Below are positions 1 through 64,000 of a stretch of DNA of 64,000 bases, one piece after another (the stretch's first letter is position 1; each line of letters opens with the position of its first letter). The position numbers were made by a program, and so were the translations under genes. Origin of the DNA: an uncultured delta proteobacterium (GTDB lineage: Bacteria; Desulfobacterota; Binatia; UBA9968); NCBI GenBank assembly GCA_963745035.1, contig CAVUVW010000021.1:32001-96000 (forward strand). The letters are read 5' to 3'. A model generated the notes under the pieces. The model searched no databases. It had not been told where the DNA came from and was given only the letters and a program-made list of their open reading frames with translations.

Positions 1-470
1 ACCAGGTGCGCTTTGTAATAGATGGAGTACTCTTCGCCGTTGCCGGTGACGATTTTGCTTCCCACGTCGGCAAATCCACCGTCGATTCTTTCGGTCAGAT
101 ACACGATCTTCTCGTCGCTATACGACTCGATGATTTCCGCGTAGGCCCGTTCGAGGATTTCCGTAAAGAGCCGCACGAACTCTTCCTGTTCCTGGGGCGT
201 GCGCCGGCGCCAGTTGGCACCGAGAGCGCGCTTGGCCATTTCGGTAAAATCAAAACGGGCAAACAATATCTGGCGTAGTTGGTCGCGCCGCTCTTTGATT
301 CTTGCGGGCGGCTTCAAGCGCGGGTCTTTCAGCACCAACACCGCTTTGTCGACGGTGCCTTTGATCTGGTCAGTCGGCATGCCGGCGCGCGCGCTTCCGG
401 CACAGAGCACAAGCGCGAAGAGCGCGGTAACACATGCTTTCCCAAACAAGTTATTTCCCCGTTGCATCAT
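1..470 (-). CDS. mlaC: Phospholipid-binding periplasmic shuttle MlaC/Ttg2D (runs off the window edge)
   Basis: Manual translation from ATG at 470: MMQRGNNLFGKACVTALFALVLCAGSARAGMPTDQIKGTVDK...FDFTEMAKRALGANWRRRTPQEQEEFVRLF; signal peptide; follows mlaD. Confidence 0.9.
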   Translation of the reverse strand, partial: MMQRGNNLFGKACVTALFALVLCAGSARAGMPTDQIKGTVDKAVLVLKDPRLKPPARIKERRDQLRQILFARFDFTEMAKRALGANWRRRTPQEQEEFVRLFTEILERAYAEIIESYSDEKIVYLTERIDGGFADVGSKIVTGNGEEYSIYYKAHL

Positions 471-933
471 CTTTCTTCTCGCCCTTCGATGTCAGATCGC
501 CGCCGACGATTTTGCCGATGAGGTCGGGAATATCCGGCGGCGACTCGGTCTCCCGGATTTTACCGCCCGGCGGAATAATTTTCTCCGACGCGCCCGGCGT
601 GAGCAAAACGAACTTGTCGCCGATCAGGCCGCGTGCGCGCACCGATGCGATCACGTCTTCCTGCAGTTTTACTTCTTCGTTGAGGCGCAGCCGCAACCGG
701 GCGCGCTCATCGTCAGAGAGGCCAAGAGAATCCACCCGCCCCACCCTGACTCCGGCGATTTCCACCGGGTCGCCGACCTTGAGACCAGCCACCGAGGGAA
801 AATCAGCGGTGACAGTATAGCCGCTCGCGCCGAAAATTTCGAGCTTTCCGAGCTTGATGGCGAGATAGCCCAGGCATGCAATGCCGACGAGCACGAAAAG
901 ACCGACGATGATTTCTGTGCGTGTATGGTTCAC
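451..933 (-). CDS. mlaD: MCE-domain protein MlaD
   Basis: N-terminal TM, GLKVGDPVEIAGVRVGRV, GLIGDKFV. Confidence 0.95.
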   Translation of the reverse strand: MNHTRTEIIVGLFVLVGIACLGYLAIKLGKLEIFGASGYTVTADFPSVAGLKVGDPVEIAGVRVGRVDSLGLSDDERARLRLRLNEEVKLQEDVIASVRARGLIGDKFVLLTPGASEKIIPPGGKIRETESPPDIPDLIGKIVGGDLTSKGEKKDDATGK

Positions 934-944
934 TGCGCGATCTC

Positions 945-1691
945 CTATAAAACCGGGATGGGGCCTTCGGTCTCTGCTTGCAAGAATTGCCTGACCACGG
1001 GATTTTTCGACGCGATGAATTCCTCAGTGGTACCGATCTCGGTGATCGTCCCGTCGACCAGCATGGCGATGCGATCGGAGATCTTGAAAACTTCCGGAAT
1101 GTCGTGGCTGACGATCACGCCGGTAAACTGAAAGGCCGCGTGCATCTTGCGGATCAGCTGATGAATGCTTTTTCCAAGCAGCGGGTCGAGGCCGGTGGTC
1201 GGCTCGTCGAAGAGCATAATCTCGGGCTGGGTCACCAGCGCGCGGGCGAGGCCGGCGCGCTTTTTCATGCCGCCGCTGACTTCGGCCGGAAACTTGTAGC
1301 CCATACCATCCAGCCCGACCTGGGCCAGACTGTCCCGGACTTTTTTTTCGATCTCCGGTTCCTTGAGCCTGGTTTTTTCGCGCAGCGGGAAGGCGACGTT
1401 GTCGTAGACGGTCATCGAATCGAGCAGCGCGGCGCCCTGGAAAAGCACGCCGAACTTCCGGCGCACTTCGTTGAGCGCGCTTTGATTGAGCTTGGTAATG
1501 TCCTGGTCGTCGACGAAGACGCCGCCGCGGTCGGGCAGCAACAACGCGTTCAGGTGCTTGAGCAAAACCGTTTTGCCCGAGCCGCTGCCGCCGATGATCG
1601 TGGTGATCTTGCCGGCTTCGAGCTCGAGGTTGACGCCTTTGAGCACATGCTGGCGGCCGAAGGTCTTGTGCAAATCGACGACGCGAATCAT
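945..1691 (-). CDS. mlaF: ABC ATPase MlaF
   Basis: Walker A GGSGSGKT, SGGMKKRAGLARA, DEPTTGLDP; operon context. Confidence 0.95.
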   Translation of the reverse strand: MIRVVDLHKTFGRQHVLKGVNLELEAGKITTIIGGSGSGKTVLLKHLNALLLPDRGGVFVDDQDITKLNQSALNEVRRKFGVLFQGAALLDSMTVYDNVAFPLREKTRLKEPEIEKKVRDSLAQVGLDGMGYKFPAEVSGGMKKRAGLARALVTQPEIMLFDEPTTGLDPLLGKSIHQLIRKMHAAFQFTGVIVSHDIPEVFKISDRIAMLVDGTITEIGTTEEFIASKNPVVRQFLQAETEGPIPVL

Positions 1692-1695
1692 GATT

Positions 1696-2466
1696 CTAGA
1701 GCATGACCGACGTCATGAAATAATTCCAAACCAGAATCATGACGAAGCACAGCACGACCGATTCGGTGGTCGCCTGGCCCACGCCGGTGGCCATCGGCGG
1801 AGCGTGAAACCCCTTGTAGCAGCAGATCCAGGTGATGATCAGGCCGAAGCTCACGGATTTCAAAAAGCCGCTGAGGACGTCCTTGAAGACGACGCTCAAC
1901 TCCATGCCGGAGAAGTAGCTGCCGGAGCTCACGCCGAGGAGATGGACGCCGACGACAAAAGCGCCGTAGATCGCCACCACGTCGAAAATCGCCGTGAGCA
2001 GCGGCATCGAGATCAGGCCGGCGATGATCCGCGGCGTGACCAAATATTGGATCGGATTGATCGCCATCGAATAGAGCGCGTCGATCTGCTCGGAGACTTT
2101 CATGCTGGCGAGCTCCGCGGCCATGGCCGAGCCGGTCCGGCCGGTGACCATGAACGCCGACAGCACCGGGCCGAGCTCGCGCAAGATACCCAGCGCCACG
2201 GCGGAGCCGAGAAAATTTTCCGCATTGAATTTTCTGAGACTGTAGTAGCCTTGCAGCCCCATCACCATGCCGGTAAATACGCCGGAAAGAATCACCACCG
2301 ACAGCGATTCGACGCCGATGCCGCGGATATGGTGCACGATCAAGCGCAGCCGCGCCGGCGGGCGAAACGCCCAGGCGAACGCCGAGAGCAGAAATAGAAA
2401 GGTCCGCCCCATGTCGGCCGTATTCTGGATCGTGAAACGGCCGAGCCGCCCGATGAAAGAAGGCAT
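1696..2466 (-). CDS. mlaE: ABC permease MlaE
   Basis: RELGPVLSA, GRTGSAMAAELASMKVSEQIDAL, GVGQATTESVV. Confidence 0.95.
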   Translation of the reverse strand: MPSFIGRLGRFTIQNTADMGRTFLFLLSAFAWAFRPPARLRLIVHHIRGIGVESLSVVILSGVFTGMVMGLQGYYSLRKFNAENFLGSAVALGILRELGPVLSAFMVTGRTGSAMAAELASMKVSEQIDALYSMAINPIQYLVTPRIIAGLISMPLLTAIFDVVAIYGAFVVGVHLLGVSSGSYFSGMELSVVFKDVLSGFLKSVSFGLIITWICCYKGFHAPPMATGVGQATTESVVLCFVMILVWNYFMTSVML

Positions 2467-2517
2467 ATATTGTCTTGGGGGAAATTTGTGTTACTAGTCC
2501 CAGGCTAATACCGAATC

Positions 2518-3339
2518 ATGGGCGCTTTTTCAAGAATCTCGGGACGCGCGGCAGCGCGGGATCGGCGCTGGAACACATCCGCGCGCACGCGGCAGTTTGT
2601 CGAGACGCTGCCCGGCGAGACTCTCGACGCGCTGTTCGACGGGCGCTTGGCTCTGGCGCAGAGCCGCGCGGGTTATCGATTTTCTATCGACGCACTCCTG
2701 CTCGCGCATTTCGTTTCGGTGCAACGAACGGACAAGATCGTCGATCTCGGCTGCGGCAACGGCGTCGTCGCCCTCGCGCTCGCCAGCCTGCACTCGTCGG
2801 CGACGATCACCGGCGTCGAGCTGCAGGCGGCGATGGTCGAACGCGCGCGGCGCAACGCGCGCTTGAATGATCTCGCCGGCCGCGTTCAGATCGTGCACGG
2901 CGACGCGCGCCGCGCCAATCCGCCGCCCGGCGCGGGCGGCTTCGACGTCGCGATATGCAATCCGCCTTACCGGGGCGCGGGCAGCGGGCGGATCAGCGCC
3001 GGCGACGAGCGGCGGATCGCGCGCCACGAGCTCAACGGCGACCTCGGCGATTTTGTCGGCGCGGCGGCGCGGTTGTTGAGAAACAAAGGCCGCGCCGCTC
3101 TGGTCCATCTGGCGCTGCGCTGCGCCGACGTGCTGGTGGCGCTGCGACGGGCCGGCGTCGAGCCCAAGCGGCTGCGCATGGTGCATTCCTTTGAAGACGC
3201 CGAAGCTTCCTTGCTGCTGGTCGAAGGCGTGAAGGGCGGCAGAGCGGGCATGAAAGTGCACAGGCCGTTGATCCTGTATCGCCCCGACAGGAGCTACAGC
3301 GACGAAGCGGCGGCGATGATCGCGGGCAAGCGCGGGTGA
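2518..3339 (+). CDS. tRNA1(Val) A37 N6-methyltransferase-like (YfiC/TrmN6 family); start uncertain
   Basis: GYRFSIDALLLA, DLGCGNG, CNPPY, IARHE. Confidence 0.85.
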   Translation: MGAFSRISGRAAARDRRWNTSARTRQFVETLPGETLDALFDGRLALAQSRAGYRFSIDALLLAHFVSVQRTDKIVDLGCGNGVVALALASLHSSATITGVELQAAMVERARRNARLNDLAGRVQIVHGDARRANPPPGAGGFDVAICNPPYRGAGSGRISAGDERRIARHELNGDLGDFVGAAARLLRNKGRAALVHLALRCADVLVALRRAGVEPKRLRMVHSFEDAEASLLLVEGVKGGRAGMKVHRPLILYRPDRSYSDEAAAMIAGKRG

Positions 3340-3355
3340 TTGCGGCTCGCGGCGG

Positions 3356-3832
3356 TCAGCGGTCGATGGGATGTTTCGGCCTTCGGCGCGAATAACTTTT
3401 CAGCAGCTTGCGAAACGCCTCGCGAATCTCCGGATCGGCGATCGACTGCAAAAAATCCTCGTTCACCGTTGCTGCGATATTCTCCGCGGGGTCGTGCGGC
3501 GCCGTTTCGGTCTCCGCGCTCGGCTCGATGCGCCCGACCATGAAAAAAATATTTTTGACGGTCTCGCCTCGGAGGCGGTGATTGAGCTTTCCCGCGATCA
3601 TGTCTTTCATGAATTGCAGTTGCTGCATCCACACCGGGCTGGAAACTTTTACGAAAAGGGTGCCGTTGCGGATCTTTTCGGGCTGAGCGTTGCGGGCGAT
3701 CACCTGGCCGACGACATCGTTCCAGATCGGCCAAACTGCGTAATCGTTCAGGCGCGCGGCGAGATCCAGGCGCTTGAGCGACTGCTCCAACACCGCGCCG
3801 AGGCTTTCCGTTGAAAGGGTCTTTTTAGCCAT
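3356..3832 (-). CDS. dciA: DUF721/DciA helicase-loader family protein
   Basis: WNDVVGQVIARNAQP...GTLFVKVSSPVWMQQL pattern. Confidence 0.8.
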   Translation of the reverse strand: MAKKTLSTESLGAVLEQSLKRLDLAARLNDYAVWPIWNDVVGQVIARNAQPEKIRNGTLFVKVSSPVWMQQLQFMKDMIAGKLNHRLRGETVKNIFFMVGRIEPSAETETAPHDPAENIAATVNEDFLQSIADPEIREAFRKLLKSYSRRRPKHPIDR

Positions 3833-3963
3833 TTTGTCCGCGTGAAGACGTTACCAGATACGAAACTTGGACTCCAGGCTGTTTTTCGTGCCGGCCCGCG
3901 CGCGTGCTGAATTCTTCAAAAGCGGCGAAAAGTCACAACAAATTCTCGGCGAAAAAATTATCA

Positions 3964-4039
3964 TTGACAAACCGGATGTAAGTTTTTAAAAGTACAAAAT
4001 CTAGTGCATTTCTGATTCCGACCACACCATATATTGGGA
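3964..4039 (+). promoter_or_regulatory. nrdJ promoter: TTGACA -35 and two tandem NrdR boxes
   Basis: TTGACA 3964-3969; GTACAAAATCTAGTGC 3992-4007 and ACACCATATATTGGGA 4024-4039 match acaCwAtATaTwGtgt, 32 bp apart. Confidence 0.85.
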
Positions 4040-4067
4040 ATTTCATAAAGGGGAAGGAGTAAAGACG

Positions 4068-6833
4068 ATGGCTACAGGTACCTCTCAGGCGGCCGATTTT
4101 GGCGCTTCTCAAGGGGCTTCGACCAAGGCAAAAACCGGGCTCAAAATCACGCGTTATTTCAGCCGCGCCGGGGTGAGCCCCTACGACGAGGTCGATTGGG
4201 AGCTGCGCCATGCCGCGATCGCCAACGAGAAGGGCAAGGTCGTCTTCGAGCAAAACAACGTCGAGATCCCCAAAGCGTGGTCCTTGATGGCTACCCAAGT
4301 AGTGGTGTCCAAGTACTTCCGCGGCCCGCTCGGCACGCCGCAGCGCGAGCACAGCGTGCGCCAGATGATCGGACGGGTGGTCGATACGATCACCGGCTGG
4401 GGCCGCAAGGACGGCTATTTCGCCGGCGCCGACGACGCCCAAGCTTTTTCCGACGAGTTGACCCACATTTTGCTCCACCAGAAAGCCTGTTTTAACAGCC
4501 CGGTCTGGTTCAACTGCGGCATCGAGGAAAAGCCCCAGTGCTCGGCCTGCTTTATCCTGTCGGTGGAAGACACCATGGATTCGATCCTCGACTGGTATCG
4601 CAAGGAAGGTGTGATCTTCAAAGGCGGTTCGGGCTCCGGCGTCAATCTTTCCAAGATCCGCTCCTCCAAGGAGCAGTTGGCCGGCGGCGGCACGGCGTCG
4701 GGACCGGTCTCCTTCATGAAAGCCGCGGACGCTTCGGCGGGGGTGATCAAGTCCGGCGGCAAGACCCGGCGCGCTGCCAAGATGGTGGTTCTGGATATCG
4801 ATCATCCCGACATCGAAGAGTTCATCAAGTGCAAGGTGGAAGAAGAAAAGAAGGCTTGGGCGCTGATCGAAGCGGGCTACGATTCGAGCCTCGACGGCCC
4901 GGCCTACGGCAGCGTGTTTTTCCAGAACGCGAATAACTCGGTGCGCGTGACCGACGACTTCATGCGCGCGGTTCAAGAGGACCGCGAGTGGCAAACCAAA
5001 TACATCCGCAACGGCGAGCCCTGCGAAACCTTCAAGGCGCGCGAGCTTTTACGCATGATCGGCGAGAGCACGTATTTCTGCGGCGACCCCGGCATGCAGT
5101 ACGACACCACGATCAACGACTGGCACACCTGCTCGAACACGGCGCGCATCAACGCGTCCAATCCATGCTCGGAATACATGCATCTGGACAACTCGGCGTG
5201 CAATCTGGCGTCGCTCAATCTGCTCAAGTTTCTGCGCGACGACGGCGTGTTCGACACCGAGGCGTTTCGCCGGGCGGTCGATATCGTAATCTTGGCGCAG
5301 GATATCCTGATCGATAATTCCTCGTATCCGACGGCCGAGATTGCCGCCAACGCGCACGCGTTTCGCGAGCTCGGCATGGGCTACGCCAATCTCGGCGCGC
5401 TGCTGATGTCGCTTGGTCTGCCGTACGATTCGGATGCGGGCCGGGCTTATGCCGCGGCGGTGACGGCGTTGATGTCGGGGCAGGGCTATCTGCAATCGAG
5501 TCGCAATGCCGCCGCCACGGGCGCTTTTGAAGGCTACGAGGTGAACCGCCAGCCGATGCTGCGGGTGCTGAACAAGCACCGCTCCCACGCCTACAAGATC
5601 TCGCCGTCGCACGTGCCGCTCGATCTGCTCACCGCAGCGCGCGAAGCGTGGGATCTCGCCTGCGCCGAGGCCGAGCAAAACGGCGTGAAAAACTCGCAGA
5701 TTTCCGTGCTGGCGCCGACCGGCACCATCGCTTTCATGATGGACTGCGACACTACCGGGGTGGAGCCCGACATCGCGTTGATCAAATATAAGAAGCTTGT
5801 CGGCGGCGGCATGTTGAAGATCATTAACACTACGGTGCCCCGCGCCCTGAAGCGCTTGGGTTACGACGTCAAGCAGAGCCAGGAAATCGTCGAGTACATC
5901 GAAGAACACGACACCATCGAAGGGGCGCCACATCTCAAAGATGAGGATCTGGCAGTGTTCGATTGCGCTTTTAAAGCGGAAAAGGGCAGCCGCACTATTC
6001 ACTATATGGGGCATGTGAAGATGATGGGAGCTGTGCAGCCGTTTATCTCCGGCGCGATTTCCAAGACCATCAACATGCCCAATGACGCAACGATAGAAGA
6101 TGTCATGCATGCGTATATGGAGTCGTGGAAGCTTGGACTTAAGGCCATCGCGATCTATCGCGACGGCTCCAAGCGCACCCAGCCGCTTAACACTGCCAAG
6201 GACAAGGAAGAAGTGAAAGCAGCCGCGGCGGAGAACAAGGAAGCTCGGCCGCTTCGGCGTCGGCTTTCTGACGAACGACCCTCGATCACCCACAAGTTCG
6301 ACATCGCAGGCCACGAGGGCTATATCACGGTCGGAAAATATGAAGACGGCCAGCCGGGAGAGATTTTCATTAGAATGTCGAAGGAGGGCTCGACGATCTC
6401 AGGTTTGATGGATTCCTTCGCCACCGCAGTATCCATGTCGCTTCAATACGGCGTGCCGCTCCGGGTTTTGGTCGACAAATTCAGCCATATGCGTTTCGAA
6501 CCATCGGGGTTTACGAAGAATCCCGATGTCCCGCATGCGAAGTCTATCATGGACTACATCTTCCGCTGGCTCGCTAGTAAGTTTCTTGATGCCGCCGCGC
6601 AGCAAGAAGTAGGTATCGTCAGGCCGGAAGGCGACGAAGACATGCAGCCAAAGAAAATGGTCTCCATTGCTACGCACGCGCCGCGCGGCGGCGCGCCCGT
6701 GGCGACTATCAGCAGCGTGACGAGTCTCTACCAGCAGGATGCGCCGCCCTGTCCGGACTGCGGCGCGATCATGATCCGCAGCGGCGCCTGCTACAAATGC
6801 ATGAACTGCGGCGCGGTGAGCGGCTGCTCCTGA
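4068..6833 (+). CDS. nrdJ: Class II (B12-dependent) ribonucleotide reductase with TSCPD-like domain and C-terminal Zn ribbon
   Basis: FNSPVWFN, QCSACFI, SNPCSEY, APTGTI, SGAISKTIN, CPDC...CMNC. Confidence 0.97.
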   Translation: MATGTSQAADFGASQGASTKAKTGLKITRYFSRAGVSPYDEVDWELRHAAIANEKGKVVFEQNNVEIPKAWSLMATQVVVSKYFRGPLGTPQREHSVRQMIGRVVDTITGWGRKDGYFAGADDAQAFSDELTHILLHQKACFNSPVWFNCGIEEKPQCSACFILSVEDTMDSILDWYRKEGVIFKGGSGSGVNLSKIRSSKEQLAGGGTASGPVSFMKAADASAGVIKSGGKTRRAAKMVVLDIDHPDIEEFIKCKVEEEKKAWALIEAGYDSSLDGPAYGSVFFQNANNSVRVTDDFMRAVQEDREWQTKYIRNGEPCETFKARELLRMIGESTYFCGDPGMQYDTTINDWHTCSNTARINASNPCSEYMHLDNSACNLASLNLLKFLRDDGVFDTEAFRRAVDIVILAQDILIDNSSYPTAEIAANAHAFRELGMGYANLGALLMSLGLPYDSDAGRAYAAAVTALMSGQGYLQSSRNAAATGAFEGYEVNRQPMLRVLNKHRSHAYKISPSHVPLDLLTAAREAWDLACAEAEQNGVKNSQISVLAPTGTIAFMMDCDTTGVEPDIALIKYKKLVGGGMLKIINTTVPRALKRLGYDVKQSQEIVEYIEEHDTIEGAPHLKDEDLAVFDCAFKAEKGSRTIHYMGHVKMMGAVQPFISGAISKTINMPNDATIEDVMHAYMESWKLGLKAIAIYRDGSKRTQPLNTAKDKEEVKAAAAENKEARPLRRRLSDERPSITHKFDIAGHEGYITVGKYEDGQPGEIFIRMSKEGSTISGLMDSFATAVSMSLQYGVPLRVLVDKFSHMRFEPSGFTKNPDVPHAKSIMDYIFRWLASKFLDAAAQQEVGIVRPEGDEDMQPKKMVSIATHAPRGGAPVATISSVTSLYQQDAPPCPDCGAIMIRSGACYKCMNCGAVSGCS

Positions 6834-6862
6834 GGCGATGCGGCGGGGCTGGGTTGCAAAAG

Positions 6863-6897
6863 CAAAGGACCGGCAAAGAATTTTTGCCGGTCCTTTG
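6863..6897. terminator. Hairpin between convergent genes, probable bidirectional terminator
   Basis: CAAAGGACCGGCAAA / TTTGCCGGTCCTTTG perfect 15-bp stem. Confidence 0.8.
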
Positions 6898-6922
6898 TTG
6901 TGACGCAAGGACGAGCGCGGGC

Positions 6923-7528
6923 TTATTTTTTTTCCAGATGGAGCATGCCCTTTTGGGTGTCGAAGTCCATGCGGAAATGGCTCAAAAAATTGAGGCCGAG
7001 CAGGCCGGCGACTTGAGGGTCGGGAACGGTGTCGTGAACCGCGGTAGGCAGATCGCGAATTTCCATGCCGCCGACCGCAATGGATTCCAGACTGGTTATC
7101 GGCGCGTTGATCACGCCGTTGGCGGTTTGAAAGGGCAAGGTTCTGCTGTTCGGCCCGACATCGATGGCTAGCTCGCGGGCGAGCGCATTGGAGATCAACG
7201 TGTAACTGGCGCCGGTGTCGACGACAAACTTCGCCGAGCGCTTGTTGTTCAAAGTTGCCTGGATGATCACCACCTCGCCGTGCTTTTCGATCGGAATCGA
7301 AGCTTTGCGCGGCGGCGCCTTAATCGGTGGCTCGGCGGCGCGCGGGCTCTCCGGCGCGACGACGCGGTTTACTCGTTCCCGGTGCCTGGGCGGCACGTTG
7401 TGAAAGTTATCGGTGATATGGGTGACGCCGTTTTCGTCCACCCAGCGATAATACTGCGCCCCCTGGGTGGGCAACGCGAGAAAGCAGAACAGCAAAAAGA
7501 GTGGAAAAGCCGCGGCGCTGCGCTTCAT
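6923..7528 (-). CDS. Secreted retropepsin-like (clan AA) aspartyl protease with N-terminal DUF4124
   Basis: Signal peptide MKRSAAAF..., [31 protein letters not shown]. Confidence 0.88.
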
Positions 7529-7718
7529 GATGGCAGCTAATTTATCACCTTTGGCGCCGACGGGAAACCAAATATTCACCAGGGAAACTCGATCGCATGG
7601 CGCGTATGTTTGCGAGCGCGGTGATATCGCTCGCGACGGTTCTGCTGCTTTACAAGCATGGATCGGTGTGGTAGAAAACACCTCAACTAAAAGGAAAGAG
7701 AGAGAAAAAAGCGGAGAC

Positions 7719-7988
7719 ATGGGGATTGCTGAACCGCAGAAAAAGCAGATGATCGAGCAGTTCAGGACTCATCCGACGGACACGGGCTCGCCGGAAGTGC
7801 AGGTTGCGCTGCTCAGCCAGCGTATCGAGTATCTTACCGGGCACTTCAAAGTTCACGTCAAGGATCACCACTCACGTCGCGGCCTCCTGAAGCTGGTAGG
7901 ACAGAGAAGAAGGCTTTTAGATTATCTTCGAAGTTCTGATTTCGGGAGGTACCAGAACCTGATCCAGAGGCTTGGAATACGCAAGTAG
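7719..7988 (+). CDS. rpsO: 30S ribosomal protein S15
   Basis: [12 protein letters not shown]...[20 protein letters not shown]; GGAG RBS before ATG 7719. Confidence 0.98.
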
Positions 7989-8057
7989 CCATTCCAAGAC
8001 CGTTGCTCCCCGTTTTCACGCCCCCGTTCGTCACGTCTCCCGCCCGAGGATTGTTCT

Positions 8058-10172
8058 ATGGCTAAAAAAGTTGAATTGGAATTTCACGGCCGACCCTTAT
8101 CCATCGAGGTCGGCCGCATGGCCAAGCAGGCGGACGGCGCCGCGCTTGTCCAATACGGCGAAACCGTCGTGCTGGTTACCGCGGTTGCCGCCAAAGATCT
8201 CAAGCTCGATACCGATTTTTTTCCGCTCACGGTCGATTACCAGGAAAAGACCTTCGCCGCCGGCAAGATTCCCGGCGGTTTTTTTAAGCGCGAGGGCCGG
8301 CCTTCGGAAAAGGAAATTCTCACCTGCCGGCTGATCGACCGCTCGATCCGCCCGTTGTTCTCCGAGGGGCTGCGCTGCGAGACCCAGGTGATCGCGACCG
8401 TACTGTCGGCCGACCGGGAAAACGATCCGGACGTGGTCGCCATGCTCGGAACCTCGGCTGCCTTGCATGTTTCCGACATTCCCTTCAATGGGCCGCTGGC
8501 CGGAGTGCGCATCGGCCGCAACCACGGCGGGTGGGTGATCAATCCGACCCAGAGCCAGCTCGACGAAAGCGACGTCGATATCTTTCTTTCCGGCAGCAGG
8601 GACGCCATTGTCATGGTCGAGGGCGGCGCGCAAATGGTGCCCGAAGACGAGATCCTCGAAGCGTTGTTCGCCGGCCATGAGGCGATCCAGCCGCTGCTCG
8701 ATATGCAAGAGCAACTGCGCCGCGAGCTCGGCAAGCCGAAGCGAGAGGTGCCGCTGGCCAAGCTCGATGCGGCGGTGGTCAGGCGGGTCGAGGAGCTGGC
8801 GCTGGCCAAGCTCAAGCAGGCGCTCGAAGTGCCGGAAAAACTGGAGCGCTACAAACGCATCGCCGAAGTCAAAGGCGAAGTCGTGCCCCAGGCGGTGGGG
8901 GAATTTCCCGAGCGGCAAAAAGATATCAAAGGCGCGTTTGAAGAGCTCAAGCGCAACGTCTTTCGCGGCCTGGTGATTCAGCATGAGCGGCGCATCGACG
9001 GGCGCGGTCTCAAGGACATCCGTCCGATCACCTGCGAAGTCGAAGTACTGCCGCGCACCCACGGCTCGGCGCTGTTTACCCGCGGCGAGACGCAGGCGCT
9101 GGTGGTGACTACTCTGGGCACGACTTCCGATGAGCAGCGCGTCGATGCGCTGATCGGCGAGCATTTCAAAAAATTCATGCTGCACTACAATTTTCCTCCG
9201 TTCAGCGTCGGCGAGGTCAAATTTCTCCGCGGCCCGGGCCGGCGCGAAATCGGCCACGGCAACCTGGCCGAGCGCGCGCTGCTGCCGGTGCTGCCGGCGG
9301 ACGACAGCTTTCCCTACACGATCCGCATCGTCTCGGAGATCCTCGAGTCCAACGGCTCAACGTCGATGGCGAGCGTCTGCGGCGGCTCGCTCTCTTTGAT
9401 GGACGCGGGCGTGCCGGTGGCGGGACCGGTGGCGGGCATCGCCATGGGTTTGATCAAGGAAGGCGAGCACGTGCGCGTGCTGTCGGACATCCTCGGCGAC
9501 GAAGATCATCTCGGCGATATGGACTTCAAAGTCGCCGGCACCTCAGAGGGCGTCACCTCGCTGCAGATGGATATCAAAATCAGCGGCGTCAACCGCGAGA
9601 TCATGGGCCAGGCGCTGCGCCAGGCCAGGGAAGGCCGGCTCCATATCCTCGGCATCATGAACGCGGCCCTGCCGGCGGCGCGCACCAACGTTTCCGGCCA
9701 CGCGCCGCGCATCATTACTTTGAGGGTGAAACCCGACAAGATCCGCGAAATCATCGGCCCGGGCGGCAAAGTGATCCGCGGCATCATCGAAGCCACCGGG
9801 GTCAAAATCGACGTCGAGGACGACGGCACCGTGCGGATCGCGTCGGTGGACGAAGAAGCCGCGAAAAAAGCCATAGAGATGGTGCAACGAATCGCCGCCG
9901 AAGCCGAGATCGGGAAGATCTACAAAGGCACCGTGCGCAAGATCGTCGAATTCGGCGCCTTCGTCGAGATTCTCCCCGGCACCGATGGGCTAGTCCATAT
10001 CTCGCAACTCGCGCCGGGACGCGTCAACAAAGTGACCGATATCCTCAAAGAGGGCGACGAAGTGATGGTCAAAGTTCTGGAAATCGATCGCCAGGGAAAA
10101 ATCCGCTTGAGCCGCAAAGAGGCGCTTCAAGAAACCGGCGGCGGCGCGGCCGTTTCCAACGCCCCGGCCTGA
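8058..10172 (+). CDS. pnp: Polyribonucleotide nucleotidyltransferase
   Basis: [29 protein letters not shown] and S1 domains. Confidence 0.98.
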
Positions 10173-10188
10173 TTCCCGAGCTTCGTTC

Positions 10189-11463
10189 ATGTTCGCGAAA
10201 ACCGTCCTCGACAACGGCATCCGCATCGTCACTCACGACATGCCCGACAACCGCTCGGTGAGCCTCGGCATCTGGGTCGAGAACGGCTCGCGCCACGAAA
10301 GCGCCGCCGAAAACGGCATTTCCCACTTCATCGAGCATTTGCTTTTCAAAGGCACCGAGCGCCGCAGCGCGGCGCAGATCGCCGAAGAAATGGACGCCGT
10401 GGGCGGCGTGATCAACGCCTTCACCTCCAAAGAGAACACCTGCTACTACGCCAAGGTGCTCGACGAGAACATGCCGCTCGCCATCGATCTGTTGAGCGAT
10501 ATTTTTCTCCATTCGAGCTTCGACGCCGAGGAGATCGAGCGCGAGCGCTCGGTGATACTTCAAGAGATCTCGCAGGCCGAAGATACGCCCGACGACTACA
10601 TCCACGATCTCTTCAGTCTCGATTTTTTCCAGAATCATCCGATCGCCCGGCCGATCTGCGGCCGGCAGGAGACCGTCAACGGCTTCCAGCGCGCCGACAT
10701 CGTCAGTTTTTTCAAAGCGCGCTACCGCCCGGAGCGGGTGGTCGTCGCCGCGGCCGGCAATCTGCGCCACGAAGTGCTGGTGGAGGAAATGGCCAACCGC
10801 TTGGGGGCCATCGACGGCGGCACGCGCCGGAGCGCGCCGAAGACCGCGGGCGAGAGCGCGCCCGAGATGGCGCGCGGGGTCTATCCCCACATAAAACCGC
10901 TGGAGCAAGTCCATCTCTGTCTGGGCGTGGCCGGCATTCACCAGACCCATCCGCAGCGCTATGTCGGCTACGTGCTCAACACTTTGCTCGGCGGCGGCAT
11001 GAGCTCGCGCTTGTTCCAGGAAATTCGCGAAAAGCGCGGCAAGGCCTATTCGGTCTACTCGTTTTCTTCGTCATATAAGGACGTCGGCTACTTCGGTGTC
11101 TACGCCGGAACCAGCCTCGACTCCACCGAAGAGGTCGTCGACTTGATCGCCAAGGAGCTCAAGAAGCTTGCCGCCGGCGAGATCGCCGAAGCGGAGCTCA
11201 ACCGCACTCAGGGGCAGCTGGTCGGCAGCACGATGCTCGGCTTGGAGTCGAGCGATTCCTGGATGAGCCATATCGCGCGCGACGAGATCTATTTCGGCCA
11301 AGCGATCACCACCGAGGAGATCTGCCGGCGCATTCGCGCGGTGAGCCGCGACGACGTGATCGCGCTCGCCGGCACGCTGTTTCACGGCGCCGGCGCGACG
11401 CTTACCTTGCTGGGCGATTTCGCCGACGGTTTTCAAATCAAAAATCTCGACATGAGTCATTGA
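10189..11463 (+). CDS. M16B zinc peptidase
   Basis: HFIEH inverted Zn motif, [20 protein letters not shown]. Confidence 0.93.
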
Positions 11464-11951
11464 ACGCGCGGGAGCTGCGCGCGGCGCGGGCCAAGGTGGA
11501 AGAGGTTCGTATCGAAATCAAGCGCCTGCGGCCGGCCTCGGTGCAGTCGCTGCCGGCGTACATGACCGAGGGCGCGGCCGGCATGGATCTGTGCGCCGAT
11601 CTCGACGCCGATATTATCTTGGCGCCGCTCGAGCGGCGGCTCATTCCCACCGGGATCGCCATCGCGCTGCCGATCGGTTTCGAAGCGCAGATTCGGCCGC
11701 GCAGCGGCCTTGCCTTGAAGCACGGCCTGACACTGATCAACAGTCCCGGCACCATCGACGCGGATTATCGCGGCGAGATTCAGATCATCGCAATCAATCT
11801 GGGCGCAACTCCGGTGGTGATCGCGCCGGGCCAGCGCATCGCGCAGATGATCGTGCAGCGGGTGGTGCGGGTCTCGTGGCGCGAAATCGATGACCTGAGC
11901 GCGACGGCGCGGGACTCTGGCGGCTTCGGACACACGGATGAAAAAAAATAG
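11460..11951 (+). CDS. dut: dUTPase
   Basis: [33 protein letters not shown]. Confidence 0.97.
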
Positions 11952-12037
11952 TTTAACGGTTCAAGGTTCAAAAGTTCAAGGTTATGACTTAGCATCGCCC
12001 CAAGACGTTGAAGCTTGAACGGTGGAACTTTTGAACG
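11951..12037. repeat. Tandem GTTCAA units followed by inverted TTGAAC units
   Basis: GTTCAA at 11959, 11966, 11974; TTGAAG/TTGAAC/TGGAAC/TTGAAC at 12008-12036. Confidence 0.75.
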
Positions 12038-12051
12038 AATAGAGAAGCAGC

Positions 12052-13344
12052 ATGATCGCGCGCTACACGCGCCCGGAGATGGGGCGCATCTGGTCGGAAG
12101 AAAACGGCTTTCAAAAATGGCTGGAAGTCGAAATCCTCGCGGCCGAAGGACTGTCCAAGCTGGGCAAGGTCCCCAAGGCCGCGATCGCTCGCATCCGTAA
12201 AAATGCGCGCTTCGACGTGAAGCGTATCCGCGCCATCGAAGCCGAGGTCAAGCACGAGATCATCGCGTTTTTGAGCGCGGTGGCGGAATCGATCGGCGAC
12301 GACGCCCGCTATCTCCACGTCGGCATGACGTCTTCCGACGTGATGGACACCGCGCTGGCGATCCAATTCAAGGAAGCTTCGGCGGTCATCGCGCAGGATA
12401 TTCGCGAGCTCATGCAGGCGCTGCGGCGCCAGGCGCACAAGTACAAACGCACGGTGATGATCGGCCGCACCCACGGCATTCACGCCGAGCCGATCACCTT
12501 CGGTCTCAAGCTCGCGCTCTGGTATCAGGAGATGGCGCGCCATCGGGAGCGCTTCGACAAAGCCGTCGAGGACATCTGCGTCGGCCAGATTTCCGGCGCG
12601 GTGGGAACGTTCGCGCAGATCTCGCCCAAGGTCGAAGCCTACGTCTGCCGCAAGGCGGGCCTCAAGCCGGCGCCGATTTCCAATCAGATCATTCAGCGCG
12701 ACCGCCACGCGTACTATTTCGCCACCCTGGCGGTCATCGCCAGCTCGCTGGAAAAGTTCGCCGTCGAGATCCGCCATCTGCAGCGCACCGAGGTGCAGGA
12801 AGCCGAAGAGCCGTTCACGGCGGGGCAGAAAGGCTCTTCGGCGATGCCGCACAAGCGCAATCCGATCCTGTCCGAAAACGTCTCGGGGATGGCGCGGCTG
12901 ATGCGCTCCTACGCCCAGGCGGCGCTGGAGAACGTGGCGCTCTGGCACGAGCGCGACATCAGCCATTCGTCGGTCGAGCGGGTGATCGCGCCGGACGCGA
13001 CCATCGCGCTCGATTTCATGCTCCGGCGCATGACCTACGTGATCGGCAATCTCTGCGTCTATCCGGAAAACATGAAACGCAACCTGGAAAAGAGCGGCGG
13101 CGCGGTCTATTCGGAAAAAATTCTGCTCGCTTTGGTCGAGCGGGGCGTGGCGCGCGACCGGGCGTACCGCATGGTGCAGAAGCATGCACTCAAGATCGGC
13201 AGGGAAGGCGGCGATTTGAAGCGCGCACTGCTTGCGGACGAGGAAATTCGCCGCTATTTATCGGCGCGGGAGATCGACGCGGCCTGGGGCGCAGAGCATC
13301 ATCTGGCGCAAGTCGATTTCATTTTCCGCCGGGTGTTCCAGTAA
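12052..13344 (+). CDS. purB: Adenylosuccinate lyase
   Basis: GRTHGIHAEP, GSSAMPHKRNP. Confidence 0.98.
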   Translation: MIARYTRPEMGRIWSEENGFQKWLEVEILAAEGLSKLGKVPKAAIARIRKNARFDVKRIRAIEAEVKHEIIAFLSAVAESIGDDARYLHVGMTSSDVMDTALAIQFKEASAVIAQDIRELMQALRRQAHKYKRTVMIGRTHGIHAEPITFGLKLALWYQEMARHRERFDKAVEDICVGQISGAVGTFAQISPKVEAYVCRKAGLKPAPISNQIIQRDRHAYYFATLAVIASSLEKFAVEIRHLQRTEVQEAEEPFTAGQKGSSAMPHKRNPILSENVSGMARLMRSYAQAALENVALWHERDISHSSVERVIAPDATIALDFMLRRMTYVIGNLCVYPENMKRNLEKSGGAVYSEKILLALVERGVARDRAYRMVQKHALKIGREGGDLKRALLADEEIRRYLSAREIDAAWGAEHHLAQVDFIFRRVFQ

Positions 13345-13366
13345 TCTTCGCAGCGAGAGTGGCGCT

Positions 13367-13612
13367 ATGCGCGTGACGATCTTTGTCTCCCTGAAGCAGG
13401 GCGTGCTCGATCCGCAAGGCAAGGCCATTGAGCGCTCGCTGCACAGCCTCGGCTATGACGACGTCGGCGGAGTGCGCGCCGGCAAGGTGTTCGAGCTCGA
13501 CATCGAGGCTGCTTCGCGCCAAGCCGCCGAACTTCGGATTCGGGAAATTTGTGATAAACTACTAGCGAATCCAGTCATCGAAGATTATCGATTTGAGATC
13601 AGTCCTGAGTAG
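13367..13612 (+). CDS. purS: FGAM synthase subunit PurS
   Basis: VLDPQGKAI...LLANPVIEDY. Confidence 0.96.
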   Translation: MRVTIFVSLKQGVLDPQGKAIERSLHSLGYDDVGGVRAGKVFELDIEAASRQAAELRIREICDKLLANPVIEDYRFEISPE

Positions 13613-13692
13613 AGTCCTGACTGCTGAGGAGCGGTCAAAGCTGCCTGCAGGTGTCATTTAACTCAGCACTCCATTGCTCAGGACTCGTAACT
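13601..13692. repeat. AGT(C/G)CTG-type short repeats with inverted copies
   Basis: AGTCCTGAGT, AGTCCTGACTGCTGAG ... ACTCAGCACT, CTCAGGACT. Confidence 0.6.
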
Positions 13693-13696
13693 GCCT

Positions 13697-14396
13697 ATGC
13701 GTTGGGGCGTCATTACTTTTCCCGGCTCGTGCGACGATCACGACGTTTTTGACTCGCTCAAGTCCGAGCTCGGCCAGAAGGTCAAGCTGCTCTGGCACAA
13801 GGACGAGCTGGCGGGCAACTTCGACTGCATTGTTCTGCCGGGCGGGTTCTCCTACGGCGACTATCTGCGCTGCGGCGCCATGGCCCGCTTCTCGCCGATC
13901 GTACGCGGCGTGATGCAGTTTGCCCAAAGCGGCGGGCTCGTGCTGGGCATTTGCAACGGTTTTCAGATCCTTTGCGAAACCGGCCTGCTGCCCGGCGCAC
14001 TTGTGCGCAACGCCGATCTTCAGTTCATCTGCCGAACCGGGCATCTGCGCGTGGAGGAAACCGATACGCCGTTTACGTCGGGCTTGAAGCGCGGCCAGCT
14101 TCTCAAGATGCCGGTCAAGCACGGCGAGGGCTGCTACTACGCCGACAGCGCGACCCTCGAGCGGCTGCGCAAGAACCGGCAAATTCTGCTCCGCTACGTG
14201 GACGCCAAAGGCAAGCCGTCACCGGCGGCCAATCCCAACGGCTCGGTCGAAAACATCGCCGGCATCTGCAACGAAGGGCGAAACGTCTTGGGCCTGATGC
14301 CCCATCCGGAAGACGCCTGCAGCAAGCTGCTCGGCGGCGACGACGGCGCCAAGATCTTCCTCTCGATCGCAGCGGCGGTGGAAAAGGCGAGCGCGC

Positions 14397-14404
<8 letters not shown>
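13697..14404 (+). CDS. purQ: FGAM synthase glutaminase subunit
   Basis: [25 protein letters not shown]. Confidence 0.97.
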
Positions 14405-16631
<2,227 letters not shown>

Positions 16632-16638
16632 GAGAAGC

Positions 16639-16670
16639 GTTCCATGGTTCAAACGTTCAAAGGTTCAAAG
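16639..16670 (+). repeat. Four GTTC(C/A)A units with 8-bp period
   Basis: Units at 16639, 16647, 16655, 16663. Confidence 0.7.
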
Positions 16671-16684
16671 GGACGGAAACTGCG

Positions 16685-18121
16685 TTGATCATCTCGGACG
16701 ACAAATTTCACGACGAATGCGCGGTGATGGGCGTGCACGGCCATCCCGAGGCGGCCAACATGGTCTATCTCGGATTGTACGCTCTGCAGCACCGCGGCCA
16801 GGAGTCGTGCGGCATCGTTTCCTCGGACGGCCGGGGACTGATCTCGCACCGGCAAATGGGACTGGTCGCCGATGCCTTTAAAGAGGATGTCATCAAGCGC
16901 CTGGAAGGCGCCAGCGCGATCGGTCACAATCGCTACTCGACGCAGGGACAAAGCCATCTCAAAAACGCCCAACCGTTCGTCGTGGAGTATTCGCAGGGCC
17001 CCATCGCGATCTCGCACAACGGCAATCTGGTGAACGGCGCCTTGCTCCGTGAAGAGCTGGAACGCTCGGGCTCGATCTTTCAATCCACGACCGATACGGA
17101 GGTCATCATCCATCTGATCGCCACGTCGAAGGAGGCGACGCTCATGGGGCGGATCGTCGAGGCGCTCAGCCGGGTGCGCGGCGCCTACTCGCTGTTGTTT
17201 TTGACTCTCGACAAAATGATCGCGGCGCGCGATCCCTACGGCTTTCGCCCGCTCGTGCTCGGCAAATTCGCCGAAGGAAAAAATCGCGGCGCTTGGGTCG
17301 TCGCTTCGGAGACCTGCGCGCTCGATTTGATCGAAGCCGATTACGTGCGCGACGTCGAGCCCGGCGAGATCGTCACCATCGGACCCGAGCAGGAAATCCA
17401 GTCGCTCAAGCCGTTTCCGCCGGTGCAGCACGCCAAGTGCATCTTCGAATACATTTATTTCGCGCGGCCCGACAGCAATCTTTTCGGCCACAACGTCTAT
17501 CAGGTGCGCAAGGAGCTCGGCCGCCAGCTCGCGCGCGAGAGCGGCGTCGAGGCCGATCTGGTCACGCCGGTGCCGGACTCGGGCGTGCCGGCGGCGATCG
17601 GCTACGCCGAAGAGTCGAAGATTCCCCTCGAGTTCGGCTTGATCCGCAACCACTACGTCGGGCGCACGTTCATCGAGCCGCAGCAGACGATCCGCAACTT
17701 CGGCGTCAAGATCAAGCTCAACGCCCAGCGCGACGTGCTCAACGGTAAGCGCGTGGTCGTGGTCGACGATTCGATCGTGCGCGGCACCACCAGCCGCAAG
17801 ATCATCCGCATGCTGCGCGATGCCGGCGCCAAGGAGGTACACATGCGGATCAGCTCGCCGGCGACGATCAGCCCGTGCTACTACGGCATCGACACGCCGA
17901 CCCGCTCCGAGCTGATCGCCTCGTCGAATTCCGTCGAAGAGATCCGCCGGTACATCGAAGCCGACACCCTCGCCTATCTATCGCGCGAAGGCATGTACGC
18001 GCACTTCGGCGGCAAAAAAGACGGCTTCTGCGACGCCTGCTTCAGTGGCGATTACCCGGTCCACTTCGAAGACGAAGGCCACACCCGCCAGCTCCAACTG
18101 TTCGACGCCATGAGCCGCTAG
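16685..18121 (+). CDS. purF: Amidophosphoribosyltransferase
   Basis: TTG start; propeptide DKFHDE then catalytic C; LQHRGQE, GHNRYST, VDDSIVRGTT. Confidence 0.97.
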   Translation: MIISDDKFHDECAVMGVHGHPEAANMVYLGLYALQHRGQESCGIVSSDGRGLISHRQMGLVADAFKEDVIKRLEGASAIGHNRYSTQGQSHLKNAQPFVVEYSQGPIAISHNGNLVNGALLREELERSGSIFQSTTDTEVIIHLIATSKEATLMGRIVEALSRVRGAYSLLFLTLDKMIAARDPYGFRPLVLGKFAEGKNRGAWVVASETCALDLIEADYVRDVEPGEIVTIGPEQEIQSLKPFPPVQHAKCIFEYIYFARPDSNLFGHNVYQVRKELGRQLARESGVEADLVTPVPDSGVPAAIGYAEESKIPLEFGLIRNHYVGRTFIEPQQTIRNFGVKIKLNAQRDVLNGKRVVVVDDSIVRGTTSRKIIRMLRDAGAKEVHMRISSPATISPCYYGIDTPTRSELIASSNSVEEIRRYIEADTLAYLSREGMYAHFGGKKDGFCDACFSGDYPVHFEDEGHTRQLQLFDAMSR

Positions 18122-18214
18122 GCCGCGCGCGCTGATCATTTTCCCTCGTTTCCGTTTTCCAGTTCTTGACCATCGCTCACGATTTCGTAGGGTAGCGCGC
18201 GCTTGCGCGCAGTG

Positions 18215-18600
18215 CCCGTGATCAGATCACTCGGCAATGGCACTTGTTGCGGCAGTTGGACGGCTCCGCCGGACGTAGCCTTCAGGAACTCGTCGACAAC
18301 GTTCCGGATATTATCCGGAAAACGCCCGCACGGTGCGGCGCGATCTCGAAGCGCTTGAAGCCGTCGGTTTCCCCATCATAGTCGAAAAGCACAGCGGCCA
18401 ATCTGCTGGCGCCTGATGGAAGGCTTCCGCGACATTCGACGAATACGTCCAGGTCGCCCTCAACCTCATGCGCACCAGCCGGCGCATCAAACGTTGACGT
18501 AGTCCACGCGATTTCGCAGACCGTGATCCGGGGAAGACGATGTAGATCTTGGCGTCACCGCCTTCTATATGCGTACGTTTAGTACGCGTCTAATCTTCTA
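18215..18600 (-). pseudogene. Possible frameshifted hypothetical gene
   Basis: Protein-like segments spread over several frames: KIRRVLNVRI / EGGDAKIYIVFPG / ITVCEIAWTTSTFDAP...AVLFDYDGETDGFKRFEI / FPDNIRNVVDEFLKAT. Confidence 0.3.
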
Positions 18601-18702
18601 CCGAGCCCGAGTCGTATCTTTCTGGGAAGCTGAGCGGTAGGGCGGCGTGAGTGCGAAAGTTTTCCCGAGGCTTTATAGCAGGAGCTGGCGATTGGTCGAG
18701 TT

Positions 18703-19014
18703 TTACAGAGTATAGGAAAGGTCCAGGTCGCCGATCTCTTTGATCGTTTTTCCGATATGGTTTTGTAGGATGCCGTAGATTTGATAACAGAAGGCAACGT
18801 CGGAGAGAGTCATGCAGCCAACGTATCGGTGTCCGTCGACGGATATTGCGAGAAAAATCGTTTGTTTGGATTTCTCGTTCATCCACACGGCCTTTAAAAC
18901 TCCGACTTCTCCCGACGCGGTCTCGTATTCGCCGTTCATGCTCCTCACCCAAGGCGGCGGCCATGATTGTAGAAAACTCGCGTTGATCAGTGGATGGTCT
19001 CTCAACTCCAACAT
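18703..19014 (-). CDS. Small hypothetical protein (LRDHPL...WPPPW...IKEIGDLDLS)
   Basis: Globular composition, clean ORF; resembles a hypothetical family I recall from Binatia-like genomes (unverified). Confidence 0.7.
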   Translation of the reverse strand: MLELRDHPLINASFLQSWPPPWVRSMNGEYETASGEVGVLKAVWMNEKSKQTIFLAISVDGHRYVGCMTLSDVAFCYQIYGILQNHIGKTIKEIGDLDLSYTL

Positions 19015-19695
19015 TGGCGTTGCCCGGGGACGGCGTGCTCTCGACTTCTTTATGTTAGATCAAGTTGACTTCAAAGCAAAGGGGGTAGGGGCACAGGGTC
19101 GGAGCAATTTCAATTATCGGGTGTTATGAGAAAACGCGGAAGAGGTTTTCTCAATATTTTCTAATCGGCCAGGCAACGACTTCCTGATAGCGGCCGAAAT
19201 GGCAGGTTGGTTTTTGACTGGGGAGGTCGATGGCGGCTTGTCGGGTCATCGTATTTTTGCTGATCTCGGCTTCCGCGGGCTCGAGGGAGCAGGGTGGGTG
19301 GTGGACGATACGATGCGGCCGGGTTTGAGCGCCGCTGTAAAGGCAGTATTGCTCGGTTAGCCGGTGATCGAAGCTCCCCGGCGCGCGTACTACGCAGCTC
19401 CGGTGGGTCGGTAGGATGCGCAAGCTCCGCGGCAGCGGCAATGCGCTCGGTATCAAAGGCCAGAGCGGCTCGGCGCGCACCGGCCAATGCAAAAAAACAG
19501 AAAATCGTGCAGCGCATGGAAAGCGCCCAAGGTTGTTTTTGGCAGAGGCCAAGGACGGTGGCCTGTCTGCTCGATCGTTGGCAGGGGAGGCATCCGCGTC
19601 ATCGCACAGGATCAGCAGGTAGAAAGAATGCTTGTAGATGTCGAGGAGGCTCCAGGGCGCCCGCGGGCGCCCTGGAGGTTGAGTATCGTAACCCG

Positions 19696-19869
19696 TTAGC
19701 TTCTCGGGCTGTTCCTCTCCATGGAATCGCTCCGCTCGACCGAGTCGCTTCGGCCCATGCCGAGTTGGAGTTCGGTTTCGTGATCGATGTTGCCCGTGAC
19801 GGTAAGATCATTGTCCTTTTGGAACTCGTGAATCGCCGCTTGGGTGTCGCTGTCGATCATTCCATCAAG
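19696..19869 (-). pseudogene. 5'-truncated peptidoglycan-binding (PG_binding_1) gene remnant
   Basis: LDGMIDSDTQAAIHEFQKDNDLTVTGNIDHETELQLG matches the C-terminal half of the domain; first helix and signal peptide absent. Confidence 0.6.
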
Positions 19870-19912
19870 GCCGCGACGATGCGCCGTGGACCGACCGCAT
19901 AACTGCGATGCG

Positions 19913-20911
19913 CTAGCCGCGCAGCTCGGCGTAGTTTTCCACGCGAAGCTTGCGCGCGCCGCTTTGCAGCTCTTGAATTAGTTCTAGAACTTTTCGGCAA
20001 AGCGGGGTCGGAACACCGCGGTTTTCTCCCTCGCGGACGACATAGCCGAGAGTGAAATCCGCCTCGGTAGGGATGCCTTTTTTGATCTGATTGAGCGGGC
20101 CTTTGCGGTCGTCGGGCTTCCACGAGCGCGCGAATCGGTCCAATGCGGCGAGCCGCTGATCGATCGGCTTGCCCGGATGAAAATCCGGCGGATTGTACTC
20201 GGCCAGCGGGAGCCAGCGGACGCCCAGCGCCGCGCCGACGCTGACCACTTCGGCGAAAAAATCCGCAAGATTGCGCCGCGCCGCCTCGTCCGCGCACGTC
20301 GCGGCAAGCGATGCGTCGGCCAAAGAGCCGTAGTAGCCGAGGCAGGTATACGTGAGCTTGCTCCAGAGCACGCCGAGAATATTGTCGGAGATCTCGGTTT
20401 CCATGACCGTGTTGAAAAGTCTGTGCAGCCCTTCCAGGCGCGGCGTAGGCCGGCCGTGCAAGTGGCCGATATACAAGTGACCGCGAATCGCCGTTTGCAC
20501 GCGCCCGGGCGCGAGCTTGCGGCAGCCCATGCGGATCGCCATGCCGACGGCGCGCTCCGGTCCGACTTTCTCTTCCAGCAGCGGCGGGTTGATACCGTTT
20601 TGCATCGACACCAGCGTACCATCGCTATCGATATGTGTCAGGGCGGTGGCGAGGGCGGCGGGTGTGTAGTTCGAACGTACGGCGATCAAAACAGTGTCGT
20701 ACTTGCCCTGGAGTTCTTCGGGAAAAGCGATCTTGATCTTGACGTTGAACGGCCCGTCGGGAACATCGACTTGCAGGCCTTTCTCGCGGATCGCCGCGAT
20801 GTGCTCCTTATCGATGTCGACGAAGGTCATGTCGCTGCCGGCGCGCGCGAGCCTGCCGCCGATAATGCCGCCGATTGGTCCGGCGCCGATCACGAGAATG
20901 CGCTCGCTCAT
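19913..20911 (-). CDS. Ketopantoate reductase (PanE/ApbA) family oxidoreductase
   Basis: VIGAGPIGG, MQNG, LWSKL, TEAD. Confidence 0.88.
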   Translation of the reverse strand: MSERILVIGAGPIGGIIGGRLARAGSDMTFVDIDKEHIAAIREKGLQVDVPDGPFNVKIKIAFPEELQGKYDTVLIAVRSNYTPAALATALTHIDSDGTLVSMQNGINPPLLEEKVGPERAVGMAIRMGCRKLAPGRVQTAIRGHLYIGHLHGRPTPRLEGLHRLFNTVMETEISDNILGVLWSKLTYTCLGYYGSLADASLAATCADEAARRNLADFFAEVVSVGAALGVRWLPLAEYNPPDFHPGKPIDQRLAALDRFARSWKPDDRKGPLNQIKKGIPTEADFTLGYVVREGENRGVPTPLCRKVLELIQELQSGARKLRVENYAELRG

Positions 20912-21079
20912 GGGTTTCCTCCTTGGAACAGCGCCAACATATGCGATGGTTCGGACACGGTCAACGTGGACAGTCTGACGTTCAATGAGCCACAAATCGA
21001 CCGCGCGCCGGCTTGAAGAATTTGCACGTGTGGCATAAGTAGGCGGAGCGCGTCGCTCTGGCGCTCGGGAGGAGAAACC

Positions 21080-22057
21080 ATGAGAAAGATGTTCTTTGTC
21101 CTTGTGCTTTCACTGGTGGTCGCGACACAGGCGCTCGCGGCTGATCGGGTGCGCATCGGCTACAGTTCCATCAGCGGCGCCTATACACCGATCTGGGTGG
21201 CGCATGAGGCCGGGCACTTCGCCAAGGAAGGATTGCAGGACGATATCATTCTCATCCCCAGCGGCACCCAGCTTGCACAGGTGACCGTGGCGGGCGAAAT
21301 CGACATCGGCTCGCTCAACGGCAGCTCGGCGATTGCCGCGGCATTGCAAGGGGCGGACCTGAAAATCATCGGCAACTCGGGCAACAAGATGGTGTTTTCG
21401 CTCTACGTCCGCCCGGAAATCAAAAGCGTCGAGCAACTCAGAGGGAAACGGATCGGCATCACCCGATTCGGCTCGGCGCCCGACATTTCGGTGCGCTACG
21501 CGCTGCGCAAAATGAATATCAATCCGGACAAGGACGTGACCTTGATTCAGTTAGGCTTCATGGCGACCGTAGCGGCGGGTTTGCAGGGCGGCTCCATCGA
21601 AGGGGGCGTGGTTTCCCCGCCGACCCAGTTCGCCATCGACAAAGCCGGCTTCAGAGAATTGATCAATATCACCGATATGGACTTCGCCTTTCCCAATCCG
21701 GCGTTGGTGGCGGTGGGTTCGATCATTCGCAGCAAGCCGGACGTGATCAACCGCTTTATGCGCGCGTATGCTCGCGGCATGCACCGCGCGCGCACCGACC
21801 GCGAGTTCACCTATAAAGCTCTGGCGAAGTACACCAAGATCCAGGACACCTCGGTGCTGCAAAAGGCTTATGACTACTACATGAGCAAGGTTTTGGAGAA
21901 GACGCCGTCGATCAACATCGCCGGCGTGCAGAACGTGTTGGACGATTTGGTAAAAACGGTTCCGGCCGCCAAGAACTCTAAACCCGAGCAGTTCGTCGAT
22001 ATGCGGTTTCTCGACGCCCTGGAGAAAGGTGGCTTGATGAAGGAGCTGTATCCGTAG
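21080..22057 (+). CDS. SsuA/TauA/NMT1-like substrate-binding protein
   Basis: Signal peptide, VRIGYSSISG, LRGKRIGITRFGS, KPEQFVD. Confidence 0.9.
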   Translation: MRKMFFVLVLSLVVATQALAADRVRIGYSSISGAYTPIWVAHEAGHFAKEGLQDDIILIPSGTQLAQVTVAGEIDIGSLNGSSAIAAALQGADLKIIGNSGNKMVFSLYVRPEIKSVEQLRGKRIGITRFGSAPDISVRYALRKMNINPDKDVTLIQLGFMATVAAGLQGGSIEGGVVSPPTQFAIDKAGFRELINITDMDFAFPNPALVAVGSIIRSKPDVINRFMRAYARGMHRARTDREFTYKALAKYTKIQDTSVLQKAYDYYMSKVLEKTPSINIAGVQNVLDDLVKTVPAAKNSKPEQFVDMRFLDALEKGGLMKELYP

Positions 22058-22069
22058 AACTGCCTGTCC

Positions 22070-22095
22070 GTAGGGCGACCGCCAGTCGCCCCTAC
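22070..22095. repeat. GTAG-type REP-like palindrome between convergent genes
   Basis: GTAGGGCGAC-CGCCA-GTCGCCCCTAC. Confidence 0.65.
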
Positions 22096-22113
22096 GACAC
22101 TCACGCCGTCAAT

Positions 22114-22926
22114 CTACGTAGACAGAAAATCTGCAATCAACTTTGCGGTTTCGTCGGGCTTCTCCACGTGGGCGCTATGGCCGGCGCCCGGAACGACCGC
22201 GAGCTTCGCGTTCGGGGTGCGTGCCGCGTACAACTCGCCGTGTGCGCGTGGCACGAAATTGTCTTTCTCGCCCCAGACGACGAGCGCCGGCGACGAGACG
22301 CGATGCAGGCGGTTGCGCAGCGAGTAGTTGTAAAAATAGGGCGGCTTGAAACCAATGCGCGAGCTTAATCGGAGCATCTGGTAGCGGCGCACTTCGTCTT
22401 CGATCTCGCCTTTGCCGTCGGGAAATAGAGCGAGCGCATTAGGCTCATCGGCGCGCGCGAACAGCATCTCCCGCAAAGACGCATAGCTGGAGCCGTACTC
22501 GGGTTGGGCGTTCATGAAGACATCGCCGATCAGCGCGCCTTCGACGAACAGGCCAGCGGCGCCGATCAACACCAGTTTGCGAATCTTTTCCGGGTGGCGG
22601 ACGGCGAGCTCGGCGGCGATCCAGCCGCCGACGCAGCTGCCGACGAGATCGAAGCGCGAGAGCTTCAAGACATCGAGCACTTCGAGATAATGAAAAACCA
22701 CGTCTTCGATGGCGTCGATATCCTTGTTTTCATCGGTCAGAGCGCAGCCGGGATGAGCCGGCGCGATGACCCGCGCGCGCTCGGATAATTTCTCATGAAA
22801 CGGTAGCCAGCTTTCTTTGACCGAATGGACATCGGCGAAACCGTGCAGATAGAGCAGCGGGTTGCCTTCGCCGTGTTCGAACACCTGGACCTTGCGCCCG
22901 TTGACCTCGACGATGTTGCCGCTCAA
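22114..22926 (-). CDS. Alpha/beta-fold hydrolase
   Basis: TTG start overlapping LLM stop; LLYLHG, GSCVGG elbow, WGEKD, GHSAH. Confidence 0.88.
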   Translation of the reverse strand: MSGNIVEVNGRKVQVFEHGEGNPLLYLHGFADVHSVKESWLPFHEKLSERARVIAPAHPGCALTDENKDIDAIEDVVFHYLEVLDVLKLSRFDLVGSCVGGWIAAELAVRHPEKIRKLVLIGAAGLFVEGALIGDVFMNAQPEYGSSYASLREMLFARADEPNALALFPDGKGEIEDEVRRYQMLRLSSRIGFKPPYFYNYSLRNRLHRVSSPALVVWGEKDNFVPRAHGELYAARTPNAKLAVVPGAGHSAHVEKPDETAKLIADFLST

Positions 22927-24167
22927 TGGACCGCCTCCGACGCCGGCTCGACGCTCACGCCGGGATATTCCCGGCTGAACTGCGCCAGCGATTGGTGCCG
23001 CAGCGCCGGCGCGACCTGCTCGGCGAAGAGCTTCATGCTTTTGCGCGCGAGCTGATCGGGCATGTTGCCGAGTTGAAATTGGATCAACAAGTTGCCGACC
23101 TTGGCTTTCTCGATCAGATTCTGAATGCGCCGGGTGACCGTCTCCGGACTGCCGACGATGATCGACTGCGAGGCGTCGAGCTCGTCCCAATTTTCCACGT
23201 CGCCCAAGAGCTTGCGCCCGGGCTGGTAGCCTTTGAGATATTCGCGCCACGCCGCCGCGGGAATGTACGGCACGCCGGGGCCGTAGGTGAGCTGGCGGCC
23301 TTCGCGGCGCAGATGACCCTTGAGACAATTTTTCAGAAAGTACCAGACGCCTTCTTCGCATTCCTCGCGCGCCTGGCGGTCGGTCTCGGCGACGTAGGTG
23401 GACATCAGGATGCCGAAGCGAAACGGCTGGTACTTGTCGCCGTGGTTTTCCAGCACCTTGGCAAATTCCTGCTGCGCCCGGTGGGTCTCGCCACCGTGGC
23501 TGCGCGAGGAAAGAAAATAGCAATAGCCGCGCTTGGCGACTTCGGTCATGGTCGCGGGACTGCGCGAGCCGGGGATCCACACCGGCGGAAACGGTTTCTG
23601 CAGCGGCTTGGGCCAGAGATTGACGTAGCGCAGCGGAAAGTAGCGGCCTTCGTGGGCAAAGGGGCCGTCCTCGGTCCACGAGCGCACGATCAAGTCCGCC
23701 GCTTCCCAAAATTTTTCCCGGGTGTTGGCCGACGGCACGTCGTAATTAAAGGTTTCCGGTCCGCCGCCGGGCGCGAAGCCGGCGATCAAGCGGCCGTCGC
23801 TCATCTGGTCGAGCATGGCGTACTCTTCGGCCACGCGCATCGGATTCAAATGCAGCGGCAGCAGGTTGCCGAGGATGACGATCTTGCCGCGGCTGGTGCA
23901 TTGCGACAACGCAGCGGCGATCAGGTTGGGCGAGGGCATCAAGCCGTAAATATTTTGATGGTGCTCGTTGAGCACCATGCCGTCGAAGCCGAGCTCGTCG
24001 GCGTAGGCGAGCTGGTCGATATATTCCTGATACAGACCGCGCGCCTTGCGATTGTCCCATAAACGATTGGGCACGGTGACCCAGCCGCTGTATTCCTTCT
24101 CGTCGAAGTCTTTGCCGAGATAGGGATAGGCCATGAAATGCCAGCAGAAAAGTTGCACCGGTTTCAT
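22923..24167 (-). CDS. Luciferase-like (LLM) flavin-dependent oxidoreductase
   Basis: ADELGFDGMVLNEHH, MPSPN, RVAEEYAMLDQMSDGRL, PKPLQKP. Confidence 0.93.
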   Translation of the reverse strand: MKPVQLFCWHFMAYPYLGKDFDEKEYSGWVTVPNRLWDNRKARGLYQEYIDQLAYADELGFDGMVLNEHHQNIYGLMPSPNLIAAALSQCTSRGKIVILGNLLPLHLNPMRVAEEYAMLDQMSDGRLIAGFAPGGGPETFNYDVPSANTREKFWEAADLIVRSWTEDGPFAHEGRYFPLRYVNLWPKPLQKPFPPVWIPGSRSPATMTEVAKRGYCYFLSSRSHGGETHRAQQEFAKVLENHGDKYQPFRFGILMSTYVAETDRQAREECEEGVWYFLKNCLKGHLRREGRQLTYGPGVPYIPAAAWREYLKGYQPGRKLLGDVENWDELDASQSIIVGSPETVTRRIQNLIEKAKVGNLLIQFQLGNMPDQLARKSMKLFAEQVAPALRHQSLAQFSREYPGVSVEPASEAVH

Positions 24168-24375
24168 CGTTCACCTCGGAAAACTGGGGTTAGACCAGCG
24201 GGCGCCGTTGCCGGCGAGATTTGTCGGACTATAACTGTATTGGTCGGCGGAGCGCAACCGATGGCGCGCGCTGAGTGCACCGCGAGAGAAAATTCATTTT
24301 CGCGATGCGCAAGCGCGCTCCGGCTCTCGCAATAGCGCGGCGGGCACAGGTAAAATCTGCGGCATTCGAAAAGTC

Positions 24376-26082
24376 ATGAAGCCTATGTGGAAAAAATTGG
24401 CCTGGATCGCGGCGTTGATGTTCGGAGCCGGTTGCGGCGGAACTGAGGTGGATTTCGCCCGCTCGCTGGCGGTGAAGGCGCCGGCGGACTTGGTCTTGCG
24501 CGGCGGCAAGATCGTCACCGTCGACAAAAATTTTTCGATTCGTGAGGCGATCGCGATCAAAGACGGGCGCTTCCTCGCCGTGGGCAGCGAGCGCGACGTC
24601 CGACCGCTTGTCGGGCCGAGCACACGGGTGATCGATCTCGCCGGCCGGACCGTGATCCCGGGGCTGATCGACGCGCGCATCCATGCGACGGCGGCGTGCA
24701 TGAATTGGAATGCCGAGCTTCACTGGCAGTCCACGCGCACGCTTGCCGACGCGCTCAATCAGATCGCCGCCGCGACCAAGATCAGGGCGCGCGGAAGCTG
24801 GATCGTCGCCGGTGGCGGCTGGGTGCCGACGCAATTTCCCGAGCGGCGTTTTCCCACGCGCGCGGATCTGGACGCGGTCGCGCCCGATCATCCGGTTTAC
24901 GTTCAATATTTGAACGAGGGAGCGCTCTTGAACGGCGCGGCGCTTGCGGCTCTGGGCATCGATCGCGCCACACCCGATCCGGCGGGCGGGAAATTCGAGC
25001 GCGATCCGAAAAGCGGCGAGCTCAGCGGTTGGCTGCAAGGCGAGCCCGCCTGGCGTTTCGCCTACGACAAGATTCCGCGGCCCAGCCTCGATGCGGCGCG
25101 CCAGAGTTTGCGGAGCTGTTTTCGCGAGCTCGCCGGTCTCGGGGTTACCTCGATAGGCGACGTGCAGCCGCGCGCCGTCACGTTCGCCCATCGCAGAGTG
25201 CTGGCCGGCTTGGCGCGCTCAGGGGAGGTGCCGCTGCGCATCCATTTTTACGTCGGCCTCGATGGCGCGCGCGATGACATGGAACGATTAAAGCTCGTGG
25301 CCGAGGAGATCAAGAGTCTCGGATCACACGAGTTGCTTCGTTTCGACGGTTTTGCCTGGACGCGAACCGGCGCGGCGCCGGCGGACGGCGCGGTGAAGGA
25401 GAGGTTTCTTGGTGCCGCGCGGTTTTTCGCGGAAAACGGCCACAATTTTCACGTAACCGCCGACGACGACGGCGCGGCGCGGCCGCTGCTCGACGCGCTC
25501 GAAGAGATTCACGTAGTCATTCCCTTTGCGCGCCATCGCATCGTCTTTGCCGGGCTCGACGACGCCGCGCCCGAAACCATCGAGCGCATCAAAAAACTGG
25601 GCGGCGCAATCGCGGTGCAGAGCCGCATGGCGCTTTCCGGCGAGCGCAACGTCGAGCGCTGGGGGCTCGAAAAAACGCGCAATGCGCCGCCGTTGCGCGC
25701 GCTGCTCGAATCGGCTATCCCGGTGGGCGTCGGCAGCGGCGCGTTTCGCACGGCGAGTTATGCGCCGATGCTGTCGCTCTGGTGGCTGGTCACCGGCAAG
25801 ACCGTCGCTGGCTTGGTGCTGCGCAGCCCGAGCCAGAATCTGACGCGCGCCGAAGCTCTGCGCCTGCACACCATGGGCGGCGCCTGGCTGACTCTGGAAG
25901 AGGGCCGGAAGGGATCGATAGAAGTCGGCAAGTACGCCGATCTTGCGGTGCTGAGCGCGGACTATCTCACAGTGCCGGAAGAGCATATCCGCTCGCTCCA
26001 GTCGCTGCTCACTATCGTCGGTGGGCGGATCGTCCATGCAGCCGGTCCGTTCGATCCGTCGGCGCCCAAGGAGCGGCGATAA
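24376..26082 (+). CDS. Amidohydrolase_3 (YtcJ-like) homologue, putative lipoprotein, metal ligands degenerate
   Basis: VIDLAGRTVIPGLID, KGSIEVGKYADLAVL; signal ending FGAGC. Confidence 0.88.
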   Translation: MKPMWKKLAWIAALMFGAGCGGTEVDFARSLAVKAPADLVLRGGKIVTVDKNFSIREAIAIKDGRFLAVGSERDVRPLVGPSTRVIDLAGRTVIPGLIDARIHATAACMNWNAELHWQSTRTLADALNQIAAATKIRARGSWIVAGGGWVPTQFPERRFPTRADLDAVAPDHPVYVQYLNEGALLNGAALAALGIDRATPDPAGGKFERDPKSGELSGWLQGEPAWRFAYDKIPRPSLDAARQSLRSCFRELAGLGVTSIGDVQPRAVTFAHRRVLAGLARSGEVPLRIHFYVGLDGARDDMERLKLVAEEIKSLGSHELLRFDGFAWTRTGAAPADGAVKERFLGAARFFAENGHNFHVTADDDGAARPLLDALEEIHVVIPFARHRIVFAGLDDAAPETIERIKKLGGAIAVQSRMALSGERNVERWGLEKTRNAPPLRALLESAIPVGVGSGAFRTASYAPMLSLWWLVTGKTVAGLVLRSPSQNLTRAEALRLHTMGGAWLTLEEGRKGSIEVGKYADLAVLSADYLTVPEEHIRSLQSLLTIVGGRIVHAAGPFDPSAPKERR

Positions 26083-26091
26083 AAGGAGGCG

Positions 26092-27054
26092 ATGATGCAA
26101 TCAAGGACGATCGCGCTCGGCGCGCGACTGATGCTCGCGGCGTTGCTGTTTATCGCTTGGCGCGCCGGCGCGGCGGCGGCGGAGCGCTTCTACATCAGCA
26201 TTCCCGGCCCGACGTTGAGCTATGTGCCGCTTTACTATGGCCAGGAAAAAGGATTTTTCGCGCAGGAGGGTTTGGACCTCCAGGTTCTCGTGGTGCGCGG
26301 CATCGTCGGCGTGAGCAGCCTCATGTCCGGTGAGATCGACGTCACCTGCCATGCCGGCAGCGGCTTCTCGGCGGCCCTGCGCGGCGTGCCGGTGAAAGTC
26401 ATCTCCGTCACGCGCGACCGGCCGATCCATGAGCTGGTCGTCGCGCCGGCGGCAAATTCATCGGCGGAGCTCAAAGGCAAAGCGATCGCCGTCGGTTCGC
26501 TCGACGGCACGGCGGCGATCATGACCCGGCGGATTCTCAACGCCAAGGGACTTGACGCGCAAAAGGACGTCAATCTGCTCAGCATGGATACGCCGGCGCG
26601 TCTGCAGTCGCTGTTTTCCGGCAGAGTCGCCGGCGCCATGATGACGCCGCCGGCGATCTATCTCGCGGAGGAGAAGGGCTATAAGATTTTTGGCCGCGGG
26701 CGCGATTACATGCGCTATCTTCAGACCGGCGTGGTCTCGACCGATAGCCACATCAAGCAGCGGCGCGACAAGCTGCTGCGATTTCTCCGGGCGTGGAACC
26801 GCGGGCTCAAAGCCTACCAGGAAAGTCCCGAGGTCATGATTCCCTACCTGCAAAAGCGTCTCGGCATCAAAGACGCGCAGGAGGCGCGCCGTATGTATCA
26901 GGACGATGCGCCTTTCGTTCTCGACGGCGGACGGCTAAGCGCCGAGGCGGCGAAGGAAATCATCGAAATCGGCCGCGAAGCGCTGCGCATCAAAGAGCCG
27001 GTTCCGGCCGAGAAGATTTTCGATTTTTCGCTGGCGACCGAGGCGATGAAGTAA
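26092..27054 (+). CDS. SsuA/TauA/NMT1-like substrate-binding protein
   Basis: Signal peptide, EKGFFAQEGLD, LKGKAIAVGS. Confidence 0.9.
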   Translation: MMQSRTIALGARLMLAALLFIAWRAGAAAAERFYISIPGPTLSYVPLYYGQEKGFFAQEGLDLQVLVVRGIVGVSSLMSGEIDVTCHAGSGFSAALRGVPVKVISVTRDRPIHELVVAPAANSSAELKGKAIAVGSLDGTAAIMTRRILNAKGLDAQKDVNLLSMDTPARLQSLFSGRVAGAMMTPPAIYLAEEKGYKIFGRGRDYMRYLQTGVVSTDSHIKQRRDKLLRFLRAWNRGLKAYQESPEVMIPYLQKRLGIKDAQEARRMYQDDAPFVLDGGRLSAEAAKEIIEIGREALRIKEPVPAEKIFDFSLATEAMK

Positions 27055-27231
27055 GCGCGGGCGCGGCGCCGATTTGCTGTTTGCGCTCAGCTGCTGAGAG
27101 GGATTCGAAATGCTTCGCGTGCCTCAGATGAACCGGCATCCTCTGCGTTTCTCGCTTCGATAAACTCAGGCAGGCCTCTGCTCGAAGGACCCAAAACCGC
27201 AACCTGGTCGACCCAAACCGAACAAACAGGT

Positions 27232-27292
27232 CGAGGATGGAGGATCGGATGATCGAGGATCATCCGGTTCCATCCTCTATTCTCCGTCCTCG
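27232..27292. repeat. GAGGAT(G/C) units with inverted CATCCTC-type units
   Basis: CGAGGATGGAGGATCG...GAGGAT ... CCATCCTCTATTCTCCGTCCTCG. Confidence 0.6.
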
Positions 27293-27393
27293 GCTCGTAT
27301 CCCGGCTTTCGGTCTGAAGCCGGATGTGTCACTTCGCGGGCCGCTCGCAAAGGCGCGCGCGACTTCGTAGTTCTGGACCAGCGGAGGCAAGCG

Positions 27394-28812
27394 ATGAGCT
27401 ACAAAGACGTGCGGGGATGGATCGAACAGGTTGACGCGATGGGCGAGCTCAAAACCATTCACGGCGCCGACTGGAATCTCGAAATCGGCGCGTTGTCGGT
27501 GCTTGCCTCGAAGCACAAAGAAAACAGTCCCGCGCTGCTGTTTGATCGGATCAAGGACTATCCGGTGGGGTATCGCATCCTGGTCGGCTTTTTCGAAAGC
27601 CTCAAGCGCTCGGCGCTCACGACCAATTTGCCGCTCGACATCACCCGAGAAGGGTTCATTCAAGCATGGCGCCAGCGCCTGGCGACGCCTGAATCGATTC
27701 CGCCGACGACGGTCGCAACGGGACCGGTACTGGAGAATGTGGTCACGGGCGATGATATCGATCTTTTCAAGTTTCCGGTACCGCGCTGGCACGAGCGCGA
27801 CGGCGGCCGCTATATCGGCACCGGCCACGTGGTCATCACGCGCGATCCGGACGAGGGCTGGGTAAACGTCGGCTGCTACCGGGTCATGGTTCACGACCGG
27901 AACACGATGGGCATGAATATCTCGCCCGGCAAGCACGGGCGCATGCACCGGCAGAAATATTTCGATCGGGGCAAGCCGTGTCCGGTGGTCTGCTGCTTCG
28001 GCGTCGATCCGCTTCTGCACATGATCGCCACTCGCCCGGAGCCCTACGGCCGGAGTGAATTCGATGCCGTAGGCGGCATCAAAGGCGAGCCGGTCGAGGT
28101 GATTCTCGGGGAATACACCGGGCTGCCGATTCCGGCATACGCCGAGATCGCCGTCGAGGGAGAATTCTTGCCGGACCAGGGCAGGGAGGAAGGACCGTTC
28201 AGCGAATGGACCGGCTACTATGCGAGCGGCGAAAAGCTCGAGCCGCTAATCCGCGTCCACCGCCTGTATCACAGAGACGATCCGATCATCACCGCGTCGC
28301 CGGAATATCGTCCGACGGCGCGCGCGGAGCATTGCTACGAGCTGTTGCGCGCCGCCTATATTCGCGATCAGGTCGAGAAAGCCGGCGTGCCGGATGTCGC
28401 CGGGGTAGCGAGCTATTTCCGGCGCTTTCTGACCGTGATCTCGATCCGCCAGCGCTATCCCGGCCACTCGCGCCAAGCCGGCCTGATCGCAAGCCAATGT
28501 CAAGGTGCGGCCTACTTGGGGCGTTACGTCGTCGTGGTCGACGACGACATCGACGTCTACGACATCAGCGATGTTTTATGGGCGATGTGCAGCCGCGCTG
28601 ACCCGGTCGACTCCGCCGAAATCCTGCGGCGCTGCTGGAGCGGTCCGCTCGACCCGATCATCCCGCGCGAGCGCAAGGGCTTTAGCTCACGCATGATTAT
28701 CGACGCCTGCCGTCCGTTCGAGTGGCGCGACCGCTTTCCCCCGGCGGCGGAGATCAGCGCCGAACGGCGCAAGGCGGTGATCAAGAAATGGCGCAATGAG
28801 TTGTTTGAGTGA
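27394..28812 (+). CDS. UbiD-family (prFMN-dependent) decarboxylase
   Basis: DGGRYIGT, NVGCYR, EGPFSEWTGYY, VVVDDDID. Confidence 0.93.
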   Translation: MSYKDVRGWIEQVDAMGELKTIHGADWNLEIGALSVLASKHKENSPALLFDRIKDYPVGYRILVGFFESLKRSALTTNLPLDITREGFIQAWRQRLATPESIPPTTVATGPVLENVVTGDDIDLFKFPVPRWHERDGGRYIGTGHVVITRDPDEGWVNVGCYRVMVHDRNTMGMNISPGKHGRMHRQKYFDRGKPCPVVCCFGVDPLLHMIATRPEPYGRSEFDAVGGIKGEPVEVILGEYTGLPIPAYAEIAVEGEFLPDQGREEGPFSEWTGYYASGEKLEPLIRVHRLYHRDDPIITASPEYRPTARAEHCYELLRAAYIRDQVEKAGVPDVAGVASYFRRFLTVISIRQRYPGHSRQAGLIASQCQGAAYLGRYVVVVDDDIDVYDISDVLWAMCSRADPVDSAEILRRCWSGPLDPIIPRERKGFSSRMIIDACRPFEWRDRFPPAAEISAERRKAVIKKWRNELFE

Positions 28813-28835
28813 CGGGAATGGGTCGGGAACCTAGC

Positions 28836-28866
28836 GCGAGGCCCGAGCTAGGTGCTCGGGCCTCGC
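28836..28866. terminator. 13-bp hairpin after the UbiD gene
   Basis: GCGAGGCCCGAGC-TAGGT-GCTCGGGCCTCGC. Confidence 0.6.
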
Positions 28867-28923
28867 TACCTTCCGAAGCTGCGTTGTCCCGGTGTGGTGA
28901 AGGATTCGGTCTAACTGAGTTTT

Positions 28924-28954
28924 AAAAAACGGCCAGGCTCTTTCGAGCCTGGCC
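28924..28954 (-). terminator. Intrinsic terminator
   Basis: Minus strand GGCCAGGCTC-GAAA-GAGCCTGGCC-GTTTTTT. Confidence 0.85.
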
Positions 28955-29047
28955 TGTGGCCACTGAACGTGACGGGGGGCTCAGTGGCCGGCCGCTGTCC
29001 CGTGGGAGCTGTGCTGAAGGAGGCAGCGCGGGACGCGGCGAATCGAA

Positions 29048-29251
29048 CTAGTTGAGCTTGCAGCGGTCGGGAGCCCGGAAAAATTTTGCCCTGTGCAGGC
29101 GCCGTTGCAAGTACGTATCTTTCGGCCAGTCCCAATTGCGGCCGGGCAGGGCCTCGCCATTGTAAGCTGCACCGTTTACCTTGCTCTGCATGAAGACAAG
29201 TTGCCAATAGCTTGGTTTCTCGTTTTCCGTTTCCGTCGTTTTCACTTCCAT
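29048..29251 (-). CDS. 67-aa hypothetical protein
   Basis: GGAGGA directly before ATG; lies between a sigma54 site and a terminator; in-frame upstream ATG at 29365. Confidence 0.55.
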   Translation of the reverse strand: MEVKTTETENEKPSYWQLVFMQSKVNGAAYNGEALPGRNWDWPKDTYLQRRLHRAKFFRAPDRCKLN

Positions 29252-29384
29252 TCCTCCGTCGGTACTTTTTTTTAGACGACTCCAATAATCGACCAGCATA
29301 CAATCTCCCGTCATCCTGCCTTTCTCCCGATTCAGATTGTGCTCTTTGGATTTCCAACCCTTCATTCCGTCGGTTTCTCTGTAG

Positions 29385-29400
29385 AGCAGACGCCGTGCCG
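29385..29400 (-). promoter_or_regulatory. sigma54 -24/-12 promoter
   Basis: CGGCACGGCGTCTGCT (GG-N10-GC). Confidence 0.7.
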
Positions 29401-29888
29401 GGCTGAAGATCCGCCGGATTTACCGTGTTGTCGTGTATTGTCTTGAGAAATACGAGGTCGAGCGGAGGCAGGGCAGACCGGGGCATGCTGGAGAAATGCT
29501 GTTTCGGTCAAATATGCCGGACCGAGGTCTGGTTGGCATAGGAGGGGCTTACGCGGAAATGGTTATCCAAAGGCTGCAAAGCGGGGCGAAAAATCCAGCC
29601 TTGGCGCAAACGACGCAAAGAAAGGTGCCGATGGAATGCCTAGTAGTGAAAGGTCTCCTGGGACTTTTTGGACGAAAAGGTCTCCTGCGACGGACTTTGC
29701 TCAAAGCCACAGCGGAGAAACATGTCAAAGGTATTGTAATTTCGAGACCACGCCGGATCGAGAGCTGCCGGCGCCCAACTCGGGGAAGTGGGGAGCGCCA
29801 TCAACGTCTCCACCCGGGTTGGATAATTTCTTCCATGAGCGGATCGACAAACGCCTGGTTGCCATCGTCAGCTCCTCGGGACCAGGCT

Positions 29889-30869
29889 TCATCTTTTTTC
29901 TTTCAGAACCTCGTCGACCCAGGTGTAGTCCACGACTTTAGGCACCGGCACGGCGCTTGGGATCAACTTTGCGGCGAGCGCTTCATCATAGATGGCCTGC
30001 AAGTCTTTGAGAGGGATCTTGCCGTCAGAGGTAAATCCGTTCAGCCAGACCCGGTAGGATTCTTCGGCGACCTTCGGCGTGAGCTTCCATTTGTTCTGAA
30101 TATAATTGACCATCCAGCTCTTTTCCCGGCGGTTGAATTCCATCGCCTCGAAAGTCGCGCGCACGACCGCCTTCACTCCCGCCGGATCTTTCTTGAGCTT
30201 GGCCTCGTGGGTGGCGATGCCGCCTGAGGCGGAGCGCTGGTTAAATTCCAGCGCCGATGCGAGCTCGCGATAGCCTTTTTGCGTCATCACGAAATTATGC
30301 GGCAAAGAAAGCAAAGCGGCGGCGACGTGGCCTTGGCTGAGCGACTGAACGCTGTTCGAAACCGAGCCGGTCTGAATGAATGTCACTTGTTCGGGGTTGA
30401 CGCCCTTGCGCCGGACTAGATCGCGGGCGACGATGTCTTGCAAGGTTGCCAGACGGTCGACGGCAACGGTCTTGCCGACGAGGTCTTCCATACGCCGGAG
30501 CTCCGGACTGCCGACGAGCCAAAAAAGCGTCTTTTCGTGGGTGATCATGATGCCCTTGAAGGGCAAGCCACGCGCGGCCGCTACCAGCGGGCTTGTAATG
30601 CCCGTGAGATAGTCGATCTCGCCGGCGACTAGCGCCGAAGTCTGCACCGCGCCGGCCATCTGGACCATATCGACGTCGAGCCCGTGCTTTTTGTAGATGC
30701 CGGCATCCTTGGCGACAAAGAACGTAAGAAAAGTAAGGCTGAATGCCGGGTAGCCGATGCGCACTCGTTTCAACTCCTGGGCGTGAAGCGCGGAGTGGAA
30801 GAGAAGGAATAGGCCCGCGGCAATTGTGCGGGCGATGCAGCGGCGAAGGGCGCTGTTTCGGCGAATCAT
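29889..30869 (-). CDS. SsuA/TauA/NMT1-like substrate-binding protein
   Basis: Signal peptide, VRIGYP, KDAGIYKKHGLDV, LVGKTVAVD. Confidence 0.9.
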   Translation of the reverse strand: MIRRNSALRRCIARTIAAGLFLLFHSALHAQELKRVRIGYPAFSLTFLTFFVAKDAGIYKKHGLDVDMVQMAGAVQTSALVAGEIDYLTGITSPLVAAARGLPFKGIMITHEKTLFWLVGSPELRRMEDLVGKTVAVDRLATLQDIVARDLVRRKGVNPEQVTFIQTGSVSNSVQSLSQGHVAAALLSLPHNFVMTQKGYRELASALEFNQRSASGGIATHEAKLKKDPAGVKAVVRATFEAMEFNRREKSWMVNYIQNKWKLTPKVAEESYRVWLNGFTSDGKIPLKDLQAIYDEALAAKLIPSAVPVPKVVDYTWVDEVLKEKR

Positions 30870-31073
30870 GGGCTTTCTCGCGGTAAACGCGGGCGCCGGA
30901 CACGATTGACATGAGGCGCGCGTTCGACCATCTTCGCGGTGATCAATGCCGCCCATGCTTTTCATGGGCGGTTGCATCACCGCTTGGCGCCGCCGCGCAC
31001 GGCAACGATTTTCTCCGCGTCGGCGCAAGCGCGGAATTGCTTAACGTGGTCGGTCGCCCAACTCATGTTGTGA

Positions 31074-31950
31074 TCAGGCGCGCAGGTTTTTTCTCAGAAA
31101 ATCCAGCGTCCGCGCCCAGGCCTCCTGCGCCGCTTGAGCGTGGTACCGTTCAGCGTTGCTATCGTTGTTAAATGCGTGTTGGGCGCCGGAATATATCTTG
31201 TGATCGTAAACCTTGTTGTATTTTTTCATCGCGGCCACGGTTTCGTCGATGCCCTTGTTAACGCCCGGGTCCTTCTCGCCGTAGTGGGCCATCAAGGGCG
31301 CGCGGATATTTTTCACCGAATCGAGCGGGCTCGGGCTACGGCCGTAGAAAACTACCGCGGCGTCGAGCGCATTCAACTGCGTCGCGGACGCAAAAGTCAT
31401 TTCGCCACCCCAGCAAAAACCAATCAAGCCGTGCCTGTCGGCTCGCACGTCAGGAAGCACGTTGAGATAGGCAAATCCCGACGCGACGTCCTCCGCCACG
31501 TTCTGCCACGGAGTAGTTTCACGAATGTTGGAGATTCCGCCACCCTTCGGGTTGACTTTCATGGTGCCGCCTTGGCGCGATAAGAAGTCCGGCGCGAGGG
31601 CCACGTAACCTTCCTTGGCGAGTCGGCGCGCGATATCGCGGATATGATCGTTGAGCCCTTGCATTTTCGTGGATGACGATGACGCCGGGGTATTTTCCTG
31701 CCTTCACCGGACGGGCGAGATACGCGGCCACTGGCCCGGCCTTACCATCGTAACTGACATTATGGGTGAGAACCGCCGGGTCGTTGTCAGCGACCTGAGC
31801 GGCGCCTGCCTTCGCCGACCCAAGCGCGGCGATCATCCCGCTGGCAGCGGTCAGGCTACCCGTAATCATGACCGCTTGGCGCATGAACTCGCGGCGGGAA
31901 ATTTTACCGCTGCGGAAATCCTGCCACAGTCGTTTGATTTCTTCTGCCAT
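31074..31950 (-). CDS. Tat-exported dienelactone hydrolase family protein (indel near 31663)
   Basis: SRREFM Tat motif, VIHEN/GLNDHI, GFCWGG, HAFNND. Confidence 0.88.
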
Positions 31951-32210
31951 AGTGCCTCCTTTTAATTTCCTCGCCGGACTACCCAGCGGGCTGGTGAAGC
32001 GCAACATTCTTAGCGGTCTGATCGCTCGCAGTCAAGATGCCTTCAAAGAACTATTGGAGGAGCGGCGGCCTTCGCCTTGGGGTCGCTGCCTTTTTTAACG
32101 ACGGGTCGCATCTAGGATTGCCCGCGGACGGGTTGTAGAATTGGTTAGCGATTGCCGAAGGATCAAAGGCCTTGAAACGTCTAAGTAAAAGAGTTCGAAA
32201 GGAGCCAAAT

Positions 32211-33197
32211 ATGACCACTATGATAAGACCGATTTTGGGGATCATCGCCAGCTGCGCACTCCTCGCCGCCTCATCCGTAGGCGCGCAGAAATATCCCGAC
32301 AAGGTGATTACGATCGTCGTGCCCTTCACCGCCGGCGGTCCGACCGATACTGTGGCTCGCCTGATCGCGCAACCCATGACCAAGATGCTCAAGCAGCAGG
32401 TCATCATCGAGAACGTCGGCGGCGCCGGCGGCACCATCGCGGCGGCCCGGGTGGCGCGAGCGGCGCCGGACGGTTACACGCTGTTGTTGCACCACATCGG
32501 TCATTCCACCGCGCCGAGTCTTTACCGCAAGCTGCCCTACAACTCGATCACCGACTTCGAGCCCATCGGCTTGATCAACGAAGTGCCCATGACCTTGGTC
32601 GCGCGCAAGAGATTTTCCGCCGAAGGATCTTGAAAGAGCTAATCACTTACGTGAAGGCGAACAAGGACAAGGTCACTTACGCCAACGCCGGTATCGGCGC
32701 GGCGTCGCATCTTTGCGGCATGCTGTTCATGACCGCGATGCAGACCGATCTCACCACGGTGCCGTACAAAGGAACCGCGGATGTCATGAAGGATCTGCTC
32801 GGCGGCCAGGTTGACTTTAGCTGCGACCAGACGACCAACACCACCAGCCAGATCAAAGCGGACAAAGTAAAAGTGTACGGCGTGACTACCCTCAAGCGGC
32901 TGGCTTCATTGCCGAAAATTCCGACTCTCGATGAAGCGGGGCTTAAGGGCTTTGAAGTGACGCGTTTGGCACGCGCTGTACGCGCCGAAAAGCACGCCCA
33001 AGCCGGTGATCGATACTTTGACTAAAGCGCTGCAGGTCGCGCTTAAGGATGAAAACGTCAAGCAGCGCTTCGCCGATCTCGGCACCGAGCCGGTGGCGGA
33101 GAAGCGCGCGACACCGGAGGCGCTGCGCGCGCATCTAAAAGCCGAGATCGATAAGTGGGCGCCGATCATCAAGAAGGCGGGCGTGTATGCCGATTAA
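32211..33197 (+). CDS. tctC: Tripartite tricarboxylate transporter binding protein (Bug/TctC); indels near 32610, 32630, 32963
   Basis: VPFTAGGPTD, ENVGGAGG, PDGYTLL, VPYKG. Confidence 0.9.
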
Positions 33198-33217
33198 TGG
33201 CTATGTTCGCTTGAGTG

Positions 33218-33250
33218 AAAAAAGGCCGGGTATTTTCCGGCCTTTTTTTT
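33218..33250 (+). terminator. Intrinsic terminator after tctC
   Basis: AAAAAAGGCCGG...CCGGCCTTTTTTTT. Confidence 0.85.
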
Positions 33251-33311
33251 GACGATTGGTTGGTGTACAAGGCGCGCTGAATCAACGTCATGCGGTCGAG
33301 AAAGCTGACAA

Positions 33312-33767
33312 ATGATTCGTAGTACAAAGGACTTCTGGAGCGGCGCGCTTTATATTTTTTTCGGGTCGATGCGCGATTATTATCGGGCGCGATTATGGCA
33401 TGGGCACGGCGCTCAAGATGGGTCCGGCTTATTTTCCGTCCCTGCTTGGCTGCTCTGCTGATCTTGGTCGGCGCCATTTCGGTGATTCGTTCGTTCTTTG
33501 TCAACGGCACGCCGATCGGGGGTTTTGCCCTCAAACCGCTTGCGTTCGTGGTCGCCTCGGTGATTTTATTCGGCGCTCATCGTTCGCGGCGCCGGCTTGG
33601 CGATCGCACTGCCGTTGCTGGCGATGATCAGCGCGCGCGCCAGCGCCCGATTCCGCTGGGCACCTAGCATCGTCATGGCCGCCGGCCTGACGATTTTTTG
33701 CATTTTGGTTTTTCTTAAAGGGCTCGGGGTTCCGTTGCCGCTTATCGGCAGCTGGTTCGGTGGCTAG
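33312..33767 (+). CDS. tctB: TctB small membrane subunit (several indels)
   Basis: MIRSTKDFWSG..., MGTALKMGPAYFP, ends GVPLPLIGSWFGG. Confidence 0.8.
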
Positions 33768-33794
33768 AAACACGCTCGGGAGCGCCATTCGGTA

Positions 33795-35295
33795 ATGGAT
33801 CTATTCGCCAATCTTGCGCTTGGATTATCGACCGCGGCTACGCCCGTCAATTTGCTCTATTGCCTGATTGGTGTGTTTCTCGGCACGGCGATCGGTGTGC
33901 TGCCCGGACTTGGGCCGACGGCGACCATCGCCATGCTGCTGCCGCTGACGTTCGCATTGCCGCCGATCTCCGCGCTCATCATGCTCGCCGGGATTTACTA
34001 CGGCTCGCAGTACGGCGGCTCGACGACTTCGATTCTCGTGAATCTTCCCGGCGAAGCGGCTTCCGTGGTCACGACCCTCGATGGCTATCAGATGGCCAAG
34101 CAGGGTCGCGCCGGTCCGGCGCTTGACGGCCTCGGCGGTGGGGTCATTTTTCGCCGGAACGGTGGCGACGTTTCTGCTCGCTGTCTTTGCGCCGCCGCTC
34201 GCCGACGCGGCGCTCAAGTTCGGGCCGGCGGATTATTTTTCGTTGATGGTGCTTGGTCTGGTGGCCTCCGTCGTGCTCGCGCAGGGATCTTTGCTGCACG
34301 CTTTCGGCATGGTCGTGCTCGGTCTTCTCTTGGGATTGATCGGCACGGACGTAACCTCCGGCGCGCAGCGCTTCACCTTCGGCATTCCGGAGCTGGCCGA
34401 CGGCATCGGCTTCGTCACCGTGGCGATGGGCATGTTCGGCTTGAGTGAAATCATCCGCAATCTGGAAACCGAGTCGGAGCGCTCTGTCGTGATCGCGAAG
34501 ATCACTAGTCTGATGCCGACCAAAGAGGATTGGAAGCGCATGATCGCACCGATTCTGCGCGGCACGGTGATCGGGTCCGCAATGGGGATTTTACCCGGCA
34601 GCGGCTCGATCCTCGGGGCTTTTGCGGCCTACTCGATCGAGAAGAAAATTTCCAAGAACCGGCACCAGTTCGGCAAGGGCGCCATCGAAGGCGTGGCCGC
34701 GCCGGAATCGGCGAACAATGCCGGCGCGCAGACCTCGTTTATTCCGATGCTGACTTTGGGGATTCCATCCAACCCCGTGATGGCGCTCATGGTCGGCGCG
34801 ATGATCATCCAGGGCATCCAGCCGGGCCCGTCGGTGATCACGGAACAGCCGAGGCTTTTCTGGGGCATCATCGCGTCGATGTGGATCGGCAATTTTATGT
34901 TGATCGTGCTCAATCTGCCGTTGATCGGCATGTGGGTGAAGATGATCACGATTCCCTATCAGTTGCTTTATCCGGCGATCCTGGTGTTCTGCGGTATCGG
35001 CGTGTTTAGTCTGAACAACAGCACCTTCGATATTTATCTGATGGCGATCTTCGGCGCGCTCGGTTACTTGTTCGTCAAACTCGGCTGCGAGCCGGCGCCG
35101 ATGCTGCTCGCCTTTATCCTCGGTCCGATGATGGAAGAGTATCTGCGCCGCGCCATGCTGCTGTCGCGCGGCGATCCGTGGGTATTCGTCCGGCGCCCGA
35201 TCAGCGCGACGTTGCTGGCTTTGGCCGTGCTCGCGATGTTATCGGTGCTGCTGCCGTCTTTCAGCAAGACGCGCGAAGAAGCGTTTAAAGAGTGA
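33795..35295 (+). CDS. tctA: TctA large membrane subunit (indel near 34123)
   Basis: [33 protein letters not shown]. Confidence 0.92.
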
Positions 35296-35396
35296 GATCT
35301 CAAGCCGGCGCGCCAGCGACATGGGCAACGCGGGATTCGTCGACGACCATGAGGATACTGAATTGTATCGCTTGTGCCGATCCGGTTGCGGGAGTT

Positions 35397-36463
35397 TTAC
35401 AGTGCGGGGCGATAAAAATTCAGAGCATTGCCGACCGAGGACTGCTTCTTATCTTCTTCGGTGAGATCATCGCGGCCAAGCAGTTCATCGATTTCGTGGC
35501 GGCATTTGGCGGCGTCGAACACTTCATGAGGAAAGTCGCTGCCGAAAAGAAAGACTGACGGCCGCCTTTTGCCACCGCGGTATTGAGTCCATCGTCATCG
35601 CAGTCAAAACCCGCGAAGATCCGCCCCGCGCGAGTTGCTTTTTGAAATATTCGCTCGCCTTCTCGCCCGCTTGGGGCCCGCCGATTAGCTCGCCATCGCA
35701 GGTCGAGTTGCATATGGCCGTCATGATAGGAGCGATCCAGACGATCCATCATGAACGGTACCCATGTGGCGCCGCCTTCGAGAAAGGCGACGCGAAGTTG
35801 GGGAAAGCGATCGAAAACTCCGTGTGCGAGCATGCCCGCGCATTGGATCATCAGGCTGAACGGATGGCCAAGCGCATGCGCCGGATAGTAGGTCGTGAAG
35901 GAATCCAATCCCATATGATGCAAGCTGCCGACGTGAACGGCGAGAGCACAGCCGAGCTTCGCGGCTTCTTCGTAGAGCGGCCAGTAGATTTTGTTTCCCC
36001 AATGGCCCTGAATGGCTTCGCCGTTCGACGGCAGCATGCCGCCGAGCATGCCAAGCTCTCTAATCGCGCGGCGCAGCTCGATCACTGCGGCGTCAATGTC
36101 TTGAAAGGGAATAAGCGCGACGCCTTTCAGGCGGGCGTTGCTGCCGACAAACTTATCGTGCAGCCAATTGTTATAGGCTTGGCACGCGATTACTGCCCAG
36201 TCGGGCGCCATGATTCTGCCCACCGCGAGGCCGGCCGTCGGATAGAGCACCGTCCAAGCTATCCCAGTCTCATCGAGAAAGCGGTTCCACTCCTCTGGCG
36301 ACGGATTGCCGGTAGCGCGCCGATGTTGCTTCAAGTAGCGAAAATGCAGATGATCAAACTCCGGGAAGAGCCGGGCCATCTGATTGCCCTTCGGCATGTA
36401 GCGTGCGATCTCGTCACCGCATGCGTGATCGTTGATATGTCCGTCCGCGTCGATAATTTCCAC
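35397..36463 (-). CDS. Amidohydrolase_2 family protein (several indels in the 3' part)
   Basis: GGAGGG RBS, GTG start, IIDADGHI, AYNNWL, GVFDRFPQLRVAFLEGG. Confidence 0.85.
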
Positions 36464-36634
36464 AGCCGTTGCCCTCCAAAATTCATAGAGATTCTTTTCG
36501 GTCGCGGGCTTTCTCGAGTGGTAATACAGCAGGGCGGCGCGCGTCAACAAGGATATCCTACGAAAGATCGCTCGAGGAAGGAAGAGGAGGAAAGACGCGT
36601 ATCGCCTACAAGGCGCGGATGCCAACCGCCGCAT

Positions 36635-36673
36635 AAACGAAAACGGCTCGCCGGCGTTATATCGGCGAGCCGT
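36635..36673 (-). terminator. Intrinsic terminator
   Basis: ACGGCTCGCCG / CGGCGAGCCGT 11-bp stem followed by TTTCGTTT on the minus strand. Confidence 0.75.
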
Positions 36674-36776
36674 GGTCTAAAAGGTCATCCGTCTTATCGG
36701 CTTGCCACCCCTCGGTTCACGACATGGCGATGTGTCCGGAATATGCCGAAATGCTTCTGACGGCTGGTCCTGCCGA

Positions 36777-36792
36777 AGCAGCAAACGTGCCA
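36777..36792 (-). promoter_or_regulatory. sigma54 -24/-12 promoter
   Basis: TGGCACGTTTGCTGCT. Confidence 0.7.
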
Positions 36793-36839
36793 GCACGGCT
36801 TGAGTGAGGTGACCCGATGATCAAGAACTGGCGTAGCAT

Positions 36840-37184
36840 TCAGCTCCCATAGTCTCTTTTAACCTGCTCGGGGCTTATGAACCAGGTCCCCGTGCAACTG
36901 CGCCGTGCGGTTTCACCAATCTCTTTCCCATTGGTGCCGCCGTCATAGTGGCCGGGCACCCCGAGAGTTGTCGTGTAAAAAACCGCTGCGCCGACCTGGG
37001 TTCCGGCGCATGTCGCTAGTTTAACGGGCACGTGGAGTATCGAAAGCAGCACGCTACCCAAGACAAATACGCCGTTGTCCTCTTGCGCAGAAGATTGTGC
37101 CCGCACGGCCGTCGGCGCGGCCAAAATAACCATTGCCAGGATGATTGCCGAGATTCCCGAAACCAGTCGATGGCTCATTTTCAT
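36840..37184 (-). CDS. Small exported or membrane hypothetical protein with two Cys
   Basis: AAGGA RBS, signal peptide ending VRA, hydrophobic segment. Confidence 0.75.
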   Translation of the reverse strand: MKMSHRLVSGISAIILAMVILAAPTAVRAQSSAQEDNGVFVLGSVLLSILHVPVKLATCAGTQVGAAVFYTTTLGVPGHYDGGTNGKEIGETARRSCTGTWFISPEQVKRDYGS

Positions 37185-37398
37185 ATCCTTTCTTGAATCA
37201 TTCTGTTAGTCGAGCGCTATTTGGATGGGGAACGACTATTAAGTCAAGGCTACCATTTCCTGGGTCATGGTTTACTGGGCGTAAGATCTGCCACGTTGTG
37301 AAAGATGACGGTTCGGCGATTGGTTGTTGATTCCGAACATTGGCAAGAATTGCCGACATGAATGTGCACATCTGCTTAGCGCTGCCCTGCCTATTCGC

Positions 37399-38754
37399 CT
37401 ATGCGCTAGAATTGCCACTGTGAACCAGCGGGGCAAGCTCTTCAGCTGGGGTTTGACCGATGACGAGCGCGGGTTTGCCCACGGCAGGCAAGGGTCGCAG
37501 CAGAAACTTTGTCATCGCATCGGCGGGTATGGGCCGGCAAAAGTAGTATCCCTGACCTTCGTCGCACTGAAATGCGGTGAGCATCTTTCTCGCGGTGGCC
37601 GTTTCGACTCCCTCCGCGACTACTTTCAAATCGAGATTGTGGCCGAGATCGATGATCGACTTTACGATTACCGAGCTGTCCCGATCGGTCTCAATATTTT
37701 GCACAAACGATTTGTCAATTTTTATGCACGAGACGGGGAGTTTCGTAAGATACGCGAAGGATGAGTATCCAGTGCCGAAATCGTCGATAGCGAAGCGCAC
37801 ACCAAGTTGACGAATCTGATTGAGCGTGCGAATGACCCGCTGCGGGTCGCTCATGATGCTCGTCTCAGTGATTTCCAGTTCCAGGTTTTTCGGCGACACT
37901 CCTGTATCTCGCAATAGCGCTTCGATCTGTTCAGGAAGCTCCTGGGCTTCGAGGTTCCACATCGTCAGGTTGACCGCGACGGCGACGTTCAATCCCATGT
38001 TGTTCCATTGCCGGCATTGCAGCAGCGCCTGTTGAAGAACCCAAAGGGTCAATGGGATGATCAAACCTGTGCGTTCGGCAATCGGGATGAACTGGTCCGG
38101 TACGATGATGCCGTGCTCGGGATGCTGCCAACGAAGCAAGACCTCAAGGCCGGTGATGGGTCCTTTTGAAAGATGCACCTTCGGTTGGAAGGTGAGGAAC
38201 AATTGATCCGTAATAATCGCGTGGCGGAGCTCGCTCATCCATTGCCGTCCGCTGAAAAGACTACGCGAGCGGGCGGAGTACACTGAGTGGGGCTTCTTGT
38301 TCCCCAGGGTTGCGGCGAGCTCAACTTCCGCATGTTCTATCAAGCTTTCGGCGCTGTCGCCGTTTTCCGGAAACAGGGCGCTGCCGATCCGTGGCTCAAG
38401 GGCTATAGGCGCATCGTTGATCTGCACGGGCTCGTCCAGCCTGGTCAATAAACGATTGATTACCAAATCCAGGTCCTGCGGGCCCTGCACGGACTGCAGG
38501 AGTACGGCCAAATGGCCGTTGTCTAGGCGAGCGACTGAATCTGACTCGCGTAGGCCACCTTTAAGGCGCATCAGGATACTATTGTGAAATGCCGGCAAGT
38601 CTTTTTCGGCGAGGCGCGAGCTGTTCATCGAGCTTTCAAAGGAAAAAATCAATACTGCTACTTGTGGCAGGTTGTTCTTGGCTGAGCGAATGGCTTGACG
38701 CACCCGCACTTCGAATTCCGAATTGCTGGCACCCGGCACAGGATTATTTTCCAT
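37399..38754 (-). CDS. Degenerate-GGDEF + EAL c-di-GMP phosphodiesterase
   Basis: GGDEF site reads DNGHL; EVLLRW, IDDFGTGYSS, KIDKSF, AEGVE, QGYYF. Confidence 0.92.
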   Translation of the reverse strand: MENNPVPGASNSEFEVRVRQAIRSAKNNLPQVAVLIFSFESSMNSSRLAEKDLPAFHNSILMRLKGGLRESDSVARLDNGHLAVLLQSVQGPQDLDLVINRLLTRLDEPVQINDAPIALEPRIGSALFPENGDSAESLIEHAEVELAATLGNKKPHSVYSARSRSLFSGRQWMSELRHAIITDQLFLTFQPKVHLSKGPITGLEVLLRWQHPEHGIIVPDQFIPIAERTGLIIPLTLWVLQQALLQCRQWNNMGLNVAVAVNLTMWNLEAQELPEQIEALLRDTGVSPKNLELEITETSIMSDPQRVIRTLNQIRQLGVRFAIDDFGTGYSSFAYLTKLPVSCIKIDKSFVQNIETDRDSSVIVKSIIDLGHNLDLKVVAEGVETATARKMLTAFQCDEGQGYYFCRPIPADAMTKFLLRPLPAVGKPALVIGQTPAEELAPLVHSGNSSA

Positions 38755-38860
38755 CTTTGGCTCGTTGGAAGCCGGCGTAAAGATCGCGGTATTATCGCAA
38801 ATTTGGGTTCAGGAGCAGGCGCAGGTTACGCCGGGACTCTGATCCCTCGATGCGGAAGCG

Positions 38861-38876
38861 AGCAATGGCTATGCCA
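38861..38876 (-). promoter_or_regulatory. sigma54 -24/-12 promoter of the EAL gene
   Basis: TGGCATAGCCATTGCT. Confidence 0.75.
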
Positions 38877-39114
38877 TCGATCAAAGTAGCGCTTGCGGGT
38901 ACTTAGTGCTCTCGGTAGCACCTCTGTGGAGGCATTGAAGGGCGAAAACGACAAAGCACGACGACAGATTTGTCTGGGAGACGATACTTGTTTCCGGTAT
39001 TCGCCCCATGAGCCTAACGTTTCCTCGCGGACTATATTATTTTATATGTGGGGCACACGGCCGTATCTTCCATTATGCAGAAAGTAACGGCAAGGGAATC
39101 GGCGTCCGAAGATG

Positions 39115-40689
39115 TCATCTTTTCGCCAAGGAGACGAGCGGGTACTTTTCCAGAAGCGGGGCATGCGCAGGAATCTTCTTTAGAAAAATCGTTGCGACGC
39201 GGTCCGAATAGATCGCCTGCCAGTCCCTTTGTTCTTGCAGCGCGGCGCTCAGCGGCGATTCGGTATCGAACAATACCCAAGTAATATTGTACTTTTCGAA
39301 AACGTCTTTCCAGCCTGGCAGGGCGTTGGCAGCGCGAAGATAGGGGCTGCCAAATTTTTCACCGTACATATCGGAGCGTCCGTCCATGAAAACGCGATAC
39401 GTTGGCCAAGCGGCGAAAATCAAATAATCGCCAAATTCATCGTTGTTGAACATGTTTCCAGTGATCTGTTCTTTCTTCAAAAATTCTACGGCCGCCACCG
39501 GGAATTTTTTGTCGCTGAAGCGGTAGTCCATGGCACCCGCGACCCATAGACAGAGAATTAATGACATGCCAGCGATGGGCCAAAAGTAGCCTCTTACGCT
39601 GCCGTCGATGCTCCTCAAGTTCTCGGTGCGTTTTCGATAGGCCCGCAGGAAGCGAGCCTCAGCTTGATTCAAGATGCTTTCCAGATTTTTCAGCAGTATC
39701 GGAGCGACAATAATCGCAAAGAGTGAAACATGGCGCGCCGAGTAAAGCGCCATGTAGGAAAGCAACAACACCAACGTGGTTTCGATAAGATCGAGAGCGG
39801 AGCGTGATAATGCGAGAGATCCGATCGTGGCAAGCAACATGTATTTGAACGGCAGTGGCTCATGAAAATTTGGCGATAAAAACTCGATGACTCGATCAAC
39901 AATAAAGCGGTCGGAGGTGATTCGAATGGGAAACCAAAGAATTTCTATCCCGTATGGATTCATCAGGCAGGCTACGAGGGCCGCACCTAACACCAACGAG
40001 AGTGTTCTGATCTTACGGATATGCTCTTGAGCCTTCACGCCGCGGCTGGTGAGCGCGTAGAAAACGTTCCCGCCCAAATAAATCGCCAATAGAATGAGCC
40101 CCATGAAGAAACCGCCGTGGAGATTGACCCAGAGAAGCATGAGAAACGGCAAGCAGGTCAGCCTGGTTTCATTTTTACGCTGAAATCGGTCGAGCAAATG
40201 GCACCAAATGACAACAAACAGCAACGAAAAAACGTGAGGGCGAGCCAACCAATGGATCGACGAAGAAACGGTCGCGATCAAAGTAACTATTAAGCAAAGA
40301 AAAACATCGTTGGATCTTTGCCGCAGCGACTGATAAAGGAACCAGTGAGTTAGGGCGAGTAGAAAAGCAAAGAAAAGGACGACTCCGGTCAATCCAAACA
40401 CCTTAAAACAAGCCGCCATGATCACTTCCGATAGCCATTCGTGTGCTGTCCACTTAAGCGGCGGATGGTGGAGTGAGTAGGGGTCCTGAGTTGGGACTTG
40501 CCAAGTCTTTAAAATGATTTCTCCGGTTCGGATGTGATAGCCGGTATCGCCGTCGCCCAGCAAACCCTCCGCGGCGTTGAGTCCAAGAACAAAGAGTAGC
40601 GAGACAAAAACTATGTTGCCGATGGACGGCAGCAGGACGGCCGAAACGCGGCTAGCATTGCGTGAGGCGGTGGGAGCGTCCGTTATCAT
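39115..40689 (-). CDS. Polytopic membrane protein, GT-C glycosyltransferase-like
   Basis: Acidic motif GDGDTGYH in the loop after TM1, HEWLSE, WVNLHGGF, many TMs, soluble C-terminal domain (VFMDGR). Confidence 0.7.
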   Translation of the reverse strand: MITDAPTASRNASRVSAVLLPSIGNIVFVSLLFVLGLNAAEGLLGDGDTGYHIRTGEIILKTWQVPTQDPYSLHHPPLKWTAHEWLSEVIMAACFKVFGLTGVVLFFAFLLALTHWFLYQSLRQRSNDVFLCLIVTLIATVSSSIHWLARPHVFSLLFVVIWCHLLDRFQRKNETRLTCLPFLMLLWVNLHGGFFMGLILLAIYLGGNVFYALTSRGVKAQEHIRKIRTLSLVLGAALVACLMNPYGIEILWFPIRITSDRFIVDRVIEFLSPNFHEPLPFKYMLLATIGSLALSRSALDLIETTLVLLLSYMALYSARHVSLFAIIVAPILLKNLESILNQAEARFLRAYRKRTENLRSIDGSVRGYFWPIAGMSLILCLWVAGAMDYRFSDKKFPVAAVEFLKKEQITGNMFNNDEFGDYLIFAAWPTYRVFMDGRSDMYGEKFGSPYLRAANALPGWKDVFEKYNITWVLFDTESPLSAALQEQRDWQAIYSDRVATIFLKKIPAHAPLLEKYPLVSLAKR

Positions 40690-40762
40690 TGATCATGAAA
40701 GTTTCAGCCGAACTCGGCATAGCTAGGGCGCTTTCGCGCCGTGACAGGAACGAAATCGTGTA

Positions 40763-41929
40763 TTACGCGGCCTTTTGTTGCCGTGCCTCTGGCTGTGAGG
40801 GCATTGTTCGCTGTGTAGCGGTGTTGACGCGCAACCAAGTCCACCAGTGCAGCCAACGAGCACGCGACTTCGGGTTCTCGTAATAGCGCGGCAGGACGAT
40901 GCGAAAGGTAGAGCCCTTGCCCAGCTCGCTTTGTACACTGATCGTGCCACCGATCTGTTCCAGGTGCTTCTTGACGATACTAAGACCCAGGCCGATGCCG
41001 CCGCGCGAGTTTTCAGTGGAAGTTTTGTGCACCTGCATGAACGGCTCGAAAATGCTCGCCAGATGGTTTTCCGAAATGCCCATGCCGCTGTCTTCGACCT
41101 CGATCATGATTGCCTTGTTGGAAAATTTTCCCGTGCGCACGCACACAGATCCGCGGTCGGTATACTTCACCGCGTTCTGCAACAGATTGCTGATTACTTC
41201 CTTCAAACGGCTGGCGTCGCTATGAACGAGAATGGACTCCCTGTGAATCTCCCATCGGAGGTCGAGGCCTTTTTGCCGGCAAAGAAATTCAAATGTATCC
41301 TTCAAGTCAGCCAGAACCTTTGCCAAATTCAGATCTTCAACCCTGATGGGCTGTTTGCCCGCCTCCAAACGCGAATAAATGAGGATTTGGTCGATCATAT
41401 TCTTCAGGTGGGTGGATTGCTTAGCGACTACTTGAAGAATTTCCAGGTGTTTCGTTTCAATTTCGCCGTAAAGCCCGTCGGTGATGCATTCAATGTACCC
41501 AATGATGACGGCCAGCGGGGTGCGGAGCTCGTGAGAAACCTGATTTAAAAATTCCGATTTTAGTTTCGCAAGATTCTCGGCCTTTTCCTTCTCCTGCTTT
41601 AGAAGCTCGAGCTGCGCGTCGGTTTTGCTTTTGGAAGACGAGGCACTGCCGATCGCCAATCCCATCATCAAGATCCCGAATCCCGCGATTGCGCCGTAAA
41701 CAAAGAGCTCCTTGTTTTTCGCTATGGAATCACGCAGGGAATCAAGGCGTTCGGCAATTTGTTCTTCGGTGCGTGAGGACTTCTTTGCCGGTTGCGAAGA
41801 ACTCGGCTGAGCAGCTTGGAGTGCTGATCTCCAGACAGCGTGACTCTTGATCGGAAATGCGAAGATCCCAGAGGCTAGCGCCATGCAGACGAAAGCCGCG
41901 ATTATTACATATCGCTTCGGGATCTCCAT
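40763..41929 (-). CDS. Membrane sensor histidine kinase
   Basis: SHELRTPL, NLLQNAVKYT, DSGMGI, GIGLGL; two hydrophobic segments. Confidence 0.95.
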   Translation of the reverse strand: MEIPKRYVIIAAFVCMALASGIFAFPIKSHAVWRSALQAAQPSSSQPAKKSSRTEEQIAERLDSLRDSIAKNKELFVYGAIAGFGILMMGLAIGSASSSKSKTDAQLELLKQEKEKAENLAKLKSEFLNQVSHELRTPLAVIIGYIECITDGLYGEIETKHLEILQVVAKQSTHLKNMIDQILIYSRLEAGKQPIRVEDLNLAKVLADLKDTFEFLCRQKGLDLRWEIHRESILVHSDASRLKEVISNLLQNAVKYTDRGSVCVRTGKFSNKAIMIEVEDSGMGISENHLASIFEPFMQVHKTSTENSRGGIGLGLSIVKKHLEQIGGTISVQSELGKGSTFRIVLPRYYENPKSRARWLHWWTWLRVNTATQRTMPSQPEARQQKAA

Positions 41930-42888
41930 CAGTGGGGCGCGGATGGTGGCTGCGATGCGCTAGTTTTTTTTTCCGGTTGCCAAATCTCAATCCGATCCTT
42001 GCCGGAGTTTTTCGCTAGATACAGCGCTCTGTCGGCATCGTCGACCAGTTCTCGCCAATCGGAGTAGAAACGGACCGATGTGGAGCTCACGCCGACGCTT
42101 ACTGTGAGGGCGAAAGGTCGGACTATCGTGCCAAACGAACACATCCGAACCGATTCGTGGATCTTGCTTGCAACCTGTAAAGCGTTGTCTTGGTCTGTCT
42201 CGGGCAAAATCAGAACGAATTCTTCGCCCCCATAGCGAGAGGGGAAATCGCTTTGGCGAGTTTTCTCGCGCAAAGTTTCGGATATTTTGACGAGAGCCGC
42301 ATCGCCGCCGTGATGGCCATAGGTGTCATTGATCATCTTGAAATTGTCAATGTCTAAAATCAGCACCGATAACGGGTTGTGGTAGCGCTTGGAGCGTTCG
42401 AACTCTTCGTTGATCTTTTTCTCAAAAGCGCGTCTATTGAAAAGTCCGGTGAGTGAATCTACTTGAGTTTGGTATTCAAGGTGCTGCTGGTATTGAACAA
42501 CGCGAGAACCTACTCGAATTCGCGCCAGTAGTTCGGAAAAGGAAAATGGCTTTGTGATATAGTCATCGGCGCCTAAATCCAGACCTCGTACACGGTCGCC
42601 TTCCTGTATTCTTGCCGTAATGAGAATCAAATAGATGCTCTTCAAAGCTGAATTGCTACGCACGCGCTTGATCAGTTCGAATCCGTCCATCTTCGGCATC
42701 ATGATATCCGAGAGCGCGATCTGAACGTTTTCCTTCTCGAGCTTCTCTAGCGCTTCCATGCCATTGGCGGCCGTAATGACGCGATATCCCTCGCGTTGCA
42801 ACACGATCGCCAATAAATCCCGCTGATCGGGGTGATCTTCGATGACGAGAACCGTCAGCGAGGTGCTATCCCTGTGCTCGTTGCTCAT
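41929..42888 (-). CDS. REC-GGDEF diguanylate cyclase (WspR/PleD-like)
   Basis: REC (IEDH, SDIMMP, ITKP), RQSD I-site, RYGGEEF; TGATG overlap with the kinase. Confidence 0.95.
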   Translation of the reverse strand: MSNEHRDSTSLTVLVIEDHPDQRDLLAIVLQREGYRVITAANGMEALEKLEKENVQIALSDIMMPKMDGFELIKRVRSNSALKSIYLILITARIQEGDRVRGLDLGADDYITKPFSFSELLARIRVGSRVVQYQQHLEYQTQVDSLTGLFNRRAFEKKINEEFERSKRYHNPLSVLILDIDNFKMINDTYGHHGGDAALVKISETLREKTRQSDFPSRYGGEEFVLILPETDQDNALQVASKIHESVRMCSFGTIVRPFALTVSVGVSSTSVRFYSDWRELVDDADRALYLAKNSGKDRIEIWQPEKKTSASQPPSAPH

Positions 42889-42980
42889 TTTTTTCCTAAC
42901 CGACCGCGCTCCAGCAGATTTTGCCGGAAACTTTCATCTGACTCTTTGTGGAATTATATTCGGTTCGCGGGCAAGGACAA

Positions 42981-42996
42981 CGCAAAACTTGTACCT
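42981..42996 (-). promoter_or_regulatory. Putative sigma54 promoter of the cyclase-kinase operon
   Basis: AGGTACAAGTTTTGCG (GG-N10-GC). Confidence 0.5.
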
Positions 42997-43286
42997 TGAT
43001 GGCTAGCTAGCGTGGCCGTGTGGTTAGGATTGTATGGTTTCCGATTTTGAGCCTCATCGTGATATCCCTTCAAAACCAAACAAGATCAGCCCGATGCTCA
43101 AGGCAACGGGGATCTGTATAAATCGGATAAACTGTTTGCTTGTTCGGCTCCAAGCCGTGGTAGTGCGGCCTCCAACTGTGCGTTTGTGACAGTAAATTCG
43201 GCTGGGCTGTCAGTTTTGTCAAGCCGAAAAGCATATCTAGCTTCATTCAAATCCGTAGTTCCGTGAAATTCCAGGATTCTCAAGAA

Positions 43287-43302
43287 TGGCATGTGTTCTG
43301 CT
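43287..43302 (+). promoter_or_regulatory. sigma54 promoter of the flp pilin
   Basis: TGGCATGTGTTCTGCT about 50 nt before the ATG. Confidence 0.8.
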
Positions 43303-43354
43303 TGAGCCTTGACCGTATTAAACACAGCTCAATCAGAAAGGGGGTGAACGATTC

Positions 43355-43549
43355 ATGGAACTTCTAAAGCGTTTGCTAGTTGAGGAGGATGGTCAAGGTC
43401 TCGTCGAATATACGTTGATCGTTGTCCTGGTCGCCTTGGTCTTCTGGGTTGCTATTAAAGAAACCGACATCGGTAGTGGTTTGGCCAGCGGCTGGAGCAA
43501 GGTTACCGCTTGCGTCGGTACTCCGACAGCTTGCGATTCAGCTTCGTAA
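43355..43549 (+). CDS. flp: Flp/Fap type IVc pilin
   Basis: EEDG|QGLVEY Flp motif followed by a hydrophobic helix. Confidence 0.95.
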   Translation: MELLKRLLVEEDGQGLVEYTLIVVLVALVFWVAIKETDIGSGLASGWSKVTACVGTPTACDSAS

Positions 43550-43570
43550 ACCACGCTCGGATCACCCGAA

Positions 43571-43615
43571 TAGGGGTAGTCCGGGAACGCAGATGGCGTT
43601 CCCTGACTATCCCTA
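43571..43615 (+). terminator. Long hairpin directly after the pilin gene
   Basis: TAGGGGTAGTCCGGGAACGC-AGATG-GCGTTCCCTGACTATCCCTA; no U-tract. Confidence 0.65.
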
Positions 43616-43637
43616 CTCGCCTCCTGAACAAAATTCG

Positions 43638-43666
43638 TTGACAAGATTTTCGATGAAGTGTACGCT
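43638..43666 (+). promoter_or_regulatory. sigma70-type promoter for the assembly genes
   Basis: TTGACA-17 nt-TACGCT. Confidence 0.6.
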
Positions 43667-43699
43667 TCGGCGGTTAATAAATAATGGTGTTTTAAACAA

Positions 43700-44230
43700 T
43701 TGGCTACAGACACGGCTATCTTAGTAATCAGTGGACTGTCGGCATTCTTTGATTTTAAAGTTAGAAGAATCCCGAATTGGCTTATTGCGTCCGGATTGCT
43801 GTGCGGCGTGACGTTGAACGCGATCCAAGGATACAATTTTTTGCTAGGCAGCATATTTGGATTTCTGGTGGGTATTGCTGTGCTCGTGCTTCCTTTCGCG
43901 CTTGGATGGATCGGCGCAGGCGACGTGAAATTTTTTGGCGTCATCGGTGCGCTTTTGGGTATCTCCTGGTTGCCGCGGGTTTTTTTCTATTCTGCAATTA
44001 TTGCCGGGGCAATTGCCGTTGGATATCTGCTGTTTGGTCTCGCAAGTTTATCTCGCCTAAAGGGATTTTGGCTTGATATAAAAACCACCGTTTTGAGTTT
44101 GGGGCATATGTTGCCCGATCCGGTGTATGTCCGAACTGAGGGGGGCTCCGTACCTTGGGGGGTTGCCTTTGCCGCTGGAACAATAATCGCTTACTATGTC
44201 GACCCTAGCGGTCAATGGGCTGGTTTTTGA
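43700..44230 (+). CDS. cpaA: Prepilin peptidase (A24, CpaA/TadV)
   Basis: DFKVRRIPN, GAGDVKF, VPWGVAFAAG. Confidence 0.92.
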   Translation: MATDTAILVISGLSAFFDFKVRRIPNWLIASGLLCGVTLNAIQGYNFLLGSIFGFLVGIAVLVLPFALGWIGAGDVKFFGVIGALLGISWLPRVFFYSAIIAGAIAVGYLLFGLASLSRLKGFWLDIKTTVLSLGHMLPDPVYVRTEGGSVPWGVAFAAGTIIAYYVDPSGQWAGF

Positions 44231-44308
44231 AATGGGCTGGTTTTTGAAATCGAGGCGAATACCGACCACATTACTTGGCAGACAATAAGGGTAAGATGAG
44301 GAGCTGTT

Positions 44309-45133
44309 ATGCAGAATAGACTTAAAATCGCGCTGGTTGTCGCGGTGTTTTTTGGTCTCATCGCGGCCTATGGGATCTACAACTTTCTTAGCCAGCGACA
44401 AAGAGAGACGGATTCATTGCGGGCTTTGAATCAAAATATCGTCGTGGCGGCGCAGGACATTCCGGCGGGCACAACCCTGAATGACGAGGCGCTTAAAAAG
44501 GGCATAATCAAGACCACGCCTTGGCCAAAAGCTTCAATACCAGCCGGAGCATTTTCTTCTCCCCAACAAGTTTTTGGTAAAGTGAACCGGGTTAAAATCC
44601 TTGCCAACGAGCCGATTGTGGAGTCTCGTCTTGCAGGCGAGGGAGCCGGTCTTACCGTTCGCTTGGAGGCTGGCAAGCGAGCTTTGGCGTTGCGCGTAGA
44701 CGAGATTGTCGGCGTTAGCGGTTTTATTGTTCCCGACGATCGGGTCGACGTGATTCTCACGACAACGCCCCTAGGCGCCGCGCAAGACGCTAAAATTTCA
44801 AAGATCGTCTTGCAAAATAAGCGGGTTTTATCGGTTGCGCAAAGTACCGAGCAAAAGGAGGGGAAGCCTCAACTCGCGCGTTCTATCACGCTGGAGGTTA
44901 CTCCTGAGGAAGCGGAAAAATTGTCGCTTGCGTCTCAAGAAGGACAGATTGTTTTGGCCCTGCGGGGACTTGGGGACGACGCTCAGTTGACAACGATCGG
45001 GAGCAATAAGCGGGACCTGTTATCTCTCGCGGCGGCACCGACCAAAACCGGCGGGCGCCCAACGCAGGCTCCGCCAGACAAGTATCGGGTGGAGGTCATT
45101 CTAGGCAGCAATCGAAATGTGGTGGAATTCTAA
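44309..45133 (+). CDS. cpaB: Flp pilus assembly protein CpaB/RcpC
   Basis: SAF domain VVAAQDIPAG, GVSGFIVPDDRVDV, LEVTPEEAEKL. Confidence 0.95.
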   Translation: MQNRLKIALVVAVFFGLIAAYGIYNFLSQRQRETDSLRALNQNIVVAAQDIPAGTTLNDEALKKGIIKTTPWPKASIPAGAFSSPQQVFGKVNRVKILANEPIVESRLAGEGAGLTVRLEAGKRALALRVDEIVGVSGFIVPDDRVDVILTTTPLGAAQDAKISKIVLQNKRVLSVAQSTEQKEGKPQLARSITLEVTPEEAEKLSLASQEGQIVLALRGLGDDAQLTTIGSNKRDLLSLAAAPTKTGGRPTQAPPDKYRVEVILGSNRNVVEF

Positions 45134-46678
45134 ATGGGAAGGGGAGAGTTCATGAGACACTGTTGTTTGGTCCGGGGGCGGCTAAATAAGGTAGTCAGTT
45201 TGGCGGCAGTCTGCTTGTGGGCTGCATTGGTCTCCGTAGCAGCAGCACAGCCGCAGGCCGCGCCGGCGATTACCGTCACGGTTAATAAGTCGATGGTATT
45301 TCGTCTCGCTGAGAAAGCCAAGCGCGTCTCGGTTTCGCAGCCGCAGGTAGCCGATGTGCTTGTCGTCGCGCCAAGCCAGTTGCTGATCAACGGTAAGAAC
45401 GTCGGTACCACATCGTTGATTATTTTTGATGAAAAGGGGGAAGTCTCAAACTACGACTTGATCGTGGCACCAGACATCGCTGCCCTGCGCGGCCAGCTAA
45501 GATCGGTGTTTCCCGAGGAGAAGGTTGAAATTTCCACTTCTGGTCCTTCTCTCGTGCTGCGAGGAGAGGTGTCGAACGAGACGGTTTACGACAGAGTGCT
45601 AGAGGTCGCCGCAACCTATCTGCCGCCGAAGCCACCGGCGCAGGTAGCTCCTTCGACGAGTCAGTCGCTCACATTTGGAGCTGCTCCTCAGGCCCAGATT
45701 AAATCCTCTGGCGTAGGATTTGCCGGAGGTGGGAATCTGGCCTTTGAGGAAGAAGGTTCAATAACGGACCCCTATCGTTGGGCCGACAAAAAGCAAATCG
45801 ATGGAATTATCGACCTGCTAGTGATCCGGGAGATGCGGCAAATTGAGCTCGACGTCATCGTCGCCGAAGTCGCGACGACGAAATTGAGAGACGTCGGCTT
45901 TGATATTCTTCAAAGCGGCAGAAATTTCAACAGCGCTTCACTCGTCGGCAGCCAAGCCTTTGGCTTATTACAGCCGGGCTCTAATGTGGACGCAGCGTCT
46001 CCGCTGGGTTTTAATTTACCCGCGACTTCAGGGATTTTCCGCTACGTCAACGGGTCCTATGCTTTAACCACGCTGTACCGAATGCTCCAGAACAAAAACG
46101 TGAGCCAGATTCTCGCGCAACCAAGACTCGTAACCAAGAACGGACGGAGCGCAGGCTTTCTGGCCGGAGGTGAATTTCCGGTTGTAGCCGTAACGGCGAA
46201 TACGTTTGGCGTTCTCTTCAAGCCCTTCGGTGTTCGCCTCGATTTCATTCCCACTTTGACGTGGTCGGATCGTATCGACTTGCGAATATTTCCCGAAGTA
46301 AGTCAAATCAGCTCCACGGTCGTTAACGGTGTTCCTGGCGTCGAGGTTCGACGCACGGTGAGTCGGGTTGAAATGAAAGAGGGGGAGAGCCTGATTATCG
46401 GGGGATTATTGGACCGGCGAATTTCCAAGGACCTGACAAAGTTTCCGGTCTTGGGCGATATCCCCGTTTTGGGCACGCTTTTCAGAAGCACTAAATTCGC
46501 CAACGAAGAGTCGGAGCTGGTATTCGTGATCACGCCGAGAGTCGTCCGCGCGTTCAAGCCGGGCGAGAGACCGCAGCTCCCAGCGATAGAAAAATACGAT
46601 GATCCAGACATCCGTCAGGTACCAGTCCCGGGCGGCGCGGCGGAGAAAAGACCGGCTCCGGGCGCTTCCATGCCGTGA
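45134..46678 (+). CDS. cpaC: Secretin CpaC/RcpA
   Basis: LAQPRL, FLAGGEFP, FGVRLDF, PVLGDIPVLGTLFRS. Confidence 0.95.
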   Translation: MGRGEFMRHCCLVRGRLNKVVSLAAVCLWAALVSVAAAQPQAAPAITVTVNKSMVFRLAEKAKRVSVSQPQVADVLVVAPSQLLINGKNVGTTSLIIFDEKGEVSNYDLIVAPDIAALRGQLRSVFPEEKVEISTSGPSLVLRGEVSNETVYDRVLEVAATYLPPKPPAQVAPSTSQSLTFGAAPQAQIKSSGVGFAGGGNLAFEEEGSITDPYRWADKKQIDGIIDLLVIREMRQIELDVIVAEVATTKLRDVGFDILQSGRNFNSASLVGSQAFGLLQPGSNVDAASPLGFNLPATSGIFRYVNGSYALTTLYRMLQNKNVSQILAQPRLVTKNGRSAGFLAGGEFPVVAVTANTFGVLFKPFGVRLDFIPTLTWSDRIDLRIFPEVSQISSTVVNGVPGVEVRRTVSRVEMKEGESLIIGGLLDRRISKDLTKFPVLGDIPVLGTLFRSTKFANEESELVFVITPRVVRAFKPGERPQLPAIEKYDDPDIRQVPVPGGAAEKRPAPGASMP

Positions 46679-46695
46679 GTAGCCCATAGCATAAC

Positions 46696-47928
46696 TTGCA
46701 TGAAATCATGAAGCTACCTGTCGTTCTAGTCGGAGAAGATAGCCTTGCATTGGCCTCTTTGAGGCAGCAGCTCGAAAGAGAGCCATCCGTTTCGATCGAG
46801 CCGAAAACATACGGTTATGGCGAGGCTTTCGAAGGGTTAAAAACGCGCAACGCTCCGGTTGTTGCTGTCGTGGATATCAATCTCGACCCCGAGCGCGCGT
46901 TCCAGGTCGCGGAGCAGATTAAGTTAAGATTGAATAGTGTGCGATTGGTGATGACTTCGCCGACGGGAGCTCCCGAAACAATCTTACGCGCTATGCGTTC
47001 GGGCGCCGAAGAGTTTTTGACGCAGCCTTTTAATTGGACCGAGTGTCTCAAATCGTTGGATACGATCCGCAAGAAAATCGACGTTCATACCACAAAATCA
47101 GTCGAACGCGGACATATTATCGCTGTTTCTTCGAACAAGGGCGGGGTCGGTTCAACCACTGCGGCAACCAATTTGGCCGCGTGTCTTGTGGCGCAAAATA
47201 GGTCTGTTTGCTTGGTCGATTTGGTCCTCCAGTTTGGTTCCGTGACGAGTTTTCTCAATATTGAGGCCTCCTATACAATTTTAGATTTGGTCAAGAACCT
47301 AAAGCGCATCGATCCCCTCTTTTTGGACGGCTCTCTGGTGAAGCATGCTTCTGGAATCAGGATTCTTGCCGAGCCGTTTTATGCCGAGGACGCGCGGCGT
47401 ATCACCCCTGCCGACATCGACGAGATCCTCGAAGTTTTGGCCCAATCCTTTGACTTTGTCGTCGTTGACACGCCCAAAGAATTTGATGATATGCTCGCCT
47501 TGGTGCTGGATAAATCGAACTTGATCCTCTTCATTACTGAAATGGACGTGCCCTCGCTGAAGAGCGCCCACCGAGCGTTGGAACTGTTTGAGCGCATGGG
47601 AATTTACGACAAGAAGATTCGGTTGATTTTAAACCGCTACGTGAAAAGCAAGTTGATGACGCTGGAGTCGGTGGAGAAGGCATTGGGCGTGAAGGTTTTT
47701 TGGACTTTACCGAACAACTATCCGGTGGCGATTGCAGCGGTCAATCAAGGCTTATCAATAGAAGAATGCGATGCGCGCTCTGATATCGCAAAAAGTTATC
47801 TGGGGTTGACCGAGTCGGTCTTGAGCACCTTCATGTTTTCCGGCGCATCTCGGGCTGATACAGCGGAGGATAAGAGGGCCGGTTTTCTAGGGCGATTGCT
47901 ACCGCCAGTGCGCGGCTTAACCAAGTAA
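46696..47928 (+). CDS. cpaE: CpaE/TadZ (atypical REC + MinD-like domain)
   Basis: AMRSGAEEFL, KGGVGSTT, FDFVVVD. Confidence 0.93.
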   Translation: MHEIMKLPVVLVGEDSLALASLRQQLEREPSVSIEPKTYGYGEAFEGLKTRNAPVVAVVDINLDPERAFQVAEQIKLRLNSVRLVMTSPTGAPETILRAMRSGAEEFLTQPFNWTECLKSLDTIRKKIDVHTTKSVERGHIIAVSSNKGGVGSTTAATNLAACLVAQNRSVCLVDLVLQFGSVTSFLNIEASYTILDLVKNLKRIDPLFLDGSLVKHASGIRILAEPFYAEDARRITPADIDEILEVLAQSFDFVVVDTPKEFDDMLALVLDKSNLILFITEMDVPSLKSAHRALELFERMGIYDKKIRLILNRYVKSKLMTLESVEKALGVKVFWTLPNNYPVAIAAVNQGLSIEECDARSDIAKSYLGLTESVLSTFMFSGASRADTAEDKRAGFLGRLLPPVRGLTK

Positions 47929-47940
47929 AGGGCTAGTGCA

Positions 47941-49422
47941 ATGAAAAATCCATCTTTTGACACCGACAAGGACCGTTGGGAATCCGACAGGAGTGCCGGC
48001 GATGGGCCGCGGGGTCCGTTCCGATCGCTCCAGACAACCAGTCCTGACGTAATTTTGCAGGATCTCAGGCTTCGAATTCACCGCCGCCTTATCGATACGT
48101 TGGATCTCTCCAAGTTGTCCAATTTGGAAATGGAGCGAGTGAGGGTGGAGATCCGCCGCATTCTTGAAGACATGGTCATGGCGGAAGCGATCCCTTTAAG
48201 CCGGTCGGACCGCGACCGCCTCGTCATGGAAGTTCAGCACGAGGTATTTGGCCTCGGACCACTCGAGACTTTAATGAAAGATCCGGAAATCTCGGATATC
48301 CTGGTTAATTCGTCAAGTCAAATCTACGTTGAGCGCTACGGCAAGCTTGAGAAAACCGACGTGCGGTTTCGTGACGACGCCCATTTGATGCAAATTATTG
48401 AGCGCATCGTAACTCGCGTTGGCCGACGCGTGGATGAAAGTTCGCCGATGGTAGACGCCCGACTGTCGGACGGCTCGCGTGTCAACGCGATCATTCCGCC
48501 GCTGGCCCTCGATGGCCCAGTCCTATCGATTCGTCGTTTCGGCGCCGAGCGGTTGACGATCAACGACTTGATTCAGTTCAATTCCATACCGCCGCAAATT
48601 GCCGAAGTCGCCGCTGCCTGCGTCAAATCGCGCCTCAATATGATCGTCTCGGGAGGTACCGGCGCCGGCAAAACGACGCTGCTCAATTGCTTGTCGAATT
48701 ATATTCCCGAAAACGAACGAATCGTCACCATTGAAGACTCGGCTGAGTTAAAGCTGCAGCAAGAGCATGTAGTGCGGCTGGAAACCCGACCTCCGAACAT
48801 CGAGGGGCAGGGCTCGGTGACGGCCCGGGATTTGGTTCGAAATGCGCTCCGCATGAGACCTGATCGAATCGTTATCGGCGAGGTGCGCGGTGGCGAGGCG
48901 CTCGACATGATGCAGGCCATGAACACCGGCCATGACGGGTCGATCAGCACCATTCACGCCAATAGCGCCCGTGATGCGCTTTCCCGGCTCGAAACCATGA
49001 TGCTTATGGCGGGTATCAACTTGCCGGAGCGGGCTCTGCGCGAGCAAGCCGCCTCGGCGATTGATGTCATTGTTCAGTTGACCAGATTGACTGACGGCAG
49101 CAGGAAAGTCGTCGAATTTTCCGAAGTCACCGGCATGGAAGGCAATACGATCACAACGCAGACCATTTTCAAATTTGAACAGCGCGGCATCGAGAACGGC
49201 AAGGTAGTCGGTGAGTTCGTTGCCACCGGAGTGATGCCATCGTTTATGGATCGACTGGAGCGTTATGGCTTCCGGATCCCCAACAGCCATTTTCTGCCGG
49301 TAACGATGGGCGCGACAAGAGAAGAGCGTTATGAGCCTGCTCATCATCAGCATATTTGCATTTTTGTCTGCCGTATCGCTGATTGTTATCCTGTTCATGC
49401 TGCCGATGGCCGTGCAGGATAG
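47941..49422 (+). CDS. cpaF: Pilus assembly ATPase CpaF/TadA (3' end uncertain)
   Basis: [32 protein letters not shown]. Confidence 0.97.
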
Positions 49423-50305
49423 TCCGCAGGCGCGAATCAAGCGCCGTCTCACGACAATTGGGCGTTTAGACCGCGCATCGAGAGCCGAAGTGCAGAATAT
49501 TTTGAAAACTGCGGTTTACAGCGAAGTTCCGTGGATCCATAATATTTTGTCGCGCATCAAATTTGTCCAGAAGATCGATCTGTTGCTGGAACGGGGTAAT
49601 CTCGACATGACGCCCGGCGTGTTCCTGCTGTGCTCAATTGGGGCCGCCGGCGTCACCTTTTTTCTGGCTTCGATTATCGGTCAACCCACGTCGATAAGTT
49701 TTATTTTTGCTTTGATCGCGCTGTGCTGTCCCTATATTTATTTGCAATTCGTGATCTGGAAACGGCTTAGAAAATTTCTTGAGCAATTTCCCGATGGTCT
49801 GGACATGATCAGCCAGAGCCTTCAAGCCGGATTGGGATTGACCCAGTCGATGGTCTTTGTCGCCAAAGAAATGCCTGATCCATTGGGCACCGAATTTTCG
49901 GTTTTTATCGAAGAGGTGAATTTAGGTCTACCCCTTGCCGAAGCCCTGAAAAAGTTCGAGGAGCGCATGAACCTGCCTGAAGTGCGGCTATTCAATACCG
50001 CGCTTATGGTGCAGCGCGAAGTCGGCGGCAGTCTTGCCGAGCTGCTGAACAAACTGTCGAATATTATTCGCGATCGCTTCCGCATAGAGCGGTTGATCAA
50101 GAGCTTGACCGCGCAGAACCGCATCAGCGCTTGGACGGTCTGCTCCGTTCCGCCATTTCTCGCTGTGTTCATGTTCATGCGGGAGCCCGTGATGATGAAC
50201 AAAATGATGCAGCATCCTGTCGGACGGGGCATGCTGGCGGCAGCGCTGGTTCTGGAAGTCGTCGGCATCCTGGTATTCCGCAAGATCATCAAGATCAATA
50301 TTTAG
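49331..50305 (+). CDS. tadB: TadB platform protein
   Basis: QFPDGLD...[13 protein letters not shown]. Confidence 0.93.
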
Positions 50306-50313
50306 GGAACGCG

Positions 50314-51243
50314 ATGGCACTTTTAATTGCGATCGGATTTTTTGGCCTGATATCGGCGGTCGTTTATTTTCTGCTCGCCGCCCGAGCACCGGTCTCCGAC
50401 GACGCTATCCAGAGACGCCTGGAAAATATCGGCCTTCAGACCGAATCAAGAACGCAGTTCAAGCTCCACGAAGAGGAGGAGCTAACCTTTTGGGAGCGCG
50501 TCGCGAATTTCTTTTTCGGCGACCGCGAGCTTCCCGAGAGATTCAACATGGCCAGCCAGCGCTTGCACCAGGCAGGTTACCGCGGCAATCGAGCCATCCG
50601 AATCTTTTGGGGTCTTAGGATTTTTCTGTGCATTGCGTTCGGTTTCGCCGGGTTGTTGTTGGCGCTGACCAAGAATGCATCGATGTCCGATTTGTTCCTG
50701 CTCGTCGGGGCTGGTTCCATTACCGGTTACATGTTGCCCATGCTCACGGTGTTCCGTAAATCGAGAGCCAGGGTACGCGAAATGCGCAATACTCTGCCGG
50801 ATACGCTTGATTTGATCGTGGTTTGCGTGGAGGCCGGCATGGGCGTCGATGCTGCTCTGAATCGCGTCGGCCGGGAGCAGAACTCACAAGGTATGGCGCT
50901 AGGCGAAGAACTCGTTCTCGCTACCCAAGAAATGCAGGCAGGAGCGGTTCGCAAGGATGCCTTGCTGCGGCTCGCTGAGAGAGTCGGCATCGACGAGTTT
51001 AGGGCCTTGGTAACGTTTCTCACGCAAACCGAGGAAATGGGCGGCAGCATCGCCCGCTCGCTGCGAGTTTATGCCGAGACTATGCGAGACAAGCGCAGCC
51101 AGGCGGCCGAAGAAGCGGCCCGCAAGACCGTTATCAAGTTGATTTTTCCTCTGGTGTTTTTTATTCTTCCGGCGATTTTTATCATTCTCCTGGGCCCTCC
51201 GGGCTTGGGAATTATGGAAATGCTTTCCGATCCTTTGCGTTAG
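50314..51243 (+). CDS. tadC: TadC platform protein
   Basis: LPDTLDLIVVCVEAG, AEEAARKTVIKLIFPL. Confidence 0.93.
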   Translation: MALLIAIGFFGLISAVVYFLLAARAPVSDDAIQRRLENIGLQTESRTQFKLHEEEELTFWERVANFFFGDRELPERFNMASQRLHQAGYRGNRAIRIFWGLRIFLCIAFGFAGLLLALTKNASMSDLFLLVGAGSITGYMLPMLTVFRKSRARVREMRNTLPDTLDLIVVCVEAGMGVDAALNRVGREQNSQGMALGEELVLATQEMQAGAVRKDALLRLAERVGIDEFRALVTFLTQTEEMGGSIARSLRVYAETMRDKRSQAAEEAARKTVIKLIFPLVFFILPAIFIILLGPPGLGIMEMLSDPLR

Positions 51244-51254
51244 GAACTGAAGTC

Positions 51255-51653
51255 GTGCCGATCATCAATCTGACCAAGGAAACCTGGCTTGCCACAAAGG
51301 TGCGCAAGGCAGATAATTTTCTCACTCGCTTGGTTGGGTTGCTAAAGCGAACGCATCTCGGGCCGGAAGAAGCTCTGTGGCTGATGCCGAGCAAGGGAAT
51401 TCATACCATCGGAATGAAGTTTCCCATCGATGTCGTGTTTTTGACGAAGAGGAATGAAGTTATCGGTTTGATTTCCGGACTGGCGCCTTATCGGATCAGC
51501 GCGGTTCATCTACGGGGCTACAGCGTCATCGAGTTGCCCAACGGCACAATTAAAAAATCCCACACCGAACTTGGCGACAAACTCGAAATCTCCTTAGCGG
51601 AAGTGTCTGAAATGGACGATCTCAAAGACACGCGCTTGAGTCAGATCGGATAG
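51255..51653 (+). CDS. DUF192 family protein
   Basis: ADNFLTRLVGLL, IHTIGMKFPIDVVFL, VIELPNG. Confidence 0.88.
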   Translation: MPIINLTKETWLATKVRKADNFLTRLVGLLKRTHLGPEEALWLMPSKGIHTIGMKFPIDVVFLTKRNEVIGLISGLAPYRISAVHLRGYSVIELPNGTIKKSHTELGDKLEISLAEVSEMDDLKDTRLSQIG

Positions 51654-51695
51654 TTTGCCTCAATGGCGCAAATCTGTTAAGCAACGTCCGCAGGT

Positions 51696-52208
51696 TTGAT
51701 CATGGGCAAAAAAAATCCACGTAGGTGGTCGATTTCTTTGCAGAAATGTCCTTGTTTTGCCAATAAGGGGCAAGCAGCGGTTGAGTTTACCCTCGTTTTT
51801 ATTCTCCTTGTAATCATCGCTTGGATCCCTGCTGACTTTGGGTTGGCATTCTACACCGGCCAAATAGCTCAGAACGCCGTCCGAGAGGGTGCTAGGATTG
51901 CTGCCGCCGATCCGACACTAGCGGCAACTAACACCACATGTGGACCTCCCCTCTCCTCCTGTTTCGGTTTTGGTAATATTTTTAATGAAACTGCAGTCCG
52001 TTTGCCTTCGGCGCTAATGGGCTCATCTACTCAAATTGCGGTCAGTTACCCGGCGGCTGGTTCATCAGCTTGCAACCAGTTGGTGAGTGTCAGCGTCTCC
52101 GGCCAGTATCCGTTTTTTTTCTACAAGATACTTCGCTTTATCGGAATCGATGTAAACATTCCAACCATACAGCGCTCAAGCATTATGAGGTGGGAGCACA
52201 CATGCTGA
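51696..52208 (+). CDS. tadE: TadE-like minor pilin
   Basis: KG|QAAVEF, NAVREGAR. Confidence 0.9.
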   Translation: MIMGKKNPRRWSISLQKCPCFANKGQAAVEFTLVFILLVIIAWIPADFGLAFYTGQIAQNAVREGARIAAADPTLAATNTTCGPPLSSCFGFGNIFNETAVRLPSALMGSSTQIAVSYPAAGSSACNQLVSVSVSGQYPFFFYKILRFIGIDVNIPTIQRSSIMRWEHTC

Positions 52209-52696
52209 GGACTGGTTTTCTGCCGAAAGTCTTAAACCGGAAGGGACAGAGCATTGTCGAGTTGGCATTAATCACTCCTCTACTTTTGGTGGCCTTGTAC
52301 GTCCCGGCCGATTTCGGCGTAGCCTTTTCAGTCGCACATCTAACCCAGAATGCCGTGCGAGAAGCAGCCCGCAGAGGAGCGTCTACCGATCCCTTTGATA
52401 TTGCCGCAAGTACCGCTATTAAGAACGACGCTCTTATTAAAATCCCGGCGTGGTTCGGAGGCTCGAAAACCGCAACGGTTACTTTTCATGCAGACGGAGC
52501 GGCGGATTGCGCCCGGTTTGTCCAGGTCACCGGGGGAGGAACCTACGATTACTTTCTTTATAGGGTCATGTACCTTTTTGGTTTTTCCCCTCCGGACAAT
52601 CAGCAAATTATACGCACAGCGCGTATGCGTTATGCCGCTCAGCCGGCTACATACCATGCACCCTGTAGCGACACTCCGACGATTACCTCGCCTTAG
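52202..52696 (+). CDS. Second TadE/TadF-like minor pilin
   Basis: KG|QSIVEL, NAVREAAR. Confidence 0.9.
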   Translation: MLRTGFLPKVLNRKGQSIVELALITPLLLVALYVPADFGVAFSVAHLTQNAVREAARRGASTDPFDIAASTAIKNDALIKIPAWFGGSKTATVTFHADGAADCARFVQVTGGGTYDYFLYRVMYLFGFSPPDNQQIIRTARMRYAAQPATYHAPCSDTPTITSP

Positions 52697-52720
52697 CGGA
52701 GTTTGTTAAGGAGATTTGAA

Positions 52721-53736
52721 ATGCATTCGGTAAGTAACGATAAGGGCTCGGTGCTGGTGTTCATGACTCTCATGATCGTGTTGTTGATGATCATGGTAGG
52801 AATGGGGCTGGATACCGGTCAACTCACCTATAGCCGAGCTACGGGGCAAGCGGCCGTTGACGCTGCCGCTCTGTCGGCTGTTTCCGCGCTACCCAGCCGC
52901 ATTGCAGCAGACGTCGAAACCCGAGCAGCCGCCTTTGCTTCGAACAATAATTACGTCGACAGTCCCAATAATCTGATCAAAGCCGCAAATGTCAGCTATA
53001 TTCAGTATGATTTCACCACGAACCAGATCACCAATTATTCCGCACCTATCGCAACCGCAAATGGGGTAAGGGTTGCTTTGGAGCAAGCGACTAACAGCGC
53101 GATAGCGACTCCCGCTTTTCTCACGCCGCTGTTCAAGCTATTTGGGGGCTCGGCTCCGGGAGCTAATAATGTAAACGTTAGCGCGGTTTCGGTTATAACA
53201 TGCGAAGCCGTCTATCCCAATTGCTTTATGGTCGGGCTAGTGCCCGCAAAACGGGGTCGAGTATCTTCGCCAAATACAGATGCAACACCCGGATCAGAAA
53301 GCTGACGGTAACGAGAACTCTTGTTGGACAACCTTTTTCGATTGTTCTTCGGGCGCACCGGACATTAAAGCTGGGTTCACGACGGCGGGAAGCTGCTCGG
53401 GTAGCGGATTCGCAGGGAATCTCGCTCTGGGCAGTATGATCTGCCAGAATAAAGGGCAGGTGAACAGTGTTTTGCAAGCAGCTAAGGATTTCTTCGCGGC
53501 TAACCCAAACCGTTGGTGGGTCGTTCCGGTTCTATCGGGCGGCGGCGAATTGTGATCCAGACAACCCGACAGGAATTGTGAACTTTGCCAAAATTTGGCC
53601 AATATCCGTCGAAACTACAGGAAATCCTAAGTATATAGAAGCGAAGGTAGAGTGCGGTCCGGAACTCATAAACGATGTTGCAACGAGTCTGTGTCATTCT
53701 CACAGGCTGGTGCGGGAGCCTGGCAAGGGATATTGA
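52721..53736 (+). CDS. tadG: TadG-like Cys-rich pilus protein (indels near 53200-53240 and 53548)
   Basis: KG|SVLVF, GLDTG, QAAVDAAAL; continues in ORFs 53280-53555 and 53467-53736. Confidence 0.8.
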
Positions 53737-53836
53737 GCAGTTCAGCCGCGACTTAAGCTATTCAGCCTCTATTGCCAATTGGAGCGGCCGGCGATTTGAA
53801 ATGTCGGCCATTCCATGGGTGAGTTCTAGCTAATTC

Positions 53837-54850
53837 ATGTATCAGATCTTTCTTTTTTTTTCTTCTTGCCCTTTCTCTTTCGTTTGGGTGGAGTTGCAGC
53901 CCACAAAAGATTCGGAAAAGCTCGCTGAAGTTGATGGAACCATCATCACGCGAGCTGAAATCGATCGGGCCGGCGGAAAGCAACTGCAAAATCTGCGGCA
54001 GCAACTCTATCAGTTAGAGCGACAAAAGCTTAATGAATACATTGGCGCTACTCTCCTATCACGAGAGGCTAAAGCGCGAGGTGTTTCGGTCGCCACACTT
54101 ATGGAGCAGGAAGTGAGCGCCAAAATTCCCGCGGTTTCGGAAGACGACATTCGAACATTCTACGAAACAAATAAAGCACGCATCGGCGTCGAGCTGGACA
54201 AAGTCCATGATCAGATCCGGGATTATCTTAACGAGCAAAGAGCTATGGAAAGGAAGAACGAATATTTTAAGGCGCTCGGTACTAGAGCGAAGGTCACGAA
54301 TTATTTAAAGCCGCCGCCGATTCATCGAGCTGAAGTTGAACTAAATGGCTCGCCAGCAAAAGGCGCCGACAAGGCGCAGGTCACGATCGTAAAGTTTGAA
54401 GATTTCGAGTGTCCCTTCTGCAGGAACGTGCAGCCTGCGCTAACTGAAGTGCTGAAGAAGTACAACGGTAAGATACGGATCGTTCACAAAGATCTGCCAT
54501 TGCAGGCGATTCATCCGCAGGCACAATTGGCCGCGGAAGGGGCGCGCTGCGCAGGCGATCAGGGCAAATTTTGGGAGTATCATGATACGCTCTATGCAAA
54601 AGCACCGAAGCTCGCTGCGACCGATTTGAAGACTTACGCCAAAGATATGGGACTCGACTCGGGGAGGTTCGATCAGTGCCTCACGGGCGGCAAGTACAAA
54701 GCGGCGGTTCAAAACGATTTATCCGAAGGCGCCAAGCTCGGGCTTACGGGCACGCCGACGTTTTTCATCAACGGCAGGGAAATTTCCGGAGCTTTGCCGG
54801 TGGAGTCGTTTGCTGCGATCATTGACGAGGAGCTAGGCCAGGCGCAGTAG
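53837..54850 (+). CDS. DsbA-family thiol oxidoreductase with SurA-like N-terminal domain
   Basis: FEDFECPFC, GTPTFFING; N-terminal LAEVDGTIIT helical region. Confidence 0.9.
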   Translation: MYQIFLFFSSCPFSFVWVELQPTKDSEKLAEVDGTIITRAEIDRAGGKQLQNLRQQLYQLERQKLNEYIGATLLSREAKARGVSVATLMEQEVSAKIPAVSEDDIRTFYETNKARIGVELDKVHDQIRDYLNEQRAMERKNEYFKALGTRAKVTNYLKPPPIHRAEVELNGSPAKGADKAQVTIVKFEDFECPFCRNVQPALTEVLKKYNGKIRIVHKDLPLQAIHPQAQLAAEGARCAGDQGKFWEYHDTLYAKAPKLAATDLKTYAKDMGLDSGRFDQCLTGGKYKAAVQNDLSEGAKLGLTGTPTFFINGREISGALPVESFAAIIDEELGQAQ

Positions 54851-54863
54851 GGCTCCTGTCGCC

Positions 54864-56489
54864 ATGGACCGTGCAACGGCCGGCTTCGATCTCAAGTTTT
54901 CCAAATCATTTATACTTTGGGCTACAGTTCTCGCGACGCTGCTCGGCGCGGCGGCGATCTGGAGCACCAATAAACAGGCGCTCGGTCTCTTTCACGATGA
55001 CGGCATCTATGTCGTCGTCGCCAAGGCTATCTCCCAAGGCGACGGCTACCGCGTCATCAGCCTTCCGACCTCGCCGCCGCAGACCAAGTACCCGTTTCTC
55101 TATTCTTATCTGCTTTCCTGGCTCTGGTCTTTAAACCCGGTATTCCCCGGCAACATCCTTCTGCTGAAGTCATTCAACGTTGCCGTCTTGGTAGCGATCT
55201 TTTTAATAGCTCTCGGGTTTTACCGCCGCGTTTTCCCGGCGGCCGCAATCGGCGCCCTCGTATTTGGCGTATTAGTCTGCACCAACCCGATCGTATTTAC
55301 CTACACGGACTATGTGGTCAGCGATCTTTTGTTTGTTTTGCTCGCGCTGGCGGCGCTATTTGTCTCGCGGGGAAGGATGGATTCGACTACGGGTGTGCTG
55401 CGCCTCGCCGTGATTGGCGGGTTGGCGTGTCTTGCTCGGCTTGCTGCCGCTCCCGTGGTCTTGGGTGGGGCGGCGGTGTCATTTGTGCGCCGCGGCGCGC
55501 ATGGATTAGGTTGTTTCATTTGCGCCGTCATCGTGCTGATTACGCCGTGGATCTACTGGGTTTGGACGCGGCCCCCTGCATCGGCGCATTCTCTGCTCGG
55601 CTACTACAGCGCCTACGATTTTTCTTCCCGCGGGTCAGGCGGAGTAGGGGAGTGGCTCGCGGGGAACGCCGCGATTGTATCCGGGAATGCACGCTACCTG
55701 CTGGGAAGCCTCGACTTGCTCTACCTCTTGCCGCTCATGCCGGCGTTGGCTCCCTTTGTCGCGGGACTGACTTTGCTCGGCATGGTGATATCGCGGCGTA
55801 CCGAGGATTTTTTCGGCTGGATTTTTTTCTTTTCGTCTTTGGCGCTTTTGCTTCTATGGCCCTTTCATCCTGGACGCTATGTGGCGCCGCTTGTGCCGTT
55901 GCTCGTTTTGTTCCTTTTTCGGGGCATGGCGGCGGCCGAGGGCTGGCTCGGCTCGCGTGGAGGAGAGTACCCATTCAAGGGTCTGGTGAGAAAGCTTGCG
56001 TGGCTTCCGGCCGTGCTTCTTTTGCTGCTCAACGGCGTGTGGCTCTCAAGCTATTTGCTGATCCGCGACGAACAGACGACGCGCAGCGTCTACGGCAGCC
56101 GGGTGCCGTATGGCTGGCAGGGGTTCGAGGAGAGCTTTGCCTGGATTCGCCAAAACTCAGCCGTCAGTGCTCGGCTCGCCACGGCTTACGATCCGATGTA
56201 TTTCCTCTACACGGGGCGCCAGGCGATCCGCCCGGCGCTGCATCGATCGGCCACTTATTTTTACCCCTATGGCCTTGCCAAGCCCGACGTCGGCTCCGCG
56301 GCCGAAATCAGAACCGAGATCGATGCCTTTAGCATCGATTACCTGATCATCGATCCGCTGGACGGCTACGCGGAAGGGAAAGCGACGATCCAATTAATCG
56401 AGGAACTGGTTGCTTCCTACGGTGACAAAGCCAGAAAGGTATTTACCAGCACGGACGGCAAGCATCGGATTTACGCGCTCGCGCGCTAG
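54864..56489 (+). CDS. Polytopic GT-C (ArnT/PMT-like) glycosyltransferase
   Basis: FHDDGIY diacidic loop after TM1, YPFLY, many TMs, RYVAPLVP, soluble C-terminal domain. Confidence 0.75.
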   Translation: MDRATAGFDLKFSKSFILWATVLATLLGAAAIWSTNKQALGLFHDDGIYVVVAKAISQGDGYRVISLPTSPPQTKYPFLYSYLLSWLWSLNPVFPGNILLLKSFNVAVLVAIFLIALGFYRRVFPAAAIGALVFGVLVCTNPIVFTYTDYVVSDLLFVLLALAALFVSRGRMDSTTGVLRLAVIGGLACLARLAAAPVVLGGAAVSFVRRGAHGLGCFICAVIVLITPWIYWVWTRPPASAHSLLGYYSAYDFSSRGSGGVGEWLAGNAAIVSGNARYLLGSLDLLYLLPLMPALAPFVAGLTLLGMVISRRTEDFFGWIFFFSSLALLLLWPFHPGRYVAPLVPLLVLFLFRGMAAAEGWLGSRGGEYPFKGLVRKLAWLPAVLLLLLNGVWLSSYLLIRDEQTTRSVYGSRVPYGWQGFEESFAWIRQNSAVSARLATAYDPMYFLYTGRQAIRPALHRSATYFYPYGLAKPDVGSAAEIRTEIDAFSIDYLIIDPLDGYAEGKATIQLIEELVASYGDKARKVFTSTDGKHRIYALAR

Positions 56490-56615
56490 TAGAAGCCCGG
56501 CCTGCCGGCGATCGCTTCGCGCAACTTATGAATGTGCTGGCGTGCTTCTGCTTCTGCAGCACAGGCTGACTATACTGTCTTCACGAGCAGAATTTGCGAT
56601 GCTGGCCGGAAGAAC

Positions 56616-56650
56616 AAAAAGCCGGGTGTTCGTGAAACACCCGGCTTTTT
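56616..56650. terminator. Bidirectional intrinsic terminator
   Basis: AAAAAGCCGGGTGTT...AACACCCGGCTTTTT. Confidence 0.9.
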
Positions 56651-56733
56651 GAGGGAGTGATCGAGAATGGTCGATCAGAGTTCGCCCGGATCTCCGCTAA
56701 AACTATGCGCAGCGGGCTAATCCGTAAATGAGA

Positions 56734-58159
56734 CTATATCTCGGGAATCGTGAGTTTCATGCCGATAAAGATATAATCTGGGTTTTTGACCTGGTCCTTG
56801 TTGGCTTCGTAAATTTTGTCCCACTTGAGTCCTGAGTTGTAGAATTGCTGGGCGATGCGCGCCAGGGTGTCGCCGGGCTTGACGACGTAGTGCTGAGGCG
56901 CGCCTTTATCGGCTTTGGCTGCGGGCGCCATCGCCTTCGCCGTGACAACCGGGACTTGTCTGGATACCGCTTGGATTTTCTCTTCCGTGGTGGCCGGTTT
57001 CGCTTTTGTGTCCGCTGCCGGCGCTTTGGCGCTGGCGGGGACCGCCACGGGGTCGGCCTTCGCCGCGGCTTTCGTCGCCGGTGCGCTCGCCACCGGCTCC
57101 GTCTTCGTGGCGGCTTTCGCGACTGCCGCGGATTTGTAGAGACGATCGATGAAGCCCGATCCATCCAACTCCTTCACGATGCTTGCATCAATGAACTGTT
57201 CCGGACGAGCCGCGCGCGCGGTCGGATCCTTGGCGCCGAATTCGCGCAGGATGATTTGCACGCCTTTTTGCGTCGGATAAGGCTTTTCCGGGATGAGGGT
57301 CTGAACGATCGACTCATAGGTGTCGTCCAACACTTCCTTGTCGTCCGTGCGCAGGTATTTCGCGAGCACTTCAAGGGTTTCTCTGCGATGGGTCTTGGCG
57401 TAATGAATGCCTTCGATGTATGCGCGCAGAAAATCGCGCGCCAGATCCGGCTTCGCTTTGAGCAGGGCGCGGCTGGTGGCCACGCTGGTGTGCTGGTACT
57501 CCAAGCCGAGCATTTGCAAGTCGGCGAGCATGGGATAGCCGAGCTTCTTCGCTCGCAGCGAGGTCGGCGCCGAGAGCATCGCGCCATGGATCTTTCCGGC
57601 TTCCATCGCCGCGAGGAGAGCCGGCACGTTGCCCAACTGGAGAATCGAGACTTCCTTATCGGCGTCCAAGCCGTATTTATCCAAGGCGTAGCGCATGGCG
57701 AAGTCGGTCGCGGAACCGTAACGCGTCACGCCCACGGACTTGTTCTTGAATTGGTCGGGTCGGGTGATGGTTTTGTCGGTGAATAGCTGAAATGTGAGCG
57801 TGTTCACGATGCCGGCGATCATCACCGTGTCCGCGCCGCGCAGATTGCTCTGAATAACCGCCGGTCCGGCCAGCGTGGCGAAGCTGATATCCCCCGCCAC
57901 CAGCGCTTGCGCCGTAGTCGTGCCGGACTCGATCAAGATCACCTGAACGTCCAGCCCATATCTTGCGAAAGAAACCTTTGTCCACGGTGACCCATAGAGC
58001 GGCCATGTTGCCGGATATGGAGCTGAAGGCAACGTTGATCTTTTGCAGCGGTCGATCGGCGGCGCGGGCCGTCGAGGGGCTCAAGACCAGCGTTGCGCCC
58101 ACGACTGTGGCGAAGGCTATGGCGACGCGCCACAGCCTTGTTGTGAGATGATGGATCAT
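56734..58159 (-). CDS. SsuA/NMT1-like binding protein fused to an Ala/Lys/Pro linker and C-terminal LysM (indel near 57970)
   Basis: Signal peptide and AFSSISG in ORF 57677-58159; GVTRYGS...PEQFID, linker, YVVKPGDTLARIA...NPDYIFIGMKLTIP in ORF 56734-58032. Confidence 0.88.
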
Positions 58160-58195
58160 CGATGGTTCTCCTTTTTTTGTTTGCGTTCGAGACGG

Positions 58196-58990
58196 TCATT
58201 CGCGGTTGAGTCGCACCATCGCTGCTTTCAAGCTTGCCCGCATTCTTTCAAGCGAGCGTCCCAACTCGCCGACCTCGTCGTTGGTTTGAATCGAAACCGC
58301 CGTGTCGAGCCGCCCGCGGCTGATGTCGTCCGCGACCGCTTTCAAATCCAGAATCGGCCGGATCGTTTTCGCCGCGAGCATGATCGACAAGCACACGCCC
58401 AACGCCAGGCAGGCGGCGATCAAGCCGATGATCGGCAGCAGGGTCGAGCGCACTTCGCTGCCCACGGTTTCCGCCCACAGGCCGACGCGCGCGGTACCGA
58501 GCTGGCCGTCGAGAAGCTGTGAGCGAGTCTCGTAAACCGACTTGCCGCGCAGGCGGGTGACACGCGCGGGCGCGGTGGTTCCGCCGGCGTCTTTGAGCTC
58601 AACCGGAAACGGCTGCACGCTGCTGCCGAGGATTTCGCCGCGCGGGTCCTGAATAAAAGCGTAGGCGACGCCGTCGAGGCGCCCGTATTTGGCGATCAGC
58701 GCGTCGAGCTCCAGCGCGCTCTTGCGCGAGACAAAACTGGCGGCGGCGTCGGCCAAGTTGGTGGCGATGGCGCTGGCGCGCAGGTCGACCTGCTTTTGCA
58801 GCGCATGCGCGGTGAAATAGTAGACGATGCCGATCACCAACAAGCCCAAGACCAAGATCAAACCGCTGAAGGTCACGCTGATTTTCCATCGGAGCCCGCC
58901 GCCCCGCCAGTTGATACTGACCGGCTTGGCGATTTTGGAGCTTTGCGCGGACGCAGTTTCCTGAGGCATCGATGATTTCCTCCCAAGCAA
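58196..58990 (-). CDS. Two-TM membrane sensor ending in a HAMP domain, no output domain
   Basis: IRPILDL...ISRGRLD...NDEVGELGRSLERMRASL, then stop. Confidence 0.85.
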   Translation of the reverse strand: MLGRKSSMPQETASAQSSKIAKPVSINWRGGGLRWKISVTFSGLILVLGLLVIGIVYYFTAHALQKQVDLRASAIATNLADAAASFVSRKSALELDALIAKYGRLDGVAYAFIQDPRGEILGSSVQPFPVELKDAGGTTAPARVTRLRGKSVYETRSQLLDGQLGTARVGLWAETVGSEVRSTLLPIIGLIAACLALGVCLSIMLAAKTIRPILDLKAVADDISRGRLDTAVSIQTNDEVGELGRSLERMRASLKAAMVRLNRE

Positions 58991-59004
58991 TCTTGTTCGG
59001 GGAT

Positions 59005-59799
59005 TTAGAAGCGCTTAAAGTTCGAGATCTCCTGAAACATCGATTCTTCGAACTTGTTTTTCAACTTGCCGTCGCCGATTTCACGGCCGATCAGCATGAT
59101 GAGCTCGTCGAGCTTGGCTTCCGGTAGACTGTCCCGCGATTCGCCCAGAGCTTCGATCTGATCGCGCAGCACCAGCGGCGCCATGGGACCGATCACTTCG
59201 GTCAGAATGCCGGTCACGCGGTCCAAAAGCGCCGTTGGCACGAGCTCGGCAGCCGGTCTGGAAACCGGCGCCGCGAGCTCCACGAGACCGGATTTATGCA
59301 GATTGTAAATCACCTTGGCGGTGTATGCGAAGGGAATGCGCAGGAGCTCGGCCACTTCCTGAACAGTCCGTGTGCCGTCGAGTTTGCTCAGAACCCGCCA
59401 GCCGACGTTAGGCACGGTCACCGGGCCGGTATGGTCTTCGGCCAGGTCGGCGATTTTGAAAACTGCCTTGCCGGTGGGAATCAAGTCGAGGATGATCTCC
59501 CACTCGCGCGTCATCGCTTTGACTTCGGCGAGAATCTCCTCCGCCGACTTGTGCACCGTCGCCGCGGGAGCCGCGCCGTTGGGCTGGAGATTGAACGTGC
59601 CCTCGCCCCAGGTCACGGGATACAGCAGGGCCTTTTCTCCCTCGCCGATCGGGCAGGTGGCGTGCACGATCCTGCCGTCGGTGAGAAATACTTCGACGGT
59701 TTCTTTGCCGTGGGCAAGCTTCAACACGCCCGATTTCTTGCCGGTCGTGGCGAGCAGCAGCAGATCGCTCAAGCTGATCTGAGAAAGATTGCCTTGCAT
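59005..59799 (-). CDS. DUF4388 (PATAN-like) domain protein
   Basis: MQGNLSQISLSDLL...KSGVLKL...DGRIVHA...WGEGTF; wHTH-like middle; helical C-terminus with IGPMA. Confidence 0.85.
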   Translation of the reverse strand: MQGNLSQISLSDLLLLATTGKKSGVLKLAHGKETVEVFLTDGRIVHATCPIGEGEKALLYPVTWGEGTFNLQPNGAAPAATVHKSAEEILAEVKAMTREWEIILDLIPTGKAVFKIADLAEDHTGPVTVPNVGWRVLSKLDGTRTVQEVAELLRIPFAYTAKVIYNLHKSGLVELAAPVSRPAAELVPTALLDRVTGILTEVIGPMAPLVLRDQIEALGESRDSLPEAKLDELIMLIGREIGDGKLKNKFEESMFQEISNFKRF

Positions 59800-59825
59800 G
59801 GTTCAGGTCCGCGGAAAGCAGCTTC

Positions 59826-60152
59826 CTAGCGGTCTTCGAGCGCGCGCCGCGTGTCTTTCCCGGCTTGAGTTTTTTTCGTGAGGTCGGCGAACTCGTCGTG
59901 ACCGTTCAGCGTGACTTTGAGCGTTTTGATCACCGCCAGGCTTTTGCTGATTCCGACCATCTGCTCCAAGGTGGATTTGATCTGGCTTTGCAGCAGCTCG
60001 ACTTCCTCGATGGAAATCCCCTGAAGCTGGGACTGCAGCTCGTCATAGAGCCGCGTGATGCTGTCGATCTGGCCGAGAGATTCGGCTTTTTGCGTGATGT
60101 CTTCATACAACCGCGAAATATCTTCCGTGAGGTTTTGCAAATCGTTTTTCAT
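59826..60152 (-). CDS. Small coiled-coil hypothetical protein
   Basis: Heptad-like Leu/Ile pattern rich in Q/E; operon position. Confidence 0.8.
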   Translation of the reverse strand: MKNDLQNLTEDISRLYEDITQKAESLGQIDSITRLYDELQSQLQGISIEEVELLQSQIKSTLEQMVGISKSLAVIKTLKVTLNGHDEFADLTKKTQAGKDTRRALEDR

Positions 60153-60172
60153 CGCTTTCCCCCGTTTTTTTT

Positions 60173-61504
60173 CTAGTTCTTCCGTGATGGATTTTTCGAC
60201 TTGGCATCTATCGTCGGTTCCTGTACACCGGCTTTCACGGGGGCCGGAGGATTGGACGAGGACGCCTTGAAAAAATAGATTCCTCCCAGCAACAACCCCA
60301 ATGCCGCCGCCGCCGCGATCGCGCTGGTTTTCGTGTTCAGCGATTGTCGATGCGAGTAAAGATCAACCGCGCCGTAGTCCTTGATGATACTTTTCAGCTG
60401 GCGGTCGATTTCGCCGCGCGCTCTGACGTTCGGCAACGACTGTTCGAAAGCCGGCGCGGGGGTTTCTTCTTCCGGCGCGGGAAGCGCCAACAGGCTGTCG
60501 GCGATGGGTTCCACAAACGCCGGCTCCGCGGGCGTTATCCCAAAGGGCGCCGCTTCCCGCCGCGCCACCACTGCCGGGACCAGGTTGAGCGACGACGCGC
60601 GATCCGGTATCGCGTCGATTTCCGGTGTAACGGTGGATTCCCGGAAAGCGTCTTGCGTAGGGTTTGTTTGGGGCGCAGCTGTGTCGGCCGCCGGCGCGGT
60701 GGAAAGAACAAACTCACCGTAGCTGTCGATGAGATCGCTGAGCAGCCGCTGGTCGAAATGGGTATTCTCCGCAGGCTCCTTGCCTTTCTTCTTGGCGGCG
60801 CCGGAGCTATCCGCCTGCTGCGGAGCTTGATGGCCGCGTTGCCCGATCGCGGATGCTTCTTCGAGCTTCAGATCGGCGAACTCGTAGCGGTCTTTTTTTT
60901 GAGCTCGCTCCAGCCGCGGATTCGCGACGTTCGCGGACTCTTTAGCGATGATGGTAACTTCGACCGGCGCGGGTTTGTTCGAGGCGTCGTTCTCGCTTGG
61001 AATCGGCAGCGGCTCCTCGGACCGAAACACGCGGGGCAGCGCTATGATCGATGGCGCATCCGGCATGTTGATTTGCTTTGTTCCGGTGTTCGGAAATTCG
61101 AAGGACACCGACTCTGCGCTCGCTTGAGCGGCTTTCAACAGGCGGTGCATGCGAATCAATTTTCCGGTCTGAACAATGGCCCGAAGCTGAGGATGTCTTT
61201 CCAAGTTATCGGGATCGATGACGTCGAGATCGACTTCGGGCTGCGAGCCTATCGCGGCGCTCGCGTCGCCCAATGCGTCTTTGAGCTTCGCCAGCGCGTT
61301 CAGGCGCCCTTGCAATTCTCCTAGACCCCGGATCAGGTCGGCGGCTTTGGCATGCGCCCGGCTCACCTCCTCTACCGAGAAGTCGTCTAGCCGCTGCTGC
61401 AATCCTTGGATAGAACCGAGCACCTTGCCGAAACCGCTCGCCGGCGATGGTGAATTCTCAGGTGCGGCATCGTCTGGCATTTTTCGTTGTTGAGCGGAAA
61501 GCAT
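60173..61504 (-). CDS. Hypothetical protein, mostly disordered, with a C-terminal TM anchor
   Basis: N-terminal coiled coil, Pro/Ala/Glu-rich linkers, AAAAALGLLLGGIYFF; start 61504 or 61480 given the promoter position. Confidence 0.75.
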   Translation of the reverse strand: MLSAQQRKMPDDAAPENSPSPASGFGKVLGSIQGLQQRLDDFSVEEVSRAHAKAADLIRGLGELQGRLNALAKLKDALGDASAAIGSQPEVDLDVIDPDNLERHPQLRAIVQTGKLIRMHRLLKAAQASAESVSFEFPNTGTKQINMPDAPSIIALPRVFRSEEPLPIPSENDASNKPAPVEVTIIAKESANVANPRLERAQKKDRYEFADLKLEEASAIGQRGHQAPQQADSSGAAKKKGKEPAENTHFDQRLLSDLIDSYGEFVLSTAPAADTAAPQTNPTQDAFRESTVTPEIDAIPDRASSLNLVPAVVARREAAPFGITPAEPAFVEPIADSLLALPAPEEETPAPAFEQSLPNVRARGEIDRQLKSIIKDYGAVDLYSHRQSLNTKTSAIAAAAALGLLLGGIYFFKASSSNPPAPVKAGVQEPTIDAKSKNPSRKN

Positions 61505-61564
61505 GTGCTTGCTTGCCCCTACTCTGAACGTTTGTGTCGGGGCTGGAACACCCGTAAGCAACTT

Positions 61565-61580
61565 AGCAAAACGGTTGCCA
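61565..61580 (-). promoter_or_regulatory. sigma54 -24/-12 promoter
   Basis: TGGCAACCGTTTTGCT. Confidence 0.75.
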
Positions 61581-61737
61581 CGAATGCCCGCGGAAAAAGC
61601 CGAGTATTTTCACGGAATTCAGGTAAAATTGTCTTTCGATGGCGTGATAGTTCCTCGAATTCTGTTCAGCGCGAACAAAATTGTACGCGGCAGAATGCAG
61701 CTATCTTTTTGGTTTTTATGAGGAAATAGAAGTCCGG

Positions 61738-62490
61738 CTAGCGGGGCGAGAGAACTAGGAGCTGGCGACCCACGTCCAAGCCGAAACGATAGCGGCCGAG
61801 AAAATCCATGCCGAGCAATCCTTCGTAGCGCGGATCCCGGGAGAAGTCATGGATGACGACCGGCATATCGTTGATTTCCGCTCCGCCTACTTTTAAGGAG
61901 TCGAAGTCGCGCAACGGCAACGTTGACCGCGCCGCCGACAGTATGAACGACGGCGATTGCCGATCGGGCGCAGCGACAGCAAGCCGGCAATGCGGCGAGA
62001 TAGCACCGTGTTCGTTGCGCCGGTGTCGAGTAGCAGATTGGCCGAGATGCTGCGATTGAGGGTGACGGAAACAATCGTCGAGCGCCCGGTCGAAAGCACC
62101 GGGATATTGATCGAGCCGTGCGGCGCTGCCGTCGAAGAAACGCTGGGGATCGTGACCGCCGTTGTCGCGGGCTCCGGCGGCAATGATTTGAAAAAACTCT
62201 CGACTTTTTTCGCTTGTTCGGCGCCGGCCTGCTTGATCCAGCCGACCACGCCGCTTCGGTTTTTGACGAGAAACCATTTGATGCCGCCGGCACCCTGCGT
62301 TTCGGCGATGGGAATTGCGTGCTCGCCGGCGTCCAGCGTGCCGATGGGCGAAGCGCTCTCGTCCGCCGCGGTGTACATCGGAATAGCGCGCGCAGACACC
62401 GGGCGCGGATCAATTTCGTCGCCCGCGCTCCACGCCTGCGTAAGCGCCGCCAGCGTCAAGCCGAAAACTGCGGCTGCCGCGGCGCGATAG
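61738..62490 (-). CDS. Exported SH3-like + retropepsin-like aspartyl protease (indel near 61958; start unclear)
   Basis: WFLVKNRSGVVGWI; LLLDTGAT; EGLLGMDFLGRY. Confidence 0.8.
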
Positions 62491-63793
62491 GCCCGGTGGT
62501 ACGCTCAGGTCGCCAGAGCAGAATTTTTCCAGCTTACGGTAAAGCGTGCGCGTGGAGATGCCGAGCGCCTCCGCGGCTTTGGCCTTGTTTCCATGAGTCT
62601 GTCGAAGCGCTTCCTCGATAACGCTGCGCTCGCCCTCCTCGATATTGCGGATCGCTCTCGTGCCGATTTCCTCGCGCCGTCCGGTCGCGTAGTGCTGCAA
62701 GTTCATGGGAAGGTCGCTGATAGTAATGTAATCGCCGTCCGAAACCATCACGGCGCTTTCGATAACACTCTGCAGCTCGCGGATGTTTCCCGGCCACGGA
62801 TAATCGAGGAACAGCGCTTTGGCCGAGCTGGTGAGCTTTTTGAGCGGCTTTTGATATTGGCCGCAGGCTTGATACACGAAATTCGCGATCAGCAGAATCA
62901 TGTCTTCTCTGCGCTCGCGCAGCGCCGGCAGCATGATGCGCGCGCTATTCAAGCGAAAGTAGAGGTCCTTGCGAAAGCCCGTGCCGCTGGATCGCCTCTT
63001 CGAGCTTCTTTGTTGGTGGCGGCGATGATGCGCACGTCGCTGGTTTTAACGGCTCGACTCGCCGACTCGGTAGTATTGGCGCGTTTCGAGAAAACGCAGA
63101 AGCTTTAGCTGGATCGCCGGAGCCAAGTCGCCGATCTCGTCCAAAAAGAGCGTGCCGCCTTCGGCCGCCTCGATCAATCCTTTCTTGTTTCGGTCGGCGC
63201 CCGTAAACGCGCCTTTCACATAGCCGAACAGCTCGCTTTCGACGAGAGTCTCGGGAATCGCCGTCATGTTGCAGCCGACGAAGGGTTTATCGGCGCGCGG
63301 GCCACGGGCATGAATGTACTGCGCCATCACTTCCTTGCCCGTGCCGGTCTCGCCGGTGATCAACACGGTGATATCGTGCATGGCGTAACGATTGGCGAGG
63401 TTTACCACTTCGTGAAACAGCGGGGTTTCGCCGATCATCACCGGCGCTTTGATGCGCATGTGGATGATTGGTTTCCGGCGCAGCATATGGCGGCGTGGCC
63501 GAACAGGCCGTACAGATCCCTGCAGGTGAAGCGGGTCGTAGCAGATCAGCGCGAGATGCGCCGACTTGGCGCGCAGACGATCGGTAAAGTCGTTCCAGCC
63601 CTGGCCGTGGCACAAGGTCAGGTCGGCGAAAATGACTTTTTGTTGCTCGGCGGGGAACGCCGCCAGAACTCGCTCGGCTTCTTCGACCGAGCGGCTGACG
63701 TGAACCGAGCAGTCGCGCGCCTCGGCGAGTTTTGAAATGCCGTTCAGAGGAGCGTCAGTCGGGATGGATGATCAGCGCCAGGGGTTTTAGCAT
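62410..63793 (-). CDS. sigma54-dependent enhancer-binding protein with atypical REC-like N-terminus (several indels; 3' end uncertain)
   Basis: [38 protein letters not shown], Fis-type [23 protein letters not shown]. Confidence 0.9.
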
Positions 63794-63799
63794 CGAACG

Positions 63800-64000
63800 T
63801 CACTCTGGAGCCGGCGAGCTGGGTAGGATCACCATGTTTTCGAGGGAATCGGCGAGCAATTGACGCGAAATCTGCGGCGCTGTGCCGAGATAGTTGCACG
63901 CCGCGATCACGTGCTCGGCAATAAACTTGGGATGAAATCCCGCGAACGGAATTTTGTGCTTGAGATAAAATGTATTGAATAAATAGGCCATGATCTCTTC
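63800..64000 (-). CDS. C-terminal end of a gene entering from outside the window, possibly an AAA-type ATPase lid region
   Basis: ...YLFNTFYLKHKIPFAGFHPKFIAEHVIAACNYLG...; open to the window edge. Confidence 0.5.
   Translation of the reverse strand, partial: EEIMAYLFNTFYLKHKIPFAGFHPKFIAEHVIAACNYLGTAPQISRQLLADSLENMVILPSSPAPE

Follow-up and report, generated by a model that had tools for sequence, protein, structure and literature searches.

Receptors of the Af1503 type are described as genomically coupled to STAC proteins, a pairing of receptor and partner that has been reported for archaea (PMC4834066). STAC domains also occur in CbrA and CrbS, which represent SLC5-STAC-histidine kinase transceptors (PMC13022988, PMC5715377, PMC9100948, PMC7096432), and a preprint on CbrA describes the STAC bundle as docking on the cytoplasmic face of the membrane domain (PMC13022988). 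In a further group of signaling proteins, the PATAN domain of PixE from the cyanobacterium Synechocystis is reported to bind PilB1 and PilC (bioRxiv 10.1101/2021.06.11.447907). Here, we describe a five-gene operon (g1 to g5) of an uncultured member of the Binatia, located in a window of 64,000 nucleotides, which is the whole stretch of DNA analysed. As judged from sequence profiles and structural models, the core of this operon is most likely a bacterial counterpart of the Af1503/Af1502 pair known from archaea. The label "uncharacterised" given to it in a preliminary description needs qualifying, because the archaeal receptor/STAC pairing has been published (PMC4834066). The operon offers a testable answer to the question of what output-less HAMP sensors signal to.

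Results

The five genes constitute a real and conserved operon, and every feature named in the preliminary description (five genes in one orientation, sigma-54 site, terminator) is present in the window sequence (Table 1). The spacers between the five minus-strand ORFs measure 20, 26, 14, and 36 nt, in agreement with the claimed gaps of 14-36 bp. A sigma-54 element (TGGCA-N6-TTGC, mostly TGGCAAC-N4-TTTGCT) lies 5' of g1 in 22/22 related loci, and the weight of the site rests on this conservation and not on the count of sites: a relaxed -24/-12 pattern occurs twice in the whole window versus 0.75 times expected, but since 16 of 100 shuffles also contain at least two, the number by itself is not significant. 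The terminator placed at 56616 is supported by a hairpin of -27 kcal/mol (z -6.0; equalled in 0/200 shuffles), which leads into a U tract; this hairpin (about 56651-56615) is not among the calls of a consensus terminator scan. Contigs from RNA libraries cover parts of g1 to g4 only, which is no proof of transcription or of an operon. As stated before, the five proteins contain no kinase, MCP, permease, or ABC ATPase domains according to Pfam.

The operon and its upstream sigma-54 activator are kept in every related Binatia-type locus with enough sequence, the activator gene being located directly upstream in 22/22 of them, and the SH3_3/retropepsin-like gene is present in 16 of 22 related loci. 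The 483-aa ATPase, which matches NCBIfam NF053729 (56.2 bits, cut-off 38) and weakly AAA_16, is encoded upstream of the activator across the related loci. Tad genes are found on the same side of the operon in 10 related loci, and in a distant locus (L054), the g3-g4 pair adjoins homologues of TadZ, REC-GGDEF, and GGDEF-EAL proteins. A check for MglA/MglB partners elsewhere in the genome, as had been proposed, yielded no MglA, MglB, or Roadblock genes with the queries used.

Table 1. Features of the operon and its surroundings (window coordinates)
Feature	Position	Strand	Description or basis
g1, 443 aa	60173..61504	(-)	ORF; N-terminal helical region, low-complexity middle, one C-terminal TM
g2, 108 aa	59826..60152	(-)	single long helix (AlphaFold2)
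g3, 264 aa	59005..59799	(-)	PATAN/DUF4388 1-~105, winged helix ~106-180, STAC-like four-helix bundle 188-261
STAC-like C-terminal domain of g3, residues 188-261	59017..59238	(-)	AlphaFold2 and fold matches
g4, 264 aa, Af1503-like receptor	58196..58990	(-)	TM1, periplasmic sCache, TM2, HAMP
g5	56734..58159	(-)	signal peptide, NMT1/SsuA-type binding domain, Ala/Pro/Lys-rich linker, LysM (56743-56889)
sigma-54 -24/-12 promoter element TGGCAACCGTTTTGCT	61565..61580	(-)	read from sequence
intrinsic terminator hairpin at operon end	about 56615..56651	(-)	sequence and fold
sigma-54 enhancer-binding protein gene	62410..63796	(-)	Sigma54_activat, AAA_lid_14, HTH_8; 426 aa in relatives; several frames here
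SH3_3 and retropepsin-like aspartyl protease gene	61738..62459	(-)	between activator and promoter; split in window
3' end of 483-aa ATPase gene	63800..64000	(-)	N-terminus MshE-related c-di-GMP-binding domain; remainder beyond window
Tad/Flp pilus locus	44309..53305	(+)	Pfam: RcpC, secretin, TadZ, TadA, TadB, TadC, TadE x2, TadG; convergent with operon

The g4 product was described previously as a sensor with two TMs that stops right after HAMP, and this has been confirmed: hydropathy indicates two TMs, the sCache_3_2 match is slightly under the Pfam cut-off, and the protein ends 9 residues past the HAMP match at residues 205-255. All 13 aligned orthologues and paralogues stop 0-4 residues beyond the same HAMP helix, and 25 further HAMP-terminal genes from other genomes of the phylum also end just past HAMP, which excludes g4 as a truncated kinase or MCP. 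In a comparison of the g4 family profile with the PDB, the top 16 of 26 matches are to the HAMP domain of Af1503 (best E 1.7e-14). Further receptors, among them Tsr and HtrII, follow with E values no better than 4.9e-9.

The adjoining g3 protein shows a DUF4388 match (62.4 bits, cut-off 25), lacks a REC domain according to Pfam, and is modelled by AlphaFold2 with a mean pLDDT of 86.7. The predicted C-terminal bundle is Af1502/STAC-like: residues 188-261 superpose on the whole of Af1502 (5a1q_A) with a VIA Z of 8.0 and an rmsd of 2.7 Å over 69 residues, although helical bundles can reach such a Z by chance, and Foldseek matches the same two structures with prob 1.00 and TMt 0.72. An invariant G204-P205-x-A207 is situated between helix 1 and helix 2 of this bundle, corresponding to the LGPx(x)A motif that defines STAC. 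Profile alignment sets the GPMA of g3 on the GPIA of Af1502, at a non-significant E of 0.65.

The gene order proposed for a synteny search proved to be conserved, with g4 following g3 in 24/24 orthologous loci with downstream sequence and the SBP-LysM gene following g4 in 23/23. Elsewhere in the phylum, 25 of 29 loci from other genomes have a gene for the C-terminal domain (CTD) with a complete HAMP-terminal ORF directly after it on the same strand, at gaps of -86 to +183 nt, the four without a downstream HAMP gene being L066, L067, L076, and L079; two Binatia loci (L057, L058) likewise carry a PATAN-CTD gene without an adjoining HAMP gene. Outside Binatia, the sensor domains vary (dCache, sCache_2, Tll0287-like, zinc ribbon), which suggests varied inputs, and the pair occurs without the LysM protein; SBP-LysM, which accompanies the pair only in Binatia-type loci, therefore does not belong to the system in general. 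A Ras-like GTPase gene is located two genes upstream of a short CTD protein in 4/29 of the phylum loci, with a HAMP-only receptor next in three of these (exception L079).

Besides PATAN, the g3-type CTD is found fused to export ATPases, BY-kinases, and Ser/Thr kinases. The genome of the operon contains a paralogous trio in which an ATPase takes the place of PATAN: it is composed of an XrtA-type AAA_22 ATPase ending with this CTD and of paralogues of the HAMP-only receptor (43% identity) and of SBP-LysM (52%); the ATPase matches TIGR03015 (XrtA/PEP-CTERM-associated ATPase) with E 1.5e-68, below the cut-off. In L062, a pair of ATPase-CTD and HAMP-only proteins is encoded within an exopolysaccharide locus, flanked by genes for a GNVR chain-length protein and a BY-kinase-type ATPase, and the CTD also terminates Wzc-type proteins (14/83 representatives scanned; two in this genome).

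For g5, the domains of the claimed binding protein-LysM fusion were recovered, with Pfam matches to NMT1/NMT1_2 and LysM and an N-terminal signal peptide by hydropathy, but the gene is not a single ORF in the window, where it is split into a signal-peptide ORF (57677-58159) and an ORF in a different frame (56734-58032). In two further DNA runs (X3, X6), which come from two studies, the contigs are one base shorter at 57962 and give a single g5 frame, so that the break is due to a 1-base assembly insertion at this position; g5 is intact in relatives.

The remaining two proteins have no family match in Pfam or NCBIfam. By hydropathy, the TM anchor claimed for g1 is its single TM at residues 393-414, and conservation among its relatives (27-43% identity) is confined to the N- and C-terminal parts. 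ATG 61504 is the most likely start of g1; the ORF is open to a TTG at 61561, which lies beside the promoter and is the less likely start. Conservation within the operon is highest for g2, with a mean column identity of 86% (12 orthologues), and AlphaFold2 predicts this protein as one long helix from residue 2 to about 85-97, with pLDDT >89 to about residue 80.

Discussion

Taking together the domain anatomy, the conserved pairing and promoter, and the likeness to Af1503/Af1502, the operon probably encodes a phosphorylation-independent transmembrane signaling module of the Af1503/Af1502 type, with a STAC-PATAN output possibly directed to the Tad pilus. In this module, g4 would act as a dimeric two-TM receptor, whose periplasmic Cache domain senses a signal either directly or through g5, which may serve as a solute-binding co-receptor tethered to the peptidoglycan by its LysM domain and feed ligand information to g4. 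The sole cytoplasmic part of g4 would be a HAMP four-helix bundle, and the STAC-like bundle of g3 would dock on it or on the membrane-proximal face of g4, so that the PATAN and winged-helix domains would respond to the state of the receptor. Complex prediction with two copies of HAMP (g4 200-264) and g3 184-264 yielded a score of 0.42 (runs 0.42, 0.50, 0.42; best of three controls 0.01), the runs sharing at least 83% of contacts at a partner pLDDT of at least 76. The mark applied is reached by 116/157 solved complexes and 2/215 mismatched pairs, and a pass at 0.60 or lower counts as weak, so the prediction lends weak support to the contact. The earlier proposal of kinase-free signaling by protein contact is partly supported, and two features not noted there, the STAC-like end of g3 and the Af1503-like g4, give it a concrete footing. 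The PATAN domain would then work on some cellular machine by binding to it; the most plausible candidate is the adjacent Tad pilus, at its motor or platform, as suggested by the conserved neighbourhood and by analogy to the published PATAN contacts with PilB1 and PilC. The long helix of g2 and the tail-anchored g1 may be accessory scaffold parts, and expression from the sigma-54 promoter would be driven by the adjacent activator, which is encoded beside the c-di-GMP-binding ATPase.

Rather unlikely is a purely structural tether, in which LysM protein, two-TM protein, and cytoplasmic partner form a trans-envelope scaffold without ligand-dependent switching that positions or assembles an envelope machine (Tad secretin, polysaccharide exporter) on the model of ExeA/ExeB (GspA/GspB). 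Such a function would fit with the paralogous trio, which pairs an ExeA-like AAA_22 ATPase with a LysM protein, with the export locus L062 and the CTD of Wzc-type proteins, and with the LysM domain of g5, which resembles that of secretin-associated TsaP, among other LysM chains. However, Cache and HAMP are modules of signal input and signal conversion, and a passive tether needs no HAMP, yet this is the best-conserved part of g4 in the family alignment; moreover, loci outside Binatia contain the pair but no LysM protein, and their sensor domains vary.

We give still less credit to g3 as a membrane-controlled transcription factor, which would be held or released by the receptor via the STAC contact and bind DNA by its winged helix. 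At Z 6-7, residues 106-180 do resemble winged helices, among them DNA-binding domains of the MarR, IclR, and MntR types, and there is a weak Pfam match to DUF742 (20.4 bits, cut-off 27), but the best matches are the non-DNA-binding winged helices of NPRL2/NPRL3 in GATOR1 (Z 9.1-9.3). Besides, the operon comes with a sigma-54 activator already, and the Synechocystis study argues against DNA binding by PATAN regulators and shows membrane localisation (bioRxiv 10.1101/2021.06.11.447907). The least probable role is that of tuning a solute transporter whose gene lies elsewhere, g5 being the substrate sensor, as first proposed for STAC. STAC owes its name to an association with SLC5 transporters, transport genes are reported near those of Af1503-like receptors (PMC4834066), and g5 is a member of the SsuA/NMT1 family of binding proteins, with several hundred paralogues in the genome; against this, neither the operon nor the conserved neighbourhood of related loci contains a permease or ABC ATPase, and the fusion partners of the CTD are not transporters.

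The proposed signaling module can be compared with several known systems. LuxP-LuxQ and TorT-TorS are binding-protein-dependent sensors, and they share with this operon a gene for a periplasmic solute-binding protein, a likely ligand-presenting co-receptor, beside that of a membrane sensor; they differ in that g5 is fixed to the peptidoglycan by a C-terminal LysM domain on a linker of ~90 residues and that g4 has no kinase. Conservons (CvnA-D) and MglA/MglB modules also encode a HAMP-bearing membrane sensor with small adaptors, the g3 winged helix is weakly similar to DUF742/CvnC, and the Ras-like GTPase genes of four phylum loci are a further resemblance, but CvnA is described as retaining a histidine-kinase module (PMC4316618), which is absent from g4, and the genome of the operon gave no Roadblock or MglA-like gene with the queries used. 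The PatA-type PATAN-REC regulators of Synechocystis (PixE, PixG, LsiR) resemble g3 in a PATAN/DUF4388 output reported to work by binding and in a link to type IV-related pili, but their input is described as a phosphorylated receiver, whereas g3 lacks REC and would receive its input by STAC contact with the receptor. The neighbouring pilus here is of the Tad type; Tad ATPases differ from PilB1, the ATPase which PATAN was shown to bind. In CbrA/CrbS, a STAC bundle beneath the membrane domain is likewise thought to relay conformation to cytoplasmic signaling domains, but the STAC domain of CbrA is described as an internal linker from transporter to kinase in one polypeptide, whereas the STAC-like bundle of this operon forms the C-terminus of a soluble protein with a gene of its own, its proposed partner in the membrane is a HAMP receptor, and a kinase is absent. 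Compared with Af1503/Af1502, finally, the operon is from a bacterial host, contains a Cache sensor and three extra genes, one for SBP-LysM and two small ones, and has no MgtE-type transporter; its STAC-like bundle ends a 264-aa PATAN and winged-helix protein, whereas Af1502 is a stand-alone protein of 68 aa, and the partner precedes the receptor, the reverse of the archaeal order. Common to both are a two-TM receptor with HAMP as its sole cytoplasmic part and an adjoining gene for a GPxA four-helix bundle.

Organization and Expression of the Operon

The preliminary description of this region had proposed five co-oriented genes separated by gaps of 14-36 bp, preceded by one sigma-54 site, closed by a terminator and encoding no kinase, MCP, permease, or ATPase, and all of these points are borne out. 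The genes, called g1 to g5, are spaced by 20, 26, 14, and 36 nt according to the ORF listing, and Pfam searches on all five retrieved no kinase, MCP, permease, or ABC ATPase domain. The remaining features are collected in the table.

Features of the g1-g5 operon and its surroundings (window coordinates)
Feature	Coordinates	Strand	Basis and remarks
g1 ORF	60173-61561	-	ORF listing; TM numbering counted from the ATG at 61504
g2	59826-60152	-	ORF listing
g3	59005-59799	-	ORF listing
g4	58196-58990	-	ORF listing
g5	downstream end 56734	-	ORF listing
Sigma-54 -24/-12 element TGGCAACCGTTTTGCT	61580-61565	-	read in the sequence; GG at -24, GC at -12, correct spacing
Terminator hairpin	~56651-56615		downstream of g5; fold -27 kcal/mol, z -6.0
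Protease gene (SH3 + retropepsin-like)	61738-62459		split into two frames
Frame breaks in activator gene	62950-63050		about three within 100 nt
483-aa ATPase gene	63800-64000 and beyond		G000:C21, L029 2801-4252
541-aa membrane protein gene	54864-56489		~10-12 hydrophobic segments
Tad locus	44309-53305		Pfam; convergent with operon
Second sigma-54-like match TGGCATAGCCATTGC	38862-38876	-	~110 nt upstream of GGDEF-EAL gene
GGDEF-EAL gene	37399-38754		

The relaxed sigma-54 pattern occurs twice in the window against 0.75 expected matches, a count that is not significant by itself; the element 5' of g1 is kept in 22/22 loci examined, and a gene with Sigma54_activat and HTH_8 domains lies directly upstream of the operon. 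With a promoter element and an adjacent activator, the operon qualifies, as judged from its sequence, as sigma-54-dependent. The hairpin downstream of g5 is not listed by the consensus terminator scan, although folding reveals it. Contigs from the RNA library of one soil run (X15) cover parts of g1 to g4, one of them (477 nt) crossing the g2/g1 junction, while g5 is free of such contigs and the g3/g4 junction is spanned by none under the 31-letter rule, which amounts to a weak sign of expression of the operon and not to proof of an operon.

Two of the gene products, g1 with a single C-terminal TM segment (hydropathy, residues 393-414 of 443) and g2, modelled as one long helix, match no Pfam family. 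The g5 protein combines a signal peptide (hydropathy) with NMT1/NMT1_2 and LysM domains (Pfam). Its binding domain retrieves by tblastn several hundred NMT1/SsuA-type genes across the genome (e.g., on contigs C13, C14, C16, C19, and C21), an extreme expansion of this family of solute-binding proteins (SBP), with LysM present only on g5 and its paralogue on C16.

The host genome assembly consists of 28 contigs (7.4 Mb, 92.6% complete), and several genes of the region are broken in it. The g5 gene is split across two frames, and contigs from two DNA runs of two studies (X3 and X6) are one base short at 57962, exactly where it breaks, and also in an A-run at 58172; in relatives, g5 is uninterrupted at about 475-490 aa. 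The activator and protease genes likewise show frame breaks and are intact in relatives, with 426 and ~319 aa, respectively, and their breaks are probably assembly indels like that at 57962.

Genomic Neighborhood and Conservation

Upstream of the operon and on the same strand lie the genes for the 483-aa ATPase, the sigma-54 activator and the protease. The N-terminus of the ATPase is an MshE-related c-di-GMP-binding domain (NF053729, 56.2 bits, cut-off 38), and the protein may link c-di-GMP to operon expression; its gene is kept directly upstream of the activator gene in relatives. The N-terminal region of the activator has no Response_reg match. Downstream follow, in convergent orientation, the 541-aa polytopic membrane protein, a DsbA-like protein and the Tad locus, with genes for a REC-GGDEF protein, a histidine kinase and the GGDEF-EAL protein past the latter. 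The second sigma-54-like sequence in the table is the only other such match in the window. The 541-aa protein matches no Pfam or NCBIfam family, and in most of the related loci its gene again has the operon on one side and the DsbA-like gene on the other.

The gene order proved to be conserved in the synteny search suggested with the preliminary description. The order activator, [protease], g1, g2, g3, g4, and g5 is found in 10/10 same-genus loci (9/9 without L021, which comes from the unpublished genome G005). A wider scan of one genome per species, made with a single pattern from a 10-row alignment and reaching only Binatia-type records, gave 33 loci, titled mostly as Candidatus Binatia or "Deltaproteobacteria" MAGs, 26 of which were regarded as orthologous by a g3 identity of at least 67%. 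Among these, g4 follows g3 in all 24 loci with downstream sequence, an SBP-LysM gene follows g4 in 23/23, and the 483-aa ATPase and activator genes precede the operon in all 22 with enough upstream sequence, 16 of which also contain the protease gene. One locus (L044) consists only of the last 75 g3 codons at a contig end. Full-length g3 orthologues were seen in 14/24 same-genus genomes, many of which are incomplete, and in 0/16 genomes from two other families of the same order. One same-genus genome contains a tandem second g3-g4-g5 set with genes for the DsbA-like and 541-aa membrane proteins (L015, G014:C10, 5544-14073).

Ten related loci likewise have Tad genes alongside the operon. A more distant g3-g4 pair (L054; 55 and 53% identity), without g1, g2, and g5, adjoins homologues of TadZ (54%), the REC-GGDEF protein (72%) and the GGDEF-EAL protein (53%).

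The HAMP-Terminal Receptor g4

The g4 protein contains two TM segments (hydropathy, residues 33-65 and 179-214) and, as its sole cytoplasmic domain, a HAMP domain at residues 205-255 of 264 (Pfam). The region between the TM segments matches sCache_3_2 with 26.7 bits, and the paralogues with 39-43 bits, at a cut-off of 28.4. It had been considered a danger to the original proposal that g4 might turn out to be a truncated kinase or MCP gene. This reading is rejected, because all 13 aligned orthologues and paralogues stop 0-4 residues past a shared RLxRE in the same HAMP helix, the next gene begins 36 nt after the end of g4, and HAMP-terminal genes are found in other genomes of the phylum. Neither HisKA plus HATPase_c nor MCPsignal was detected by Pfam in g4 or the other four genes, and NCBIfam kinase models align with nothing but the HAMP stretch of g4 and stay far below their cut-offs.

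A profile of the 13 g4 members, searched against the PDB, retrieved Af1503 HAMP constructs as the top 16 of 26 rows (best E 1.7e-14), followed by a rhodopsin-chemotaxis chimera, HtrII, PcaY, and Tsr (E 4.9e-9 to 1e-5). This archaeal receptor was the source of the earliest HAMP structure and of many that followed, and has served as structural model of HAMP signalling for twenty years; its top ranking was helped by its over-representation among solved HAMP domains. Searching 300 genomes of the phylum with g4 itself yielded no full-length orthologue outside the genus, with long kinase- or MCP-sized ORFs as top matches, and HAMP-only relatives emerged only when the search was anchored on the C-terminal domain of the partner protein g3. 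A third HAMP-terminal protein of the host genome (G000:C13:700977-701681; L027 8942-10114; 390 aa, HAMP at 322-369) is encoded next to an SBP gene on one side and to glycine-reductase genes of the GrdB type on the other, with no STAC-like gene beside it.

The Partner Protein g3 and Its STAC-Like Domain

The DUF4388 domain of g3 (PF14332, residues 2-101), which scores 62.4 bits at a cut-off of 25, has no second copy in the host genome; g3 has no Response_reg match and thus differs from the PATAN-REC architecture of the PatA type. An AlphaFold2 model from a 26-row alignment (mean pLDDT 86.7) shows three parts, namely the PATAN domain (1-~105), a winged helix (~106-180), and a four-helix bundle (188-261; helices 189-203, 207-217, 227-240, and 244-263). 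Foldseek with the whole model gave no PDB match at E <= 0.001, the domains becoming clear only by VIA. A STAC domain consists of two alpha-hairpins forming a bundle of four helices over some 65-70 residues, as does this part of the model. The bundle aligns with the whole 69-residue chain of Af1502, the STAC partner of Af1503 (5a1q_A, residues 0-68), with a VIA Z of 8.0, an rmsd of 2.7 A and 17% identity, a Z value which helical bundles can also reach by chance; Foldseek assigned this pair a probability of 1.00 and a TMt of 0.72.

The fold match agrees with two independent points, an invariant GPxA motif and the published coupling of receptors with STAC proteins. Residues G204, P205, and A207, located between helices 1 and 2 of the modelled bundle, are invariant in 26 sequences and nearly so in 30, and a 30-member domain profile ranks Af1502 second of 177,635 PDB sequences with the motif placed on its GPIA, but at an E value of 0.65. 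According to PMC4834066, Af1503-like receptors have HAMP as their sole cytosolic part and are often genomically coupled to Af1502-like proteins of 60-90 residues, which share an LGPx(x)A motif as defined there and belong to the STAC domain family; the same paper reports Af1502 itself as a singleton in sequence searches. With two TM segments around a sensor domain, a terminal HAMP domain resembling that of Af1503 and a STAC-type neighbour, g4 qualifies by these sequence features as an Af1503-like receptor.

ComFB was considered as identity of the C-terminal domain, because PATAN-ComFB fusions exist, and was set aside: there is no Pfam ComFB match, and Af1502 is the sole whole-domain fold match listed from a whole-model search that barely covered the region, the other matches there being two adenylosuccinate-lyase fragments (Z 5.7-5.8). 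PF26309 is precomputed on g3 homologues, and no mention of this family was found in the literature searched.

The preliminary description had also called for multimer modelling of the HAMP protein with g3, and a contact found weak support in the C-terminal part of g3. Two copies of g4 200-264 with g3 184-264 scored 0.42 (runs 0.42, 0.50, and 0.42), with at least 83% of contacts shared between runs, a partner pLDDT of at least 76 and a best of three controls of 0.01. The score mark applied is reached by 116/157 solved complexes and 2/215 mismatched pairs, and passes up to 0.60 count as weak. The predicted docking is taken as modest support, since the gene pairing provides a strong prior.

Pairing and Fusions of the STAC-Like Domain

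The domain family is small, with 317 of 1.84 billion representatives at E <= 0.001. In 83 of 150 listed representatives scanned (67 short ones were left out), the domain is mostly C-terminal, and is fused to Wzc/BY-kinase-type proteins (14/83), AAA_22 ExeA-like ATPases (7/83), DUF4388 (6/83), Ser/Thr kinases (2/83, one with PilM_2), or Phage_ABA_S (2/83); further representatives show sub-threshold coiled-coil matches only (13/83), a weak HATPase_c (1/83) or no attached family (38/83). The domain occurs in 40 of 300 further genomes from the phylum, and in 25/29 listed loci the next ORF is complete, on the same strand and ends with a g4-type HAMP domain (gap -86 to +183 nt). Pfam confirms HAMP in 23 of these ORFs, whose N-terminal parts are Cache-type, Tll0287-like or zinc-ribbon. 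The exceptions are L066, where the locus ends, L067 and L076, where a REC-DUF4388 gene follows, and L079.

The domain-bearing protein contains DUF4388 in 18 of the 29 loci, and is a short winged-helix plus STAC-like protein (154-180 aa) in seven; in four of these seven, the second gene upstream encodes a Ras-like GTPase. In PATAN-type loci, a ~120-aa gene, roadblock-like by eye and without Pfam match, precedes the PATAN-STAC gene. The four GTPase loci (L072, L075, L079, and L091) encode the GTPase, a ~230-aa protein, the short protein and a HAMP-only receptor, HAMP not being found after the short protein of L079; a zinc ribbon lies at the N-terminus of the receptor in L091, as it does in L069, L085, and L089, which lack the GTPase gene, and gave no match in L072 and L075.

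The host genome itself contains a second arrangement on contig C16, where three genes stand in a tight row. One encodes a 442-aa AAA_22 ATPase with a STAC-like end, whose match to TIGR03015 (XrtA/PEP-CTERM-associated ATPase) reaches 231 bits and is below cut-off. Another is a paralogue of g4 (43% identity) for a HAMP-only protein, and the remaining one is an SBP-LysM gene that shares 52% identity with g5; none of the several hundred further NMT1-type genes in the genome exceeds 43%. The trio recurs in L059 and the ATPase-receptor pair alone in L060-L062, the last of these within an exopolysaccharide locus (PAS kinase, sigma-54 response regulator, Poly_export, GNVR, BY-kinase-type ATPase, sugar transferase, FemAB-like). 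Two Wzc-type chain-length/tyrosine-kinase proteins from exopolysaccharide loci of the host genome also end in the domain (G000:C13:664026-664241 and C12:32903-33145; L028 and L025), and no adjacent HAMP-only gene was seen there.

Discussion

From the observed anatomy, gene pairing and family likeness, we infer a chain of binding steps in which a periplasmic cue would be sensed by the Cache domain of g4, either on its own or together with the wall-tethered g5, and the HAMP bundle would change its state. The STAC-like domain of g3 would read this state by docking, in analogy to STAC docking under the membrane domain of CbrA, an SLC5-STAC-histidine kinase transceptor (preprint PMC13022988), and the PATAN and winged-helix part of g3 would then bind a target, while g1 and g2 may serve the complex as bridge or anchor. 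Since PATAN domains are reported to bind PilB1 and PilC (bioRxiv 10.1101/2021.06.11.447907), the motor or platform of the Tad pilus comes first among the candidate targets.

Three other explanations may be set beside this signalling scheme. The ATPase paralogue on C16 and the export-locus context argue for a non-switching trans-envelope tether for machine assembly, similar to ExeA/ExeB, which we regard as unlikely. The winged helix of g3 matches NPRL2/NPRL3 (Z 9.1-9.3) and, at about Z 6, MarR-type proteins; a membrane-sequestered transcription factor working through this part appears quite improbable. Regulation of a transporter encoded elsewhere is scarcely to be expected: a permease or ATPase of an ABC uptake system is absent from the operon and its conserved flanks, and the five genes and their neighbours contain no transporter domain that would indicate an SLC5 link.

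The signalling scheme proposed for g4 and g3 might tentatively be extended, an extension that is possible but in our estimate somewhat doubtful: the STAC-like domain would act as an all-purpose plug connecting output-less HAMP receptors to diverse machines without phosphorylation, with PATAN fusions steering pili or polarity modules, XrtA-type ATPase and Wzc-type tyrosine kinase fusions gating polysaccharide export, and Ser/Thr kinase fusions and Ras-like GTPase neighbours feeding other switches, so that bacteria would possess, in addition to two-component systems and chemoreceptors, a third class of transmembrane signalling that is widespread. If true, this would show what output the Af1503 family has in nature; PMC4834066 describes Af1503 as lacking an effector domain and its signalling target as not known. 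The findings also suggest a possible kinase-free control of pili and exopolysaccharide, and hence attachment, in uncultured soil Binatia and many relatives in the phylum, and provide a lead on the function of DUF4388 and of a small, unnamed family of C-terminal domains.

Among known systems, the conservon or MglA-MglB module joins a Ras-like GTPase and a Roadblock/LC7 protein with a sensor. MglA/MglB partners, which the preliminary description had proposed to look for, did not turn up in the host genome with PF03259 or by tblastn with query sequences taken from related loci (three for the GTPase, two roadblock-like), and PATAN, MglA, and HAMP occur together, within the literature searched, only in a Ras-superfamily survey (PMC4316618). 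The literature searched contained no joint mention of the STAC domain with PATAN or DUF4388; the original STAC description (Korycinski et al., 2015) may mention bacterial forms. Receptor/STAC coupling is already known from archaea, and STAC domains from SLC5 kinases, according to PMC4834066 and PMC13022988, and by its sequence context the domain of g3 belongs with the stand-alone forms coupled to receptors and not with those fused to SLC5. An Af1503-type receptor is here tied to a partner whose STAC-like domain is found fused to recognisable effectors, namely PATAN, export ATPases, and tyrosine kinases, and the function of output-less HAMP receptors thus becomes open to direct binding and genetic tests.
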